From: Isurus oxyrinchus | Lineage: Eukaryota | DNA length: 64,000 bases | Assembly (NCBI GenBank): GCA_026770705.1 | Contig: JANJGN010000006.1 | Span: 72,540,001-72,604,000, forward strand | Reading direction: 5' to 3' | Shown here: piece after piece, positions 1 through 64,000 of the stretch | How positions within the stretch are numbered: position 1 is the first letter of the stretch | Layout: each line of letters begins with the position of its first letter | Program-made: the position numbers and the translations under genes | The notes under the pieces: model-generated | Databases searched by the model: none | The model's input: only the letters and a program-made list of their open reading frames with translations | Told to the model about the DNA's origin: nothing

Positions 1-890
1 CTCTGTGCCAGTTCTCTGCAAGAGCAACTTAGCTAGACTCACTCTTGCAACTTTTCCCTGCAGCCCTGTAAAATCTTTTCTTTTCAGATAATTACCCAGT
101 TCTCTTTTGAAAACTGTAATTGAATCTGTCCCCACCACACACTCAGGCAGGGCATTCAAGATCCAAATCACTTATTGTATGAAGAAGATTTTCCTCTTGC
201 CGCCTATGGTTCTTTTGTTAGTCACTTTGGAGTTCTTGACCTTCTGCCGATGGGAACAGTTCCTCTCATTTAATCTATCCAGACCCCTCATGATTTCGAA
301 TATATGTAACAAATCTGCTCTCAACCTTTTCTTCTCCAAGGCAAACTGCCCCAGCTTCACCAATCTCTCCACATAACTGAATTCTCTCAACCTCGGAACC
401 ATTCTCATAAATCCTTTCTGCATCCTTTCTAAAACCTTCATATCCTTCCTGTTGAGGCTGAACCAGTGTTTTATGAAGGTTTAAAACTTACTTGCTTTTG
501 CACTATGTGCCCCTATTTATAAAACCTAAGATTCAGTATAATGTATTAACTGCTTTCTCAACCTGCCCTGTCACTTTCAATGATTTATGCACATATACAT
601 CCAGGTACCCCCTGCTCCTGCATTTCATTTAGAATTGTACCCTTTCTTTTATGTCTCAGTCTTCTGACCAAAATGTATCACTTCACACTTCTCGACATTA
701 AGTTCATCTGCCATATGTCTGCCCATTCCACCAGCCTGTCAATATCCTCTCGGAGTCTATCACTATCCTCCTCACAGTTCACAATACTTCCAAATCTTGC
801 ATCATCTTCAAATTTTGAAATTGTGCCCTGTACACCCACGTCTAGGTTATTAATATAAATCAAGAAAAGCAGTTGGCGCTCCATATACCA
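1..890 (-). mobile_element. CR1 LINE fragment (RT and ORF2 C-terminus, degenerate)
   Basis: ORF 678-884 LFLIYINNLDVGVQGTISKFEDD (CR1 RT FADD region); ORF 172-441 LERMQKGFMRMVPRLREFSYVERL..LEKKRLRADL (CR1 ORF2 C-terminus). Confidence 0.9.
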
Positions 891-1609
891 TCCCCAGTCA
901 GAAGTAAGTAAAGTTTTCTGTAATTCATGTTTTTAATAGGCTTGAATTAAATTAAATGATTGTATAATGAAATTCTAGCTATGCTAAAGACTAACAATTT
1001 AAAGTACCACATTGTTCGAAATAAAATTAGTTACTGACACTAATATTTTTCACTTGAAAAGTATAGTTTTACTGCTTTTTGGGGACTCAAATGATTAATA
1101 CATAGGAAAACAATGTATTGTGTTATGGGTTTGTTTGATGTCTCATGAATGAGATCTTGAGACTTGTATGTTTAAACATGAACCATTTACTGGTAATCCT
1201 TAACTATGTACAGATCCCAGTTACTGCCATGCATGGTGCTGCTCCATGCAGATTCCTTCTAGATTGTTCTACTGAGTCTATTACCATGTGACTTTATATA
1301 ACATACCGTGGGTAGTGCTATTCTGCTGTCCCCCATTAACCTTTTCTCTGCCAAACACCTTTACATTACAATGGCATGCAGACACACACAGCACAATGTA
1401 ATATTGGATGTAGAAGTGACATGGCCAACACATTTTCTTCGAGCTCTGGTACTTCAAAATTTGGCATTACAATGCTGGTTCTTCTCATTCACCCTATACA
1501 ACCTCTTTCAGGTATCTTCAGTTAGACCCTGCTTAAATCATGTGCAGAGGTGTGTGTAATGTGCAAATGAGGCAAAGATCAGGTGAGAGAGCGTTTTTCA
1601 TTTTGTACC

Positions 1610-2056
1610 CCAGGTTGGACAAATTGGGCTTGTTTCCACTGGAGTTTAGAAGAGTGAGGGGTGATTTGATTGAAGTATACAAGATCCTGAATGGTCTTGA
1701 CAACGGATGTCGAAAGGATGTTTCCTCTTGTGGGTGAGCCCAGAACTAGGGGGCACTATTTTAAAATTAGGAGTCATCCTTTTAGGACAGAGATGAGGAG
1801 AATTTTTTCCTCTCAGAGGGTTGTGTGACTTAGGCACTCTCTGCCTCAGAAGATGCTGGAGGCAGGCTCTTCGAATATTTTTAAGGCAGAAGTAGATAGA
1901 TTCTCATTAGGCAAGGGAATCAAAGATTATCAGGGTTAGATGTGATTGCAGAAATCAAAACACAAGAAGATCAGCCATGATCTTATTGAATGGCAGAGCA
2001 GGATTGAGGGGCCGAATGGTCTACTCCTGTTCCTATTTCTTAAGTTCTTATGTTCT
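1610..2056 (+). mobile_element. 5'-truncated CR1 LINE 3' end
   Basis: RLDKLGLFPLEFRRVRGDLIEVYKILNGLD, then CR1 3' UTR gggccgaatggtctactcctgttcctatttct and a ttcttatgttct tail. Confidence 0.9.
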
Positions 2057-3715
2057 TTACACTCTGAAATAGGTGTACATGAAGCGTAATGGAGAAGACA
2101 ATCTCATCTTTGCACGTGGTAACATGATGAATGAGAGGTTCTGTAGTCCTTTGGTGGCCTCTAATATATATAAACTATGAAAAATCTGATAAGCATTTCC
2201 AAACAGTACACTATTATAACTAAAACATAGCGCAATGCATAACTGATTGTGACCAGATTGATTTTTATTCCTTTGACCTGTTGTTCACAAATCCACACTG
2301 CATTGGAGCTGGAATGAGATAGATGAATTGGTTTAATTTGCTGACTTATTGGAAGACATTGTTCTAGTTAATTATACACTTTTGATCAAATGTAGACACC
2401 AGTTTGAAAGGTCATTCAACAAATTAAATGATAGATTCAACGAATGGCCTATGTTTTAAAAGTGGAACTGCTTTAGTGTTGTTGGTAAAGTTAAAGTGAT
2501 AAAATAATCAAAGCCTTCTGCTATTTGTGGTGCTGAGAGAGCACTCTACATACTTGGATGATCTAACACTTAGGAGTCACATAACTGCAACACTTTTAGA
2601 CTTGTTTATACAGTGACACAGTAAAACAATTAACATGCACTTTGGCTCAAAATGGCACCTTTCATTTTTCCATGCTGCCCATACATTCCATTAGTTTTAT
2701 GTCATGTGCGTACCATATAATTACCATGTGGGACTAATATTTGTCAGTGAATGTTCACTGTGTACAGAGCAAAACATATCATAATTGTACAAACTTTAAC
2801 AATTCAGCACATTTCATTCACACACTTTTCAAATCAAATCTCTCTGTTTAATGATGTGTCACATAATTGTAGGCTAAATATCTGTAAACTTATTTATTCT
2901 AAGAATATAAAGCATTTATATTTCATAATTTTGTACAAAGTGCAATAGACACTAATTCACAAGCATACTGTCTTTATGTTTTAGGTTTTCTCCTCACTGA
3001 ATCACAATTGAGATTCCAATTATTTCCTTCCTGTGAATGACACACTCTCTAGTTGCTCCACTCAAATATTTCTTCATTTAGATTTGACAACATAGCATGC
3101 ATACTTTTGTTCCTGTGCCTGTAGGTTCTTAAGCAACACCACTGTGTTATATTTATAGCCTGAGCAGAAATTTGCAAGAGGTTGTTCTGAAAGTTCAATT
3201 GTTGTTCAGATTCAAAGCCAAAGAACAAACTCCGGTAACACAAATAGGAGTAACAATCATATGTACCACCTAAAAGTGAGATTTTCCTTGGGAATTGACT
3301 GGAGAATGATCAGTGAACTATATAAAGTAAATGATGGGTTTTACTCTACTGTGTAAACCAATAAAAAACTAGAATAAAATTGCTAAAATCAAAAAAGTAG
3401 CAGCGGGTGATAGATTATTCCTAAATTAGAAAATACTTCTTCACTATGTCAGAAGCAGTGCAATGCCAAATCAGTAATTAAGCGGCTGTATGGTAATATA
3501 CCAATCTAACAAGTTAACAAGGGAGAACTTTTACAAATCACAGATAGGCGCATTAAGATAGTTCCCAGTTTGTGGGAAACTGGTATCAGTGAGGTTTAAT
3601 TAGGGAGATAGCTATTATGTAGATACAAAGGTATTTGATATTAGTAAGACACACTGCACTGATTTGTGTGTCTGCACATATTGTGTGTTACAATTTTGCC
3701 ATCACTTTACTTTAT

Positions 3716-4242
3716 GGGCAGAATTTTTGGGTTGGCAAGCGGGGGGGCAGGACCCGCTTGCCGACGCCAAGTCATTTGCGTGCCCACCAAATGTCAAAGG
3801 CCTATTAAGGCCTGTTAAAAAGCAATTAACGTAATTAACTGAGCTGCAGGATGAGGTTTCATGAAGGGCTTATTATTTAAATAAAATTTTTTGAAATAAA
3901 TAATGAACATGTCCCAGCTCCTGTGACAGTTTCACATGAGGGGACATGTCCTTAAACTTTTTTCCAACTTTTATTCAAATTTCCATAAGTTAAACATATC
4001 TCCCTGAGGCACCTCGATCGCATTCACACGAAAAAGCACAGGGAACCACTTCGGGAATTCCAACCCCCCCCCCACCCCCCCGCCGCCTGCACAGGGAGTG
4101 CTCAGTGCTTCTGGGCACGTGTCATGCTGGGCGGGTCTTAATTGGTCTGCCACATAAAGTGACGGCGCAGCCCCAATCGGGGGCGCTGATCGGTTTTGCG
4201 CCCACCCTCGCACAACCCCCTGAAGGGTGGAAATTTCTGTTC
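3716..4242 (+). mobile_element. PIF/Harbinger-like MITE
   Basis: Starts gggcagaattttt, ends aaatttctgttc (imperfect TIR), flanked by TAT at 3713-3715 and 4243-4245; homologous in reverse orientation to 9441-10165. Confidence 0.75.
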
Positions 4243-5329
4243 TATGGCAGATAGAAATTAAGATGCTCTTTCCCTGATGTTTTTCCCTCATACTGGATTC
4301 TGTCAGCATAAATGACGTGGCCAAGTTTATTTTTTTATTTTTTTAGCAAAATATGTCACACCCATTTGGTTAGCCAATGGTTACTACTGTGCAAGTTTGG
4401 TCAACCAATGGTTACTGGTCTGGAAATTTTAGTTTTCCATATATTATATTGTTCTCTTGTTGCTAGAAGGCTTTATCACTTTCATTCATTTCAATGGAAT
4501 TGTGGCCATTCAAAAAGCTTTAGGAAGAAAAGGAGAATTGGGTGAAAACAAATCTTCCTCAAATCTCTCACTTTGTTCAGAACACTTGGGATGAGGCTGG
4601 GATTCAAGACTGTGAAATGCATTGTAAAGATGCAAACTCTTTCTTCTTACTTTCTTAATATTCACTTGTACAATTTGGACTATCAGATTGGATCAAAAAC
4701 TCAGCTTCCTGCTTTAAATCTTGAACTTACAACTTCTTGACCCAGGAGAGAGTTAGCTACCCATCATTTTATCTCCTCGCTCTCATTGATACTCCTTCAT
4801 TGAAGTCAAAACCACTTGGAGATGCAAACTCCTGAGTTGGCATCCATTGAAGAATGAAACCAACTCTTCATAGCCTATCGCTAATAATTGCTACAGAAAG
4901 GTCAGGAATACAATTTGTTCTACCTATGCTAAAATGGAAAAACCCAAAGTTGAATGACGCTTCATCCAGTTTCCCAGTGAAAATGGTTGAACTCCATCAA
5001 ACGGAGGCAAGCGTCTTTTAGTGACAGGGAACTTAAACTGACATCATTCCAGTGGAGAATGTCAATAAAATCAAGAAAATCCACAGCATATTTGAAGGCA
5101 TTCCATAGTTTGTCTGGGTTCACGTTATTATGTTAATTATTCATTTGTGTATTTTTCATATGATTATTTGATTCATGTTCCAAAACATAATAACTTAGAA
5201 ACCAAACAAGTGTTAATGCTGTAGAAAAAAAAGTCACTAATTAAAATAATAAATGCAGCAGAATTACAAAGGTGCAGGAAGTATGGTAAAATATTTGTAA
5301 CCCAGCGTTGGGTTTTTAGTATGATGATC

Positions 5330-5400
5330 AATAAAAACAGAAAGTTCTGCAAATTGTCCACAGGGCCAGCAGCATCTGTGGAGAGAGAAACAGAGTTAAC
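5330..5400 (-). repeat. Penelope-type 3' tail fragment
   Basis: aaaaacagaaag..cagcagcatctgtggagagagaaacagagttaac resembles the reverse complement of the tails at 35140-35239 and 55270-55360. Confidence 0.55.
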
Positions 5401-5401
5401 A

Positions 5402-6121
5402 AGGGCAATTTCATGAAGAGGCAGTGGCCCAGCCTCCCAGCTTAAAAGTTGGGGCAAGCTTGGCTCCACATGGCCAGGTTGCCCAGAGTTAATTTAACGG
5501 CCATCGGCCATTTAATTGGTTCAGAATGGAACTTGTGCCCCTATCTAAGAGGAAGCCCACCTCTGTGAGCTGCCAGACAATCAAACAGATGGCAACTCTC
5601 TAGCCCCAGTAACATGACTGGGAATGGCAGCCACTGCTGGGACTGCATCCTTCCACCAGCACTGAGAAATCATGGAACTGGAAATCCAGGTAAATCTGGT
5701 GTTTTGCCAGGGTCAGGCTGGCAGGCTCTGGTGAAAGGGGTAAAGAGTTCGAAAAGGCAGGAAGGTAGGAACAACTGGGGTAGGGGAAGTAACTTGGCAG
5801 GCGCCTCCTTTGGGCACAAGGCACAGGGTGCTTGAACAGGAAGGAACACCTCATAGCCAGCAATAAGACCACTTGCCCTAGACATGGCAGGGGGACATCC
5901 TTAAGTGGCTAGTAATTTCCCCAATGGGGAGCAGGCCACCCACTGTCTCCTGTGCTGCTGATAAAATACCATTATTGCCAGTGGCGGGAATCCCTCGGAA
6001 TTGAAGATGACATCTGTCAGGCTTGATGAGCCTTCAGGTGACTGAGGAGCCCAACTCTGGATCCACAAGTTCTTCCACAATGGGGGCACATTGTTGCACA
6101 GCGGAATGGAAATTTAAGCCC
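5402..6121. mobile_element. Degenerate Harbinger-like non-autonomous element
   Basis: GC-rich body ending aaatttaagccc, resembling the TIR of the other MITEs; no TSD verified. Confidence 0.35.
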
Positions 6122-6122
6122 T

Positions 6123-7650
6123 GGGTTGGCTCCCTTCTCCTTCCTCTCCGCCTCCATTCTGTTTCGCTGTCAAGTCGCTGAGTCTCAAAGTGGCTTGTGG
6201 ATGGTGGGGGGATGCGCAACAAGGCTGGTGAAGGACCTTTGTCTTTAGTGATGTTTAAGCACAGGTCAAGACTGTTATACGAGGTGTTGAAGAGTCAAGC
6301 GTCCTTTGTATGTCCTGTACAGAGTGAGCAATCATGCAGCAGTCATCTGCAAACTGAAGGTGGTGGGTGTCCACGGTGGTGAATATTGTTTTTGCTCAGA
6401 CGAGACCAAGGTTGAAGAGCTTCCTGTCCAGATGATGCTGAATGCTGACACCAGGTGGTAGGCCATCTTGGATGAGGTGGGCAATGATGGTCAGGTAAAT
6501 GATGAACAAGGTTGGGGAGATCACACAACCTTGTTTGACCCCGGCCCGGATGTGGAAGGTCAGTTTCAGATCCTCCACTCAGGACGGTGGGGGTCATGTT
6601 GTCATGTGGGAGTCTCAGGCTCATGACAAACTTCAACAAGCAACCAAAGCGCTGGAGGATGGTCCACAGAGTTTTAGGATGTAAAGAATCAAATGCCTTG
6701 GTAAGTCAATGAAGGCGAGGAACAATTCTTGATTTTGCTCCCGACATTTTTCCTGGATCTGTCTAGCCACAAATACCATGCCGCAGTACCCCAGGATGGT
6801 CAGAAGCCATATTGGGTTTCTGGGAGGAGCTCCTCAGTGAGCGGATGAAGGCGGTTCAGGAATATGCGGGCCAGGATCTTACAAGTGATGGAGGGAAATC
6901 CCCCTGTAGTTTTCACAATCAGATTTGTCCCCCTTCTTGTGGATAGTAATGATGGTCATATTCTTGAGATTCCGGAGAATGTTCTCTTCGTCCCAGAGAT
7001 GGAGGATGAACTGGTGGAGTGGTGATGTGAGCTGATAGCTGCCAGCATAGTAGACCTCTGTGGGTATACTGTCTGACCCACAAGCTTTGTTGGTTTCCAT
7101 TGTTGGCTGGCCCACTTAAGCTCATCAATGCTTGGTGGATCGTGGAGGGAATCCTCCATTGGGTGTTGTGGAGCGGCTTCCAATACAATGGAATCCTGAT
7201 TGAGGAACAGTTCGAAATGCTCCTTCCGACACTGATGGAGTGCGTTGTTGTCCTTGAGGAACCGGGAGCCGTCCTGTGATCGGAGAGGGTTTTGTCCAGT
7301 TGAGTGGGGTCCATAGATCGTCTTAGTAGCCTGGAAGATGTTGCGCATGTCGTGCTGGTCAGCGTGGATCTGAATCTCATGCGCCTTCTCCACCCACCAG
7401 TTGTTCTTCATATCTCGAATTCATTGCTGGACATCAGCCTTCAGTTGGTGGTACACTGCCATGATCCACTGGACACGTGGGCGATTTTGCCAGGTGATGA
7501 AGGCTAGTTGTTTCTGCTCGAGGAGATCGCGGATTGTGGCATCATTGGCTTCAAACCAGTCCTGGCTCTGTCGTGGTGCTCCCGGCAGTGGTGGGAAAGC
7601 AACAGGCATGGCACTGTCACCATGGCACTCGATCTTACAAACATCCCCCA
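6123..7650 (-). mobile_element. RTE-clade LINE fragment (frameshifted RT)
   Basis: KACGSDSIPTEVY..KKGDKSDCENYRGISL; FHIRAGVKQGCVISPTLFIIYL; upstream RQSQDWFEANDATIRDLLEQK and WWVEKAHEIQ; basic C-terminus HFETQRLDSETEWRRR. Confidence 0.9.
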
Positions 7651-7694
7651 CCTACCAAACCTGCTCTCACGAGGGGGTGTGTAAAATTCCACTC

Positions 7695-8417
7695 AGCGTT
7701 TCAGGATGATGACCTTCCATCAGAACTTCTAACCCCTCTGGGAGCAAGCATGGAGGTGAGAGGGCACATAAATATATGCTGCTGGCCAGTGTGCTGATTT
7801 TCCATTAGCATTGCAACTCCTGGGCCATTTTCCAAAGGGAAGATGGGGATGTTTGCCGACAGAGCTACCCAGTTGAAAATGGGCCTTAATAAACCTTTTA
7901 TTAAAGTTTATTGTGGCTTATTGTCAGAAGCTGACTGGAATTTTCCAATAATCCTCTGGGCCATCTTTGGTGCCAGGAAACAGGCCATCTGGCCACTCAG
8001 TGGCAGACAAGAGGAGCCAGTGATCCTTGCAGCTATTGAAGCCCTCCCTGAATGCTTGGCTTCAGCTGTAGCCTCAGACCTCCCTGTAGACTAAGTTTGT
8101 TCTTCAGAATAGTACAACAGAAGCTGAGGGCATTTTTTATTTTAATGTTTCAAAAATTGGAGAGAGAACACCTCTTCCCTCTCCCTCTTTCTATTATCTG
8201 AAAAACCAGACTGGTGCTTCTTCAGTATTGGACAGCCTCCTATTGGTCCTTCAGCTTTGAGAACATACCTGTCATCCTTATTTGGATGGTGAGTCCGCTT
8301 TCTTTGCCAATTCAGGGAAAATTGCTGCCAGCTGACTGTTTCCCCACAGTGCGGTGACTGTAACGCTCGGTTAACTCTGCAGCCGGTGCCCCAATCGCAA
8401 GGGCAAAATCCTGCCCC
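7695..8417. mobile_element. Degenerate Harbinger-like non-autonomous element
   Basis: Ends gggcaaaatcctgcccc (TIR-like); motifs shared with other MITEs (ttaat..ggcc); left end unclear. Confidence 0.35.
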
Positions 8418-9440
8418 AAGAATTCTCTGTTGTTTTAAGTTAAGAGATTTCATCAATTTGTAACCAGTTTATAATGGTCATTACTGAGTTTAATATACCT
8501 TCAAATATACAGGCTGTAGAACTGAACTCTGTGTGCCTAAAATGTCGGTGGTACAGGAACTTGGAGCCCTAAGAATGGAGCCTGATTTATTTCCTGCTAA
8601 TTCCAGCATGGTCTGTGTGGTGTGCCATCCTTGTAAATGTGCTGTTCATGCACTGGAAATATTCAGAATGGACATATTGTGACATTATTCAGTGTGTAAC
8701 ATTGATTTGGCACCTACCCGGCCATTTTGTCTCTTGTAGGACCTGGTAACGCCCTCCCTTAAGCTTTCCCCATTGAAAATGCAATCAGCTGCATGAGGGA
8801 CCCTCACCCAATCCTTCACTGGATCTATTTAAAGTGGTCAGCATGGGACTTCCAGGTGAAATGTTTCTGGCTTTCTTTAGCTGTTACAGAGATAGTGGAG
8901 GTGCTGTGTAATGAGTTTTTGGAGGAGTTCTGCAAAATTATTGGAGTCAGAAGCATGTGGTGTTGACTTTTTCAAGGACTTAGTACAATTTGAAGCCCTG
9001 TCAGTGGAACTAATGCTCATGTGGGCTACAGTTGCAATCTCTGTAGGACTGCTGTACAACAAGGACATGAAGCACAGGCACCGAAGGAGGAAGAGGTGGA
9101 GGACCCTCAATAGAAGGTAACCTTGTGTTGCAAGAAGGAGAGAAGAGTGTCAATGAATGTGTTCCAAGCATTTGGGTTATATTCCTTGCTCGCTGAATAG
9201 ATGTCAGTATGTGGAAGCTATGAGCACTGGTTGTGAGGGTGACTTCATTGGGAAGTATGTGAGGGTGAGGTGAAGCAGCTGAATGTAAGGTGTGAGACCT
9301 GATTGTTGGTTGGTGTGTGATGGGCATCTGGTGCATTGAGCAGCATGTAATTTTGGTGGTTGGAGATGGCATTTGAAAATGCATTCATTGACTTGGACCT
9401 TCATGTGAGATTATTAAACTTTTTGCAGCACTGCAATCAG

Positions 9441-10165
9441 AAGGAGAATTTTCTCCCCATCGGTGGGGGGGGGGAGGGGTTGGGTGGGAGTGGACGTGGG
9501 TGGGCGTGCAGTCGATTGCTGCCCATGATCGGCTGGGCACCGCCATTTTACGTGGGCAGGCCAATTAAGGCCCGCAGAGTGTGATGCGCGCCCGGAAACT
9601 CTGCGCGCTCCCTGTGCGGGTGGGGGGCTGGGGGACGGGTTGCCTGAGTCGGGAAGTACGCTCTTCAGTGCATGTGTGTGAAAGAACTCAGAAATCTCCC
9701 TGAGACACAGAGATGCCTCAGGGAGATTAGTTTGACTTCTGAAAATTTTAATAAAGAAAAAAAAATTTAAGAAATGAATCCTCATGTGAAAGTGTCACAT
9801 GAGCTGGGACATGTCTATGAATGTTATTAAAATTTTTTATAAAACTTTGAATACCTTCATGAAACCTCATCCTGCCCATGGATGAGGTTCCATGATAAAT
9901 GGGAAGGCCGCCCGGTCTCTTCGCCTGCCCACCAAGCTTAAGGTTGGACCGGCAGCTCAGTTTATTGCTTTAATTGATATTTAAATGGCCTTAATAGGCC
10001 TTTGACAATTCGGCGGGTGCACAGCTGACTCGGGTGCACGCTCACCAAACTGAAAATCTGAATGATGCGTGGTGAAGTTGGGATGCATGCCTGATGTCAC
10101 TGCGCATCATTTTATGCATTGGTGAGTGGGCCCTGCCCCCGCTCGCCGACGCAAAAATTCTGGCC
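9441..10165 (-). mobile_element. PIF/Harbinger-like MITE (same family as 3716-4242)
   Basis: Ends aaggagaatttt..aaaattctggcc, flanked by CAG/CAG; splits a Myb/SANT reading frame. Confidence 0.75.
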
Positions 10166-10239
10166 CAGGTTCTCATGACCAAACTCCTTGAATTGACCTC
10201 AGTGTCTATCTCCTCCCATTACCTTCACATTGTTCTCCT

Positions 10240-10626
10240 TGGAGCAGAGGAAGCTGAGGAAGATTTGACTGAGATGTACAAAATTGTGAGCGGTCTGGAT
10301 AGAATGGATGGGAAGGCACTAGTTAATTTAGGGGAGAGGTCAGTCATTCAAGAGTATAGATTTAAAGTGAGTAGCAGAAATATTGGAGAGGATATGAGGA
10401 AAATATTTTCACTCAGAGGGTTGTGGAGGTCTGGAACTCACTGCCTGAAAGAATAGTAGAGGCAGAAACCCTCAACTCATTTTAATAGGTGTCTGGATAT
10501 ACACCTCAAGTGCGGTAACTTGCAGAGCTATGGACCAAATGCTGGAAAGTGGGATTACGCTGGATGGCGCAGACATGGTGGGCTAAGTGACCTCCTTCTG
10601 TGCTGTAAACCTTCTATGATTCTATG
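10240..10626 (+). mobile_element. 5'-truncated CR1 LINE 3' end
   Basis: EDLTEMYKIVSGLDRMD..YRFKV; tail cctccttctgtgctgtaaaccttctatgattctatg. Confidence 0.9.
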
Positions 10627-11874
10627 GAGGACCTCCTGGCCCCCTACTGAAACATGAGTTCTCTTCTCCTTTCTAAGGCCTTCATTGCCATATCAGAGAA
10701 ACTGGGAGCCCTCTCTCTCTCCTGTTGCAGCTGTAGTCTTATTCTTTCTCTAAGTACTCTTGGAGACCGTCTCACCAGCTATTGTACCTTGAATGCACCT
10801 CCCTGATAAGCGCTGCAGCCATCTAAAAGAAATATAGTCTAGCTGTGACTTGAGCTCGGGACAAATGCGCCTGGGCCTCATGCTGAGTGTGCAACTAGTC
10901 AGGACAATGTTCAGTGCGCGGTTGCACATCACATTCATTTAGATGAACAGGCAGCACTAAATTTGCATACTGTCTTCATCACCTCGACCGGACCTGGGGC
11001 AATCACAAATTGAGTTACCCTTTGCCTGCTAATGGTCCTTACCAAATTGTCAGCCCACACTCTATGGCCAGAAATTTCTGGCCCCATTGGTGTCGTGTGT
11101 CATGGGGGGAGTCAACAGACAATATGGCGAGAAGGCCAAAAATCGGTTTCATGCCATCGTGAAACCAGTTTGCAATAATCCACGCCACCCATGAATGGCA
11201 GGCTGTCTTTCCCGCTGCCGGATGTCAGGAACCTAATTTCAATGTCTTTGCATCTCATCATCTTGCCTGCTCGCCGGAATCATCGCCCCATGTCAAATTT
11301 ACCGCCCAAGCTGACAGGAAAACATGCTGGCCCAGAAAACGTCTTGGCAAGTGTGACATGCAGAAGTCAGGACTTACTGTTAGGGCATTGCTTACATCAT
11401 GGACATCCAAGGAGCAGAAGATGCTGGAGCCCTACAGCTACCGGACCCTGGAGGAATATGTGCTGGGTGGATTCTCATGGATATGGCTCCACATCAAAGT
11501 AGCTCATGGAAGGTGGAGGTCTCCTTTGATGCCTGGGTTCTGCTTCAGGACATCATGGCCTTGGCCAAGGACTGCTACAGGGGGTGAGAGAAAGGTACAG
11601 CTATGAGTAGGAAAGGAAGGTGTACCCGGGGAGGGGGTGAGTGGGAGAGGAAGGTCTAGGTTTGACTGGTAAAGGAAGGCGTACTGGGCAGGGGTGAGGT
11701 TGGGAGGGGAGTCACGAAGGTGCCAGGAGGCTGAATTTGCATCACACTGTGCGGGCCCTAATTGGCCTGCCCATGTAAAATGGCGGCACCCAGCCGATTA
11801 CAGGCAGCATATGGCTGCACGACCGCTCCTGCCTGCTCCTGCCCAATCCCCCCAAAGGGGAGAAAATTCTTCCC

Positions 11875-11988
11875 CCTGTTCAGCAGATACTCTCCATGTA
11901 TCTAAACAAACAAAAGTTAGGATCTATCAAGCCGGGTTCCACACTGGGATCAGGATTGCCAGTAGTTACATCAGCTGGGATCGTAAGA
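11875..11988 (+). mobile_element. LTR 3'-end fragment (family of solo LTR 52268-53602)
   Basis: aaaagttaggatctatcaagccggg..ctgggatcgtaaga matches aaaagttaggacctatcaagctggg..ctgggatcataaca at 53525-53602. Confidence 0.75.
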
Positions 11989-13589
11989 GGAGGTGGGTGT
12001 AAGGGAAGGAGTTCGGAGCGGGGGGAAGGAATTCAGAGGAGGGAAGGACTTTGCGGGAGGAAGGAGTTCACAGCGGGGAAGGAGTCAAGGTGGAAGAAGG
12101 AGTCCAGGGGTAGGAAGGAGTAAGGGTGGCGGTGGGAATAGCTGGGGGAGGGGGGGGATGTCCATGTGAATGTGCAAGGGAAGGGTCTGTGGAATCAATG
12201 ACTGCCTCCTGGGAGCAAATTGAGGGTGGGAGTGGTAGGAGGGAACGGTGAGTATGAGAGGGGGCAGAGTGAGCTGGAAGGGTGGGAGGATGAATGTGCA
12301 ACAGAAATGGTAGAAAGGATGGCGAGGGTAGCTGGTGGAGACTCAGAGGTGGACACGGGCCCTGGGGGTGGGAAGGAGGAACTCAGGGAGGTCATTGTGG
12401 ATGGGGCTAGGATTCTCGGGAAGATAGAGAGCATACACATTCACCTGGATATCCTGGAAAATAAAGGGTTGGTAAATGATGGTGGGAGGTGATGCCGGGG
12501 GGTGCGGGGGGGGGGGGGTCAAAAGTGATGAGTAAAGGAAGTGAGTGACTGGGGGAGGGGGAACAACAGGGGGGAGCTGAGGAGAATCTTTACTATGACT
12601 ATTTTGGACAAATCGAAAGTGAGAGGAGCGTCAGGTTAGGTGGGCATAGGTGCTGTATGGGAGTGTTATCAGTGGGTGAGCGGAGATGCAGGTCAGCTCA
12701 GATGGACAACTGAAAGACAACTCCAGCAGACAGCATTGAAAATGCTCGGGACAATGAGATGATTGTGATGGAGGAAGGCTCCGTGTTCATTGGAGGGTGC
12801 TTGCCCAAGACTCTAAAAGGCCTTGCCACACACACACACCTCTCCCTCCAGAATCACTCATGGCCCCCTTGCATGAACTGCTAGTGGGCGGGGGGAGGGG
12901 ATGAAGGGGGAGGCCTGTAAATGAAGCTGAAAGACACCATTATGCATTACTCAATGAAAGTGAATATATTTTCAGATTATAAAGTGACAAAATGTGTTCA
13001 CCCTTGCAACCACTTTTGATCAGAAATTCTAATTTTTCTAGGCCTTCCACTTTTTCTGGGTGCTGCCCTGACATCCGCAGCTGGGGTAGAGACAGCCAAT
13101 GGTTGGCCTTGTTGCCTCTGGTGACTTTGGCATCGGTCCTGTAAAGATTGGAGGCCTTGAGGGCCCCAGGTTGCTTTGGCTGTCCTGCTGTAGGCCAGCT
13201 GCTCCCTCTGTGGTGAGAAGGGAGAGGACAGCCTCCGAGATTCCTGAGTGGATGATCTAGAGGTGACCAGCTGCCACTCCTCCTCTCTTCAGGTGCCTGA
13301 GGGCCCCAGCCTGATCCCTTGAGGTGAAGGAGCACCTGGAGGGACTTCAAGATGCCCTGTTACCCTCTCGCGTTGCCATTGCAGGAAATCACCCATGGCT
13401 ACCATGCTTGAGTGCAGGTCTGTGCTCATCTCAGCATTCTGCTGGCCCAAAGTCTCCATGGCATCCGCCATCCTCCCCATGGAGAGCTCAATATGCGCAC
13501 CTGTGGACACCACTTCATCAGAGAGCATGCGGACACACTCTTCCAACTTGCATGCAACTCTGTTGAGGGCTTCCAACATCTCTGAGTGA

Positions 13590-13955
13590 TGTTTTTTTTT
13601 ATTATTCATTCATGAGATGTGGGCATCTCTGGCTATGCCAGCATTTATTGTCCAGCCCTATTTGCCCTTTTTCAGAGTGCATTTAAGAATCACCACATTA
13701 CTTTGGGTCTGGAGTCACATGTTGGCCAGACCAAGTAAGAATAGCAGATTTCCTTTCTGAAAGGGCACTAATGATCCAGGTGGGTTTTTCTGACAATTGG
13801 CAATGCTTTCATGGTCATCATCAGACTTTTAATTTCAGATTTTTATTGAATTCAAATTTCACCAGCTGCCATGGTGGAATTTGAAGCTGGGTCCCCAGAG
13901 CATTACCCTGGGTCTCTGAAATGCCAGTCCAGTGACAATACCACTATGCCACCAC
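13590..13955 (-). mobile_element. tRNA-derived SINE with LINE-shared 3' tail
   Basis: Minus strand begins ggtggcatagtggt (A box), has B-box-like gcttcaaattcc, ends ataaatgctggc..cccacatctcatgaatgaat+polyA, the same type of tail as the LINE at 62270-62326. Confidence 0.8.
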
Positions 13956-16489
13956 ACACTTCCCCAGCAGTCCTCCAAGTGCCCGAGAGCTCGGTTGAAC
14001 CTGCCTCCTGCTGTGGACATGTGTCCATGCAGTGACCACCAGACTGTGAACCTGAGCCTGCTCTAGATCTAGGTCCCACCAAGTTGTGTGTCTCTGCGCT
14101 GGTGCAGGGTGTGGGTAAGCGCTGTGATGGGTTTTCATGGCTGCTTATTTCCAGCACTACAATGGAGGAGGAGTCCTCTTTGATGGAGATGAGGACCTGG
14201 ATGGAGTTGAGGCTGGCTGAGGGTGCCAGTCACTTGGCAGAGCTCCCTGTGAACTAAAGCAGAGATAATTAGTGCATGGCAGCAGAGTCAAAAGCAGGAG
14301 AGAGAGCACTGACAGTTTCATTGAGAGGGGGATGATATGATGCAGGATCCGCACGAGGGTGTTCACCGCTGACCTCAACATCACCATAGGCATGGTCCAC
14401 ATCCTCACCAATCAGTGTGATAGCTCACTCAAATAGAGTGAGGGGCCTGATATGGGCCACTTCATCCAAGATTGGGACTCCTCCCTATTGATGTGAGCCG
14501 GCTTCTCCTGCCTGAAAACAGATGGAGAGAGTGTGAGCAGGACGCAAGGCACTATGTGAAATGTTTGTGTAGTGAGCAGAGACATGGAAGGGATGATGAT
14601 GCGAGCTCCAGAATATATGACCCTGACGGAGATGTGAGGGCAAGTATCAGTTAAATGTATTGTCCCTTGAGGTGTGAGATCCCTGTGGATGTGTGATGGG
14701 TTTGTGAGTGTGTGAATTGAGAGTGATGAGATAAGATACTTACCCTGATGGAAAGGATGAGATCATTCACCCTCTTACGGCACCGGGTGGCTGTCCTCTT
14801 TAGCATGGCGTTGGCGCTGACCACCGCTCCCACCACCTCCCATGCTGGATTAGTGAGCTTGCTTGCTGGCTTTCGCCCAAACGTGGGTAGAGGACATTGC
14901 GATCAGCCTCCACTGCGTCCAGTAGGCACTTGAAGGAGGCATTGCTAAATCTGGGGGGAACATGTGATCAATTCCCAGCAGCAACCTATCCCTAGAAGAG
15001 TGCTAGCTCTTTAAATATGGTGGCCAGTTTACTGAAGGCCTGAGGTGACGGCAGGGTGGGCGGATCAGAGACCTAGGGTGTTTCCCGGGAATGCATAATT
15101 AATGAGGCAGGTCGCACTGGGAATGGGATGATACGGCATGAAAAGCCGCTGTTGCCACCGGTGGGTAAAATGCCTTTTTTCCTGCCTGCTGCCACACTTA
15201 GTGCAAATCTGTGATGATTCTGCCCTCTGATATAAAAACTATGATATAAATTAATTTCATATTTCAACAAGATTTTTAAACTTTGTCTGCAGAGAATGCA
15301 AAATATATTTCTATCTAAGAAAATAACACGATGATTCAATTTTGAACTATTAGTTTCCAGTTTTTCTTTTCCCTTTTTTATTTAGCACTGTTTTGATAAG
15401 CTTTGTCAAGTATTTTCTTTGCAAAATTCAACACTCCATCCACAAGCTCATTTGGATGGAGGAACAACTGTGGTATTGTGCTTACATAGTAACTAGTGCT
15501 GGCAATTCAAATGAAGTTGGATTAAACAGCTAAAGCTTGGTAATTTGGAGAATTCATTAATTTTAATGATTTTGCCAAATGTATAACAAAAGGGCATTGT
15601 TTAAAACAGTGTGTTACTTCATAACACCATAAAATGAATGTACACATATTAAACTTTGAGGCAAAGACTAAATTTCTTTCAGTTTCATGTCTGATCTAAT
15701 TTTCATTGAAGAGCAAAGAAACAACGCATTTTGTAGAGTCATAGGTTATTAAAGAGTTCTGTGTCCATTAAGTCATTCCCAATCTCTACATACTCCATAA
15801 CGATGCTGTTTGCAGCATTTTACATGCAATTGGATAGCTACCACAACGTCACCATCTGACTTCTACCTTGGGATAGGCGTAATATCATAAGATCTTGAGC
15901 GGTGAATAAAGGAAGTTTCAAAAGGAAAGCTGCAGGAGGAATTATCTTCTACCTTGTTAGTGTTAGAGCTCATTTCTACCACAAAATACTTTAATCATGA
16001 ATGCAAAGTAATAGCCTTTGACCTGTCCTGTGGGATAATGGCATAGTGTACTCGTGTTGTTGTTGAGCATAGTAAGATGTTCATGTATTTGTACCTGCAG
16101 TTTCATGGAGGATGAGCCCTGGATCTTAACATGAAAATTGGGAGAAGGGACCAAATAGAGGTCAGACTTTTCAGCAGAGTTAAAATCCAGCAATGACCCA
16201 ACCTTACCAGATTTGTTTACTAAACCTTGGTAGCGATTTGAGAGCAGATTCATTGTCATCTTTCCTGTCTGGGGAAAATGTAACTGGTCCATTGAGGTGA
16301 GGGGTATGAGATGGAGGACACATCCTAAGGTGGAAAGAAGTATAGGTATATAGTAAAAAATAGACACCAACCTTCTACTTCTCAATCCATTGTGCTTTCA
16401 GTATTTGAAAGAATTCATGTCTTGGACTTCCCGATGTCGGATGGGCCCAAATTAGAAATTGGTTTGAAAAGTAGCACAGGATAACCAAG

Positions 16490-18385
16490 CTGAGTACAGA
16501 AGGTTCAGAGGACAGGTGAAAAAGCAAATAAGAGAAGCAAAACGGGATTATGAGAAAAGACTGGCAGTTAACATTAAGAGAAATCCCAAAGTCTTCTACA
16601 GGCATATAAATAGTAAAAGGGTGGCAAAAGGAGGAATAGGACTGATTAGGGACCAAAAACAGGATTTACACATGGAGGCAGGGGGCATGGCTGAGGTGTT
16701 AAATGAATACTTTGCATCTGTCTTTACTAAGGAAGCAGGCGCTCCCAAGGCCATGGTGACAGAGGAGGAAACTCTGTCACTGGGAGGCTTCAAAACTGAT
16801 AAGGAGGAGCTATTGGATGAACTGTTGGTACTTAAAGTTGACAAGGCACTGGGACCAGATGAGATGCATCCAAGGATATTGAAGGAAGTGAGAGTGAAGA
16901 TTGCAGGGACTTTGACCATAATCTTTCAGTCTTCCCTAGACTCAGGGGAGGTGCCAGAGGACTGGAGAATTGCAAACATTGCACTTTGTTCAGAAAAGGT
17001 TGTATGGATTAGCCCAGCAATTACAGACCAGTAAGTTTAACTTCAGTGGTGGGGAAGATTCTAGAAATAATTATTTGGGATAGAATTAATAGTCACATGG
17101 GTTGATTAGGAAGAGCCAGCGTGGACATTTTAAGGGAAAATCATGTTTAATTAACTTGCTGGATTTTTTGAAGAGGTAAAAAAGGGGGTTGATGAGGGTA
17201 ATGCTATGGATGTGGTGTACATGGACCTCCAAAAGGCATTTGATACAATGCCGCACAACAGACTTGTGAGAAAAGTTATAGCTCATGCAATCAAAGGGGC
17301 AGTAGTAAAGTGGATACAAAATTGGCTGGGTAATAGGAAAAGCGAGTAATGGTTAATGGATGTTATTTGGGCTGGAGGAATGTTTTTGATGGAGTTCCTC
17401 AGGGGTTGGTATTGGGACCCTTGCTTTTCCTGAAATATATTACTGATCTAGACCTTGGTGTGCAGGGGACAATTTCAAAATTTGCAGGTGATAAAAAACT
17501 TGGAAATGTTGTAATTTGTGAGGAGGACAGTGTAGAAATTCAAAAGAACATAGACAAGTTGGTGGAGAGGGCAGATAGGTGGCAAATGAAGTTCAATGCA
17601 GAGAATTATGAGATGATTCGTTTTGGTAGGAAGAACATGGAGAGACAATATAAGACAAGGGGTACAACTCTAAAGGGTGTGCAGGAGCTGAGGCACCTGG
17701 GTGTATATCTGCACAAGTCATTAAAAGTGGCAGGACAGGTGGAGAGAGCAGTTATTAAAGCATACAGTATCCTAAGCTTTATTACTAGAGACTTAGAGTA
17801 CAAGAGCAAGGAGATTATACTGAACTTGTATAGGACACTAATCAGGCTTCAGCTGGAGTATTACGTGCAGTCCTGGGTGTCACACGTTAGGAAGGATGTG
17901 AGTGCATTGGAGAGAGTGCAGAAGAGGTTTACAAAAATAGTTCCAGAGATGAGAAACTTCAGTTATGAAAATAGATTGAAGATGTTGGAACTGTTCTCTT
18001 TGGAGAGGAGAAGGCTAAGAGGAGATTTGATAGAGGTGTTCAAAATTGTGAGGGGGCTGGGCAGAGTAGATAGGGAGAAACTGTTCCTGTTTGTAAAATA
18101 ATCAAGAACGAGAGGGCACAAATTTAAAATGATTTGCTAAAGAAGCAAATGCGATGTGAGAAGAACCTTTTAACACAGCGAGTGGTTCGGGTCTGGAATG
18201 CATTGTCTGGAAGTGTGGTGGAGGCAGGTTCAATCGAGGCATTCAAGAGGGCATCAGATGATTATTTAAATAGAAACAACATGCAGGGTTACAGTGAAAA
18301 GGCAGGAGAATGGCACTGAGTCATAATGCTTATTCAGAGAGCTGATGGGCAAAATGGCCTCCTTCTGCACCATAACATTCTGTAA
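16490..18385 (+). mobile_element. CR1 LINE, 5'-truncated ORF2 (RT) pseudogene with 3' UTR
   Basis: IKRNPKVFYRHI..KALGPDEMHPRILKE..VPEDWRIANI; GVPQGLVLGPLLFLKYI..SKFAGD; LERRRLRGDLIEVFKI; tail ggcctccttctgcaccataacattctgt. Confidence 0.95.
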
Positions 18386-20154
18386 GGATAAAAGTGTAGA
18401 GAAACAGAACACAGGTGTGTTCTTAGTCATTAATCCATGAAAAACCAAATATACCTTCCACTGTTGCACCACCAGGAACTCAGACATGGACCCTTTTTCA
18501 CTGTGACAGGGACCTCAGGTGCGGATGTTAATCCAGTGACAGAGAATGTGAAGGATAAAAGGCAACCTTTACTCACTATTTGCCATTTTTATATTCATTA
18601 AACATTTATTTAAATTAATTCTGATCCATAACTAAATTGAAATGGACATTTCAAAATCTTATGAATTGCAGTACAATTTGGGTCCATCTACAACAACCAA
18701 ACCAACTTGAGCTGAATTTTCATCTTTGAGGCTGGAATAAGCATTTGGACCATTTCCTAACATTGCTATCCCTCCTCCTGACCGGAAGTGCCCACACATG
18801 CTATCTTAATTATGTGGGGTGGTGGGGATGGGCTGAATTTGGGGCCACCACCTCCCACAGCAGGCCAGCGGTAGAGATGGAGGTGGGCAGATGTTCCAGC
18901 AGGTTACAATCCCCCCTCTGTTCAGTGGGACATTAGACCAGTTTTGTAGATGTATGTGAGGCCCCCTAACCCTCACCCCATAACTCCCTCACCACCCTCA
19001 TCCCCTCACCATCTGATACCCCCTCAGACTATATACACCCTACCTCCCTCACCCCCATACCCACTCACCCAGTATCCACTATATAAAGAACTCATGAACC
19101 CTTTAATAACATTGGGAATTCTATGCAAAGTCCATAAAACTGTCAAAATAAACAAACAAATTCAAAATTAAAAAAAGTAATCTAAACTCAATTTGAAAAA
19201 TGCATTATCCTCTTAACTGCTCACAAATATGTCAATATAACCAAGCTCATATTCTCCTTGACATCTGTGTCAACAACTCCTACTGAGCTGAACCCATCAG
19301 TAAGTTTGAATCTTAGCCAAACATTTCCAATAAGATTTCATTCAACAACTGTGTCAAAAAACCTCCAGAGCTGAATATATTAATGCCTTTGAAGTCAGTC
19401 AGAACCTCAGCCTTCTGTCAAAGCTTTGAAGCAGCCAAACGGATGGCTGAGCTGAACTTCAAAGAGCTCAGCCATCTGCTCAAGTATTTAACCAGCCAAA
19501 CAGAAGTCTGAGCTGAACTTCAATGAAAACATGAAAGCAAAGGGAACAATTGACACAGTAAAATCTGAATTTCATATTGTGCTACACAGAATAGCACTTT
19601 AACCATGGATAATGTACTCTAATACATCTGAAGACTTTCCCACTTTTACAATGCTGTTCAATTTAATGGTCGCTTACCTATTCAAAGCAAAAGCCTTTAA
19701 TCAATCACTGTATTAAAAACATATATAACTTATCATATAGCATTACATCATGACATGTGAAATTGGAAATACCTCTTAAACCTACCCATTATAGGTTTCC
19801 CACCCACCCCCAAGCTCAGCCCCATAAGATATTCACTGCTGAAATTGGCACTATTTAAATGAGTAATGAAGGTACACTTAGGCTTGTTACTAAGCTAATT
19901 AGCCCTGATATTATGCTTCCCATTCCATGAAACATTTGCCGTGGGCAGTTGGGTAGGAGTGGGCAGCCCAGTTTTTAAAATAAATTATTTAAATAGCAGG
20001 AAGGAAAGGGGAGTTATATCTTCTGATGTTGCCCTTTGTGGATCAGGGGTGTGGCCCCCTATGATAGACTCCCCACTTTCTTCCCAACTACCCACACCCT
20101 TAAATCAAATCCCCACCCCCTTTATCTGTCCAAACCCTCCTTGCCAAAGACCCA

Positions 20155-20295
20155 ATCTTATTAAGGGGATCAAAGGTTACGGGGAGAAGGCAGGAGAATG
20201 GGATTGAGAAACTTATCAGCCATGATTGAATGGCGGAGCAGACTCAATGGGCTGAATGGCCTAATTTCTGCTCCTATGTCTTATGGTCTTATGAT
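20155..20295 (+). mobile_element. CR1 3' UTR fragment
   Basis: ggggatcaaaggttacggggagaaggcagg..gggctgaatggcctaatttctgctcctatgtcttatggtcttatg. Confidence 0.85.
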
Positions 20296-21848
20296 CCTGG
20301 ACTTACCTGGCTCCAGGGATCCATGGGGCTTTTTCCTCCTCATCTTGTAGCCCCGGCAGCAAACTTGGCATTGCCGGGGGTGAATCGGATTGACCGGCAG
20401 CTCCCGAGGGGTGAAAGTTCACACTGGCCCTGTTAAGCCCACCTGCAGAGCTTTATGGTGCAGGGCTGGCCAGAGTGGAGTGGGTCCTCTCCATGCAGGC
20501 TTTGCTTTTGCGGGTTGTTCACCCCCATTCCTCTGTAAAATCCCTTTGTTTTGTACTTGTAAAATGGTACCAGGATATTTTCTATAACAATAGTTTTGGA
20601 GCAATTAGCAACCTGTCTTTATTGCATATGCCACAGTTGCAATAAGCGGTTGTGAGCCACTATTTAATTCTACTAGTGTCAGTGATAGTAACTAGACTAA
20701 AATAAAAGTATTTCATCTTCGCCTTCAACAGGGACAAGCAGGATGGCAGACCATGTAGCTTCAGTAGGATATGAGAATTTCTGATGGTGCAGGGCAACAT
20801 CAACTGCACGCACGTGGCTTTCTGACATCCTCCTCTCACCCAACCTCACCTCCTTGTGACAATCGATTAAGGCATAGGAACCAGGGGGCTTCATCATGTG
20901 TTAGTCAGCTATGTCCACGGGCTTCGGGCTTCCACATAGAACCAGAGGCTGGCAGTTAGTAAACGTGGCTGATGTATTTTTAGCTGTTTAAGAAGCTTCC
21001 CTTCTACATCCTCTTGATGACTAACATTACAGCTTATTATAGATAAAGGAAACATTAAAAAAAATGGAAATAAGGACAATTGACCAGATGCTGAACTTGC
21101 TTGAGTCATTAATAGCACAGATGTGTGTTTGAAGATTGGTTACTTAGGCAATATAAATATTGTGGTGCGTGGACTCAGGCACAACTTAAAACCTATCCAA
21201 TCATAAATTTTAAACTTACTTCATGAATTTCCAGGATCCAAAATTTTTGCAGTTTCAAGATGCTGCAATATCTTGCTAACCAAGAATGCTATTTCTAGTT
21301 ACAGAAGAAACAAAAGCTACCGGTATTTTAGTGGACTTTTAGAAATGTGGAGTAAATTTCTCCTTACTTTTATAGTCATTTGTGTAACTCACTTTACTTT
21401 TCAAATTCAAGTAAATGAAGTAAATCAAGTAAATGTGCAGTATGCTAAATGTACATTAATGCACAGCAATTGTGTGCCTTCATGGCAAACAAACTGCCCA
21501 TAAATTTGTCCATGTTGACAAAATTCCTTCAGGGCGGAGGGAATTTGTGACATAATTTAACGTGTGCTTTTAATATTAATTATTTGTTAAAGCTTTATTA
21601 AATAGCTTCATGCAATCCCACTTATACCTCCTTACATGACTCAATGTCAAACTTTTGTCTGATAATTGCTAATGTGAAGTGTCTTAGGATGATATTTAAA
21701 CGCACATTGTTGTTATATGTGCATTTTGTATTAATTTGCTCTGAAACAAAACGAAGGATAAAACAGTGGACGTAGCTGCCAGGCACACTGTGGAGAGCTT
21801 AGTGTACAGGAGAGATATTGCAGCATTGGGTTAGGAACAGAAACTTCC

Positions 21849-22557
21849 ATTACGCAGCTTCCATGACTTTGATAGAAATCTTTGAGAAAAGTAAATAACA
21901 GCTGAAGGAAAGGAGGGTATGAAATTGTTTCCTCCAGGACTTGGTCATAATTTTTGGGTAATCTAGATATTGGAACAAAGTCAGCTTCTTGTGACTAATA
22001 CAGTGTTTACAGAGAATACACCTCAGGAAGGAATCTGATCGGTTTCATTCCAGGAATAGTTAAGAGCAGCCCTGCCACTGGCAGTGAAAGCCAAGGATGT
22101 TTAAAATTTTTGTGTCACTAGCTCCTTTCTTTTATGTGCAGGAGATAAATGTTAGACAATTTTCTACACACCGATGCACTGCAATATTGCTGAAATCACT
22201 GATGCCCAATTTTAGCACAACAGGAGGTACATCCCTGTCAAAAGAGGGAAGCTAGAACAGCAAAGGCAAACTCAACTCTTTAATTGGTGTGGCAACCCCA
22301 TGGTACAGGACCTTCCCTACTAATTAATTCAGCAAGCATTCATGCCCCTGTGGAAAATAAAGTAACAATCCTAAAGAGTAAAGGAAATTATGGTCTTAAC
22401 ATGCAGCTAGCCTGTGACCACAAAAATGTCAATGCTTGAAGGGAACTTAGAGACCATAGCATTCCTATGCACCAGATGCCCTTGTTCTTCTAGGTTTTGG
22501 AGGTCACAGGTTTACTTTTCTCAAAGATTTCTATCAAAGTCATGGAAGCTGCGTAAT
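21849..22557. repeat. Perfect 47-bp inverted repeat (21849-21895 / 22511-22557)
   Basis: attacgcagcttccatgactttgatagaaatctttgagaaaagtaaa and its exact reverse complement 615 bp downstream. Confidence 0.95.
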
Positions 22558-22710
22558 CGGGAGGTGATGCTGAAGAAGCGTTGATGAGTGTTGCATCATG
22601 TGGATAGTATACTCTGCAGCCAAGGTACGTCATTAGAGGGAGTAAATATTTGGAAGTTCCAATCAAGCGGACTGCTTTGTTCCTGGATGATTTTGAGCTT
22701 CCTGAGTTTT
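22420..22710 (-). mobile_element. Old LINE 3' fragment (family of 45392-47235 / 60870-62326)
   Basis: cttgttcttctagg..ggtcacaggttt..caatcaagcggactgctttgttcctggatg aligns by eye with 45670-45850. Confidence 0.65.
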
Positions 22711-23204
22711 GGCATATGATTAGTAAAAATTGCTCAGCATGTTGTTCGAACATTGTGTGCAGACACAATTTGTGCTTCTCAATCATTATTTTCAAACTGT
22801 TCAATAATGGAATTTTTAATCTCAGCTGTACTATGCTCTTGTTTTCTGCAATTGTGCTGGCATCACCACAGTCTCTATTTACTGTCATAGCAAGATTTTC
22901 TATGTCTTCATTTCCTGACTTGTCTTAAATGGCTTTTTTTGAAATGGATGAGGAAATTTTAATTGGTGCCCATCACCCTCAGTCTTCTGACTCTCTCACC
23001 TGTTAGATGCAGTCTTATGCTGAAATAAGAGAGCAATACATTGGGCAGCAGAAATGCAAATCTTCTCATGATGATGTGATGTATACATATGTAATATTAA
23101 TCTATAATTTCATTGGCTGGTCAAATTATATATATGTTGAACTTCTTTAAAAGGACTTTTTTAAAGCAAAGGCACCGACTTAAGATGGCTGCCACAGGTT
23201 ACCT

Positions 23205-25654
23205 GACATACAAACATATAAATTTGGAGCAGGAGGAGGCCACTGGGCCTCTCGAGCCTGCTCCACCATTCAATAAGATCATGGCTGATCTGAATGTAAC
23301 CTCAACCCCACACTCCTGCCTACCAATGATAACCTTTTACCCCTCTGTTAATCAAGAATCTATCTAGCTCTGCCTTAAAAATATTCAAATACTCTGCTTC
23401 TACCGCCTTTTGAGGAAGAGAGTTCTAAAGCCCCCTGAGAAAAAAAAAATCTCCTAATCTCTGTCTTAAATGACCAACCCCTTATTTCTAAACAGTAACC
23501 CCTAGTTCTAGATTGTCCCACAAGAGGAAGCATCCTCTCCACATCCACCCTGTCAAGACCCCTCAGGATCTTAAAGGTTTCAATTAAATCACCTCTTACT
23601 CTTTGAAATTTCAGTGGATACAAGCCTAACCTGTCCAGCCTTTTCTCATAAGACAAATTGTTCATTCTTGCTATTAGACTAGTAAACCTTCTCTGAACTG
23701 CTTCTAACACATTTACATCTTTCTTTAATTAAGGAGATCAGTACTACACAATGCTCCAGATGTGATCTCACCAATGCCCTGCACAACTGAAGCTTAACCT
23801 CCCTACTTTTGTAATTAATTCCCCTCATAAGTGATAACATTCTATTAGCTTTCCTAATTACCTCCTGTACCTGCATACTAACCTTTTGTGTTTCATGCAC
23901 TAGGATACCCAGATCCCTCTGAATCTCAGAGCTCTGCAATATCTCATCATTTAGATAATAAGCTTATTTTTTATTCTTCCTGCCAAAATGAATAATATCA
24001 TATTTGTCCACATTATACTTCATTTGCCAGATCTTTGCCCATTCACTTAACTTACCTAAGACACTTTGTAGTCTCCATATGTCCTCTTAACAATTTACTT
24101 TCCTACCTATCTTTGTGTCATCAGCAAATTTGGCAACCATTCCTTTGGTCCCTTCATCCAAGTCATTTATATAAATTGTAAACAATTGAGGCCCCAGCAC
24201 TGATCCCTGTGGCACACCACTCATCACATCTTGCCAATTAGAAAAAGACCCATTTATGTCAACTCTCTGCTTCCTGTTAGCTAGCCAATCTTCTATCCAT
24301 GCCAATATGTTACCCCCTACACCATGAGCTTTTATTTTCTGAAATAACCTTTGATGTGGAACTTTATCAAATTCCTTCTGGAAATTTAAGTATGGTACAT
24401 CCACCAGCTCCTCTTTATCCATAGCACATGTGGTTTGTTCAAAGAATACCAATAAATTGGTTAAACATGATTTCGCTTTTACAAAACAATGCAACTTTGC
24501 CTAATTGTCTTGAATTTTCCTAAGTGCCTTGTTATAATATCTTTAATATTAGCTTCTAACATTTTCCCTATGACAGATGTTAGGCTAACTGGCCTATAGT
24601 TTCCTGCTTTCTGTCTTCCTTCCTTTTTGAATAAAGGAGTTAAATTTGTTATTTTCCAATCTAATAGAATCTTCCCCAAATCTAGGGAATTTTAGAAAAT
24701 TAAAACAAGTGCATCAACTAGCTCACTAGCTACTTCTTTCAAGACCTTAGGGTGAAGTTCATCTGGACCTAGGGGTTTGTCAGCCTGCAGCCCCAATAAT
24801 TTGCTCAATACCACTTACCTGGTGATTGTAATTTTCCCAAGTTCCTTCCTCCCTCCCATTTCCTGATTTACAGCTATTTCCCGGATGTTCTTTATGTCCT
24901 TTATAGTGAAGACCGAAGCAAAATACCTGGTTAATTCATTCACCATCTTCTTACTTTCCATTATTAATTCCCCAGACACATTCCCTGTAGGACCAACACT
25001 CACTTTGTTAACTTTTTTCTTATTTGAATATCTATAGAAACTCTTACTATCCATCTTTATATTACTAGCTAGCTTTCTCTGATACTCTAATTTTTCTTTC
25101 CTTAATAATATTTTTGTCATTCTTTGCTGCTCTTTATATTCTTTTCAATCTTCTGACCTGCCACCCATCTATGCAATATTGTATGCTTTCTCTTTGAGTC
25201 TGATACTGTCTTTAAATATTTTAGTTAGCCACGGAAGGTGAGCCCTCCCCTTGGAATTTTTATTTCTCATTGGAATGTATCTATTCTGTGTATTCTGAAA
25301 TATCCCTTTAAATGTCTACCACTGAACTTCTATTGATATGTCCCTTAACCTCATTTGCCAGTTCACTTTAGCTAGCCCGCTTTCATTCCCTCATAATTGC
25401 TCTTCTTTAAGTTTAAAATACTCCTATTGGACGCACTCGTTTCTCCCTAAAATTGAATGTAAAATTCAATCATATTATGATCGCCGCTACCTAGGGGTGC
25501 CTTCACTAGGAGGTTATCAAATAATCCTACCTCGTTGCTCAATGGCAGGTCTAGCATAGACTGCTCTCTGGTTGTCTCCAGAATGTGCTGTTCTAAGAAA
25601 CTATCCCAAAAACATCCTATGAACTCCTCACCTATGCTACCTTTGCTCATCTGG
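23205..25654 (-). mobile_element. CR1 LINE ORF2 pseudogene (end of endonuclease, RT, 3' UTR)
   Basis: PLGSGDHNMIEF (APE end); NYRPVSLTSVIGKMLE; SGVPQGSVLGPQLFTIYINDLD..KFADDTK; RVRGDLIETFKI. Confidence 0.95.
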
Positions 25655-26523
25655 TGTTACAAGTTGGCCGGTTTCTGGAAGTTTCTAAAGTGGATTGCAA
25701 TTAACATGTGCTAATGTAAACCTCCTGTGGAATTTCACAGCAACTGATGTCAAGAATAACTTCAAAGAAGAACTGAAACTTGAAACTGGTTATCACCATT
25801 TGCATTCCCATAAAGCTACCTTCAACCAGAGACAGAATGTCTACTGGGACAATGGCTATATAGAAGGCAATATATTCTCTTCCTCGTTCATCACAGGGAA
25901 GAATGGCTTATTCAGAAGTGATGGCTGAGACATTAAAGAAATTAATCAGCTAGGTCATACCACAACAGCTAAGGTCTGTCCAGGCATGAGTTAATCAATT
26001 ACCTTCTGTGGAGTACCCAACTCATTATGGGAAGAGAGGTCATGTGATCAAAGAACCATTTTGAAATGTCTTTTGTTACAAAACCCTGGCTGCTTTTGAG
26101 CAATCTAGAAGAAAAAGTTTAATGAGTATCATCTCTCTCTTCTGTTCTGAAGTTCGGATCCCTATCTTTGTTACATTTTGGAATCCATCAAAGAGACAGA
26201 GAATTTCAATTGTAAGGAACCTCAGGAACAATTTCATCAACTTTTAGAAAAGGTGGATTATGTTTCAAAGAGGTTGTCTCCAGAAATTGCAGTTCACATT
26301 GGCCTCAATCCTGTTAGAATTTCAAGCCCAATGTGGGATAAAGATTGCCTCAGTCACAAACACCAGTGAAGGATTTATAAACCATGAACTCTATTCTTAC
26401 CTTTCATTATTGAAGCTTAATTTGGTCGAAAAGTAACTTTATCTACTATATAATTTATAATTTGGCATGCTTGTGATTGTTGCGAATGTTGGGATGTGTG
26501 TTTACTTTTTAAAATATCTTTAT

Positions 26524-29228
26524 GGGCAGAATCGTCCCAGATTTGCACTAAGTACAGCAGCGGGTGGGAAAAATGATGTTTTACTCATCAGCTGCAATGG
26601 TGGCTCCTCACACCTTATCGTCCCAAACCCATTGCATTAATTATGCACTCCAGGGAACATGTTGTTTCGATGGCGGGCACGATATCATTCGCCCGTCACA
26701 CCATCACCTTGCCTCTTCATCACGCCAGGCACCACATTTAACGTTCAGCCATATGCATACCTCTCAAAGCTTCCAGCTCAGGGTTGCTGCACAGAAGACA
26801 GGATGGCCCCAAAAGGTAAAAATACTACAGCTCCCCGGTATAGTGATGAATCACTCAAGTGCCTTTTGGAAGCTGTGGAGGTCTGCATGATGTCCTCTAC
26901 CCTTGCTCTGGCTGCAGGATTGGCAACAGCATCACCAATCCAGCTAGGGAGGTGGCGACAGTGGTGGTCAGCGCCAATGCCCTTCAAAAGAGGACAGCCG
27001 TCCAATGCCGGAACAGGATCTCATCTGTTCCGCCAGTGTAAGTCACCCTTCTCATCACTCTCAACTCTTACACTCACAAACCCATCAGACAACCACAGGG
27101 ATCTCTCACCTCAAGGGACAATACCGCTATCTCAGATACACCCTCACATCTCCATCAGGCTCATATCCTCTGGAGCCCGCGTCCTCATCGGTCCATGGCT
27201 CCACTCACCACACAAACATTCCAGTGTCACGTGTCTTTTTCACACTCTCTCCATCTGCTTATATGCAGGAGATGCTGGCTTACATCAGAAAGGAGAGGTC
27301 CCAGACCAGGGATAGAGTAGCCCACATTAGGCCACTCACTCGCTATGAGGAGTGTGCCATCGCACTGACTGGTGAGGATGTGGACCGTGCCTGTGGTGAC
27401 GGTGAGGTCAGCGGTAAATGCCCTCATGAGGATCCTGCACCACATCATCCCATCTCTCAATGCAATTGCCAGTGGTCTCTCTCCTGCTTTTGACTCTGCT
27501 GCCATGCACTAATTATCTCTATTTGGTTCACAGGGAGCTCTGCCAAGCGACCAACACCCTCAGCCAGTCAGTCCCTCAACTCCATCCATGTCCTCACCTC
27601 CATCCAAGAGGACACCTCCTCCATTGAAGAGCTGGAAATAAACAGCCTTTAAGACCCATCACAGTACTTACCCACACCCTCCACCAGCGCAGAGACACAC
27701 ACCTCGGTGGGAACTAGACCTAGAGCAGGCTCGGGTTCACAATCTGGTGGTCACCGCATGGACACGTGTCTGCAGCTGGAGGAGGCAGGTTGAGGCAATC
27801 TCACCAGAGCTCAGAGGGCTGCTGGGGAAGAGGCATCTGTGAAGTCTGAGTCAGTAGAAGGCGGGGAACATCACAAAGAGCTGTTGGAGGCCCTCAACAG
27901 TATGACTCACAGGTTGAAGGATTGCGCCTGCCTGTTCTCTGAGGAGGTGGAGCCAACCAACCACCATCGTTGGCCATTCTACAGATCCCGTTGAACCCTC
28001 ATACTCCCAACCTACTGCCTCACTCTGCCCTCAGTCATTCTCACCATTCCCTCGTACCAACCCACCCTCAATTCCCTCCCCAGGAGGCAGTCTTGGATTC
28101 ATCAGAGCCCTCTCTTACACTTTCAGCTGGACATCTCCCCCCTCCTGGCCCTTTCCTCAGTACCCCTTCCCCCCTTGGAACTCCTTCTCCTCAGAACTCC
28201 TTCCCCTCCCTCAGATTCCCACTACCCATAGTCCTTTACCCCCATCCAGACAGCCCCTTGCTTAGCCCTTCCCCCTTTCTGACTCCTTCATACACATTTA
28301 CTTATTCCGCCACCCTTAGTCCTTTCCCTGTCCCACCTCCTCCCTCCACTCTTACTTCTTCCTCCACCTTACTCCCTCCCCTCTCTGCACTCCTTTCTCC
28401 CCCTCAGACTCCCTCTCCTCTCTGCACTCCTTCCTTCCTCTGTGCTCATTCCCTTCTCTGCAGCTCTTCCTCCCCCTGGACTTCCTCCTCTGCACTCCTT
28501 CCCCCCATCCAATCTCCTTCCCGTACACCTTCTGCCCCTTACACCTACCTCTCCAGTTGCCGTCTTCTCCCCCGTACTCCCTCCCCCTGACCCAACCTCA
28601 CCCCCCGACACCTTTGTTCTCCCCCTCCCAACCTCACCCCCAGACATATTTTCCTCTCCTAGACTTTCCTCTCCCTAGACCTTCCTCTTCCACCACCCCA
28701 GTACACTTTCCCTTCTCAAACACAGCTGGACCTTCCTCTACATCTCCTCAACCATCAACCTGCTGTGAGCAGACCCTCAACAGTGACTTTCCAACTTCTG
28801 TGAGCTTCTTCGCAGTGGAGCCATGTCCATGAGAATCCACCCAGCATGCCATGGACGTTCCTCCAGGATCCCATTCAGGCTCCAGCATCTTCATCTCCTT
28901 GGATGTCTGCAATGTGATCAAGGCCCTGGCTGTAAGTCTCGACTCCTGCATGTCACACTTGCTAAAATGTGTTCTGTACCAGTGTGTTTTCCTGCCGACA
29001 TGGGCGGACGATCTAGCGTGGGGCGATGATCCGGGCAGGCTGGTCTTATAATGATATGCAGATGTATTACAATGAAGTTTCTGATGTCCGATGACAGGAA
29101 ACGTGGCTGAGCAGACGATCACACATTAGCTTCATGATGTCATGAAACTGATAGCTGGCCTTCTCGCCGTATTGTCCGCTCACGCTGCTGAACACGCCTG
29201 AAGCCTGGGGGAACGGAAAAATCTGCCC
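26524..29228 (+). mobile_element. Harbinger-like element with intron-containing Myb/SANT gene (copy 2)
   Basis: gggcagaat..atctgccc TIR with TAT/TAT TSD at 26521-26523 and 29229-29231. Confidence 0.85.
26803..27955 (+). pseudogene. Harbinger Myb/SANT-like DNA-binding protein pseudogene (spliced, frameshifted)
   Basis: ATG 26803 MAPKGKNTTAPRYSDESLKCLLEAVE..VLYP..VVSANALQKRTAVQCR; donor gtaagt 27038; acceptor atgcag 27268; exon 2 EMLAYIRKERSQTRDRVAHIRPLT; further acceptor cacag 27533. Confidence 0.75.
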
Positions 29229-31826
29229 TATATCTTTACCTGGGTGTGTTTTTAGCATAATAAAAACTAATTTCTTTGTGTTTAAATTCAAGAAAGCCTG
29301 TTTGTCTGAGCTCTTTTCAATCAGTCTATAAATTGTTATGTACAGGCACTGAATCAATACCTTCATCCTTATAAATTACAAAAAAGCCCTGTTACAATCA
29401 ATTGAACAGTTAGAAAGGAAGGTTGAATTCTGACACATGTCCTCACTGCCTGTAACAATCTTAGGAATAATTCTCAAATTATGCGTAATGCTGTACTGTT
29501 TAATAACGATCAAAGCTAAATGAGTAAATTCTGATGGTAAATGCACCCCCTCAGTCCTCTGAGTGAATAATGATAGTTTAAAATAAATATTCTCTATCTG
29601 TAAGCAAATATGGTACCTTGTGGCACTTTTCAACAATCTGAGTTAATGGGGAGAAATAACTAACATTAACTGACTTTAATCTGGTAGGAAGGTAGACAGA
29701 TTTACAGCAAAGCATGAGGCCATTTGGTCCATTGTGACTCTGCTGGTGGTGTATGCTATGAACAGCAAGAAAGAATCCAATAAACAATCCATCAAAAACA
29801 AAAATGAGTGCTTGTTCACTTGTCCGTTACTTGCAAAACAATCAAATTCAGAAAAGAATCTTGCATTTCACTGGCAATGCGTTAAAATAAATGGGAGAAA
29901 AGAATTAACCTACAATTTTGTAATCGTGCTTCTGCTGGTGTTAGCAAGGATAATCAGATGCACCTTATCAGGGTACAATATATGGTGATTATGTAAATAT
30001 TTTTAACAAGTAATTTTGGATTTTTCTGTTTTCAGGAAAGCGATATTCTATGAAGTTCAGTTTTGTTTTGGAATACTCTGTTCAGTTGACCCAGTTCAAT
30101 CAAGTTGCATTTAAAATTCAGTCCAGGGAACATATTTCTTCTTTGCCGTGACTCAAAGCTTTTGGCTTACTGACAGATTTTCTTTTCTGCTATGTTGCTT
30201 CACTTTTCCCTCAGCACAATGAAGTTGAAATTTCCAGCTTTTTTAAATTTATTTACTTTTACTGCTTGTAGTCCCAAAGTTTCCAGTGGCATATTTCCGT
30301 GGCATATATTTTTGGTAAAAACTCTAACTATAAATTTACAGTTCACTTTTTGAATTTTTTTAACAACTTCATTCCATTTTTACTTATTCTCTCCATTAGT
30401 CTGCTGCTGAGCACTGGAACCCCATTCAATTAAAATATCTGTTCTTCTTCATAAGATATAAGGTAAACTTTTCAAGACTCTACTCCCATTGCAGAGGTTT
30501 ACTTGATGGGAGAGTGAATGGAAAATTGAACAGAGTTAGTTTGCCTCATTCATTATTCACAACTTTACTTTGCTTAAAATAAATCACTGGACATCCAGAA
30601 TCCCATGTTGGGAGTAAAGGCTCCCAAAATTTGCCTTTATTAGTTGGTTCTTATGACATAGTTGTAAATGATTCCTGTAGTGCAATAGTTTTCCAATAAA
30701 GTATGTATAAGGTCAACTGTAATACGCTCCTGCTACCTGTTTTTAAGTTTACTGCAGGAGATATGGAAATCTCCAGGAGCAATGATGAGTTAATTTTCCT
30801 GTAATTAACACTGAAGGAATGGTTATTTTTCAGGAACTGAGCACAGGAAACAGGGCAGTGGCCTTTAATCCTAAGCCTTCATCCTTGATGTTACTCCAGA
30901 ATTCACAGAGGTTTCCCCTAAGGACAGCTGATGACTGCTTGCACCTGCAATTTTTACAGATTGGAGCAATCAATCAGATAAGGCAGGATGGAGCATGCAA
31001 GGCCTTCCACTTCCGTTGCATCCCGGTGCCCAGTTGAGAGTCTCCTGAAGGAGCACACCTTAACAACCTATGCTCAGCCCCAACCTTCAGGGATATTTGG
31101 CTGCTGTCTTTGAAGTTTACATCAGCAATTAACTTTCGCCTCTACATCCAGGCGTTAGTCCCTGCCAAATTGCGAGGCTATACCAGCACAATCAACAAGT
31201 CCATCACATTTGTGTGTCCTGAGGTTTGGACAATGTAGTAAATTTCTGGCCTGCTGATTTAAAAATTCATTGGTGATATGCCAGTTTCACAGATGTAATA
31301 CAAGCGCTTAAGTGTCCAGTACGGCAGACAGTGTGCACACAAATATTCAGCACTGGAGGTGGCTGTCAGTCATTTTGGGAAAGATTCCTTTGTAAAAGGA
31401 GCCTGAGCTTGGCCATAGTGGATTTGCATATGCAAATAGGGGGCTTAACGCTTGTTCCTGACTGCCTTAACAAAATTTGTCTGTGACTGACCACAACCTG
31501 AGCTGTACAGACTGTGGCCAATATTCTCTGGCACTGGAAAGTTGAACTAACAGCCCTTAAAGAGACTTTTCTTCCCCAAAAATATACTTTGTTCATAAAA
31601 TTTTTAAAAGCACATTACAAAACATTCTGATTTCAAAATTATAGAAAGTGCAATAAAATTCGACTTGTCTCCATACAGCATGTTGCACTCTGAGATGCTT
31701 CAATACAATTTCAATACTCTTGATATTCACAATAAACATTCAATGTCAGGCATATAGCCTGCGGGACAAAAACAGAATTACCTGGAAAAACTCAGCAGGT
31801 CTGGCAGCATCGGCGGAGAAGAAAAG

Positions 31827-31865
31827 AATTGACATTTCGAGTCCTCATGACCCTTCGACGGAACT
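31827..31865 (-). ncRNA. Hammerhead ribozyme-like motif (variant core)
   Basis: Reverse complement agttccgtcgaagggtcatgaggactcgaaatgtcaatt; mirror of 35106-35144. Confidence 0.55.
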
Positions 31866-32271
31866 AGGTGAATCCAAGGAATGGGTGAAATATAAGCTGG
31901 TTTAAGGTGTGTGTGTGTGTGTGTGGGGGGGGGGTGTTTGGGTGGGGGGGAGAGAAGTGGAGGGGGTGGTGTGGTTGTAGGGACAAACAAGCAGTGATAG
32001 AAGCAGATCATCAAAAGATGTCACAGACAACAAAACAAAAGAACACATAGGTGTCGAAGTTGGTGATATTATCTAAATGAATGTGCTAATTAAGAATGGA
32101 TGGTAGGGCACTCAAGGTATAGCTCTAGTGGGGGTGGGGGAGCATAAAAGATTTAAAAATATTTAAAAATAATGGAAATAGGTGGGAAAAAGAAAAATCT
32201 ATATAATATATTGGAAAAAAACAAAAGGAAGGGGGAAGAAACAGAAAGGGGGTAGGGATGGAGGAGGGAGG

Positions 32272-33875
32272 TCAAGACCTAAAGTTGTTGAATTCAATAC
32301 TCAGTCCAGAAGGCTGTAAAGTGCCTAGTTGGAAGATGAGGTGTTGTTCCTCCAGTTTGTGTTGGGCTTCACTGGAACAATGCCGCAAGACAAGGACAGA
32401 CATGTGGGCAAGAGAGCAGGGTGGAGTGTTGAAATGGCAAGCGACAGGGAGGTTTGGGTCATTCTTGCGGACAGACCGCAGGTGTTCTGCAAAGCGGTCG
32501 CCCAGTTTACGTTTGGTCTCCCCAATATAGAGGAGACCACATTGGGAGCAACGAATGCAGTAGACTAAGTTGGGGGAAATGCAAGTGAAATGTTGCTTCA
32601 CTTGAAAGGAGTGTTTGGGCCCTTGGACAGTGAGGAGAGAGGAAGTGAAGGGGCAGGTGTTACATCTTTTACGTGGGCATGGGGTGGTGCCATAGGTGGG
32701 GGCTGAGGAGTAGGGGGTGATGGAGGAGTGGACCAGGGTGTCGCGGAGAGAACAATCCCTACGGAATGCCGACAGTGGGGGTGAAGGGAAGATGTGTTTG
32801 GTAGTGGCATCATGCTGGAGTTGGCGGAAATGGCGGAGGATGATCCTTTGAATGCGGAGGCTGGTGGGGTGATAAGTGAGGACAAGGGGGACCCTATCAT
32901 GTTTCTGGGAGGGAGGAGAATGCATGAGGGCGGATGCGCGGGGGATGGGCCGGACACGGTTGAGGGCCCTGTCAACGACCGTGGGTGGAAAACCTCGGTT
33001 AAGGAAGAAGGAGGACATGTCAGAGGAATTGTTTTTGAAGGTAGAATCATCGGAACAGATGCGACGGAGGCGAAGGAACTGAGAGAACGGGATGGAGTCC
33101 TTACAGGAAGCGGGGTGTGAGGAGCTGTAGTCAAGGTAGCTGTGGGAGTTGGTAGGCTTGTAATGGATATTGGTGGACAGTCTATCACCAGAGATTGAGA
33201 CAGCGAGGTCAAGGAAGGGAAGGGAAGTGTCAGAGATGGACCACGTGATAATGATGGAGGGGTGGAGATTGGAAGCAAAATTAATAAATTTTTCCAAGTC
33301 CCGACGAGAGCACGAAGCAGCACCGAAGTAATCATCGATGTACCGGAGAAAGAGTTGTGGGAGGGGGCCGGAGTAGGACTGGAACAAGGAATATTCCACA
33401 TACCCCATAAAGAGACAGGCATAGCTGGGGCCCTTGTGGGTACCCATAGCCACACCTTTTATTTGGAGGAAGTGAGAGGAGTTGAAGGAGAAATTGTTCA
33501 GTGCGAGAACAAGTTCAGCCAGACGGAGGAGAGTAGTGGTGGATGGGGATTGTTCAGGCCTCTGTTCGAGGAAGAAGCTAAGGGCCTTCAGACCATCCTG
33601 GTGGGGGATGGAGGTGTAGAGGGATTGGACGTCCATGGTGAAGAGGAAGCGGTTGGGACCAGGGAACTGGAAATTGTTGAAGTGGCGTAAGGTGTCAGAG
33701 GAATCACGGATGTAGGTGGGAAGGGACTGGACAAGGGGAGAGAGAAGGGAGTCAAGACAATGAGAAATGAGTTCTGTGGGGCAGGAGCAAGCTATCACGA
33801 TTGGTCTACCGGGACAGTTCTGTTTGTGGATTTTGGGTAGGAGGTAGAAGCGGGCCGTCTGAGCTTGGGCGACTA
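32272..33875 (-). CDS. Penelope reverse transcriptase + GIY-YIG endonuclease (5'-truncated, uninterrupted frame)
   Basis: RFYLLPKIHK..PGRPIV..TMDVQSLYTSIP..GVAMG..RYIDD..FLD; C-terminal VYCIRCSQCGLLYIGETKRKLGDRFAEHL; the ORF-track start codon lies across the inversion junction. Confidence 0.9.
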
Positions 33876-35105
33876 GCTTCCTCTTTACCATGGATGTCCA
33901 ATCCCTCTACACCTCCATCCCCCACCAGGATGGTCTGATGCTACCTTCAAAAACAGTTCCTCTGACATGTCCTCCTTCTTCCTTAACCGAGGTTTTCCAC
34001 CCACGGTCGTTGACAGGGCCCTCGACTGTGTCCGGCCCATCTCCCGCGCATCCGCCCTCACGCCTTCTCCTCCCTCCCAGAAACATGATAGGGTCCCCCT
34101 TGTCCTCACTAATCACCCCACCAGCCTCCGCATTCAAAGGATCATCCTCTGCCATTTCCGCCAACTCCAGCATGATGCCACTACCAAACACATCTTCCCT
34201 TCACCCCCACTGTCGGCATTCCGTAGGGATTGTTCCCTCCGGGACACCCTGGTCCACTCCTCCAACACCCCCTACTCCTCAGCCCCCACCTATGGCACCA
34301 CCCCATGGCCACGCAAAAGATTTAACACCTGCCCCTTCACTTCCTCTCTCCTCACCGTCCAAGGGCCCAAACACTCCTTTCAAGTGAAGCAACATTTCAC
34401 TTGCATTTCCCCCAACTTAGTCTACTGCATTTGTTGCTCCCAATGTGGTCTCCTCTACATTGGGGAGACCAAACGTAACTGGGCGACCACTTTGCAGAAC
34501 ACCTGCGGTCTGTCCGCAAGAATGACCCAAACCTCCCTGTCGCTTGCCATTTCAACACTCCACCCTGCTCTCTTGCCCACATGTCTGTCCTTGTCTTGCG
34601 GCATTGTTCCAGTGAAGCCCAACGCAAACTGGAGGAACAACACCTCATCTTCCGACTAGGCACTTTACAGCCTTCCGGACTGAATATTGAATTCAACAAC
34701 TTTAGGTCTTGACCTCCCTCCTCTATCCCCACCCCCTTTCTGTTTCTTTCCCCTTCCTTTTGTTTTATTCCAATAAATGATATAGATTTTTCTTTTTCCC
34801 ACCTATTTCCATTATTTTTAAATATTTTTAAATCTTTTATGCTCCCCCACCCGCACTAGAGCTATACCTTGAGTGTCCTACCATCCATTCTTAATTAGAA
34901 CATTCATTTAGATAATATCACCAACTTTGACACCTATGTGTTCTTTTGTTCTGTTGTCTGTGACATCTTTTGATGATCTGCTTCTATCACTGCTTGTTTG
35001 TCCCTACAACCACACCACCCCCCTCCACTTCTCTCCCCCGACCCAAACCCCCCCTCCCCTCCACCTTAAACCATCTTATATTTCACCCGTTCCTTGGATT
35101 CACTT

Positions 35106-35144
35106 AGTTCCGTCGAAGGGTCATGAGGACTCGAAACGTCAACT
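35106..35144 (+). ncRNA. Minimal type I hammerhead ribozyme-like motif (variant core)
   Basis: AGUU-CCGUCGA-A-GGGUC-augag-GACUC-GAAAC-GUC-AACU: stem I, stem II, GAAA and GUC site present; core deviates from CUGANGA at two positions. Confidence 0.6.
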
Positions 35145-35809
35145 CTTTTCTTCTCTGCCGATGCTGCCAGACCTGCTGAGTTTTTCCAGGTAATTCTGTT
35201 TTTGTTTTGGATTTCCAGCCTCCGCAGTTTTTTGTTTTTATATAGCCTGCGGGATTCTACAAACAGTCCTTATGAGACTATGAGAGGCAGTCTCTTGAAG
35301 GTAAGTTTATATCATTTTTAATTACCTTATTGTCAACCCAGAGTGCTCTTTTCTGCTTCACAGTAATTTTGCAGGTTGCTGCTGGTCAACACTCATGTTA
35401 CTTACCACCTTGGCTGGTGGCAGTTGGCAGATTTATATTCTTCCTGAAACTGGCAAGCTGCATCTGGGTCAATGACTGGCACTCAGCAGAAGCAAACAGT
35501 TGGGGTTGATTGACCATTTTTGCATGATTCTACCATCAACATCATTGGGCACATTCCGTTGCATTGCACAAGAATTGCACACCAACCCTGCTGCAATCCA
35601 ATTTCCAGGCTTCTGTTTCTCTCCAGCACTCAAGATGGGGTGGAGATGGTACAGGAAAATCAGCACCACAATCTGGGAAATATGCCTGTATGCCCAAAGA
35701 TATTCTGGCGAATTCTTCAATCTAATATTGCTGGACATTTTATTCATCCTGACTGGCCTTATTAAAAAATATGAAAGTAACAGCTCACATTAAATGTCTT
35801 TCAATAGAC

Positions 35810-36007
35810 CAACAACAACTGCTACTTATGTATGTATGTCTTTAGCATAATGACACATTCCAAGGCACTTCACAGGAGCATTATAAAACAACGTATGACG
35901 CTGAGTTATAAGGAGGTATTTGGTCAGATGACCTAAAGCTTGGTCAAAGAGGTAGGTTATAGAGAGCTTCTTAAAGGAGGAAAGTGATTTTTAGAGGTGT
36001 AGGGAGG
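35810..36007 (-). mobile_element. L2 LINE 3' end (continues at 40220)
   Basis: caacaacaac tail, caaggcacttcacagg, ggtcagatgacctaaagcttggtcaaagaggtagg typical of L2 3' region; split by the Gypsy. Confidence 0.75.
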
Positions 36008-39000
36008 TGTAATAAACTTTGGGATGCAGAGCAGGTTTCTTATAAGAAACAGTAAACTTTATTTACAGATTCCAGATGAGTCTTCGTACTTGGTCCAAGA
36101 CCAGGACTAAAAAACTCCGCTCCTAAGATTCCACTGCATTTAGGGATGATTAGTCTATACAGCCACATGATCCCCATAACAGTAAGAAATGGTTTAACTT
36201 ATAATTACTACATTCCTCCCCCTTTAATTTTGTTTTACCCTCTTATTTACAAAAATATCTTAACCCATATTAAATACAATTATGTACAGTTCATGCAATT
36301 ATAGATTTAGTCTTCGAGGAGGTTTTTGGATTTGGATAGAGCGACAAAACTCTACAACTAGAGGTTCTTCCATTGGATCAACTTGAACAGGAGCTGCAGC
36401 TTCAGAGACATCCCTAGTCAATGGCAGTTCAGAATTATTTACTTCAACAGGGACTTCTGGCATGTCTATTCTTTGTCAATCTGGCACCTCAGGAGTCAGT
36501 TTCGGCTTCAGGTGGATTAATTGGTTGTTGGAAGGTTTAAGATGATCCACATATTTCCTAACAATCCTGTTTTCCACTTCAACTTGATAAGGTAAAGGTC
36601 CTGTTCCAGAGAAGATTGTACCAGGGACCCATTTCGGTCCAGTTGCAAAATTTCATACAAAAACTGTCTCTCCCACAGTAAACTCTTGACCTTTACTGTG
36701 AACGTCATGATTCACTTTCTGACTACCCTGGTTTCTCCCCACTTCCCCTCTAAATTAGGGAATACTACAGTCAATCTTGAATGAAGTCAATGCTTCATTA
36801 ACAACTCTGAAGGTGTTAAACCAGTGGTCGCGTGCAGAGTTGTGTGATAGCTGAACAGGAATCCCGAAATTCACATTTATAATGTTCCCTCTGATAATTT
36901 CTTCATGCCTGTTTTACTGCTCTTTCTGCTAACCCATTAGAAGAGGGATGGTACGATGCTGTTCTGACGTGTTTAATCCCATTTAGGTTCAGGAATCTTT
37001 GGAATTCAGTGCTAGTGAAAGCCATACAATTATCTGACATGATAACTTCGGGTAAACCAGAAATACTTAAACTCTGGCACAGTTTTTCAATGGTTGCAGA
37101 CGAAGTAGGTGATCTCACCTCAAACGCGTCCATCCATTTGGAATGTGCATCGATTATCACAAGAAACATGTTACCTAAAAATGGACCTACATAATCTATA
37201 TGTAGTCTAACCCAGGGTCGACCAGGCCACTCTCTCGGATGCAGGGGAGTTGAAAAAGGCAACTTCTGCTATTGCTGACACTGGAGACAGTGTTTAACCA
37301 TTTATTCTATATTAGTGTCTGTACCTAGCCACCAGATATAAATTTGTGCAAGCATCTTCATTTTTGAAATACCAGGGTGTGCACTATGAAGTTCATCTAA
37401 TAATGGTTCTCTTCCTTGGACAGGGTCAACGACTCTTGCTCCCATAACAAGATGCCATCTTGACAACTCAGTTTGGATCTACATACAAAGAATGGTTTCA
37501 ATTCTTCAGGAACTTGTGTATTTGACCACCCTTGTAATACTCGTTCGCGGACACTTGCTAAAATTGGATCCCTATTTGAACAATTCTTTAACTGTCTTGT
37601 GCAGACTGGTGAGGAGCCTAGGACCTTCAATGCAAGTACTATCTCTTGAGGTACTGGAACATGTGTAATACTATCTGGCAAAGAGAGATGACTGAGGGCA
37701 TCTGCATTTGCTATATGTGCACCAGAACGGTGCATAAAAGTGTACTTGTATGCCAATAAATTTAAAGCTCATTTTTGAATTCTAGCAGAGGCTATCGTTG
37801 GGATTGCCTCATCTTCACTAAACAACCCTAACAGTGATTTGTGATCTGACACTATGGTGGAGATCAAATATTGATGGAACTGTTTTACTCCAAATAGGAT
37901 AGATAAGCCCTTTTTTCAATCTGTGAATATCCTTTCTCCACTGCAGAAAAGGTTCTGGACACATATCCTGTAGGCTTTTCAGATTTCATTTCTGTTGTTT
38001 TTCTTGTGTTAGCCACAAGGTTTCATCTCATCTTTCATTTTGATTTTGCATTCGGCCACATTTCTCTCGGGTGAAATCTTAACTTGTTTCAATTCGGGGG
38101 TTGAGTTATTCATTTGCATCTTGGAAAGTTCCATGATTTTTCCTCCTAATGCCTCCTTTGTCTCGATCAACCAATTCCTCAGTTCTTCTGTCTCTCTTTT
38201 GTAACTATTGGCTTCCGCTTGGAACACCAAACACTTGGTTTTTTTCTTCAACCGTTTCTTCAGTTGGTTCAGATGGCACTGGATTTGTTTTGCTTCTTTC
38301 CCTGATTTTCCCATGGAACCAACTCTGACCTGAGGGATCCTTGCTTCCTGTGAAGGTCCTTTGTTTTTTCTATCTCATTCCAAAAGACACCATCACATTC
38401 CCTTGTCAATTTCTGCTCCTGAACTGAGAAATTTCTGACCAAGTTAGCTTGATTTCTTTCAACCAATCATGGCCTAGAGACTTGGTCCTTCTCCTGTTAT
38501 TGGTAGCTGGGCTGTCTGTTGCCTGAATATTACAGGTCCTGAGGTAATGCCTTTCACCTGTATTGCTTCTCCTGTTTATGTTTTTAACTGAGCAGCCGTT
38601 TTCTCAAAACTCAATGGCTGGGTACCTTCTCTGAGATATTTAAAGATGTGTTCTCCCGCCACTGTGGTCGATGCGCCTGTGTCAACTTCCCTGAGCAGAG
38701 GCTTTCCATTTACTTGAAGTGTAACAGTTTTCCTGGCCTTCAGATGGTGTAGGAAATAAACATCAGCGCTCAGTAACTTCTGACTCATCTATATTGTGCA
38801 CTTCATTTAACTTGACTTGTTGTCTGAATGGCTGCCTTGATTGAGTCCTGTAGTGTTTAACAACATGCCCTTTTTTGTGCCAGTAGTGGCATTCTGCCTC
38901 TTTAAATCTACAAACTTCGGGTACATGATTTCCCCCACAACAGTAACACTTTAAATTCTGGATTACTGGTGAGCTGATTCGAGCATTTCTTTTTGCTTTT

Positions 39001-39717
39001 CTAGTGGTAGGGAACGTGTCCTGCTTCATGTTAACCTCCCTGATCTTTGCCCCACACCCAGCTACAGGTTCCCGCCCTAGCTGCAAAACTGTGTCATGTT
39101 GCACATTCTGCAGAGCCTGCGAGTCCCTCTCAGCTTTCTCCATTGCTGTGCTATCTCCATGGTGCGCTTCAGGTCTATCTCAACTTCAGCAAGTAAATGG
39201 CGCCAAATGGCATAATTGTTTATGCTGGAAACCAAATGATCTTGCAATGCTTTATTTACAGTAGCACCAAAGTTACAGCGCTCCGTTAACTGTTGAACTT
39301 TGTGATGTACATTGCGATCGACTCACTGGGGGGCCCTTACTCAAGAGTTAAACTTGAATCTTTGCATGGTCACTGAGGGTTTAGGCTGAAAATGTCCTTT
39401 CTTGAGCTCTACTAGCTTGGTGAAGGATCTGGAATTTGGTGTGTTTGGAGCCATTAAGTTACGGTTAGATTATAGGATTTGCTCCTGCAGCCACTTAGGA
39501 GAGTTGACTTCTTTTTCTCCTCTGCCATTATTTTGTTAGCTACAAAGTAGAAACCTAATCACTCAATGTATTGACTCCAGTCCTCGATGGATGGAGTCAT
39601 AGGGGTCAATTCTGCCAAAGAGAGGCATTGCTGGTGAATATACTCCTTTTCTTTCTTCTCTTAAGATAAATTGAATTATTCACAATCATGAGGCAAGGTG
39701 TTGCGTTGGCACTATTT

Positions 39718-39730
39718 ATCCTCGTTGCCA
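39718..39730 (-). promoter_or_regulatory. Primer binding site, tRNA-Ser(GCU)-like
   Basis: tggcaacgaggat 2 nt inside the 5' LTR; one mismatch to the complement of vertebrate tRNA-Ser(GCU) 3' end ATCCTCGTCGCCA. Confidence 0.75.
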
Positions 39731-39920
39731 ATTGTAATAAACTTGAAGAGTGCAGGACTGTTTTTTATTAAGAAACAGTAAACTTTATTAACAGACTCCA
39801 GATGAGGCCAAATGCTTGTTCTAAGACCAAGCTAAAAAGCTCCACCCCTAAGTTTTCCCATGCTTCGGGCTGATTTGTCTATACGTGCACATGATACCCA
39901 TTACAGTAACAAATAGTTTT

Positions 39921-40200
39921 TAAAAATTCATACATGGGATATGGGCTTCGCTGGTTAGGCCAGCATTTATTGCCCATCCTTAGATGCCCTTGAGAAGGTG
40001 GTGGGGAGCTGTCTTCTTAAACTGCTGCAGTTCATGTGGTGTAGGTACACCCACAGTGCTATCAGGAAGGCAGTTCCAGGGGTTTGACCCAGTGACAGTG
40101 AAGGAACGACAATATATTTCCAAGTCAGGATGGTGAGTGACTTGGAGGAGAACTTCCAGGTGGTGGTGTTCCCATCTATCTGCTGCCCTTGCCCTTGTTC
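39921..40200 (-). mobile_element. LINE 3' fragment inserted in the Gypsy 5' LTR
   Basis: Highly similar to 45400-45680 (gccagcatttattgccc..cttgagaaggtggtg..). Confidence 0.85.
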
Positions 40201-40219
40201 TTAATTTACAATTACTACA

Positions 40220-41070
40220 GGAGGCAAATCAGAGATTGGGGGCTAGGCAACTGAAGGCACAGCCACCAATGGTGGAGTAATTATAATTGGGAAATGACAA
40301 GAGACCAGATTTAGAGCAGCATGGATATCTCAGAGGATTGTTGGGTTGGAGGTCATTATAGTGATAGGGTTGGACAAGGCGATGGAGGAATTTGAACACA
40401 AGGATGATAATTATAAAATCATGGTGGTGCATAACTGGAAGCCAGTGTAGATCAATGAGCATAGAGTGATAGAGGAATGAAATTTGCAGTGAGTTAAGAC
40501 AGAGGCAGTAGAGTTTTGGATGACCTCAAGTTTACGAAGGTTGGAATGTGGGAGTCCAGCCAGGAGTGAATTGGAATTGATGAGTTTAGAGATAAAATAA
40601 GGCATGAATGAGGGTTTCAGCAGCAGATGAGCTGAGATGGGGTGAAGTCAAATGATGTTATGGAGATGAAAAAGGTGGTAGTAGTGATGGCATGGTTAAG
40701 ATGTCGGAAGCTCAGGTCAGGATCAAATGTGACACAAAGGTTGCTAACAAACAGACTTAAGCTGAGAGAGGAATGGAGTCGATAGCAAGGGAGCAAGAGT
40801 TTGGTTTGGGGACCGAAGCTGTCTTACGAATATTTAATTGGTAGAAATATCTGCTCGTCCAGTGCTTCATGTTGGACAAGCAGACTGATAATCTAGAAAC
40901 AGTGGAGGAGTCAAGAGAGGTGGTGGTGAGGTACAGCTGGGTGCTGTTAGCATAAATATGAAAACTAATGCTGTGCCTTTGGATGATGTTGTCATGGGAG
41001 GGCATGTGGATGAGAAATATGTGGAGTCCAAGGAAAGCTCCTTGGAGGACACCAGAGGTAACAGTGCAAA
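40220..41070 (-). mobile_element. L2 LINE RT/C-terminal fragment
   Basis: SFHIYANSTQLY (YADDTQLY), NSLLAGLP..KLEVIQNSTA, DLHWLPV..LVFK. Confidence 0.9.
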
Positions 41071-41264
41071 TACTTACAAGAACAAATACTTAATTCTATT
41101 CATTTTTACATGAAGCCTTGAACCAATGGAGCTCAATGTGCATTAATATCAATTAATCTGCATTCTTTCAAAGGTTGTTCCTTATTTTGTTCTTTTTTTG
41201 TGACTGCTGGAGTTTTAGTTTTGTTTACACTGCTATGAACAATGATTCACTCTTGTCTTTCTGT

Positions 41265-41803
41265 GGAGATCTGAATGCAATCCTGGGGGGCGGGGGGGGT
41301 GGCAGGAGGGGGAAGTACAGGCAGGAGATGGTGGGGAGGGCCAGTGAGGGAGTAGGGAGCATGCTAGCAGCCAGTTAATGGGCCCTTAAGAAGCTTGTTA
41401 AGGCCTGTGTTCCTACCCGCATGTAATGTTCCGACTTTTTTCTGGTGAGCCAAACAGCCTGTGCGCAGCTGCTGGTTCATCATGGGTAACAAATAAACTT
41501 CTGTGCAGTTGTCTTTGAAACAAACCTATGGGGCCAACAAGCCCTGGCACAAGCGCTGGTTCAATCTTGTCTTCCTTAATTGTTCCACCTCCATGTCCTT
41601 CCATGGAGCTGCCTTCTCCATTTGGCAAGGCAGCAACATAGCTCGTGCTAGCCTTCTGGAGGCACTTGGTGAGGCTCACCTCCTGGCTGAGTAAGCTATA
41701 TGTATTTAAAAATGGTGTCACAAGCGAAACAGCTTGGGTAATGGGTCGGGACCTGGAAATCATCTGGGTATCAGGTTCCTGACCCTAATTTAAAATCTGG
41801 CCC
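41265..41803. mobile_element. Degenerate Harbinger-like non-autonomous element
   Basis: Ends aaaatctggccc (TIR-like); internal ttaatgggcccttaag..ttaaggcc motifs. Confidence 0.35.
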
Positions 41804-43297
41804 ATCAAGTATGCAACTTGCTAAAGACAAGTGTTTGTGCCAAAAATAATTAAACTCCTGAACCTACTCAAAAGCTATGCACTCATCCAGTAGAAGGGAA
41901 AGTAAGATTAAGGCAACTAGACATTTAGCTGGACAATATTTATTAGAAACCTCCCTGAAACTAGGCCTTAATTAAATTTGAATTGTAAGGGTAGTTCATC
42001 CAATAGCTATGTAGTTGGAGATGAATCTCTTTAGATAGGCAAAATGCTTTCTCTTAAGTTGATTGTAGGTATTTTAACTTGCTTTTGTCTTATCAAGAAA
42101 ATATGTATTTTTGCAGTTGCTAAATTCTTATAAATATTCACTCTTCTTCTAAAGCTTAGGTGCAAATTTGCATCAGAGCATTTTGGGTGAACTCCCAGTA
42201 CACTATTAACAATTAAACATAAGTTTGTGTGCATGCTCGATTGGTTAAATCCTCAGTCCTTAAAGGGACCACTGAAGGCAGCCTCCTGTAAGGTAAATTT
42301 TTATTTCTTTTACTTAACTTATTGTGGAGCACAGAATAAATAGAATGAAAATTACAAGCTGTCTTAATAAATTAGAACCAATATGGTAGCTAGTTAGCTA
42401 GGTAGACACAAACTCCATTAACCTTCTTTTATTGATTTTATAACTGGGGAAATGACTTAAAGAGTGGCTGTACATTCTTAATGCTGGGATCATTTAGCTT
42501 TGTAAAACATGCTGGCAAAGAAACAGCAGCAAACTGCAATTACCTTAACCCTTTATAAATGTATGGGGTTATTAAAAATAGTTTCAGAGAAGACAAAATT
42601 ATGTTAAAAGCTACAGGAAACAGCTGATAAAAGAATGATATGAAGTGCGTTTCTCAGAGATACTGATCATCACAAATAGTTACTTTGACATCCATCATAC
42701 TCATTGGAAATGGCAATATGTCTAAAAGAGACTAAGGTGATTTTTTTTACATGGTACAGTAGCTAAACTGGCTTGAGTCCATGTCTATGTATTATTTTTT
42801 TCCTATAATGGAAATGACTGAACAGAAACATTGCATTGATTCTCCCTTCCTCTGTGGTTTGGATCTTCTCCCATGTGCACAGTTAAGGGATAAAAAGATT
42901 TTCTGCCCATTCTCTGACACACATTGTTAATGTTTTGCTCAATGTAAGCATTGTGTTCTTATTTGGCTGCACTGGCAGACTGCAGAGCACTTAGTTGCAA
43001 CTTGAGGAATGTGCATCTGATGACAATGGAGGTGCTTACTTCAAACATTGCTCTTGCAATACATGTGCAGTTAGATGGACATCAGGAGGAAGCCATCACA
43101 AAAACAAAAGGCAGCATTGCAGCTTTCCTATTGATTGCTGACTTAAGCAATGCTGTGAATGTGAAGCTAGTTAGAATATGTATGGTCTCACAGTACAGGC
43201 CCATGTGTATACTCTGCTGATTGTTAGGCCTTGAAATAATACACTGGCAGTGACAATTAAGGCAATGCCTGCACTGTGCCCTAAAAGTAAACATGTA

Positions 43298-46200
43298 GGG
43301 TGGAATTCTCCATGACTGCAGGCATTGGGCATGAGTGGGCAATATGGTGAGAAGGCCAAAAATCGGTTTCATGACGTTGTGAAACCAGTTTGCGATCATC
43401 CGCCCTGCCGTCAGGTGTTGGGAACCTCATTGTAATACATCTGCATATCATTATAAGCGCAGCCTGCCAGAATCTTCCCCCAATACTGGATCATCCGCCC
43501 ACTTTGGTGGGAAAACCCACCGGCGCAGAACCATTGTGACACATCTTGATAAGTGTGACGTGCAGAAGTCGGGACTTACCGCCAGGGCATTGCTCACATC
43601 GCCAACATCCGAAGAGCAGAAATGCTGGAGCCTGACAGCAACGTCTCACTGGAGGAACATCCATCATATGCTGGGTGGATTCTCATGGACATAGTTCTGC
43701 CACGAAGCAGCTCACAGAAAGTGGAAAGTCACTGTTGAGGATCTGCTCACAATGGATAATCATCGAGGGGACGGAGAGGAAGGTCCAGCTGTGCTTGGAA
43801 TAGGAAGATCTAGGTTTGACTGGGAGATGAAGGTGTGTCTGGCGGGGGTGGTGAGGGTGAAGTTGGGAGTGGGGAACGAAGGTGATGGGGAGCTGAGATT
43901 AGGAGGGGGTAGGGAGCATGGGGGGGTGGGAGAGGGGGTAACAGGGAGAAGATGGTAGGTGTAAGGGGGGAGGAAGGTGTAAGGGAAGGAGTTTGGAGGG
44001 AGGAAAGAGTCCAAAGAGGGGAAGGAGTCCAGGGGGTGGGAAGTTGGCAGGTGGTAGGGGTGGGGGGGTGGTGGGAAAGGAGTCCAGTGGGAGGAAAGGA
44101 GTTCCAAGGGTGGGAGGAATGTGGTGTGGCAGGGGGGGTGGGGGGAAGAAGCTCCAAGAGAGGAAGGAGTTCCAAGGGAGGAAGGAACCTGGACAGGGGA
44201 TGTCCAGGTAAATGTGCAAGAGAGGTCTCTGTTGAGTCCATGACTGCCTCCTGGAGAATGAACCGAGGGTGTGTGTGGTACAAGGGAATGGTGAGAATCA
44301 CCAAGGGCAGAGTGAGGGGGGTGGGGGATGAGGGTGTGACAGTGTTAGTAGAAGGGACAGCTAGGGTGGTTGGTGGGGACTTGGATGCAGGCACGGACGC
44401 TGGAGTTGGGAAGGAGCACGGGAAGGTTAATGTGGAGGGGTGTGGGATTTTCAGGAAGGAAGAGAATGTCCACTTCACCTGGACATCTTCGAAGGAATAG
44501 AGTTGTGGCTGGTAGGTGATGGTGGGGAGGTGGAAGGTAATGCCGGGGCATCGACAGTGATGGGGGAAAGGACGGGAACCTGAAGAAAAATATTAGAAGC
44601 ACCATGCTTGCCAAATCGAAAGTGAAACGAGAGTCATGGTGGGTGCGATCAGGTGCTGCATGGGAGTGTGATCATTGGGTGGGCAGAGATGCAGCTTGGA
44701 TGATCGACTGAAAGCAAACCTCAGCAGGAGCATTGAAAATGCTCAGGACATTGAGATGAGTGTGATATGTGAACAATCCACTTGCATGGGGGAGTGCTCG
44801 CACAAGGCTCTGAAAGACCCTGACACACATATACACTACTCCCTCCAGAATCACTCGTGGGCCAGCTGCTCCCTCTGCAGTGATAGATGATGAGGTTGAG
44901 GGGGTCACAGGCAAAGGGGCCTCTGAGGGAAAGGAGAGCCTTGGAGATTCCTGAATGGATGACCCAGGGGTGTCCAGCTGCCGCTCCTCCTCCCTTTTGG
45001 TGCCCATGGTTCCCGGCCTGACTTCTTGATCGGGAGCAGCACATGGAGGGATGTCGAAGTGCCCCATTTCCCTTTCATGCTGCCACTGCAGGAACTCACC
45101 CATGGCTTCAGCAATGGAGTGCAGGTCAGTGTGCATGTCTGCGTCCTGCTGGACCAAGGTCTCCATGGCTTCCACCATCCTTCCCATGGAGACCTCTGTA
45201 CGCACACGTTTGGGTGCCATATCATCAGAGAGTGGGCAGACCCAATCCTCCGACTCACTTGCCACTCTGCTGAGGTCTTCCAACAGCTCTGCTTGATATT
45301 CTCCTGCCTTCTGCTGACTCTCCAGGATGAGTTGGAAGGCAAAATCCAGAGACTCGGACCTCACAGATGCCTTTTCCTCAGCAGTCCTCCTACTTTTTCT
45401 TTATTTATTCACGGGATGTGGGCTTCACTGGCTGGGCCAGGATTTATTGCCATTACCTAGTTATCCTTGAGAAGGTGGTGGTGAGCTGCCTTCTTGAATT
45501 GCTGCAGTCCATATGGTGTGGTTTAGGCACATCCATAGTGCTGTTAGGAAGGGAGATCCAGGATTTTGACTCAGAGACAGTGAAGGAACGGTGATATATT
45601 TCCAAGTCAGGTTGGTGTGTGACTTGGAGGGGAACTTCCAGGTGGTGGTGTTCCCATCTATCTGCTGCCCTTGTCCTTCTAGTTGGTAGTGGTCATGGGT
45701 TTGGAAGGTGCTACCTAAGGAGCATTGATGAATTCATGTACTGCATCTTGTAGATGGTACACACTGTTGCCACTGTGCGTCGGTGGTGGAGGGAGTGATT
45801 TTTGCAGATATGGTACCAATCAAGCGGGCGGCTTTGTTCTGGATGGTGTCAAGCTTCTTGAGTGTTGTGGGAGCTGCACTCATCCAGGCAAGTGGGGAGC
45901 ATTCCACCACACTCCTGACTTGTGCCTTGTAGATGGTGGACAGGTTTTGGGGAGTCAGGAGATGAGTTACTTGTCACAGGATTCCTAACCTCTGACCTGC
46001 TCTTGTAGCCACAGTATTTATATGGCTAGCCAGTTCAGGTTCTGGTTTTGGCAATGCCCAGAATGTTGATAGTGGGGGATTCAGTAATGGTAATGCCATT
46101 GAACATCAAGGGGCGATGGTTAGATTCTCTATTGTTGGAGATGATCATTGTCTGGCATTTGTATGGTGTGAATGTTATTTGCCGCTTATCAGTTCAAGCC

Positions 46201-48508
46201 TGGATATTGTCCAGGTCTTGATGCATTTGAACATGGACTGCTTCAGTATCTGAGGAGTTGCAAATGCTGCTGAACATTGTGCGATCATCATTAAACATCC
46301 ATACTTCTGACCTTATGATGGAAGTAAGGTCATTGATGAAGCAGCTGAAGGTGGTTGGGCCCAGGACATTACCTTGAGGTGATGTCCTGCAGCTGAGATG
46401 ACTGACCTCCAACAACCACAACTATCTTCCCTTATGCTAGGTAAGATTCTAACCAGCGGAGAGTGGTTCCCTGATTCCCATTAACTTCAGTTTTGTTAGG
46501 GCTCCTTGATGTCACACTCAGACAAATGCTGCCTTGATGTCAAGGGCAGTCACTCTCACCTCATCTTGGGAGTTCAGCTCTTTTGTCCATGTTTGGACCC
46601 AGGCTGTAATGAGGTCAGGAACTGAGTGATGCTGGCAGAACCCAAACTGGGCGTCAGTGAGCAGATTATTGCTAAGCAAGTGCTGCTTGATAGCACTGTT
46701 GATGACCTCTTCCATTACTTAACTGATGATTGAGAGTTGACTTATGGGGCGGTAATTGGCCCGGTTGATTTGTCCTACTTTTTGTGTACAGGACATACCT
46801 GAGCAATTTTCCACATAGCCAGGTACATGAAAGTGTACTGGGACAGCTTGGCACTAGTCCCCAGATGTTAGTAAGGGACCCTTGCTGGATCAATGGGGAT
46901 GAGTTTTCCATTGTCATTTCTGGTGCTTAGGTCAATGTCGGGTGGTCCATCTGGTTTCATTTTTAAGACTTGTAGCGGTTTGATACAACTGAGTCACATG
47001 TAGGTCAGAGCAGGAAAAGATGGTAGATTTCCTTCCACATTAGTGGAAGCCATCTAGTGAACCAGATGGGTTTTTACAACTGTTGACAAAGGTTCTGTGG
47101 TCATCATTAGATTTTTAATTCCAGATTTTTATTGAATCCAAACTTTACCATCTGCCATAGCAGGGTCCCCAGATTTACCCTGGGTTTAACTGGATTACTA
47201 GTCCAGCAACAATACCACTATACCATTGCCTCCCCAAGTGCCAGGGATCTCAGCTGATCCTGCCTCCTCCTGCTGAGGACACATGTCCGTGCGGTGACCA
47301 CCAGATTGTGAAACTGAGCCTGCTCTCAATCTAGTTCCCACTGAGGTGTGTGCCCCTGCGCTGGTGGAGGGTGTGGGTAAGTGCTGTGCAGCAGCCTTGC
47401 AGGCTGCTCATTTCCAGCTCTTAAATTGAGGACGAGTGCTTTTGGCTGGAGGTGAGGACCTGGATGGGGCTGAGGGACTGGCTCGCTGAGAGTGTCAGTC
47501 GCTTGGCAGAGCTCCCTGTGAACCAATGTAGAGATGATGAATGCATGGCAGCAGAGTCAAAAGCAGGAGAAAGAGCACTCACATTTGCGTTGAGAGGGAT
47601 AATGGAGTGTAGAATCCTCACAAGGATTTTCGCCACCGACCTCACCATCGCTGCAGGCACGGTCCACATCCATACCAGTCAGCGTGATGGCACACTCCTG
47701 AAAGTGAGTGATGGGCCTAATGTGGGCCACTCCATCCCTGGCCTGAGACCTCTCTATGCTTGTATGAGCCAGCTTCTCCTGCATGAAACCACATGGAGAG
47801 AGTGTCAGCAGGATACATGGCACTGCATGGAATGTTTGTGTGGTGAGTGGAGACATGGACGGGATGAGGACAGAAGCTCCAGAGGATATGACCCTGATGG
47901 AGATGTGAGAGTGTGTGTGAGACTTAGTGGTGTTGTCCCTTGAGCTCTGAGATCCCTGTGGATGTGTGATGGGTTTGTGAGTGTGTGAGTTGAGAGTGAA
48001 GAGAAGAATGAGTTACCCTAGTGGAACGGGTGAGACCACTCATCCTGTTGTGGCACTTTGCAGGGCATTGGTGTTGACCACCGCTGCTACTGCCTCCCAT
48101 GCTGGATTGGTGACCTTACTTGCTGGAGCGTGTGTAGAGAACATCATGGCGGGTCTTCATTGTGCCCAAAAGGCACTCGAGGGATGCGTCATTAAACCTG
48201 GGGGTTGTAATCTTCTTGCCTTTCGGGGCCATGTCTTTTGTACAGCTGTCCTGGGCTGGAAGCACTGAGAGGTGTTCACATGGATGCACGTTAAGTATGG
48301 CGCTCAGCATGTTGAAGTGGCGATGTGATTGCGTAACACGCAAATGAGAGCCTATCCACCAACAAAGCAGCGTCTTTCCCAGGAATGCATATTTAATGAC
48401 TTGGGATTGGGACGGTACAGTGTGAAAAGCTGCCATTGCAGCCAGCGGGTAAAACATTCTTTTCCCACCCGTTACTGCACTTAATGCAAATCTGGGATGA
48501 TTCCACCC
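43298..48508 (-). mobile_element. Harbinger-like element with intron-containing Myb/SANT gene (copy 3)
   Basis: Perfect 9-bp TIR gggtggaat..attccaccc, flanks GTA/TTA; MAPKGKKITTPRFNDASLECLL..DVLY; exon 2 EKLAHTSIERSQARDGVAHIRPITHF; C-terminal ORF 44672-45364. Confidence 0.85.
45392..47235 (-). mobile_element. Internally deleted LINE (CR1/L2 group) with a tRNA-SINE-like 5' head
   Basis: Head ggcaatggtatagtggt + SINE body, then LTNIWGLVP (APE start), QFGFCQHHS..ALDIKAAF, PQGNVLGP..MFNDD, 3' tail + polyA. Confidence 0.85.
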
Positions 48509-49369
48509 TTAGTTGGGTTCGAGTTTTTAACCTCCTTGGGTCTAAGTTAAAAGTATTTACACTGTACTTCGAGTTAAATGAAAATAAACTGGACTAGGTA
48601 GTTTAGATGTAAACTGCACTTTCACTTTTAATAAAAAATATACTTCAAGATACTGGGATCAATATCCTGAAAGAATATGCATCTGAGGCATCAGGCAAAT
48701 TCATAACCCTTCACCTTAACTCCTCATCATTGAATCAACTGGAATTTACCACCCAGTTTATGCCAAGGAGTTAATGATAACTAAATTTGGCTTGCTGAAT
48801 TGTCTTGCATCAACCAACTTGGAGTATATAAGGATGGAGGAGAGAGTTCATGGTCTGAAATTGTTGAACTCAATATTAAGTCCATAAAACTGTAAAGTGC
48901 CTAGTCGGAAGATGAGGTGCTGTTCCTCCAGTTTGCGTTGAGCTTCACTGGAACAATGCAGCAGGCCAAGGACGGACATGTGGGCATGAGAGCAGGGTGG
49001 AGTGTTGAAATGGCAAGCGACAGAGAGGTCTGGGTCATGCTTGCGGACAGACTGAAAGTGTTCCACAAAGCGGTCACCCAGCCTGCTTTTGATCCCTCCA
49101 ATGTAGAGGAGACCGCATTGGAAGCAGCGAACGCCACAGACTAAATTGAGGGAAGTGTAAGTGAAATGCTGCTTCACTTGAAAGGAGTGTTTGGGCCCTT
49201 GGATGGTGAGGAGAGGGGAAGTAAAGGGGCAGGTGTTGCACCTTCTGCAGTTGCATGGGAAGCTGCCGTGGGAGGGGTTTGAGGTGCAGGGGGGTGATGG
49301 AGGAGTGGACCAGGGCGTCCTGGAGGGAACGATCCCTGCAGAAAGCCGCCGGGGTTGGGTCGGGGGGAT

Positions 49370-49397
49370 GGGGGGGGGGGGGGGGGGGGGGGGGGGG
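49370..49397 (+). repeat. Poly-G run (28 nt)
   Basis: Direct reading of the sequence. Confidence 0.9.
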
Positions 49398-51951
49398 TGA
49401 AGGCAAGATGTGTTTGGCGGTGGCACCATGCTGGAGTTGACAGAAATAGAGGCGGATGATCCTTTGAATGCGGAGGCTGGTGGGGTGATAAGTGAGGACA
49501 AGGGATAAGTGAGGACATGTTTCTGGGAGGGAGGAGAAGGCGTGAGGGCGGATGCACGGGAGATGGGGCCGGACACGGTTGAGGGCCCTCTCAACCACTG
49601 TGGCTCGAAAACCTCGGTTAAAGAAGAATGAAGACATGTCAGAGGAACTGTTTTGGAAAGTGGCATCATCAGAACATATGCAACAGAGGCGAAGGAACTG
49701 AGAGAACGGGATGGAATCCTTACAGGAAGCAGGGTGTGAGGAGCTGTAGTCGAGGTAGCTGTGGGAGTCGGTGGGTTTGTAATGGATATTGGTGGACAGT
49801 CTATCACCAGAGATTGAGACTGAGAGGTCAAGGAAGGGAAAGGAAGTGTCAGTGATGGACCATGTGAAAATGATGGAGGGGTGGAGATTGGAAGCAAAAT
49901 TAATACATTTTTCCAGATCCAGATGAGAGCATGAAGCGGCACCAAAGCAGTCATCGATGTACCAGAGAAAGAGTTGTGGCAGGGGGCCTGAGTAGGACTG
50001 GAACAAGGAATGTTCCACAAACCCCATACAGATGCAGGCATAACTGGGGCCCATGCGAGTACCCATAGCCATACCTTTTATTTGGAGGAAGTGAGACGAT
50101 TTTAAGGAGAAATTGTTCAGTGAGAGAACAAGTTCAGCTAGACAGAGGAGAGTAGTGGGGAATGGGGATTGTTCAGGCCTCTGTTCGAGGAAGAAGCGGA
50201 GAGCCATCAGACCATTCTGGTGGGGGATGGCGGTGCAGAGGGATTGGATGTCCATGGTGAAGAGGAGACTGTTAGGGCCAGGGAACTGAAAATTGTTGAT
50301 ATGATGTAGGGCGTCAGAGGCGTCGTGGATGTAGGTGGGAAGAGACTGGACAAGTGAGAGAGAATGGAGTCAAGATAGCAAGAAATAAGTTCCATGGGGC
50401 AGGAACAGGCTGACATGATCAGTCTGCCGGGAAAGTCCTGTTTGTGGATTTTGGATAGGAGGTAGAAGCGGGCCGTCCAAGGCTGGGAGACTGTAAGGTT
50501 GGAAGCTGTGGAGGGAAGATCTCCAGAGGAGATGAGGTCAGTGACAGTCCTGGAAACAATGGCTTGATGTTCACTAGTGGGGTCATGGTCCAGGGGGAGT
50601 TAGGAGGACGTGTCTGCGAGTTGATGCTCAGTCTCTGTGAGGTAGAGGTCAGTGCGCCAGAAAACAACAGTACCACCCTTGTCAGCAAGTTTGATGACAA
50701 AGTCAGGATTGGATCTGAGAGAACGGTGTGAGGCAAGTTCAGAAAGAGACAGGTTAGAGTGGGTGAGAGGAGCAGAGAAATTGAAACGTGACATCAGTCG
50801 TCTCAATTTCTCTGGTCCCCTCTAACCTCGACTACAGCTCCTCACACCCCGCTTCTTGTAAGGACTCCATCCCATTCTCTCAGTTCCTTCGCCTCCGTCG
50901 CATATGTTCTGATGATGCCATTTTCCAAAACAGTTTCTCTGACATGTCTTCCTTCTTCCTTAACTGAAGTTTTCCACCCACGGTGGTTGACAGGGGCCTC
51001 AACCGTGTCCAGCCCATCTCCCGCGCATCTGCCTCACACCTTCCGCTCCCTCCCAGAACCCTGATAGGGTTCCCCTTGTTCTCACTTATCACCCCACTAG
51101 CCTCCGTGTTCAAAGGATCATCCTCCTCCATTTCTGCCAACTCCAGCATGATGCCACCACCAAACACATTTTCCCTTCAACCCCCCGGCGGCTTTCCGTA
51201 GGGATCGTTCCCTCCGGGACGTCCTGTTCCACTCCTCAACCCTCTCCCGCGTTACCTTCCCATGCAACCTCAGAAGGTACAACACCTGCCCCTTTACTTC
51301 CCACACCCCCCCTCCCCCCCACCGCCCAAGGGCCCAAACGCTCCTTTCAAGTGAAGCAACTTGCGCAAGCATGACCCAGAACTTCCTGTCGCTTGCCATT
51401 TCAACACACACCCTGCTCTCATGCCCACATGTCCGTCCTTGACCAGCTGCAATGTTCCAGTGAAGCTCAACGCAAACTGGAGGAACAGCACCTCATCTTC
51501 CGACTAGGCACTTTACAGTCTTATGGGCTTAATATTGAGTTCAACAATTTCAGATCATGAACTGTCTCCTCCATCCCCACCCCCTTTCCGATCTCTCTTT
51601 TTCCAATAATTTATAATTTTTTACAACTATATTTTTTTTCTTTTCCTTCCTTTTTTTAAATTTATTTCAAGCTTTTGTTTCATTTCTATCCTTTAAGCCC
51701 AATTTAATCCCTTCCCCCCAACCCACCCTCACTAGGGCCATCTGCCACTAGCTTATCCTGCTTGCTACCCTTAATGTCCCCATTATCATAAGCTTTAGAT
51801 AATATCACCACCGTCAACACCCTTTTGTCATTCTGTAGATAACATCTTTGGCAATCTCTTCTTGGCCTCCACCTATCACTGGCCCCCTATCGAGCTCTTC
51901 TCTCCCACCCCCTTCTACCAGCTTATATTTCATCTCATTCCTATATGTCTT

Positions 51952-51990
51952 AGTTCAGATGAAGGGTCATATGGACTTGAAACATCAACT
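51952..51990 (+). ncRNA. Hammerhead ribozyme-like motif
   Basis: AGUU-CAGAUGA-AGGGUC-auau-GGACUU-GAAAC-AUC-AACU; one core mismatch. Confidence 0.55.
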
Positions 51991-52267
51991 GTATCCCTCT
52001 TCACAAATGCTGTCAGACCTGCTGAGTTTTTCCAGGGATTTTTGTTTTTGTTCTCAGCCAAATAAGCTTGTTCATTTGACAAACAAATCCCACCCTATTA
52101 TTAAAAATCTTAATCCTTTTCTTTTTACAGAAATCTATTAAATGCCTCAAGTCTATTCCATTCCTTCAAAGGCCTTCATTGATGATTTGATTCATAAAAA
52201 CTATATTCATTCAGTACAAGAGTTTTGGCTACCTTCCTTCCTCACTCCTAATTTTCTGATTTTGTTC

Positions 52268-53602
52268 TGTTATGTTTTGTTCTGTTCTGTTAGGTAATAG
52301 AGGCAGTTTAAGTAAGTTATATTTGTATTTGTAGGCATTAGGAATGAATTTTAGCTTTAAAATTTAAGTTTGATTTGTATTTCTATATCTGTGTGTTAAG
52401 AAAGGTAAAATTGAGTTTTAGTTTCACTTTAAAAAGGGTGCTTGCATTTTTGATGAGAGTTTTACAACCGTATCTAAGTTAAACAAATAAGAATAGAAGA
52501 ATTAAGCTGTTGCCTAGTAACAGGGGTCCAGAGAGGCAGGTCCCTCCCACAGACACACACAGATGAAGAGAAACTGTTGGGGTTCAGCTAGTTTTGAAGA
52601 TAGCAGCCAAAGAAGCAGTCTGGAAGGGGAAAATAGCCAGATCCAAACAAAAAATAGTTGAATGTAGCTTCCAGAGGGAGGCTGGAGCAAATGGGACAGA
52701 AAGAAAGCCCCAAGCTAACGAAAAACCCCAAGTATGCAGGGGAGTGGAAAAGGGGAAAGTCCCAAGCAGACCTTCTAGTTAAAGGAAGAACAGGTCCTGT
52801 TAATTAAGTTAAGAGTGAAGGGCAGCAGCCTATAGCCTCAGGTTTAAAGAGACAAAAGCTGCAGAAAGCAGATTTAAAGTGAGATTAGCTTGCAAGAGGC
52901 AAGAAGGTCCAAAGAGATGGCTGAAATCTATAACTCTTTGCTATGGCATGTGAAGCAGTGGTAGTGTTGACGGCTGAGTCGGTGTGAGAGAGAGTCTATA
53001 GAAGACAGCTTGAATGCATGTGGTAGCTCAGGGAAGTGGAACATCAGAAGGAGAGTTTGAAACCCTGGAGGTGAACCCTCATGGAAGGTGTCTGAGAGAA
53101 AGCATTGGTTTGGGAGAAGATTTCAAGACTAAGTCTTGGCGAGTGGAGATTGGAAACCCTCATGTGAAAGAGAGAGTTCAGTGAGACTGGTTGGCTCACA
53201 GTGTGAGAAGCATCTGGGGGGAGTTGAGGAGAGATCCTTAGCATCTGGTTGAGGTGGCATCTGTCACTTGGTTTCAGTGTGGTCTGTCTGACAGGCTGCC
53301 TATTGTAACATGGTACTTACTGTGGACATGAGGATATAAGATAGCTTTTGTAACTTGTGTTATCCTTACAAATCTGTATACATCTGTAAAGGTATATTTG
53401 TAGGTAAAGGAGTATTGCAATATAGTTCATCTTTTCTTGTTTAATACATTTTTTTGTTAAAAGTTCATCAGCTGACTCCTGAGACTCTGTTCAGTAGCTA
53501 CTCTCCACATACCTAAAAAAAAATAAAAGTTAGGACCTATCAAGCTGGGGTCTACTCTGGGATCAGGCTTGTCCAGGGATAACCTCAACTGGGATCATAA
53601 CA
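52268..53602 (+). mobile_element. Solo LTR with 4-bp TSD
   Basis: tgttatg..cataaca inverted termini, GTTC on both flanks, aataaa near 53522. Confidence 0.85.
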
Positions 53603-53669
53603 GTTCTTATTTGAGTCCTTTGTGAAAGTTTTGTTTCAAATAGATTTATTAATTCCCTTCTGTAATGCT

Positions 53670-56600
53670 GAAAATCCCTGCACCTTTATATTGAGTGCAA
53701 CCTTATTTCAGGACCGGTTACTGTAGGAATTGTCCCTAGTTTCCCTGTCAATGGGATCAACCTGCTTCTAGGTAATAGCATAGTGTGAGCTAAGGTGGTA
53801 GCTTCCCCAGTGCTCTTAGAGAGAATGGATGAGGTCAGGGAGCTAGAGCAATTACAGGAGAATGTTCCTGTAATTTTCCCTGACTGTGTGGTAACCTAGT
53901 CCATGGCCAAACAAGCTCTGTCTGAGGAGGCTGCACTGGCACTGCACATGGATGACTCTGCTGCAGCCTGACTATCCAAAACTTTATTCAGACATTTAGA
54001 TGAGCCAAAGAAAGTATTAAGCAGGTTTTCCTTGGTCGGGGGCTCAACAACTGATCCAGTGTTAAAAAAAAGTTAGCAGAGACTGAAGTTGAAGTGGAGA
54101 GAGATCCAGAGTGCTACTATTTAAAGAACAACACTCTGATGAGGAAGTGGAGTCCCCTCATAGTCCTGTGGGTGAAGAGTGGACAGTGGCCCATCAGGTA
54201 GTAGTGCCTCCTAGATCATGTAGGGTACTATTTTGGATTGCCCATGAAATTCTAATGGCTGGACATGTCGGCATCTGAAGAACCGAAGCCTGCATAACCA
54301 GCATATTTATTGGCACACCTCCACAAGGATGTAATGGATATCTGTAAAACTTGCCACACATGCCAGGTTGTGGGGAGCCCCACCCTGCAATAAAGCCTGC
54401 TCCACTAATTCCCATATCAGCTATTGGCGAACCATCCAGCAGAGTGTTGGTGGATTGTGTGGGAACCCTACCAAAAATGAAAGGGGCCTATCAATATCTT
54501 CTTACTATCATGGATGCGGCCATCTGATTTCAAAAGACCATTCCCCTGAAAACTATCGCAACCAAAGCAATTCTTTACCCGATATGGGCTGCCTACTGAG
54601 GTTCAATTGGATCAGGGCACAAATTTTTTGTCCAGTAGTTTTCAAAATGTCATGAGTAACCTGGACATAACACAACTAAAATCCTCAGCCTATCATGCCC
54701 AGTTTCAAGGGGCTTTGAAATGATACCACTGGACCCTGAAGCCAATGACCAGGTCATACTGCTATGAGGACCCCCATGGCTGGGATTCCTCCTATTTGCT
54801 GCCAGGGGTTCACTACATGAGTCCACTGGTTTTAGTCCCTTTGAATTAGTTTCTGGGCTTGAGGTGAAATGTCCCCTTAAACTAATCAAGGAGATGGCTT
54901 TAGAGCAAAGGGAAAATACTTCCTTGTTGGTCTGTGTGTCTGTGTTCCATGTGCTATGGCTCAGGAACATCTTAAAACCTCAATTGTGAAAAGGCAGGCT
55001 GGTCGACATGTCAAAACCAGAACATTAAAGGAGACCAAGTGCCAGTGTTACTGTATTTAGGGGACGACCCGCTGAAAGCCAAGTTGAGTGGCACATACAG
55101 TGTAGTAAAGAGTATTGGTGAAGTCAATTATTTAATTGACACCCCAGACCATGAGAAAAAGCAAAGGCTGTGTCATGTCAACATGTTAAAACAATATTAC
55201 AATCAGGAAGGGGACAAACAAATGCATTTATGCCGGGTCTGAAGAAGGGACATGTGGATTTGAAATGTTTATTTCTCCACAGACACTGCTAGGCATGCTG
55301 AGTTGTTCCACAATTTTCTGCTTTTGTTTAAGATTTCCAGCATCTGCAGTTTTTTGCTTTTATCACAGATATGCCAGGTAGTGAGGAAAGAGGAGGATGA
55401 AAGGAACAGTGAGGACGAGCTAGAGGGAGAAGGAAGCCTGGATAATTCCCAAATTGAATTCCCTACCGTCAGATTAGCTGACACTGAATTGCTAGGGAGG
55501 CTGGACACCATGCTCTCTTATTTAGGTGCAGAGCAGAGAGGAGACATAACAAAGTTGCTTGCAGCATTTAAAGAGATCTGTAGGGACAAGCCAGGATGCA
55601 CGACCCTAAACGTACATGATGTAGATGTAAGAGAGACAGTAAAGCAAAATTCCTATGTTCCAAGAAATTGACTCAGGCTTGGGAAGAAATTAAGTGCATG
55701 CTGGAGCACCACTTGATTAAGTCCAGTCACAGCAGCTGGAGTTCTCCAGTTGTACTCGCGCCCAAGCCCGAAGGCTTAATAAGGCTCGACTGATTACAGA
55801 AAAATTAATGCAGTGCCAAAGCTGACTCCTACCCGATCCCTCGCCTGGCAGACTATATTGACAGAGTAGGAAACTCCACTTACATCACACAAATAGACTT
55901 GTTAAAAGTGTATTGATAATTAAGTTCGCCTCACTACCCGAGCTAAGGAGATCTTGGCTTTCATCAAACTAGAAATTTTACTCAAATACTGAGTAATGCC
56001 ACTTGGGTTACAAAATGGTCCAGCCACCTCCCAAAGGCTGGTGAACCAGGTAACTGTGTACTGTACCTGGATGATCTTACTTGTATACAGTGATACCTGG
56101 AGGGCCTAGGTAGATCAGTTAGAAGTCTTCTTCCGAAGGCTACAGGCTGCTGATCTAATGGTAAATCTTGCAAAGAGAGAGTTCGCTAAAGCTCAGGTAA
56201 CTTACCCAGGGCAAGTTGTGAATTAAGGGTGGGTGTAGCCAGGGCAGCGAATGTACAGATGTTGGTTGATTTCCCTGATCAAACAACTAAATGGGAAATA
56301 ATGCAATTTTAGGGATGCGTTGGTTCCATTTCACATTCATGCCAAACTTCAATGCTTTAGCCATCCCGCTGACAGACCTGCTACAGAGAAAAGCAAATGT
56401 AATGTGGTCTGAGTGGTGCCAAACATTTTTTGAGCTGCTGAAAGCCATATTAACCAATGGACTGTTAACCAACCCTTTAAAGGGGCAATCGATGCTAGTG
56501 ACATAAGGCTAGTGGCAGTCCTCTTGCAGAATGATGGATCAGGCATTGAAAAACTGATAGGGTATTTTTCAAACTAAATTGAACAGGCAGCAAAAGGGGA

Positions 56601-57093
56601 ACTCCACTGAAAGAAGGAAACTCTTGGACTGTTACTGGCTCTCAAGCACTTTGAAATATATGTCCGAAACGAATTTAGAGAAACTTTTGACTACACGCCT
56701 TAACATTTGTGGAGAAGTTCAAAAGCCATAATGCAAGGCTATTTTGATGCGCCTGTTTTGCAGCTTTATCACTTAAAGATTACACACCTTGCAGGAAAAA
56801 GCAATGTGATCGCTGATACTTATCTAGAGTTTAACTCAGTACCAAAATCATCCTAAAAATTATGGATAATGGGAAATCAGTTCCAGGCTATAAAAAATGT
56901 AGCCACAGATCCTGATAAAATAATAAAATCGCACTTACTATCACACACACATGCGTTCAAGAGTTCACAATCACATACGAAAGTAAGTTACAAAGTGGGA
57001 GGGTTAAATTGAGTATTTAAGTGTGAATGTGTGTCTAATTTTTTTCTGAATGAAAAATTGTAATGAAATGCTTATTTCATCTTGGCGGGGAGG
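53670..57093 (+). mobile_element. Gmr1-like Gypsy internal region (PR-IN-RT-RH), degenerate, 5' part missing
   Basis: GPVTVGIVPSFPVNGINLLLGN ~53710; IAHEILMAGHVG 54237 and CKTCHTCQ 54343; RVLVDCVG ~54440; WSSPVVL..DSYPIPR ~55740-55845; YLDD 56064; IDASD 56488; PPT ggcggggagg 57084-57093. Confidence 0.88.
55239..55369 (+). mobile_element. Short Penelope-tail insertion with hammerhead-like core
   Basis: ctgaaga..gaaa followed by Penelope-type tail; flanked by tatgccgggt / tatgccaggt. Confidence 0.7.
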
Positions 57094-58149
57094 TGTTATA
57101 AAATTCATGTTTTGTATCAAAAATTACATAATTTATAGAGTGGGCTAAAACCACTGAATAAATAAAAAGACTGAACGACAGCATTTTAAATGGCTTAAAA
57201 AGCAGCTTATTAGGTGGCCAAACATTTGCACAGCTACACCCTACAAATTCCGAAGCCTTTCGAATGAAGTCAGTCTGTCCAGAGGTAGCCCCCAGAGATG
57301 AGTGCAAATGATCCATCTCCTGAACCATTCACAAAATATCTAGACATCACCTTTGTATACAGCTGGGTATGGAACAAGCCATTAAACTCAATCACTTTGA
57401 ACAATGGCTGAGAAAGTAATTGCACTGACTATAATTTAATAATTTCTACACAATGGACCTGGAATCAGCTTGCTATGGCCATGTTTGGGTAACTGGTCAG
57501 TTTTTGAGGGGAGATCATGTGATGAGCAAAATAACCCTCTTTGTGTTTTAAGAAATTGTTTTTTCAAGGCCAGGCAGAAGAAGAGAGTGAGGTCAGAGAG
57601 TAAGACTAGAAAGACCCTAAGTAGGCACTAGAAACCATTCTGCATTCTTGTGCCCTGCCTATTGCTTGACAAGCTACATGCTGCAGGCAGCATTAAAAAA
57701 AATCAACCCAGCAGCTGCTGACTCCAAAGGAAAATATGGAAATCGTGCATGAATTACCTTGATGCAGAATCCGGAATGACAGTCGAGCCTAGTCTGAAAC
57801 TACTTAAGTGATCAATCTACAAGGCTCTTAAACAATTTAATCTACCCTCCCACTTTGTAACTTACTTTTGTTTGTGATTGTGAACTCTTGAATGCATGTG
57901 TGTGAGATAGTAGGTGCGATTTTATTATTTTCATTTAAATCAGGTGTCAAGTATACCAAATACCTTTTCCTTTTCTTTTAAAAAAAGTATAAGTAAACCC
58001 GTCACTGTGTGGCTTTTACAGTCACAGAACTTAAACAGTTAAGCCCTCACTGAATTGGAAATTGAACTCTTAAAAAAACACTTGTTGCGGCCAATCAAAG
58101 GGTGGAATGAGAGGGGAGCCATTCTACCACTTCTCACCTGACTGTAAGA
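57094..58149 (+). mobile_element. 3' LTR of the Gmr1-like element
   Basis: tgttat immediately after the PPT; ends ctcacctgactgtaaga, similar to the end at 29440-29457. Confidence 0.65.
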
Positions 58150-58320
58150 CTCTGGAAAAGCATAGACTTTGGGTGATATCTCTGAAGAATTTAAAATGAT
58201 TAAGGGACCAGTTTATGCTGTCAAAACAGACAATTTGGACCAGACACAATTAGAGAAAACTAAGGGTCATACATATAAACAGCATGTGCACAGAACCAGA
58301 TTAGATATCAGGAGGTAAAT
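58150..58320 (+). mobile_element. Ancient CR1 ORF2 C-terminal fragment
   Basis: Degenerate LEKHRL.GDI..FKMIKG..TKGHTYK..RLDIRR (cf. LEKRRLRGDL..TRGH). Confidence 0.55.
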
Positions 58321-59299
58321 ATTTATAGCAGTCGGTAATTTTTTTTTACATTCTTCTTCTCTCCTGTATATTTTTAACAAGATTGTTTGAAAATTTACAT
58401 CCAGTGTCATACCTGGCCTTTACCTGACCCTGTCTGTATTCCATAGAATTAACAAAATCAAGTTATAACATGGCCAACCTGGTTCGGATTTGTATGCTAA
58501 GAAACAACTTTGCAGCTGAGTCCATCCTCACAAAATGTGGAGCTTTGCAACAAGGGAATAGAAAGTTTGCAGCCAGTACTGTAAGGAAAACTGATCCAAT
58601 GATTTATGTTTCTCTAAGGGCTCTAGAACATTTGAGGAGCCAAAACTGTACACCATGAAAACAGAGAAAGTGAGAAATTTCAGTATGGTTCACATTATTC
58701 ACTTTAATCAACAAGTCATGATTAATTTACCTTTCCTGGGTGCAGCTCGGTTGCCAGCATTTTTATGAATTAACTTATTGAGCATCAGTTTTGTTGCTTT
58801 CAAACAAAAATAAAAATTGGCACACTTATGTCTGGAACATGGTGACATCAACACTTATATTTTTGGCTTTATATCATTGCAAAATTGGTTTTTGGATTTG
58901 TTTTTCCAAAATAAATTAGAGAGTAAATTTTTAAGAGGTAAAAAAATACAAAAATGCTGAATTGCTAAATTCTGAATTAATTAATGGCTGGAAAAGTAAG
59001 TAGATCGTAATCAACATCAGAAAGAGAAAAGTAAGTTTATGAACTATATGTGTGGGTTATTCTTCATGACCTCCATGGTAAAGGGCAGAGAATGATGAAA
59101 ATTTGGGCAGTGATGTCTACCTCTGTGTCAAAGCCTGACCTGAAACCTGTGGCAAGCTATCTCCAATTTGACTTCCTGAACTCAGGAATGAGCACCTAAT
59201 AGTCCCACGGAAGGTTACAGCACAGAGGAATGGAATTCAGTCATTAATGCCTGTGTTGGACCTCTGCTGGAGTAATTCAAGATTATAATGTTCACAAGG

Positions 59300-59930
59300 A
59301 GTTTTAGTTCTGTAATGAATTTTAGTTGTGGACAACATTAATTGTACAGTTTTAGATAGCGCCATATATGAAAATGATTGATTAGAATATTATCTTGATT
59401 CATTAAGTAGTGAGAATCAACAGTAGGTCAAGGAATATAAATAAACTACTTGCTTTAGGTTTGGCAATGACAACACACTGAGGCAAATAAAGGCAGGTCC
59501 TTGTAAAATAGTTGGAGTAAGCTATCTTAATACTGATGCACATGTTGCTGAATAAACCTTCTATAAAATGGAACAAATAAAACTTGACATGGGAAATGTT
59601 GCCTGTTAGCTTGGAAAACCAAGAAAATAAAATGATTTTTAAAAGTACTCTAGCTGCAGAAGCATTTGCTTTTGTGGAAGCAATGAAATGGGATTCAATT
59701 TCTCAGAAGTCAACTTCTGTACAATGAGTTTGCCTATTGAATGTTATGCGGGAAATAGTTTTTATGCGAGAACTATACTCCATGAAAAGTGTGAGTGAAA
59801 AAAGGTTGCCAATGACCTTGCTGGCTTGGTGCAAATGCTAAAGGGAAAAAAAATCAATAATTAAATTGTTTCACTAAAATGTAGGTATACAAAGAAATTA
59901 TTAGGGATGTGGAACTGGGGTGTCTTGCAA
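59300..59930 (+). mobile_element. Copia-type RT/RNase H relic
   Basis: LAWKTKKIK..KSTLAAEAFAFVEAM..LPIECY..KSVSEKRL..DLAGLVQML, matching the Copia RNase H pattern WxSKKIxRVVxSTLAAE..EKRLRIDI. Confidence 0.75.
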
Positions 59931-60869
59931 TATTGTGCTTTGTGCAGAAAATGGAAATATTTTGATTTAATTTTTTTTTGGTTATACAAATTAAGTCTAA
60001 TTTTTATTTAAAGTGTTACAATCCCTGTGGGGCCCAATAACATGAAAGAATCAAACTTTCCAAATGACCCCAATGGAAGAACCCAATGGACAAGATATCT
60101 CTTTTTAAAACTTTTACTGTCACAATTGAACAAAAATCAACAAAACTAAATATAAACTAACTGGCAAATTGTATTCAGTAACAACTATGGCCCAGCTCTT
60201 CCAATCTCCAGGACGGTCATACCCCGGAGGTACCCAGAAGAAGTGCTAGGGGATCCCTGGAATTCCCCAAGCAAGGACTGCACAGGAAGTTTAAATTTCC
60301 AATGGGCAATTCTCCTGCATGTGGAACCATCTGACATTTTAACTTAACTAAGAATAATTGGATGGTTCTGACTTTCTTAGCAGAATGGTTACTTAGAAAA
60401 AATGAGAAGGATAAAACCACTTCTAATTCCTGGGTAACGATGGTACTGACCCTCCCAACACCCTATTGGAGCCCCTGGCCCCCTTACTACCAGCCAGTAT
60501 CAACAAACACCCCCAACCCCGAGCCCCCCTGACCACCGAACCCCTGCCCTGACACCCGCTGATCACCTGAACCCACCCGACCACCCCAAGCCTACCCCCT
60601 CACCCACTTACCTTACATACTTAACTTCTCCCTGGCTTCCCAAAGTGGCTGGGATCTTTAAACTTTCCTGGTTTGTGTCAGCCAATGCTACTCCCCTGCA
60701 TTGGAAGGAGTCTGGAACTGCTGCTTTGCACATTTCTTACCAGGTCCAATATAAAAGATGGGCTGAGAAACGTGCAGTCCCAAACTAAAGTAGGTAAAAA
60801 GGGGCAGAGTGGTAATCCAATGGTGAAATGCCACTCCACAGAAGTTCTGACCCTATAAATTACATTTTA

Positions 60870-62326
60870 AATATGCTCAATGATGGGCGAGCCCAGCACA
60901 TCAGTGCAAAAGATAAGGCTGAAGCATTTACAACATTCTTCCGCCAGAAGTGCCGAGTGGAAGATCCATCTCGGCCTCCTCTGGAGGTCCCCAGCATCAC
61001 AGATGCCAGTCTTCAGCCAATTCGATTCACTCCACGTGATATCAAGAAATGGCTGAAGACACTGGATACTGCAAAAGCTATGGGCCCTGACAAGATTCCA
61101 GCAATAGTACTGAAAACTTGTGCTCCAGACTTGCCACACCCCTAGCCAAGCTGTTCCAGTACAGCTACAACACCAGTTATGTGGAAAATTGCCCAGGTAT
61201 GTCCTGTACACAAAAAGCAGAACAAATCCAACCTGGCCAATTACCACCCTATCAGTCTACTCTCAATCATCAGTAAATTAATGTCAGGGGTCATCAACAG
61301 TGCTATCAAGTGGAACTTGCTTTGCAATAACCTTCTCACTGACACCCAGCATGGGTTCTGTCAGGGTCACTCAGCTCCTGAACTCATTACAGCCTTGGTT
61401 CAAATATGGACAAAAGAGTTGAACTCAAGAGTTGAGGTGAGAGTGACTGGCTTTGACATCAAGGCAGCATTTGACTGAATGTGACATTAAAGAACCCTAG
61501 CAAAACTGGAGTCAATGGCAGTTAGGGTGAAAACTCACTGCTGGTTGGAATTCAAGCCACACAAATGCCAGGCAATGACCATCTCCAACAAGAGATGGCC
61601 CAACCATTGCCTCTTGACATTCAATGACATTACCATCACTGAATCCCCAACTACTCACATCCTGGGGGCTACCATTAACCAGAAACTGAACAGGAATAGC
61701 CATATAAATACTGTGGCTACAAGAGCAGGTCAGAGGCTAGGAATCCTGTGGTGAGTAACTCACCTCCTGACTCCCAAAAGCCTGTCCACCATCTACAAGG
61801 TACAGGTCATGAGTGTGATGGAATATTCCCCACTCACCTGGATGAGTGCAGCTTCAACAACACTCAAGGAGCTTGACATCATCCAGGACAAATCAGCCCA
61901 CTTGATTGGTACCCCATCCACAAACATTCACTCCCTCTACCGCCGACGAATAGTGGCAGTAATGTATCCAAGCTACAAGATGCTATGCAGGAACTCACCG
62001 AGGATCCTTAGACAGCACCTTCCAAACACAAGACCAATTCCATCTAGAAGGACAAAGGCAGCATACACATGGGACCATCACTGCCTGGAAGTTCCTCTCC
62101 AAGTCAGTCACCATCCTGAATTGGAAATATATCACCGTCCCTTCACTGTCACTGGGTCAAAAACCTGGAATTTCCTCCCTAACAGCACTATGGGTGTACT
62201 TATATAGCATGTACCACAGCAGTTCAAGAAAGCAGCTCACCACTACCTTCTCAAGGGCAGCTAGGGATGGCAATAAATGCTGGCCCAGCCAGCGAAGCCC
62301 ACATCCCATGAATGAATAAAAAAAAA
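60870..62326 (+). mobile_element. LINE (CR1/L2 group), 5'-truncated with internal deletion
   Basis: KAMGPDKIPAIVLKTCAPDL; WKIAQVCPVHKK..NYHPISLLS..DIKAAFD; tail caataaatgctggcccagcc..atgaatgaataaaaaaaa. Confidence 0.9.
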
Positions 62327-64000
62327 TACAACAAAAGTAAATCTCATGGATTTCTCAGGCAGCAGTATTAGAACATATGCTGCAGCATGTGCAGACCCTC
62401 ACAACTCTATCTTCCTCTAGTAGATTTCAACCACTCTTGGTCACACAGTATCTGGTTGTCAAGTAGCCTCTCATAACTGCTTTACTCCATTTGAGATCCA
62501 CAGAAAAAAATATCCCCAACAAGACGCACTTCTGCAGAAAATCTTTCACTCAGATCATAACAATCCTGATAGTATAGATTTCCTTCAGCCTTCAACTGAC
62601 CACTCAATAACAGCCTGGCACATGGTATGGTCTGTTTTGTTAAAAACCACCCAGCTCTTTCTCGTGTGTGCATTGCTCACAAAGCTTTTTAAGTTTTAAT
62701 CTTTTCAGCTGGCTCTCATGCACAACTTCTCTAAGAGTCCCTGTGTCTGTTCTCTTTCTGCTGTGAAAGACTGAGCTTTTATAGCCTGCTTGTTCCAACT
62801 ACAGGCTGAAATCTTATCTCCCATTGTGTTTATTCAGTGCCAACTCATGCCCCCAGCAACCCCCAGTACCCCTTATAGCCCCCATGCCAACTCATGCCCC
62901 TAACTATCTTCCATGGCCCCTCACACCCTCAATGCCAACTCATGGCCCTTCAATGACCATTCACTCAGTTTACATTATGTACAGAACCAATGAGCCATAT
63001 GGTAACAATGGCACGTGTTCAGAAAAAAACTCCCATTCACAAATCTTCTTTTGAAAAAAGAAACTGCTATTCCTACAAACCTAGGAAAGTATCACTCAGT
63101 CAGACAATTGTGAGGTATCAATAACAGAAGATTCAAACACACTGCACCTCTAAGTCTTACGTAAATAAACATTGATATTGCCAAAAGAGAGAATGGCTTA
63201 TTATAGTCACTTAAAGATGTCAATCAAGCAAAACCAACAGTTCTCTCCAGACCCCCCTGCTGAGATAATCCATTAATTTAATGAGTCTGGGCTCTTGGTC
63301 AAGCACGCATAATGAGGACAGGTGTGAGAACTATTTCAGTAGGATTGTTGTTCTGTAAATCACTGCCTGAACTTGTTCTTTAGTGAACAACATTTTTCTG
63401 ACTTTTGTGGAATAAAGTAGCTGCATAACTGAACTATTGTTGTCATGTCCGACCCTGTTGTTAGTAAGGAATTAAATCCTTACAACACACATTGCTGTGG
63501 TGAATGAAGGTGCATTGTTACACATTTGCACATTTTTGCAATGGTCTCAGGTATACATATTGCTGCAATGGATTAACAACTTTATGTATATTTGAATAGG
63601 TTTCAATCAGCCTTGTACCAATACATCAATATAGTCATAGATGTATGACTTGCTGAACAATTGTTTACAGTTACTTTGAACCCCAGGTTTAAAATGTTCA
63701 GTCTTGTGTTTCAACCTGTTTATGTCTTTCTTCCTTCCTAAATCTGAAACCACTGCCTGCACTTCAACTACTCACATTCCTGGGCACTCTTTTTCCTCTG
63801 ATTCTAGCGTTTTTGTGACACCCTCTTTCTTCACTGCACCTTTGGCCACAATGGTTTTCACAATTTTCAATCCCCTCATTCTACACCTCCCATTTCCTTA
63901 AAACATTCTGGACATTCCCTCCTAAAACCTACTTCAGCTCTATCGATTTTACTTTACACTTCTGTGCAACACCTTGGAATATTTTCTAGATTAAAGTTTC

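Follow-up and report, generated by a model that had tools for sequence, protein, structure and literature searches.

The locus at 31752-35254 of the window (the whole 64,000-nt stretch of Isurus oxyrinchus DNA that was analysed) consists of two truncated copies of a Penelope-like element (PLE) lying head to head within one 15-bp target site duplication (TSD), and is now a dead relic. Head-to-head arms bounded by a single 15-bp TSD had been claimed in a sequence-only reading of this DNA; the layout was confirmed and the TSD is exact. The parts of the insertion are the following.

31752-31766, no strand: left copy of the TSD, ATATAGCCTGCGGGA, an exact match to the right copy.
31767-33875, minus strand: long (left) arm, a 5'-truncated PLE of 2,109 nt that ends at the short 3' terminus of the family and has no tail.
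32272-33873, minus strand: ORF remnant of 533 stop-free codons, with RT (YIDD), CX4CXXC linker and GIY-YIG endonuclease with an internal CxxC; the N-terminal part is missing.
33050-33587, minus strand: 538 nt kept in the left arm and absent from the right arm.
33651-33875, minus strand: 5' portion of the left arm, 225 nt, with no counterpart in the right arm.
33875/33876, no strand: head-to-head junction, blunt, with neither overlap nor added letters.
33876-35239, plus strand: short (right) arm, a truncated PLE of 1,364 nt that carries the tail.
33876-33938, plus strand: RT stub of the right arm, 63 nt, ending in the TGA common to the resumption point.
33939-35204, plus strand: body of the right arm, with thumb, linker, endonuclease and 3' UTR/pLTR.
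35205-35239, plus strand: PLE tail, 35 nt, confined to the right end and finishing at the long terminus of the family.
35240-35254, no strand: right copy of the TSD, ATATAGCCTGCGGGA, an exact match to the left copy.

The 15-mer of the TSD has only these two occurrences within the window, and the longest run in common in a random control of 293 pairs of 41-mers was 9 nt. The first two letters of the right copy may double as the last two of the family, since loose read ends start behind 35241.

Alignment of the arms (31767-33049 on the minus strand against 33936-35204 on the plus strand) revealed 44 substitutions at 1,268 aligned sites (3.5%), 14 of them at CpG sites, together with 4 gaps, in agreement with the scattered substitutions and small indels over about 1.3 kb of common sequence that had been noted before. 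A CA/C-run expansion at 31899-31975, in the 3' UTR of the left arm, explains the 13-nt gap of the left arm with respect to the right one. The stub of the right arm equals 33650-33588 of the left arm save for 2 of 63 letters, and after it the right arm resumes at the equivalent of 33049, the resulting gap of 538 nt having TGA on both sides. These measurements sharpen the previous description of about 60 nt of RT followed by a skip of about 540 nt. A 1-nt frameshift was located near 34476, in the endonuclease of the right arm. The tail had been attributed to both arms, and this had to be corrected: the left arm reaches only as far as the equivalent of 35204, 35 nt short, and 35205-35239 are found in the right arm only. 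The tail sits on the short arm, from which 763 nt of the long arm are absent.

That one integration made both arms, as had been proposed, is supported by the single TSD, by three rare letters common to both arms and by flanks that align to one older paralogous repeat. Among the 40 listed of 433 differences from the family majority, 9 lie in the shared arms, 5 of them private to one arm and 4 common to both, and at three of these four common departures the majority letter is missing from only 1.4-2.6% of the X24 reads. Common rare letters could likewise stem from gene conversion between the arms. The rebuilt empty site aligned across the TSD to the older repeat near 42130-42336 with a score of 88, and none of 54 controls scored above 47. 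This signal comes mostly from the right flank, which none of 956 controls reached; by itself, the left-flank match is weak, being reached locally by 9 of 956 controls, and an anchored left-flank test, with a segment picked after the fact, was reached by 0 of 968 controls. The target itself (31600-31751 and 35255-35345, with its paralog at 42130-42336) is an older dispersed repeat, with some 360 X24 reads over 31695. A possible exon, 63 stop-free nt flanked by AG and GT and spanning the rebuilt empty site, was rejected, because the site matches this dispersed repeat.

Four of the 24 matching public sequencing runs were aligned to 31200-35800 at 90% likeness. Contigs X1 and X8 extend beyond the right flank and enter the tail with 26 and 23 element letters, respectively, below the bridging standard of 31 element letters; there being one such contig for each of organisms A and B, the insertion seems to be present in both. 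Among the records listed from the four runs, none, be it read or contig, crosses the centre or the left junction, and none represents an empty allele. The flanks of organisms A and B differ at 25 of 986 sites, so the divergence of the arms is of the order expected for both arms aging in place.

In the raw reads of organism B, the depth was about 9,600 in a bin that only the left arm possesses versus a mean of 0.27 in five flank bins, which places the copy number of the family at the order of 10^4, the flank depth being noisy. Family reads break into unrelated sequence at 35208 (4,050 X24 reads) and at 35241 (9,955 X24 reads), and these two recurrent 3' ends match those of the arms, the right arm ending at the 35241 break and the left arm 4 nt before 35208. 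Loose read ends at 33875 indicated that family sequence continues past the 5' limit of the left arm, and family contigs continue normally before 33936 among the matches listed. Of 1,667 joints, 15 were listed. Each of these 15 couples a copy on the minus strand with one on the plus strand, from which it follows that the family often forms head-to-head units, and 14 of them are situated close to the pLTR, at differing positions. These 15 of 1,667 joints gave no sign of a deleted subfamily. The pattern of the 538-nt deletion junction gave 0 matches in metagenome contigs, where shark DNA is unlikely and the result has little weight.

The ORF of the left arm encodes RT followed by a C-terminal GIY-YIG endonuclease, as in EN+ PLEs. 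Both Pfam matches, RVT_1 (E 5.7e-5) and GIY-YIG (E 3.2e-4), were just short of the Pfam cut-offs, and alignment with homologs of 800-890 residues placed the start of the left arm inside RT. The linker between RT and endonuclease is CPRKRCNTC (residues 399-407), and the CCHH motif of EN+ PLEs is represented by LVYCIRCSQCGLLYIG at residues 436-451 with the conserved H464 and H480. A protein search yielded 1,370 homologs at E<=1e-20, and the combination of a CX4CXXC linker with a CxxC inside GIY-YIG was present in 106 of the 120 listed. The nearest named ones are elasmobranch proteins (Rhincodon, Hypanus, Chiloscyllium and Stegostoma), with 59-65% identity, and many unnamed and invertebrate homologs are near 50%, so that a shark or ray is the probable host. 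The search of PDB sequences gave no relative, its lone match (E 0.31) being unrelated, and that of metagenome proteins gave two distant loci (40-45% identity), both without long inverted arms.

According to the available text of PMC8557442, a CX2-5CxxC linker marks Neptune/Nematis and is missing in Penelope/Poseidon. By this motif the element would be classified as Neptune/Nematis-type, and the label Penelope given to it earlier does not apply in the sense of Penelope/Poseidon proper. The linker and the CxxC within GIY-YIG are both held in common with Neptune/Nematis PLEs, a likeness based on motifs. Our literature search found no paper on Neptune Penelope-like elements in sharks, and the family may be unnamed in the literature searched; in the part available of a preprint (10.64898/2026.07.22.740005), Neptune and Poseidon are described as widespread across vertebrates.

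A hammerhead ribozyme motif in the pLTR is a feature of EN+ PLEs. The focal pLTR at 35107-35143 (plus strand), with a mirror near 31828-31864, holds a candidate for a degenerate minimal hammerhead-like motif, picked out by eye against the consensus. Rfam gave no match at E<=1 over 30000-56000, and none of five folded pLTR stretches beat its shuffles, no stable fold being seen. Upstream of it, before 35106, letters are loose in 9,267 X24 reads, and most of the head-to-head joints listed resume at 35106-35115. A PLE 3'-end piece of about 120 nt at 55244-55363, 73% identical, starts at the hammerhead-like motif and has the tail at its end.

The layout of the focal insertion is an ordinary one among published PLE insertions, and hence a known kind of structure. 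The earlier remark that inverted 5' segments are known in PLEs holds, as this layout is described in the sections seen of PMC3846280 and PMC8557442. In EN+ PLE units (Craig et al. 2021, PMC8557442), an inverted 5'-truncated copy adjoins the 5' end and a tail of 30-40 bp is often found at one end only. The focal locus is alike in joining a truncated and an inverted truncated copy, so that the terminal repeats come from a truncated second copy and the unit lies inside a TSD, in its 35-nt tail at the right end only, with two family termini in the reads, and in its C-terminal GIY-YIG with CCHH. It differs from the units as described there in that neither arm is full length, no direct pLTR lies upstream and the inverted arm extends into RT. 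The Pen2/Pen2a elements of Adineta vaga (Arkhipova et al. 2013, PMC3846280) are reported as inverted-pLTR units inside TSDs of 9 and 10 bp with a 31-bp tail, and are like the focal copy in having inverted pLTRs in one TSD and the tail at one end; one derivative has an internal microhomology deletion, to which the focal gap is comparable. However, the focal TSD is of 15 bp, its arms are of 1.3 kb instead of about 200 bp, and its centre is blunt and without palindrome, unlike that reported for Pen2/Pen2a. Inverted pLTRs are treated as a routine curation feature in the text available of PMC8969392. A single dead copy in a standard layout, from a family of some 10^4 copies, has little weight alone. 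The large size of the family, its two sharp termini and the variation of its centres make it well suited to testing the mechanism across the genome.

As for the origin of the insertion, we lean towards a single event that produced a Neptune-type PLE and its inverted copy together, reverse transcription having been primed by both target strands after nicking. The anatomy, the TSD, the asymmetry of the tail, the family termini and the common rare letters are direct observations, from which we infer the order of events and the mode of priming. The endonuclease of the element would nick the two strands 15 nt apart, within the older repeat. One target 3' end would prime at the outer start site of the RNA, giving the right arm with its tail, and the other at the inner start site, giving the left arm without it; the templates would be two separate RNA molecules, or else two units within a single tandem RNA. 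Joining of the incomplete cDNAs at their 3' ends would follow, and the 538-nt gap would form at the TGA microhomology, either during joining or later. A template jump at joining and a later microhomology deletion appear about equally probable as its cause.

The components of this scheme have been reported for Poseidon PAc of Anolis carolinensis (Frangieh et al. 2024, PMC11167929). In the available sections of this paper, the anole protein is reported to cut both strands of the target in vitro and to extend each of them, beginning at either of two RNA positions between which the tail lies; the dimer is predicted only. Two start sites plus extension on both strands would lead to two outward 3' ends, one tailed and one tailless, that is, to the focal layout, and two recurrent 3' ends bounding the tail are likewise seen in the focal family. 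PAc belongs to the Penelope/Poseidon clade and is without the CX2-5CxxC linker that the focal element has; that the in vitro work concerns a Poseidon and not a Neptune element, with a dimer that is only predicted, weakens the case for two-strand priming of the focal copy. How PLEs build inverted units is stated as unresolved in the text seen of PMC8557442, and one locus cannot settle it.

It is possible, although doubtful, that the same single insertion proceeded by fold-back, the tailed first cDNA (right arm) having folded on itself and been copied into the left arm. With the tail on the short arm and 763 nt extra in the long one, a single fold-back alone cannot give the present arms, and an unstable palindrome would later have had to lose at least 225 nt at its centre and 538 nt in the right arm. 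The focal copy would thus have undergone two subsequent deletions, and a further, separate cut would be needed to place the end of the left arm at the short terminus of the family; besides, the focal centre shows no overlap. What speaks for fold-back is a second head-to-head copy, 13 kb off at 48829-52052, which belongs to a related subfamily and shares 84% identity with the focal left arm. Its centre (50765-50822) is a near-perfect palindrome with 24-nt arms, a 10-nt loop and a 2-nt CG overlap, which is the geometry expected from fold-back self-priming and therefore counts against two-strand priming. Its right arm consists of a short stub followed by a 998-nt gap at an ACCT microhomology, with a further gap near 51358; the left arm is without 3' UTR, and the search for a TSD at 48829-52052 found none. 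In the available parts of PMC3846280, junction palindromes are taken as self-priming and microhomology deletions are reported in PLE copies, and long inverted repeats with short spacers are described as unstable in those of PMC7999016. A stub beside the centre followed by a microhomology-bounded gap of 0.5-1 kb was found in both long head-to-head copies of the window (2 of 2). It may be a footprint of joining or the decay of unstable inverted repeats as described in PMC7999016. That it is a regular footprint of PLE cDNA joining, by a last template jump or a templated bridge, and not later decay, seems to us rather unlikely; if true, two-strand priming and fold-back could be told apart with genome data, given the high copy number of the family.

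Single insertion with priming from both strands, our preferred reading, was also weighed against three further explanations. Two independent insertions, or recombination of two copies, could have met head to head by chance, as the family is abundant and the arms are 3.5% apart. Nevertheless, one exact TSD encloses both arms, which share three rare letters, the flanks are collinear with one paralog, and the arms have diverged to an extent comparable to that of the flanks between the two organisms A and B (25 differences at 986 sites), so this coincidence is very improbable. A false inversion in the assembly would agree with the centre or the whole stretch being spanned by no record among those listed. 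It is hardly credible, given that 44 substitutions and 4 gaps separate the arms, that the TSD is exact, that the arm ends coincide with real family termini and that contigs from two organisms pass from the right flank into the tail. Finally, the locus could have been kept since read-through makes a hairpin RNA serving as endo-siRNA or ADAR substrate. Such pairing is physically possible, the longest perfect run between the arms being 134 nt, and yet we give this function hardly more chance than the artefact: many such joints exist in the family, so the focal copy is not special; no Pfam host-gene domain above cut-off was found in 148 of the 169 ORFs of at least 75 aa that lie outside the two PLEs, a search that misses short exons; and the RNA-like runs, available as contigs only, contain 21-39% of the words, a share for which copies of the family could account.

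Repeats abound in the window, several of them as diverged pairs. The Pfam matches above cut-off outside the two PLEs were to RT and integrase domains. Integrase-core and integrase C-terminal fragments, probably from LTR retrotransposons, lie at 36906-37268 (minus strand) and 54976-55239 (plus strand), and further RT fragments at 17337-18098, 24090-24500, 40760-41089 and 61146-61475. In addition, a perfect 47-bp inverted repeat (21849-21895 and 22511-22557, about 615 bp apart) possibly represents the ends of a small DNA transposon.

Follow-up and report, generated by a model that had tools for sequence, protein, structure and literature searches.

A tRNA-like head with promoter boxes at the 5' end of shark and ray Zenon LINEs, a candidate Pol III promoter

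Retroposon biology works with a divide between LINEs, which are coding and transcribed by Pol II, and SINEs, which are non-coding and transcribed by Pol III. Pol III gene sequences fused to retroelements include Cassandra, an LTR element that bears a 5S promoter, and the U6/L1 chimeras; these are non-coding or one-off products, unlike the ORF2-coding family described here, which is kept across a whole subclass. Among tRNA-derived SINEs with LINE tails, the shark pairs HE1/HER1 and SINE2-1_CM/CR1-2_CM show the same order of tRNA head with A and B boxes, body and LINE tail; in these pairs the tail alone is reported to be shared with the LINE, whereas in Zenon the head and body are shared too (PMC3747384, PMC3472496, PMC5499810). 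Bipartite non-autonomous LINEs and their derived SINEs (Bov-A/Bov-tA, RTE, Ingi, Vingi, R2) likewise include a short element built from the 5' and 3' ends of a LINE. Such elements are reported only for RTE, Ingi, Vingi, and R2 and are assumed to depend on Pol II, the tRNA head being an addition to the short element; Pol II and Pol III promoter systems may conflict (PMC5786205). In contrast, elasmobranch Zenon belongs to the CR1 group, and its head sits on the full-length LINE. In another LINE, Ingi-3_AC, the 5' UTR may hold SINE-derived sequence acquired by recombination (PMC5786205); however, this is a body fragment in the middle of the UTR, whereas the tRNA-like head of Zenon carries its promoter boxes at nucleotide 1.

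Seven elasmobranch Zenon consensuses (CarCar_Zenon-1, ScyCan_Zenon-1, RhiTyp_Zenon-1, HypSab_Zenon-1, and SquAca_Zenon-1/2/3) have been published in a supplement of 1,003 families by that paper's own count (Stuart et al. 2026, PMC13343379). An automatic procedure extended these rows, which were then inspected; endonuclease coverage is 92-99% in four rows, genomic copies of 3.2-3.3 kb exist, and the copies number hundreds to thousands, with only 0-3 intact ORF2 among them (PMC13343379). All Zenons are without ORF1, and this absence and a poly-A tail are Zenon traits (PMC13343379); hagfish, coelacanth, and insect Zenons are likewise ORF1-less CR1-group LINEs with a poly-A tail. Thus, the loss of ORF1 is not a result of head capture. 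The main text of the paper and its preprint make no mention of tRNA, promoter or polymerase, and the head is present in the data, undescribed. No description of a tRNA head on elasmobranch Zenon or on any autonomous LINE was found in the literature searched, which consisted mostly of papers outside subscription.

In the window (the whole 64-kb stretch of Isurus oxyrinchus DNA that was analysed), the minus strand of 45391..47235 holds an internally deleted, decayed copy of an elasmobranch Zenon LINE, as judged by translations, Pfam, published consensuses, and junctions. The original prediction had described this element as a LINE opening with a tRNA-SINE head, and every part that it listed is present on that strand where it had been placed. 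The 5' end is formed by the tRNA-like head (47150..47235), which by eye starts where the published Zenon consensuses start. It is followed by a body common to the LINE and the SINE at 13.6 kb (46991..47149, from their alignment), which stops where 61 nt (sized by eye against CarCar_Zenon-1) have been deleted between two ACTC words; the SINE partly retains the missing segment (13670-13711). The leader (46876..46990, from sequence and translation) is LINE-only and measures 115 nt, slightly less than the ~130 nt first estimated. The described run of head and body into the leader is indeed unbroken: there is no poly-A between body and leader, and inspection of the junctions found no convincing TSD at the LINE or SINE insertion. 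An ATG in the leader (46960) is kept in six of the seven published elasmobranch rows, and in the only row that shows both it does not share the reading frame of the endonuclease. The 360 nt upstream of the endonuclease start contain no ORF of at least 90 aa.

The first nine codons of the APE endonuclease (LTNIWGLVP, 46849..46875) are too short for a Pfam match; they also stand directly after the leader in SquAca_Zenon-3 and HypSab_Zenon-1, and match the post-leader codons of published rows with endonuclease coverage of 76-99%. The prediction had the endonuclease start followed by the reverse transcriptase (RT); both are present, but it understated the ~1.4 kb, comprising endonuclease and linker, that is missing between them (3288 minus 1844, corrected for smaller indels). 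This deletion lies at a 5-nt microhomology, GCCAA (46848..46852, from alignment to the copy at 61 kb), and the linker protein P0010 matches 60873-61319 in that copy and nothing upstream of 46852. Beyond the junction are the RT domain with stops and frameshifts (46056..46763, Pfam RVT_1, E 3e-20), the C-terminal part of ORF2 up to its stop codon (45457..46055, from translation, 82.5% to the copy at 61-62 kb), and the 3' tail with an A-rich end (45391..45470), common to the SINE and to the copies at 40 and 62 kb. Since the sequence jumps after nine endonuclease codons to the RT region, with ~1.4 kb gone, this copy is dead and non-autonomous, and its endonuclease is mostly lost. Tail sequences fold no better than shuffled ones (z 0.16 to -1.81).

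The head of the LINE copy carries a Pol III A box with one mismatch, due to CpG decay (47215..47225), which is conserved in the published rows; as a word alone, A-box-like sequence occurs at chance level (5 found vs 6.8 expected). An anticodon-like hairpin with the 7-nt loop CTAGTAA (47190..47206) is supported by the fold and the Rfam alignment; the loop would read AGU, a putative likeness to tRNA-Thr. As had been noted, the B box is missing: the alignment with the SINE has a 12-nt gap, and this alignment and a by-eye comparison with the published rows place the 12-nt net loss at 47158..47163. The SINE has an exact A box and, 53 nt away, a B box with two mismatches (13887-13877), also at chance level as a word alone. 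Self-BLAST and alignment match the head and body of the LINE (47235-46991) with the SINE (13957-13712) at 181 of 230 aligned bases (78.7%), and the tails agree at 53 of 71 positions over ~72 nt, which bears out the claim that the SINE has the same head, body and tail. No tRNA was called by ARAGORN or by a window-wide Rfam scan; targeted Rfam tRNA scans scored the LINE head at 17.2 and the SINE head at 13.7 bits, both on the correct strand and below the gathering score of 29. Folding of both heads was no better than that of shuffles (z -0.43 and -0.10).

Sequence comparison identifies the element as an elasmobranch Zenon LINE of the CR1 group, without ORF1 and with a poly-A tail. It shares with the elasmobranch consensuses these two traits, an RT domain, the nine codons that would open an APE endonuclease, and a 5' sequence that by eye agrees with all seven rows across their first 400 nt, and differs from them in its lack of the B box, of 61 nt of the body, and of ~1.4 kb of ORF2. 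RT matches of 56-72% were found in Mobula, Heptranchias, and Scyliorhinus, and an APE-RT protein of the hagfish, coelacanth, and insect Zenon type shows 33-35% identity to the linker/RT of the shark. All seven shark and ray consensuses, from five species, begin with the head, body, and leader seen here, as do none of the three hagfish and coelacanth rows (PMC13343379 supplement; by eye and limited to the first 400 nt of each consensus). A body word of Zenon occurs seven times in the whole supplement text, and six canonical B-box words gave three matches in total within the 5' 400 nt of its consensus rows, all in shark Zenons. The B box is kept in six of the seven elasmobranch rows, the three Squalus rows having a variant, and is degenerate in the stingray row. 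By eye, the A box, the loop, and the B box are kept while the intervening sequence differs between Squalus and the other sharks. The body-leader junction recurs in all seven rows, so that the condition named as refuting the prediction, a junction unique to this locus, does not hold; the ORF1-less LINE family with a tRNA-type head as its 5' end, proposed from a single copy, is found in every published elasmobranch consensus. As read from these sequences, elasmobranch Zenon normally begins at its 5' end with a head derived from a tRNA (A box, anticodon-like hairpin, B box) and a SINE-like body, which a short leader joins to a single APE-RT ORF.

Searches beyond the published rows gave the following results. 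The shark proteins examined are linker and RT pieces, none of which extends to the endonuclease start. Body/leader translations, of only 38-123 aa, had no match in the protein search, and the frame from head to APE had no phmmer match among 1.84 billion representatives. The 5' 401 nt had no blastn match in plasmids and phages, and motif and protein scans of bacterial and archaeal genomes gave no match that would indicate host contamination. Three known SINE relationships were considered and rejected: HE1 (V-SINE)/HER1, as the V-domain printed for bivalve V-SINEs is absent by eye from the body; SINE2-1_CM/CR1-2_CM, with SacSINE1 of the same tail, as their printed 3' tails differ by eye from the Zenon tail; and the UCON3-domain SINEs, as three body words gave no match and the printed UCON3 segment differs.

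The SINE (13593..13957, minus strand) is a non-coding element of 365 nt, the only copy of its kind in the 64-kb window, in which head and body (13957-13670) are joined to a tail (13669-13593) that is identical to the LINE tail at 62 kb at 63 of 73 positions. It is collinear with the first ~290 nt and the last ~75 nt of the Zenon consensus, and may derive from the LINE by internal deletion. A nearly balanced competitor, which we rate somewhat short of even, reverses this relation and makes the SINE a member of an older family that donated head and body to the LINE. Since none of the three other Zenons carries the head, the module appears to have come from outside Zenon; moreover, bivalves are known to have SINEs with CR1-Zenon tails (PMC11481361), and module exchange among SINEs is common (PMC5499810). 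However, the short element follows the ends of the LINE consensus collinearly at each base and has nothing of its own, and internal deletions are frequent in the Zenon family, with three in the 45-47-kb copy and one in the 61-kb copy.

Each element sits in its own copy of a host repeat; the copies are paralogous, and the 5' junctions differ in position by ~20 nt. Self-comparison and junctions delimit the copy with the LINE (43329..48511); its paralogues contain the SINE (11118-15226) or an empty site (26521-29185), and no Pfam match was found in 30 whole and four short frames of the repeat. The two elements might instead be one old insertion, duplicated with the host repeat, in which the 'SINE' was deleted in place and never retroposed. 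The shared repeat, orientation, and neighbouring 5' junctions would fit such a history, as would a head divergence (78.7%) equal to that of the flanks (79.1%), but we consider it rather unlikely: the occupied host copies do not resemble one another more than they do the empty copy (132 vs 152 vs 160 informative sites), and the 3' junctions lie ~90 nt apart, each with a separate A-rich tail.

We regard as the probable explanation of the family that the captured tRNA/SINE 5' module serves as the Pol III promoter of a full-length RNA of ~3.3 kb. In a shark and ray ancestor, this module would have joined the Zenon ORF2; a SINE already using the Zenon tail would probably have been the partner, in a template switch or a recombination event. 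The internal A/B-box promoter would then replace the Pol II promoter, Pol III would make the whole ~3.3-kb RNA, and the sense strand would avoid TTTT terminators. The uncapped RNA would be translated by a non-standard start, and the protein would copy its RNA by target-primed reverse transcription, so that each full-length copy would carry its own promoter along. Short head-body-tail elements such as that at 13.6 kb would have the same promoter and tail and be mobilised in trans. Deletions at microhomologies would have removed the B box, 61 nt of body, and ~1.4 kb of ORF2 from the 45-47-kb copy, most probably once it had inserted. The broader reading, to which we give slightly better than even chances, is that elasmobranch Zenon has been an autonomous, protein-coding LINE transcribed by Pol III from end to end since before the shark/ray split, a 'SINE that acquired an ORF2' whose uncapped 3.3-kb RNA is translated and which sheds SINEs by internal deletion. 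If so, a LINE family that in sharks and rays alike has its A and B boxes at nucleotide 1 would break the LINE/SINE polymerase divide, providing a natural case of a long coding RNA made by Pol III and a direct path from SINEs to LINEs and back. The origin of SINE bodies would become a testable question, and the repeat annotation of shark genomes may confuse LINE 5' ends with SINE copies.

Runs of T bear on this reading. The sense strands of the Zenon-family pieces in the window have no T5 run and one T4 in 4,057 nt vs 8.42 expected (P 0.001), a pooled test in which the five pieces are not independent, while A4, C4, and G4 runs are at expectation. The sole T4 (47018) is absent from the published rows. 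By eye, TTTT is found in the first 400 nt of none of the seven elasmobranch rows vs all three hagfish and coelacanth rows. T4 counts are 29 vs 20.1 expected in other LINE pieces and 9 vs 8.5 in the host repeat. For 2,106 nt of non-redundant sequence the deficit is marginal (1 vs 4.3-4.4 expected, P 0.049-0.064), and dinucleotide shuffles give significance in no single piece (P 0.23-0.87). Among two-fold codons that end in T, the Phe codon TTT is no rarer than the rest (6/16 vs 55/92, P 0.25). Low T4 is not unique to Zenon, since a Penelope-like element of the window shows it too (2 vs 6.05, P 0.045). The conserved A and B boxes and the T-run depletion, marginal as it is on non-redundant sequence, give indirect support to the proposed use of Pol III, which may also make the coding transcript of elasmobranch Zenon.

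As a template for translation, an uncapped Pol III mRNA of such length is awkward, which counts against Pol III transcription of the coding RNA, as do the sub-threshold Rfam scores and shuffle-like folds of both window heads and the degenerate-looking B box of the stingray consensus. The head could be family-wide and yet not be that RNA's promoter: Pol II would make the LINE by read-through or from a promoter in the body, the tRNA-like fold would aid 5'-end processing, stability or translation after the model of the self-cleaving ribozymes of R2, RTE, and Ingi, and Pol III would make short SINE RNAs only. We hold this to be unlikely, although six LINE clades are known to have 5' processing elements (PMC5786205), the T4 evidence is marginal on non-redundant sequence, and one of the seven consensus B boxes is degenerate. 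Against it, no other parts of the head are as well kept across species as the A and B boxes, and the T-specific run deficit reaches through the coding region of the RT, in which it is predicted by Pol III transcription only. It is improbable that the head has no function and is a passenger that a single ancient chimeric master fixed, with promoter and fold now irrelevant. A single founding event would account for its presence in all five species, and most copies are dead (the published table lists 0-3 with intact ORF2 among hundreds or thousands); however, the boxes are conserved despite diverged neighbouring sequence, and these ~420 nt are the only 5' sequence of an ORF1-less LINE that could hold an internal promoter. 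A locus-specific accident, with a SINE beside or recombined with a truncated LINE, or an artefact of automatic, later inspected consensus extension is very improbable, given the same body-leader junction in seven of seven rows and independently in the raw genomic copy here, with no poly-A or TSD between the parts.

The window contains further pieces of the Zenon family. The second copy (60870..62325, plus strand) is 5'-truncated; some of the linker is retained, and a separate deletion removes ~270 nt within the RT. The third, on the minus strand (39917..40196), consists of the 3' end only, and a short fragment lies on the same strand (22559..22711). All four Zenon-type tails in the window have A-rich ends.

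On the minus strand of the 47-kb copy (45391-47235), the tRNA-like head, SINE-like body, leader, LTNIWGLVP, RT and tail of the original prediction are all present, in that order. The head and body (47235-46991) are identical to a short element (13593-13957, minus strand) at 181 of 230 bases over its positions 13957-13712, and run in continuous sequence, with no poly-A between body and leader, into a 115-nt leader. The translated endonuclease start LTNIWGLVP begins at 46875 and is followed by an RT domain (Pfam RVT_1, E 3e-20) and a 3' tail common to the short element and the Zenon copies at 40 kb (39917-40196, minus strand) and 61-62 kb (60870-62325, plus strand). The ORF of this copy is not intact: about 1.4 kb is missing, judged against a 3,288-nt consensus. 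The 5-nt word GCCAA (46852-46848) joins the end of LTNIWGLVP to the segment just upstream of RT, and the linker absent here is kept in the 61-kb copy and in Heptranchias proteins. Since the 61-kb copy has a separate deletion of its own (~270 nt, within RT), deletions of this type are frequent and need not mark a subfamily.

By its sequence, the 47-kb element is an elasmobranch Zenon LINE as described in PMC13343379, where Zenons are characterized as having poly-A tails and no ORF1, and where the elasmobranch members are said to have no formal annotation yet in a repeat repository. RT relatives at 56-72% are devil ray, sevengill shark and catshark proteins (five of seven matches, species given for four). 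As identities of the family, the chimaera SINE2-1_CM/CR1-2_CM pair, UCON3 and an HE1-type SINE (its V-domain is absent) were ruled out. Zenon ORF2 pieces also lie in frame inside a number of named gene models from sharks and rays (proteins P0003-P0007, P0010-P0012, P0015 and P0016), representing either exonisation or annotation error.

The head was compared by eye over the first 400 nt of 10 Zenon consensuses in the supplement of PMC13343379, which by its own figure covers 1,003 families. The same head, body and leader occur in all seven shark and ray consensuses (five species; 2,886-3,314 nt) and in none of the three from hagfish and coelacanth, and the LTNI codons fall within these 400 nt in two elasmobranch consensuses; the junction is therefore not unique to this locus. 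One body word occurs exactly seven times in the whole supplement text, and six canonical B-box 11-mers occur three times in total in the part compared, always in shark Zenons; by eye, the B box has a variant form in three Squalus consensuses and is degenerate in that of the stingray. According to the accessible part of the table in PMC13343379, the longest genomic insertions reach 3,220-3,322 nt for five consensuses and 4,347 nt in the stingray's case, coverage of the endonuclease is 92-99% in four, 76% in one and 0 in one, and the legible cells, taken apart from their caption, give intact-ORF2 proportions of 0/2313, 1/1419, 3/612, 1/294 and 0/59. A consensus-building artefact is argued against because the raw genomic 47-kb copy has the same structure, and we are nearly certain that a tRNA-type head on a coding LINE without ORF1 is family-wide. 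The Zenon family itself is already in the literature. The main text of PMC13343379 mentions neither tRNA, promoter nor polymerase, and SINE once, in a reference title; its preprint likewise mentions none of these three terms. No description of the head or of what it implies was found in the print sources searched, which lay outside Repbase, Dfam, most subscription journals, further supplements and Zenodo files and included, in the parts accessible, PMC3747384, PMC4824008, PMC7245038, PMC4016481, 10.1101/443036, PMC5499810 and PMC3472496.

The first ~290 nt of the short element are collinear with the Zenon consensus, unbroken, and are followed by the ~75-nt 3' end of the LINE; positions 13670-13711 (43 nt) correspond to a part of the consensus absent from the 47-kb copy. 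In sequence terms the short element is built like a deletion derivative, an architecture that PMC5786205, in the text consulted, reports for RTE, Ingi, Vingi and R2 only. From this single copy, we give slightly better than even chances to descent of the short element from the LINE. A SINE with a Zenon tail that donated its head to the LINE would give an identical appearance, and SINEs with Zenon tails are known in bivalves (PMC11481361, seen in part); this origin is credible at somewhat under even chances.

Both elements lie, in the same orientation and with 5' junctions ~20 nt apart, inside paralogous copies of a host repeat (three paralogues of ~4 kb, ~75-81% alike, at 11118-15226, 26521-29185 and 43329-48511), of which that at 26.5-29.2 kb is empty. 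A single insertion duplicated along with the host repeat could account for this placement and is considered less likely: the host copies that carry an element do not group together (132 vs 152 vs 160 of 444 sites), which favours two separate insertions. A G-rich stretch similar to the 5' end of the element may have guided them. The 47-kb insertion is blunt, that at 13.6 kb involved loss of host sequence with its 3' junction ~90 nt off, and no clear TSD was detected at either. A MAPK...PRF/YxD motif lies towards one end of each host paralogue (at 48232, 26803 and 14955); no Pfam match was obtained, and the motif region resembles the Myb/SANT gene found in DNA transposons of the Harbinger type.

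Stretches of at least four T terminate Pol III transcription, so a LINE RNA made by this polymerase is expected to be free of them. Five Zenon pieces (4,057 nt, A tails left out) contain one T4 run where base composition predicts 8.42 (P 0.001), at a position without T4 in the published consensuses, and no T5 run, whereas A4, C4 and G4 runs are as expected. T4 runs number 29 vs 20.1 expected in five other LINE pieces, with canonical CR1-type pieces at 51-875, 1612-2053, 16495-18300 and 23210-25623 as controls, and 9 vs 8.5 in the host repeat. On non-redundant Zenon sequence the count is 1 vs 4.3-4.4 (P 0.049-0.064), significance is lost for single pieces against dinucleotide shuffles, Phe codon usage shows nothing unusual (P 0.25), and T4 runs are scarce in a Penelope-like element too (2 vs 6.05, P 0.045). 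The T4 result favours Pol III, short of proof, and we consider synthesis of the coding RNA by Pol III moderately probable. An ATG at 46960-46958 (minus strand) begins a short reading frame (MKPDGPP...) overlapping, in a different register, the start of the endonuclease; in the published consensuses compared it is kept in six of seven elasmobranch sequences, and in the only one long enough to show both, its frame differs from that of the endonuclease. It may mark an upstream ORF or a frameshift start for ORF2.

The B box is missing from the 47-kb copy, as predicted; that of the short element has two mismatches and lies 53 nt downstream of the A box. As lone words, A- and B-box matches occur at chance frequency across the 64-kb window, neither ARAGORN nor Rfam found a tRNA over its whole length, and in targeted Rfam scans both heads match tRNA on the correct strand at sub-threshold scores (17.2 and 13.7 bits); on window evidence alone the head is therefore SINE-like and weakly tRNA-like. 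Its likeness is presumably to tRNA-Thr. Cassandra and U6/L1 are comparison cases of Pol III gene sequence fused to a retroelement.

Among other elements, Penelope-like sequences with RT and GIY-YIG (weak Pfam matches) occupy 31766-35205 and 48829-52051 in inverted, partly duplicated arrangements, and the T4-poor ORF at 33 kb is open for 544 codons. A LINE fragment at 6800-7420 (minus strand), which we assume to be RTE-like by a motif in its translation, has no T4 in 621 nt vs 0.85 expected. An LTR-type element (36008-39919; ~190-nt direct terminal repeats, integrase core 36906-37268) adjoins with its right repeat the A tail of the Zenon copy at 40 kb. Two MITE-like units span 0.7-1.0 kb: one at 56917-57931 with terminal inverted repeats of 99 nt at 91%, and one at 21849-22557, with repeats of 47 nt at 100%, which adjoins a Zenon fragment at 22559.
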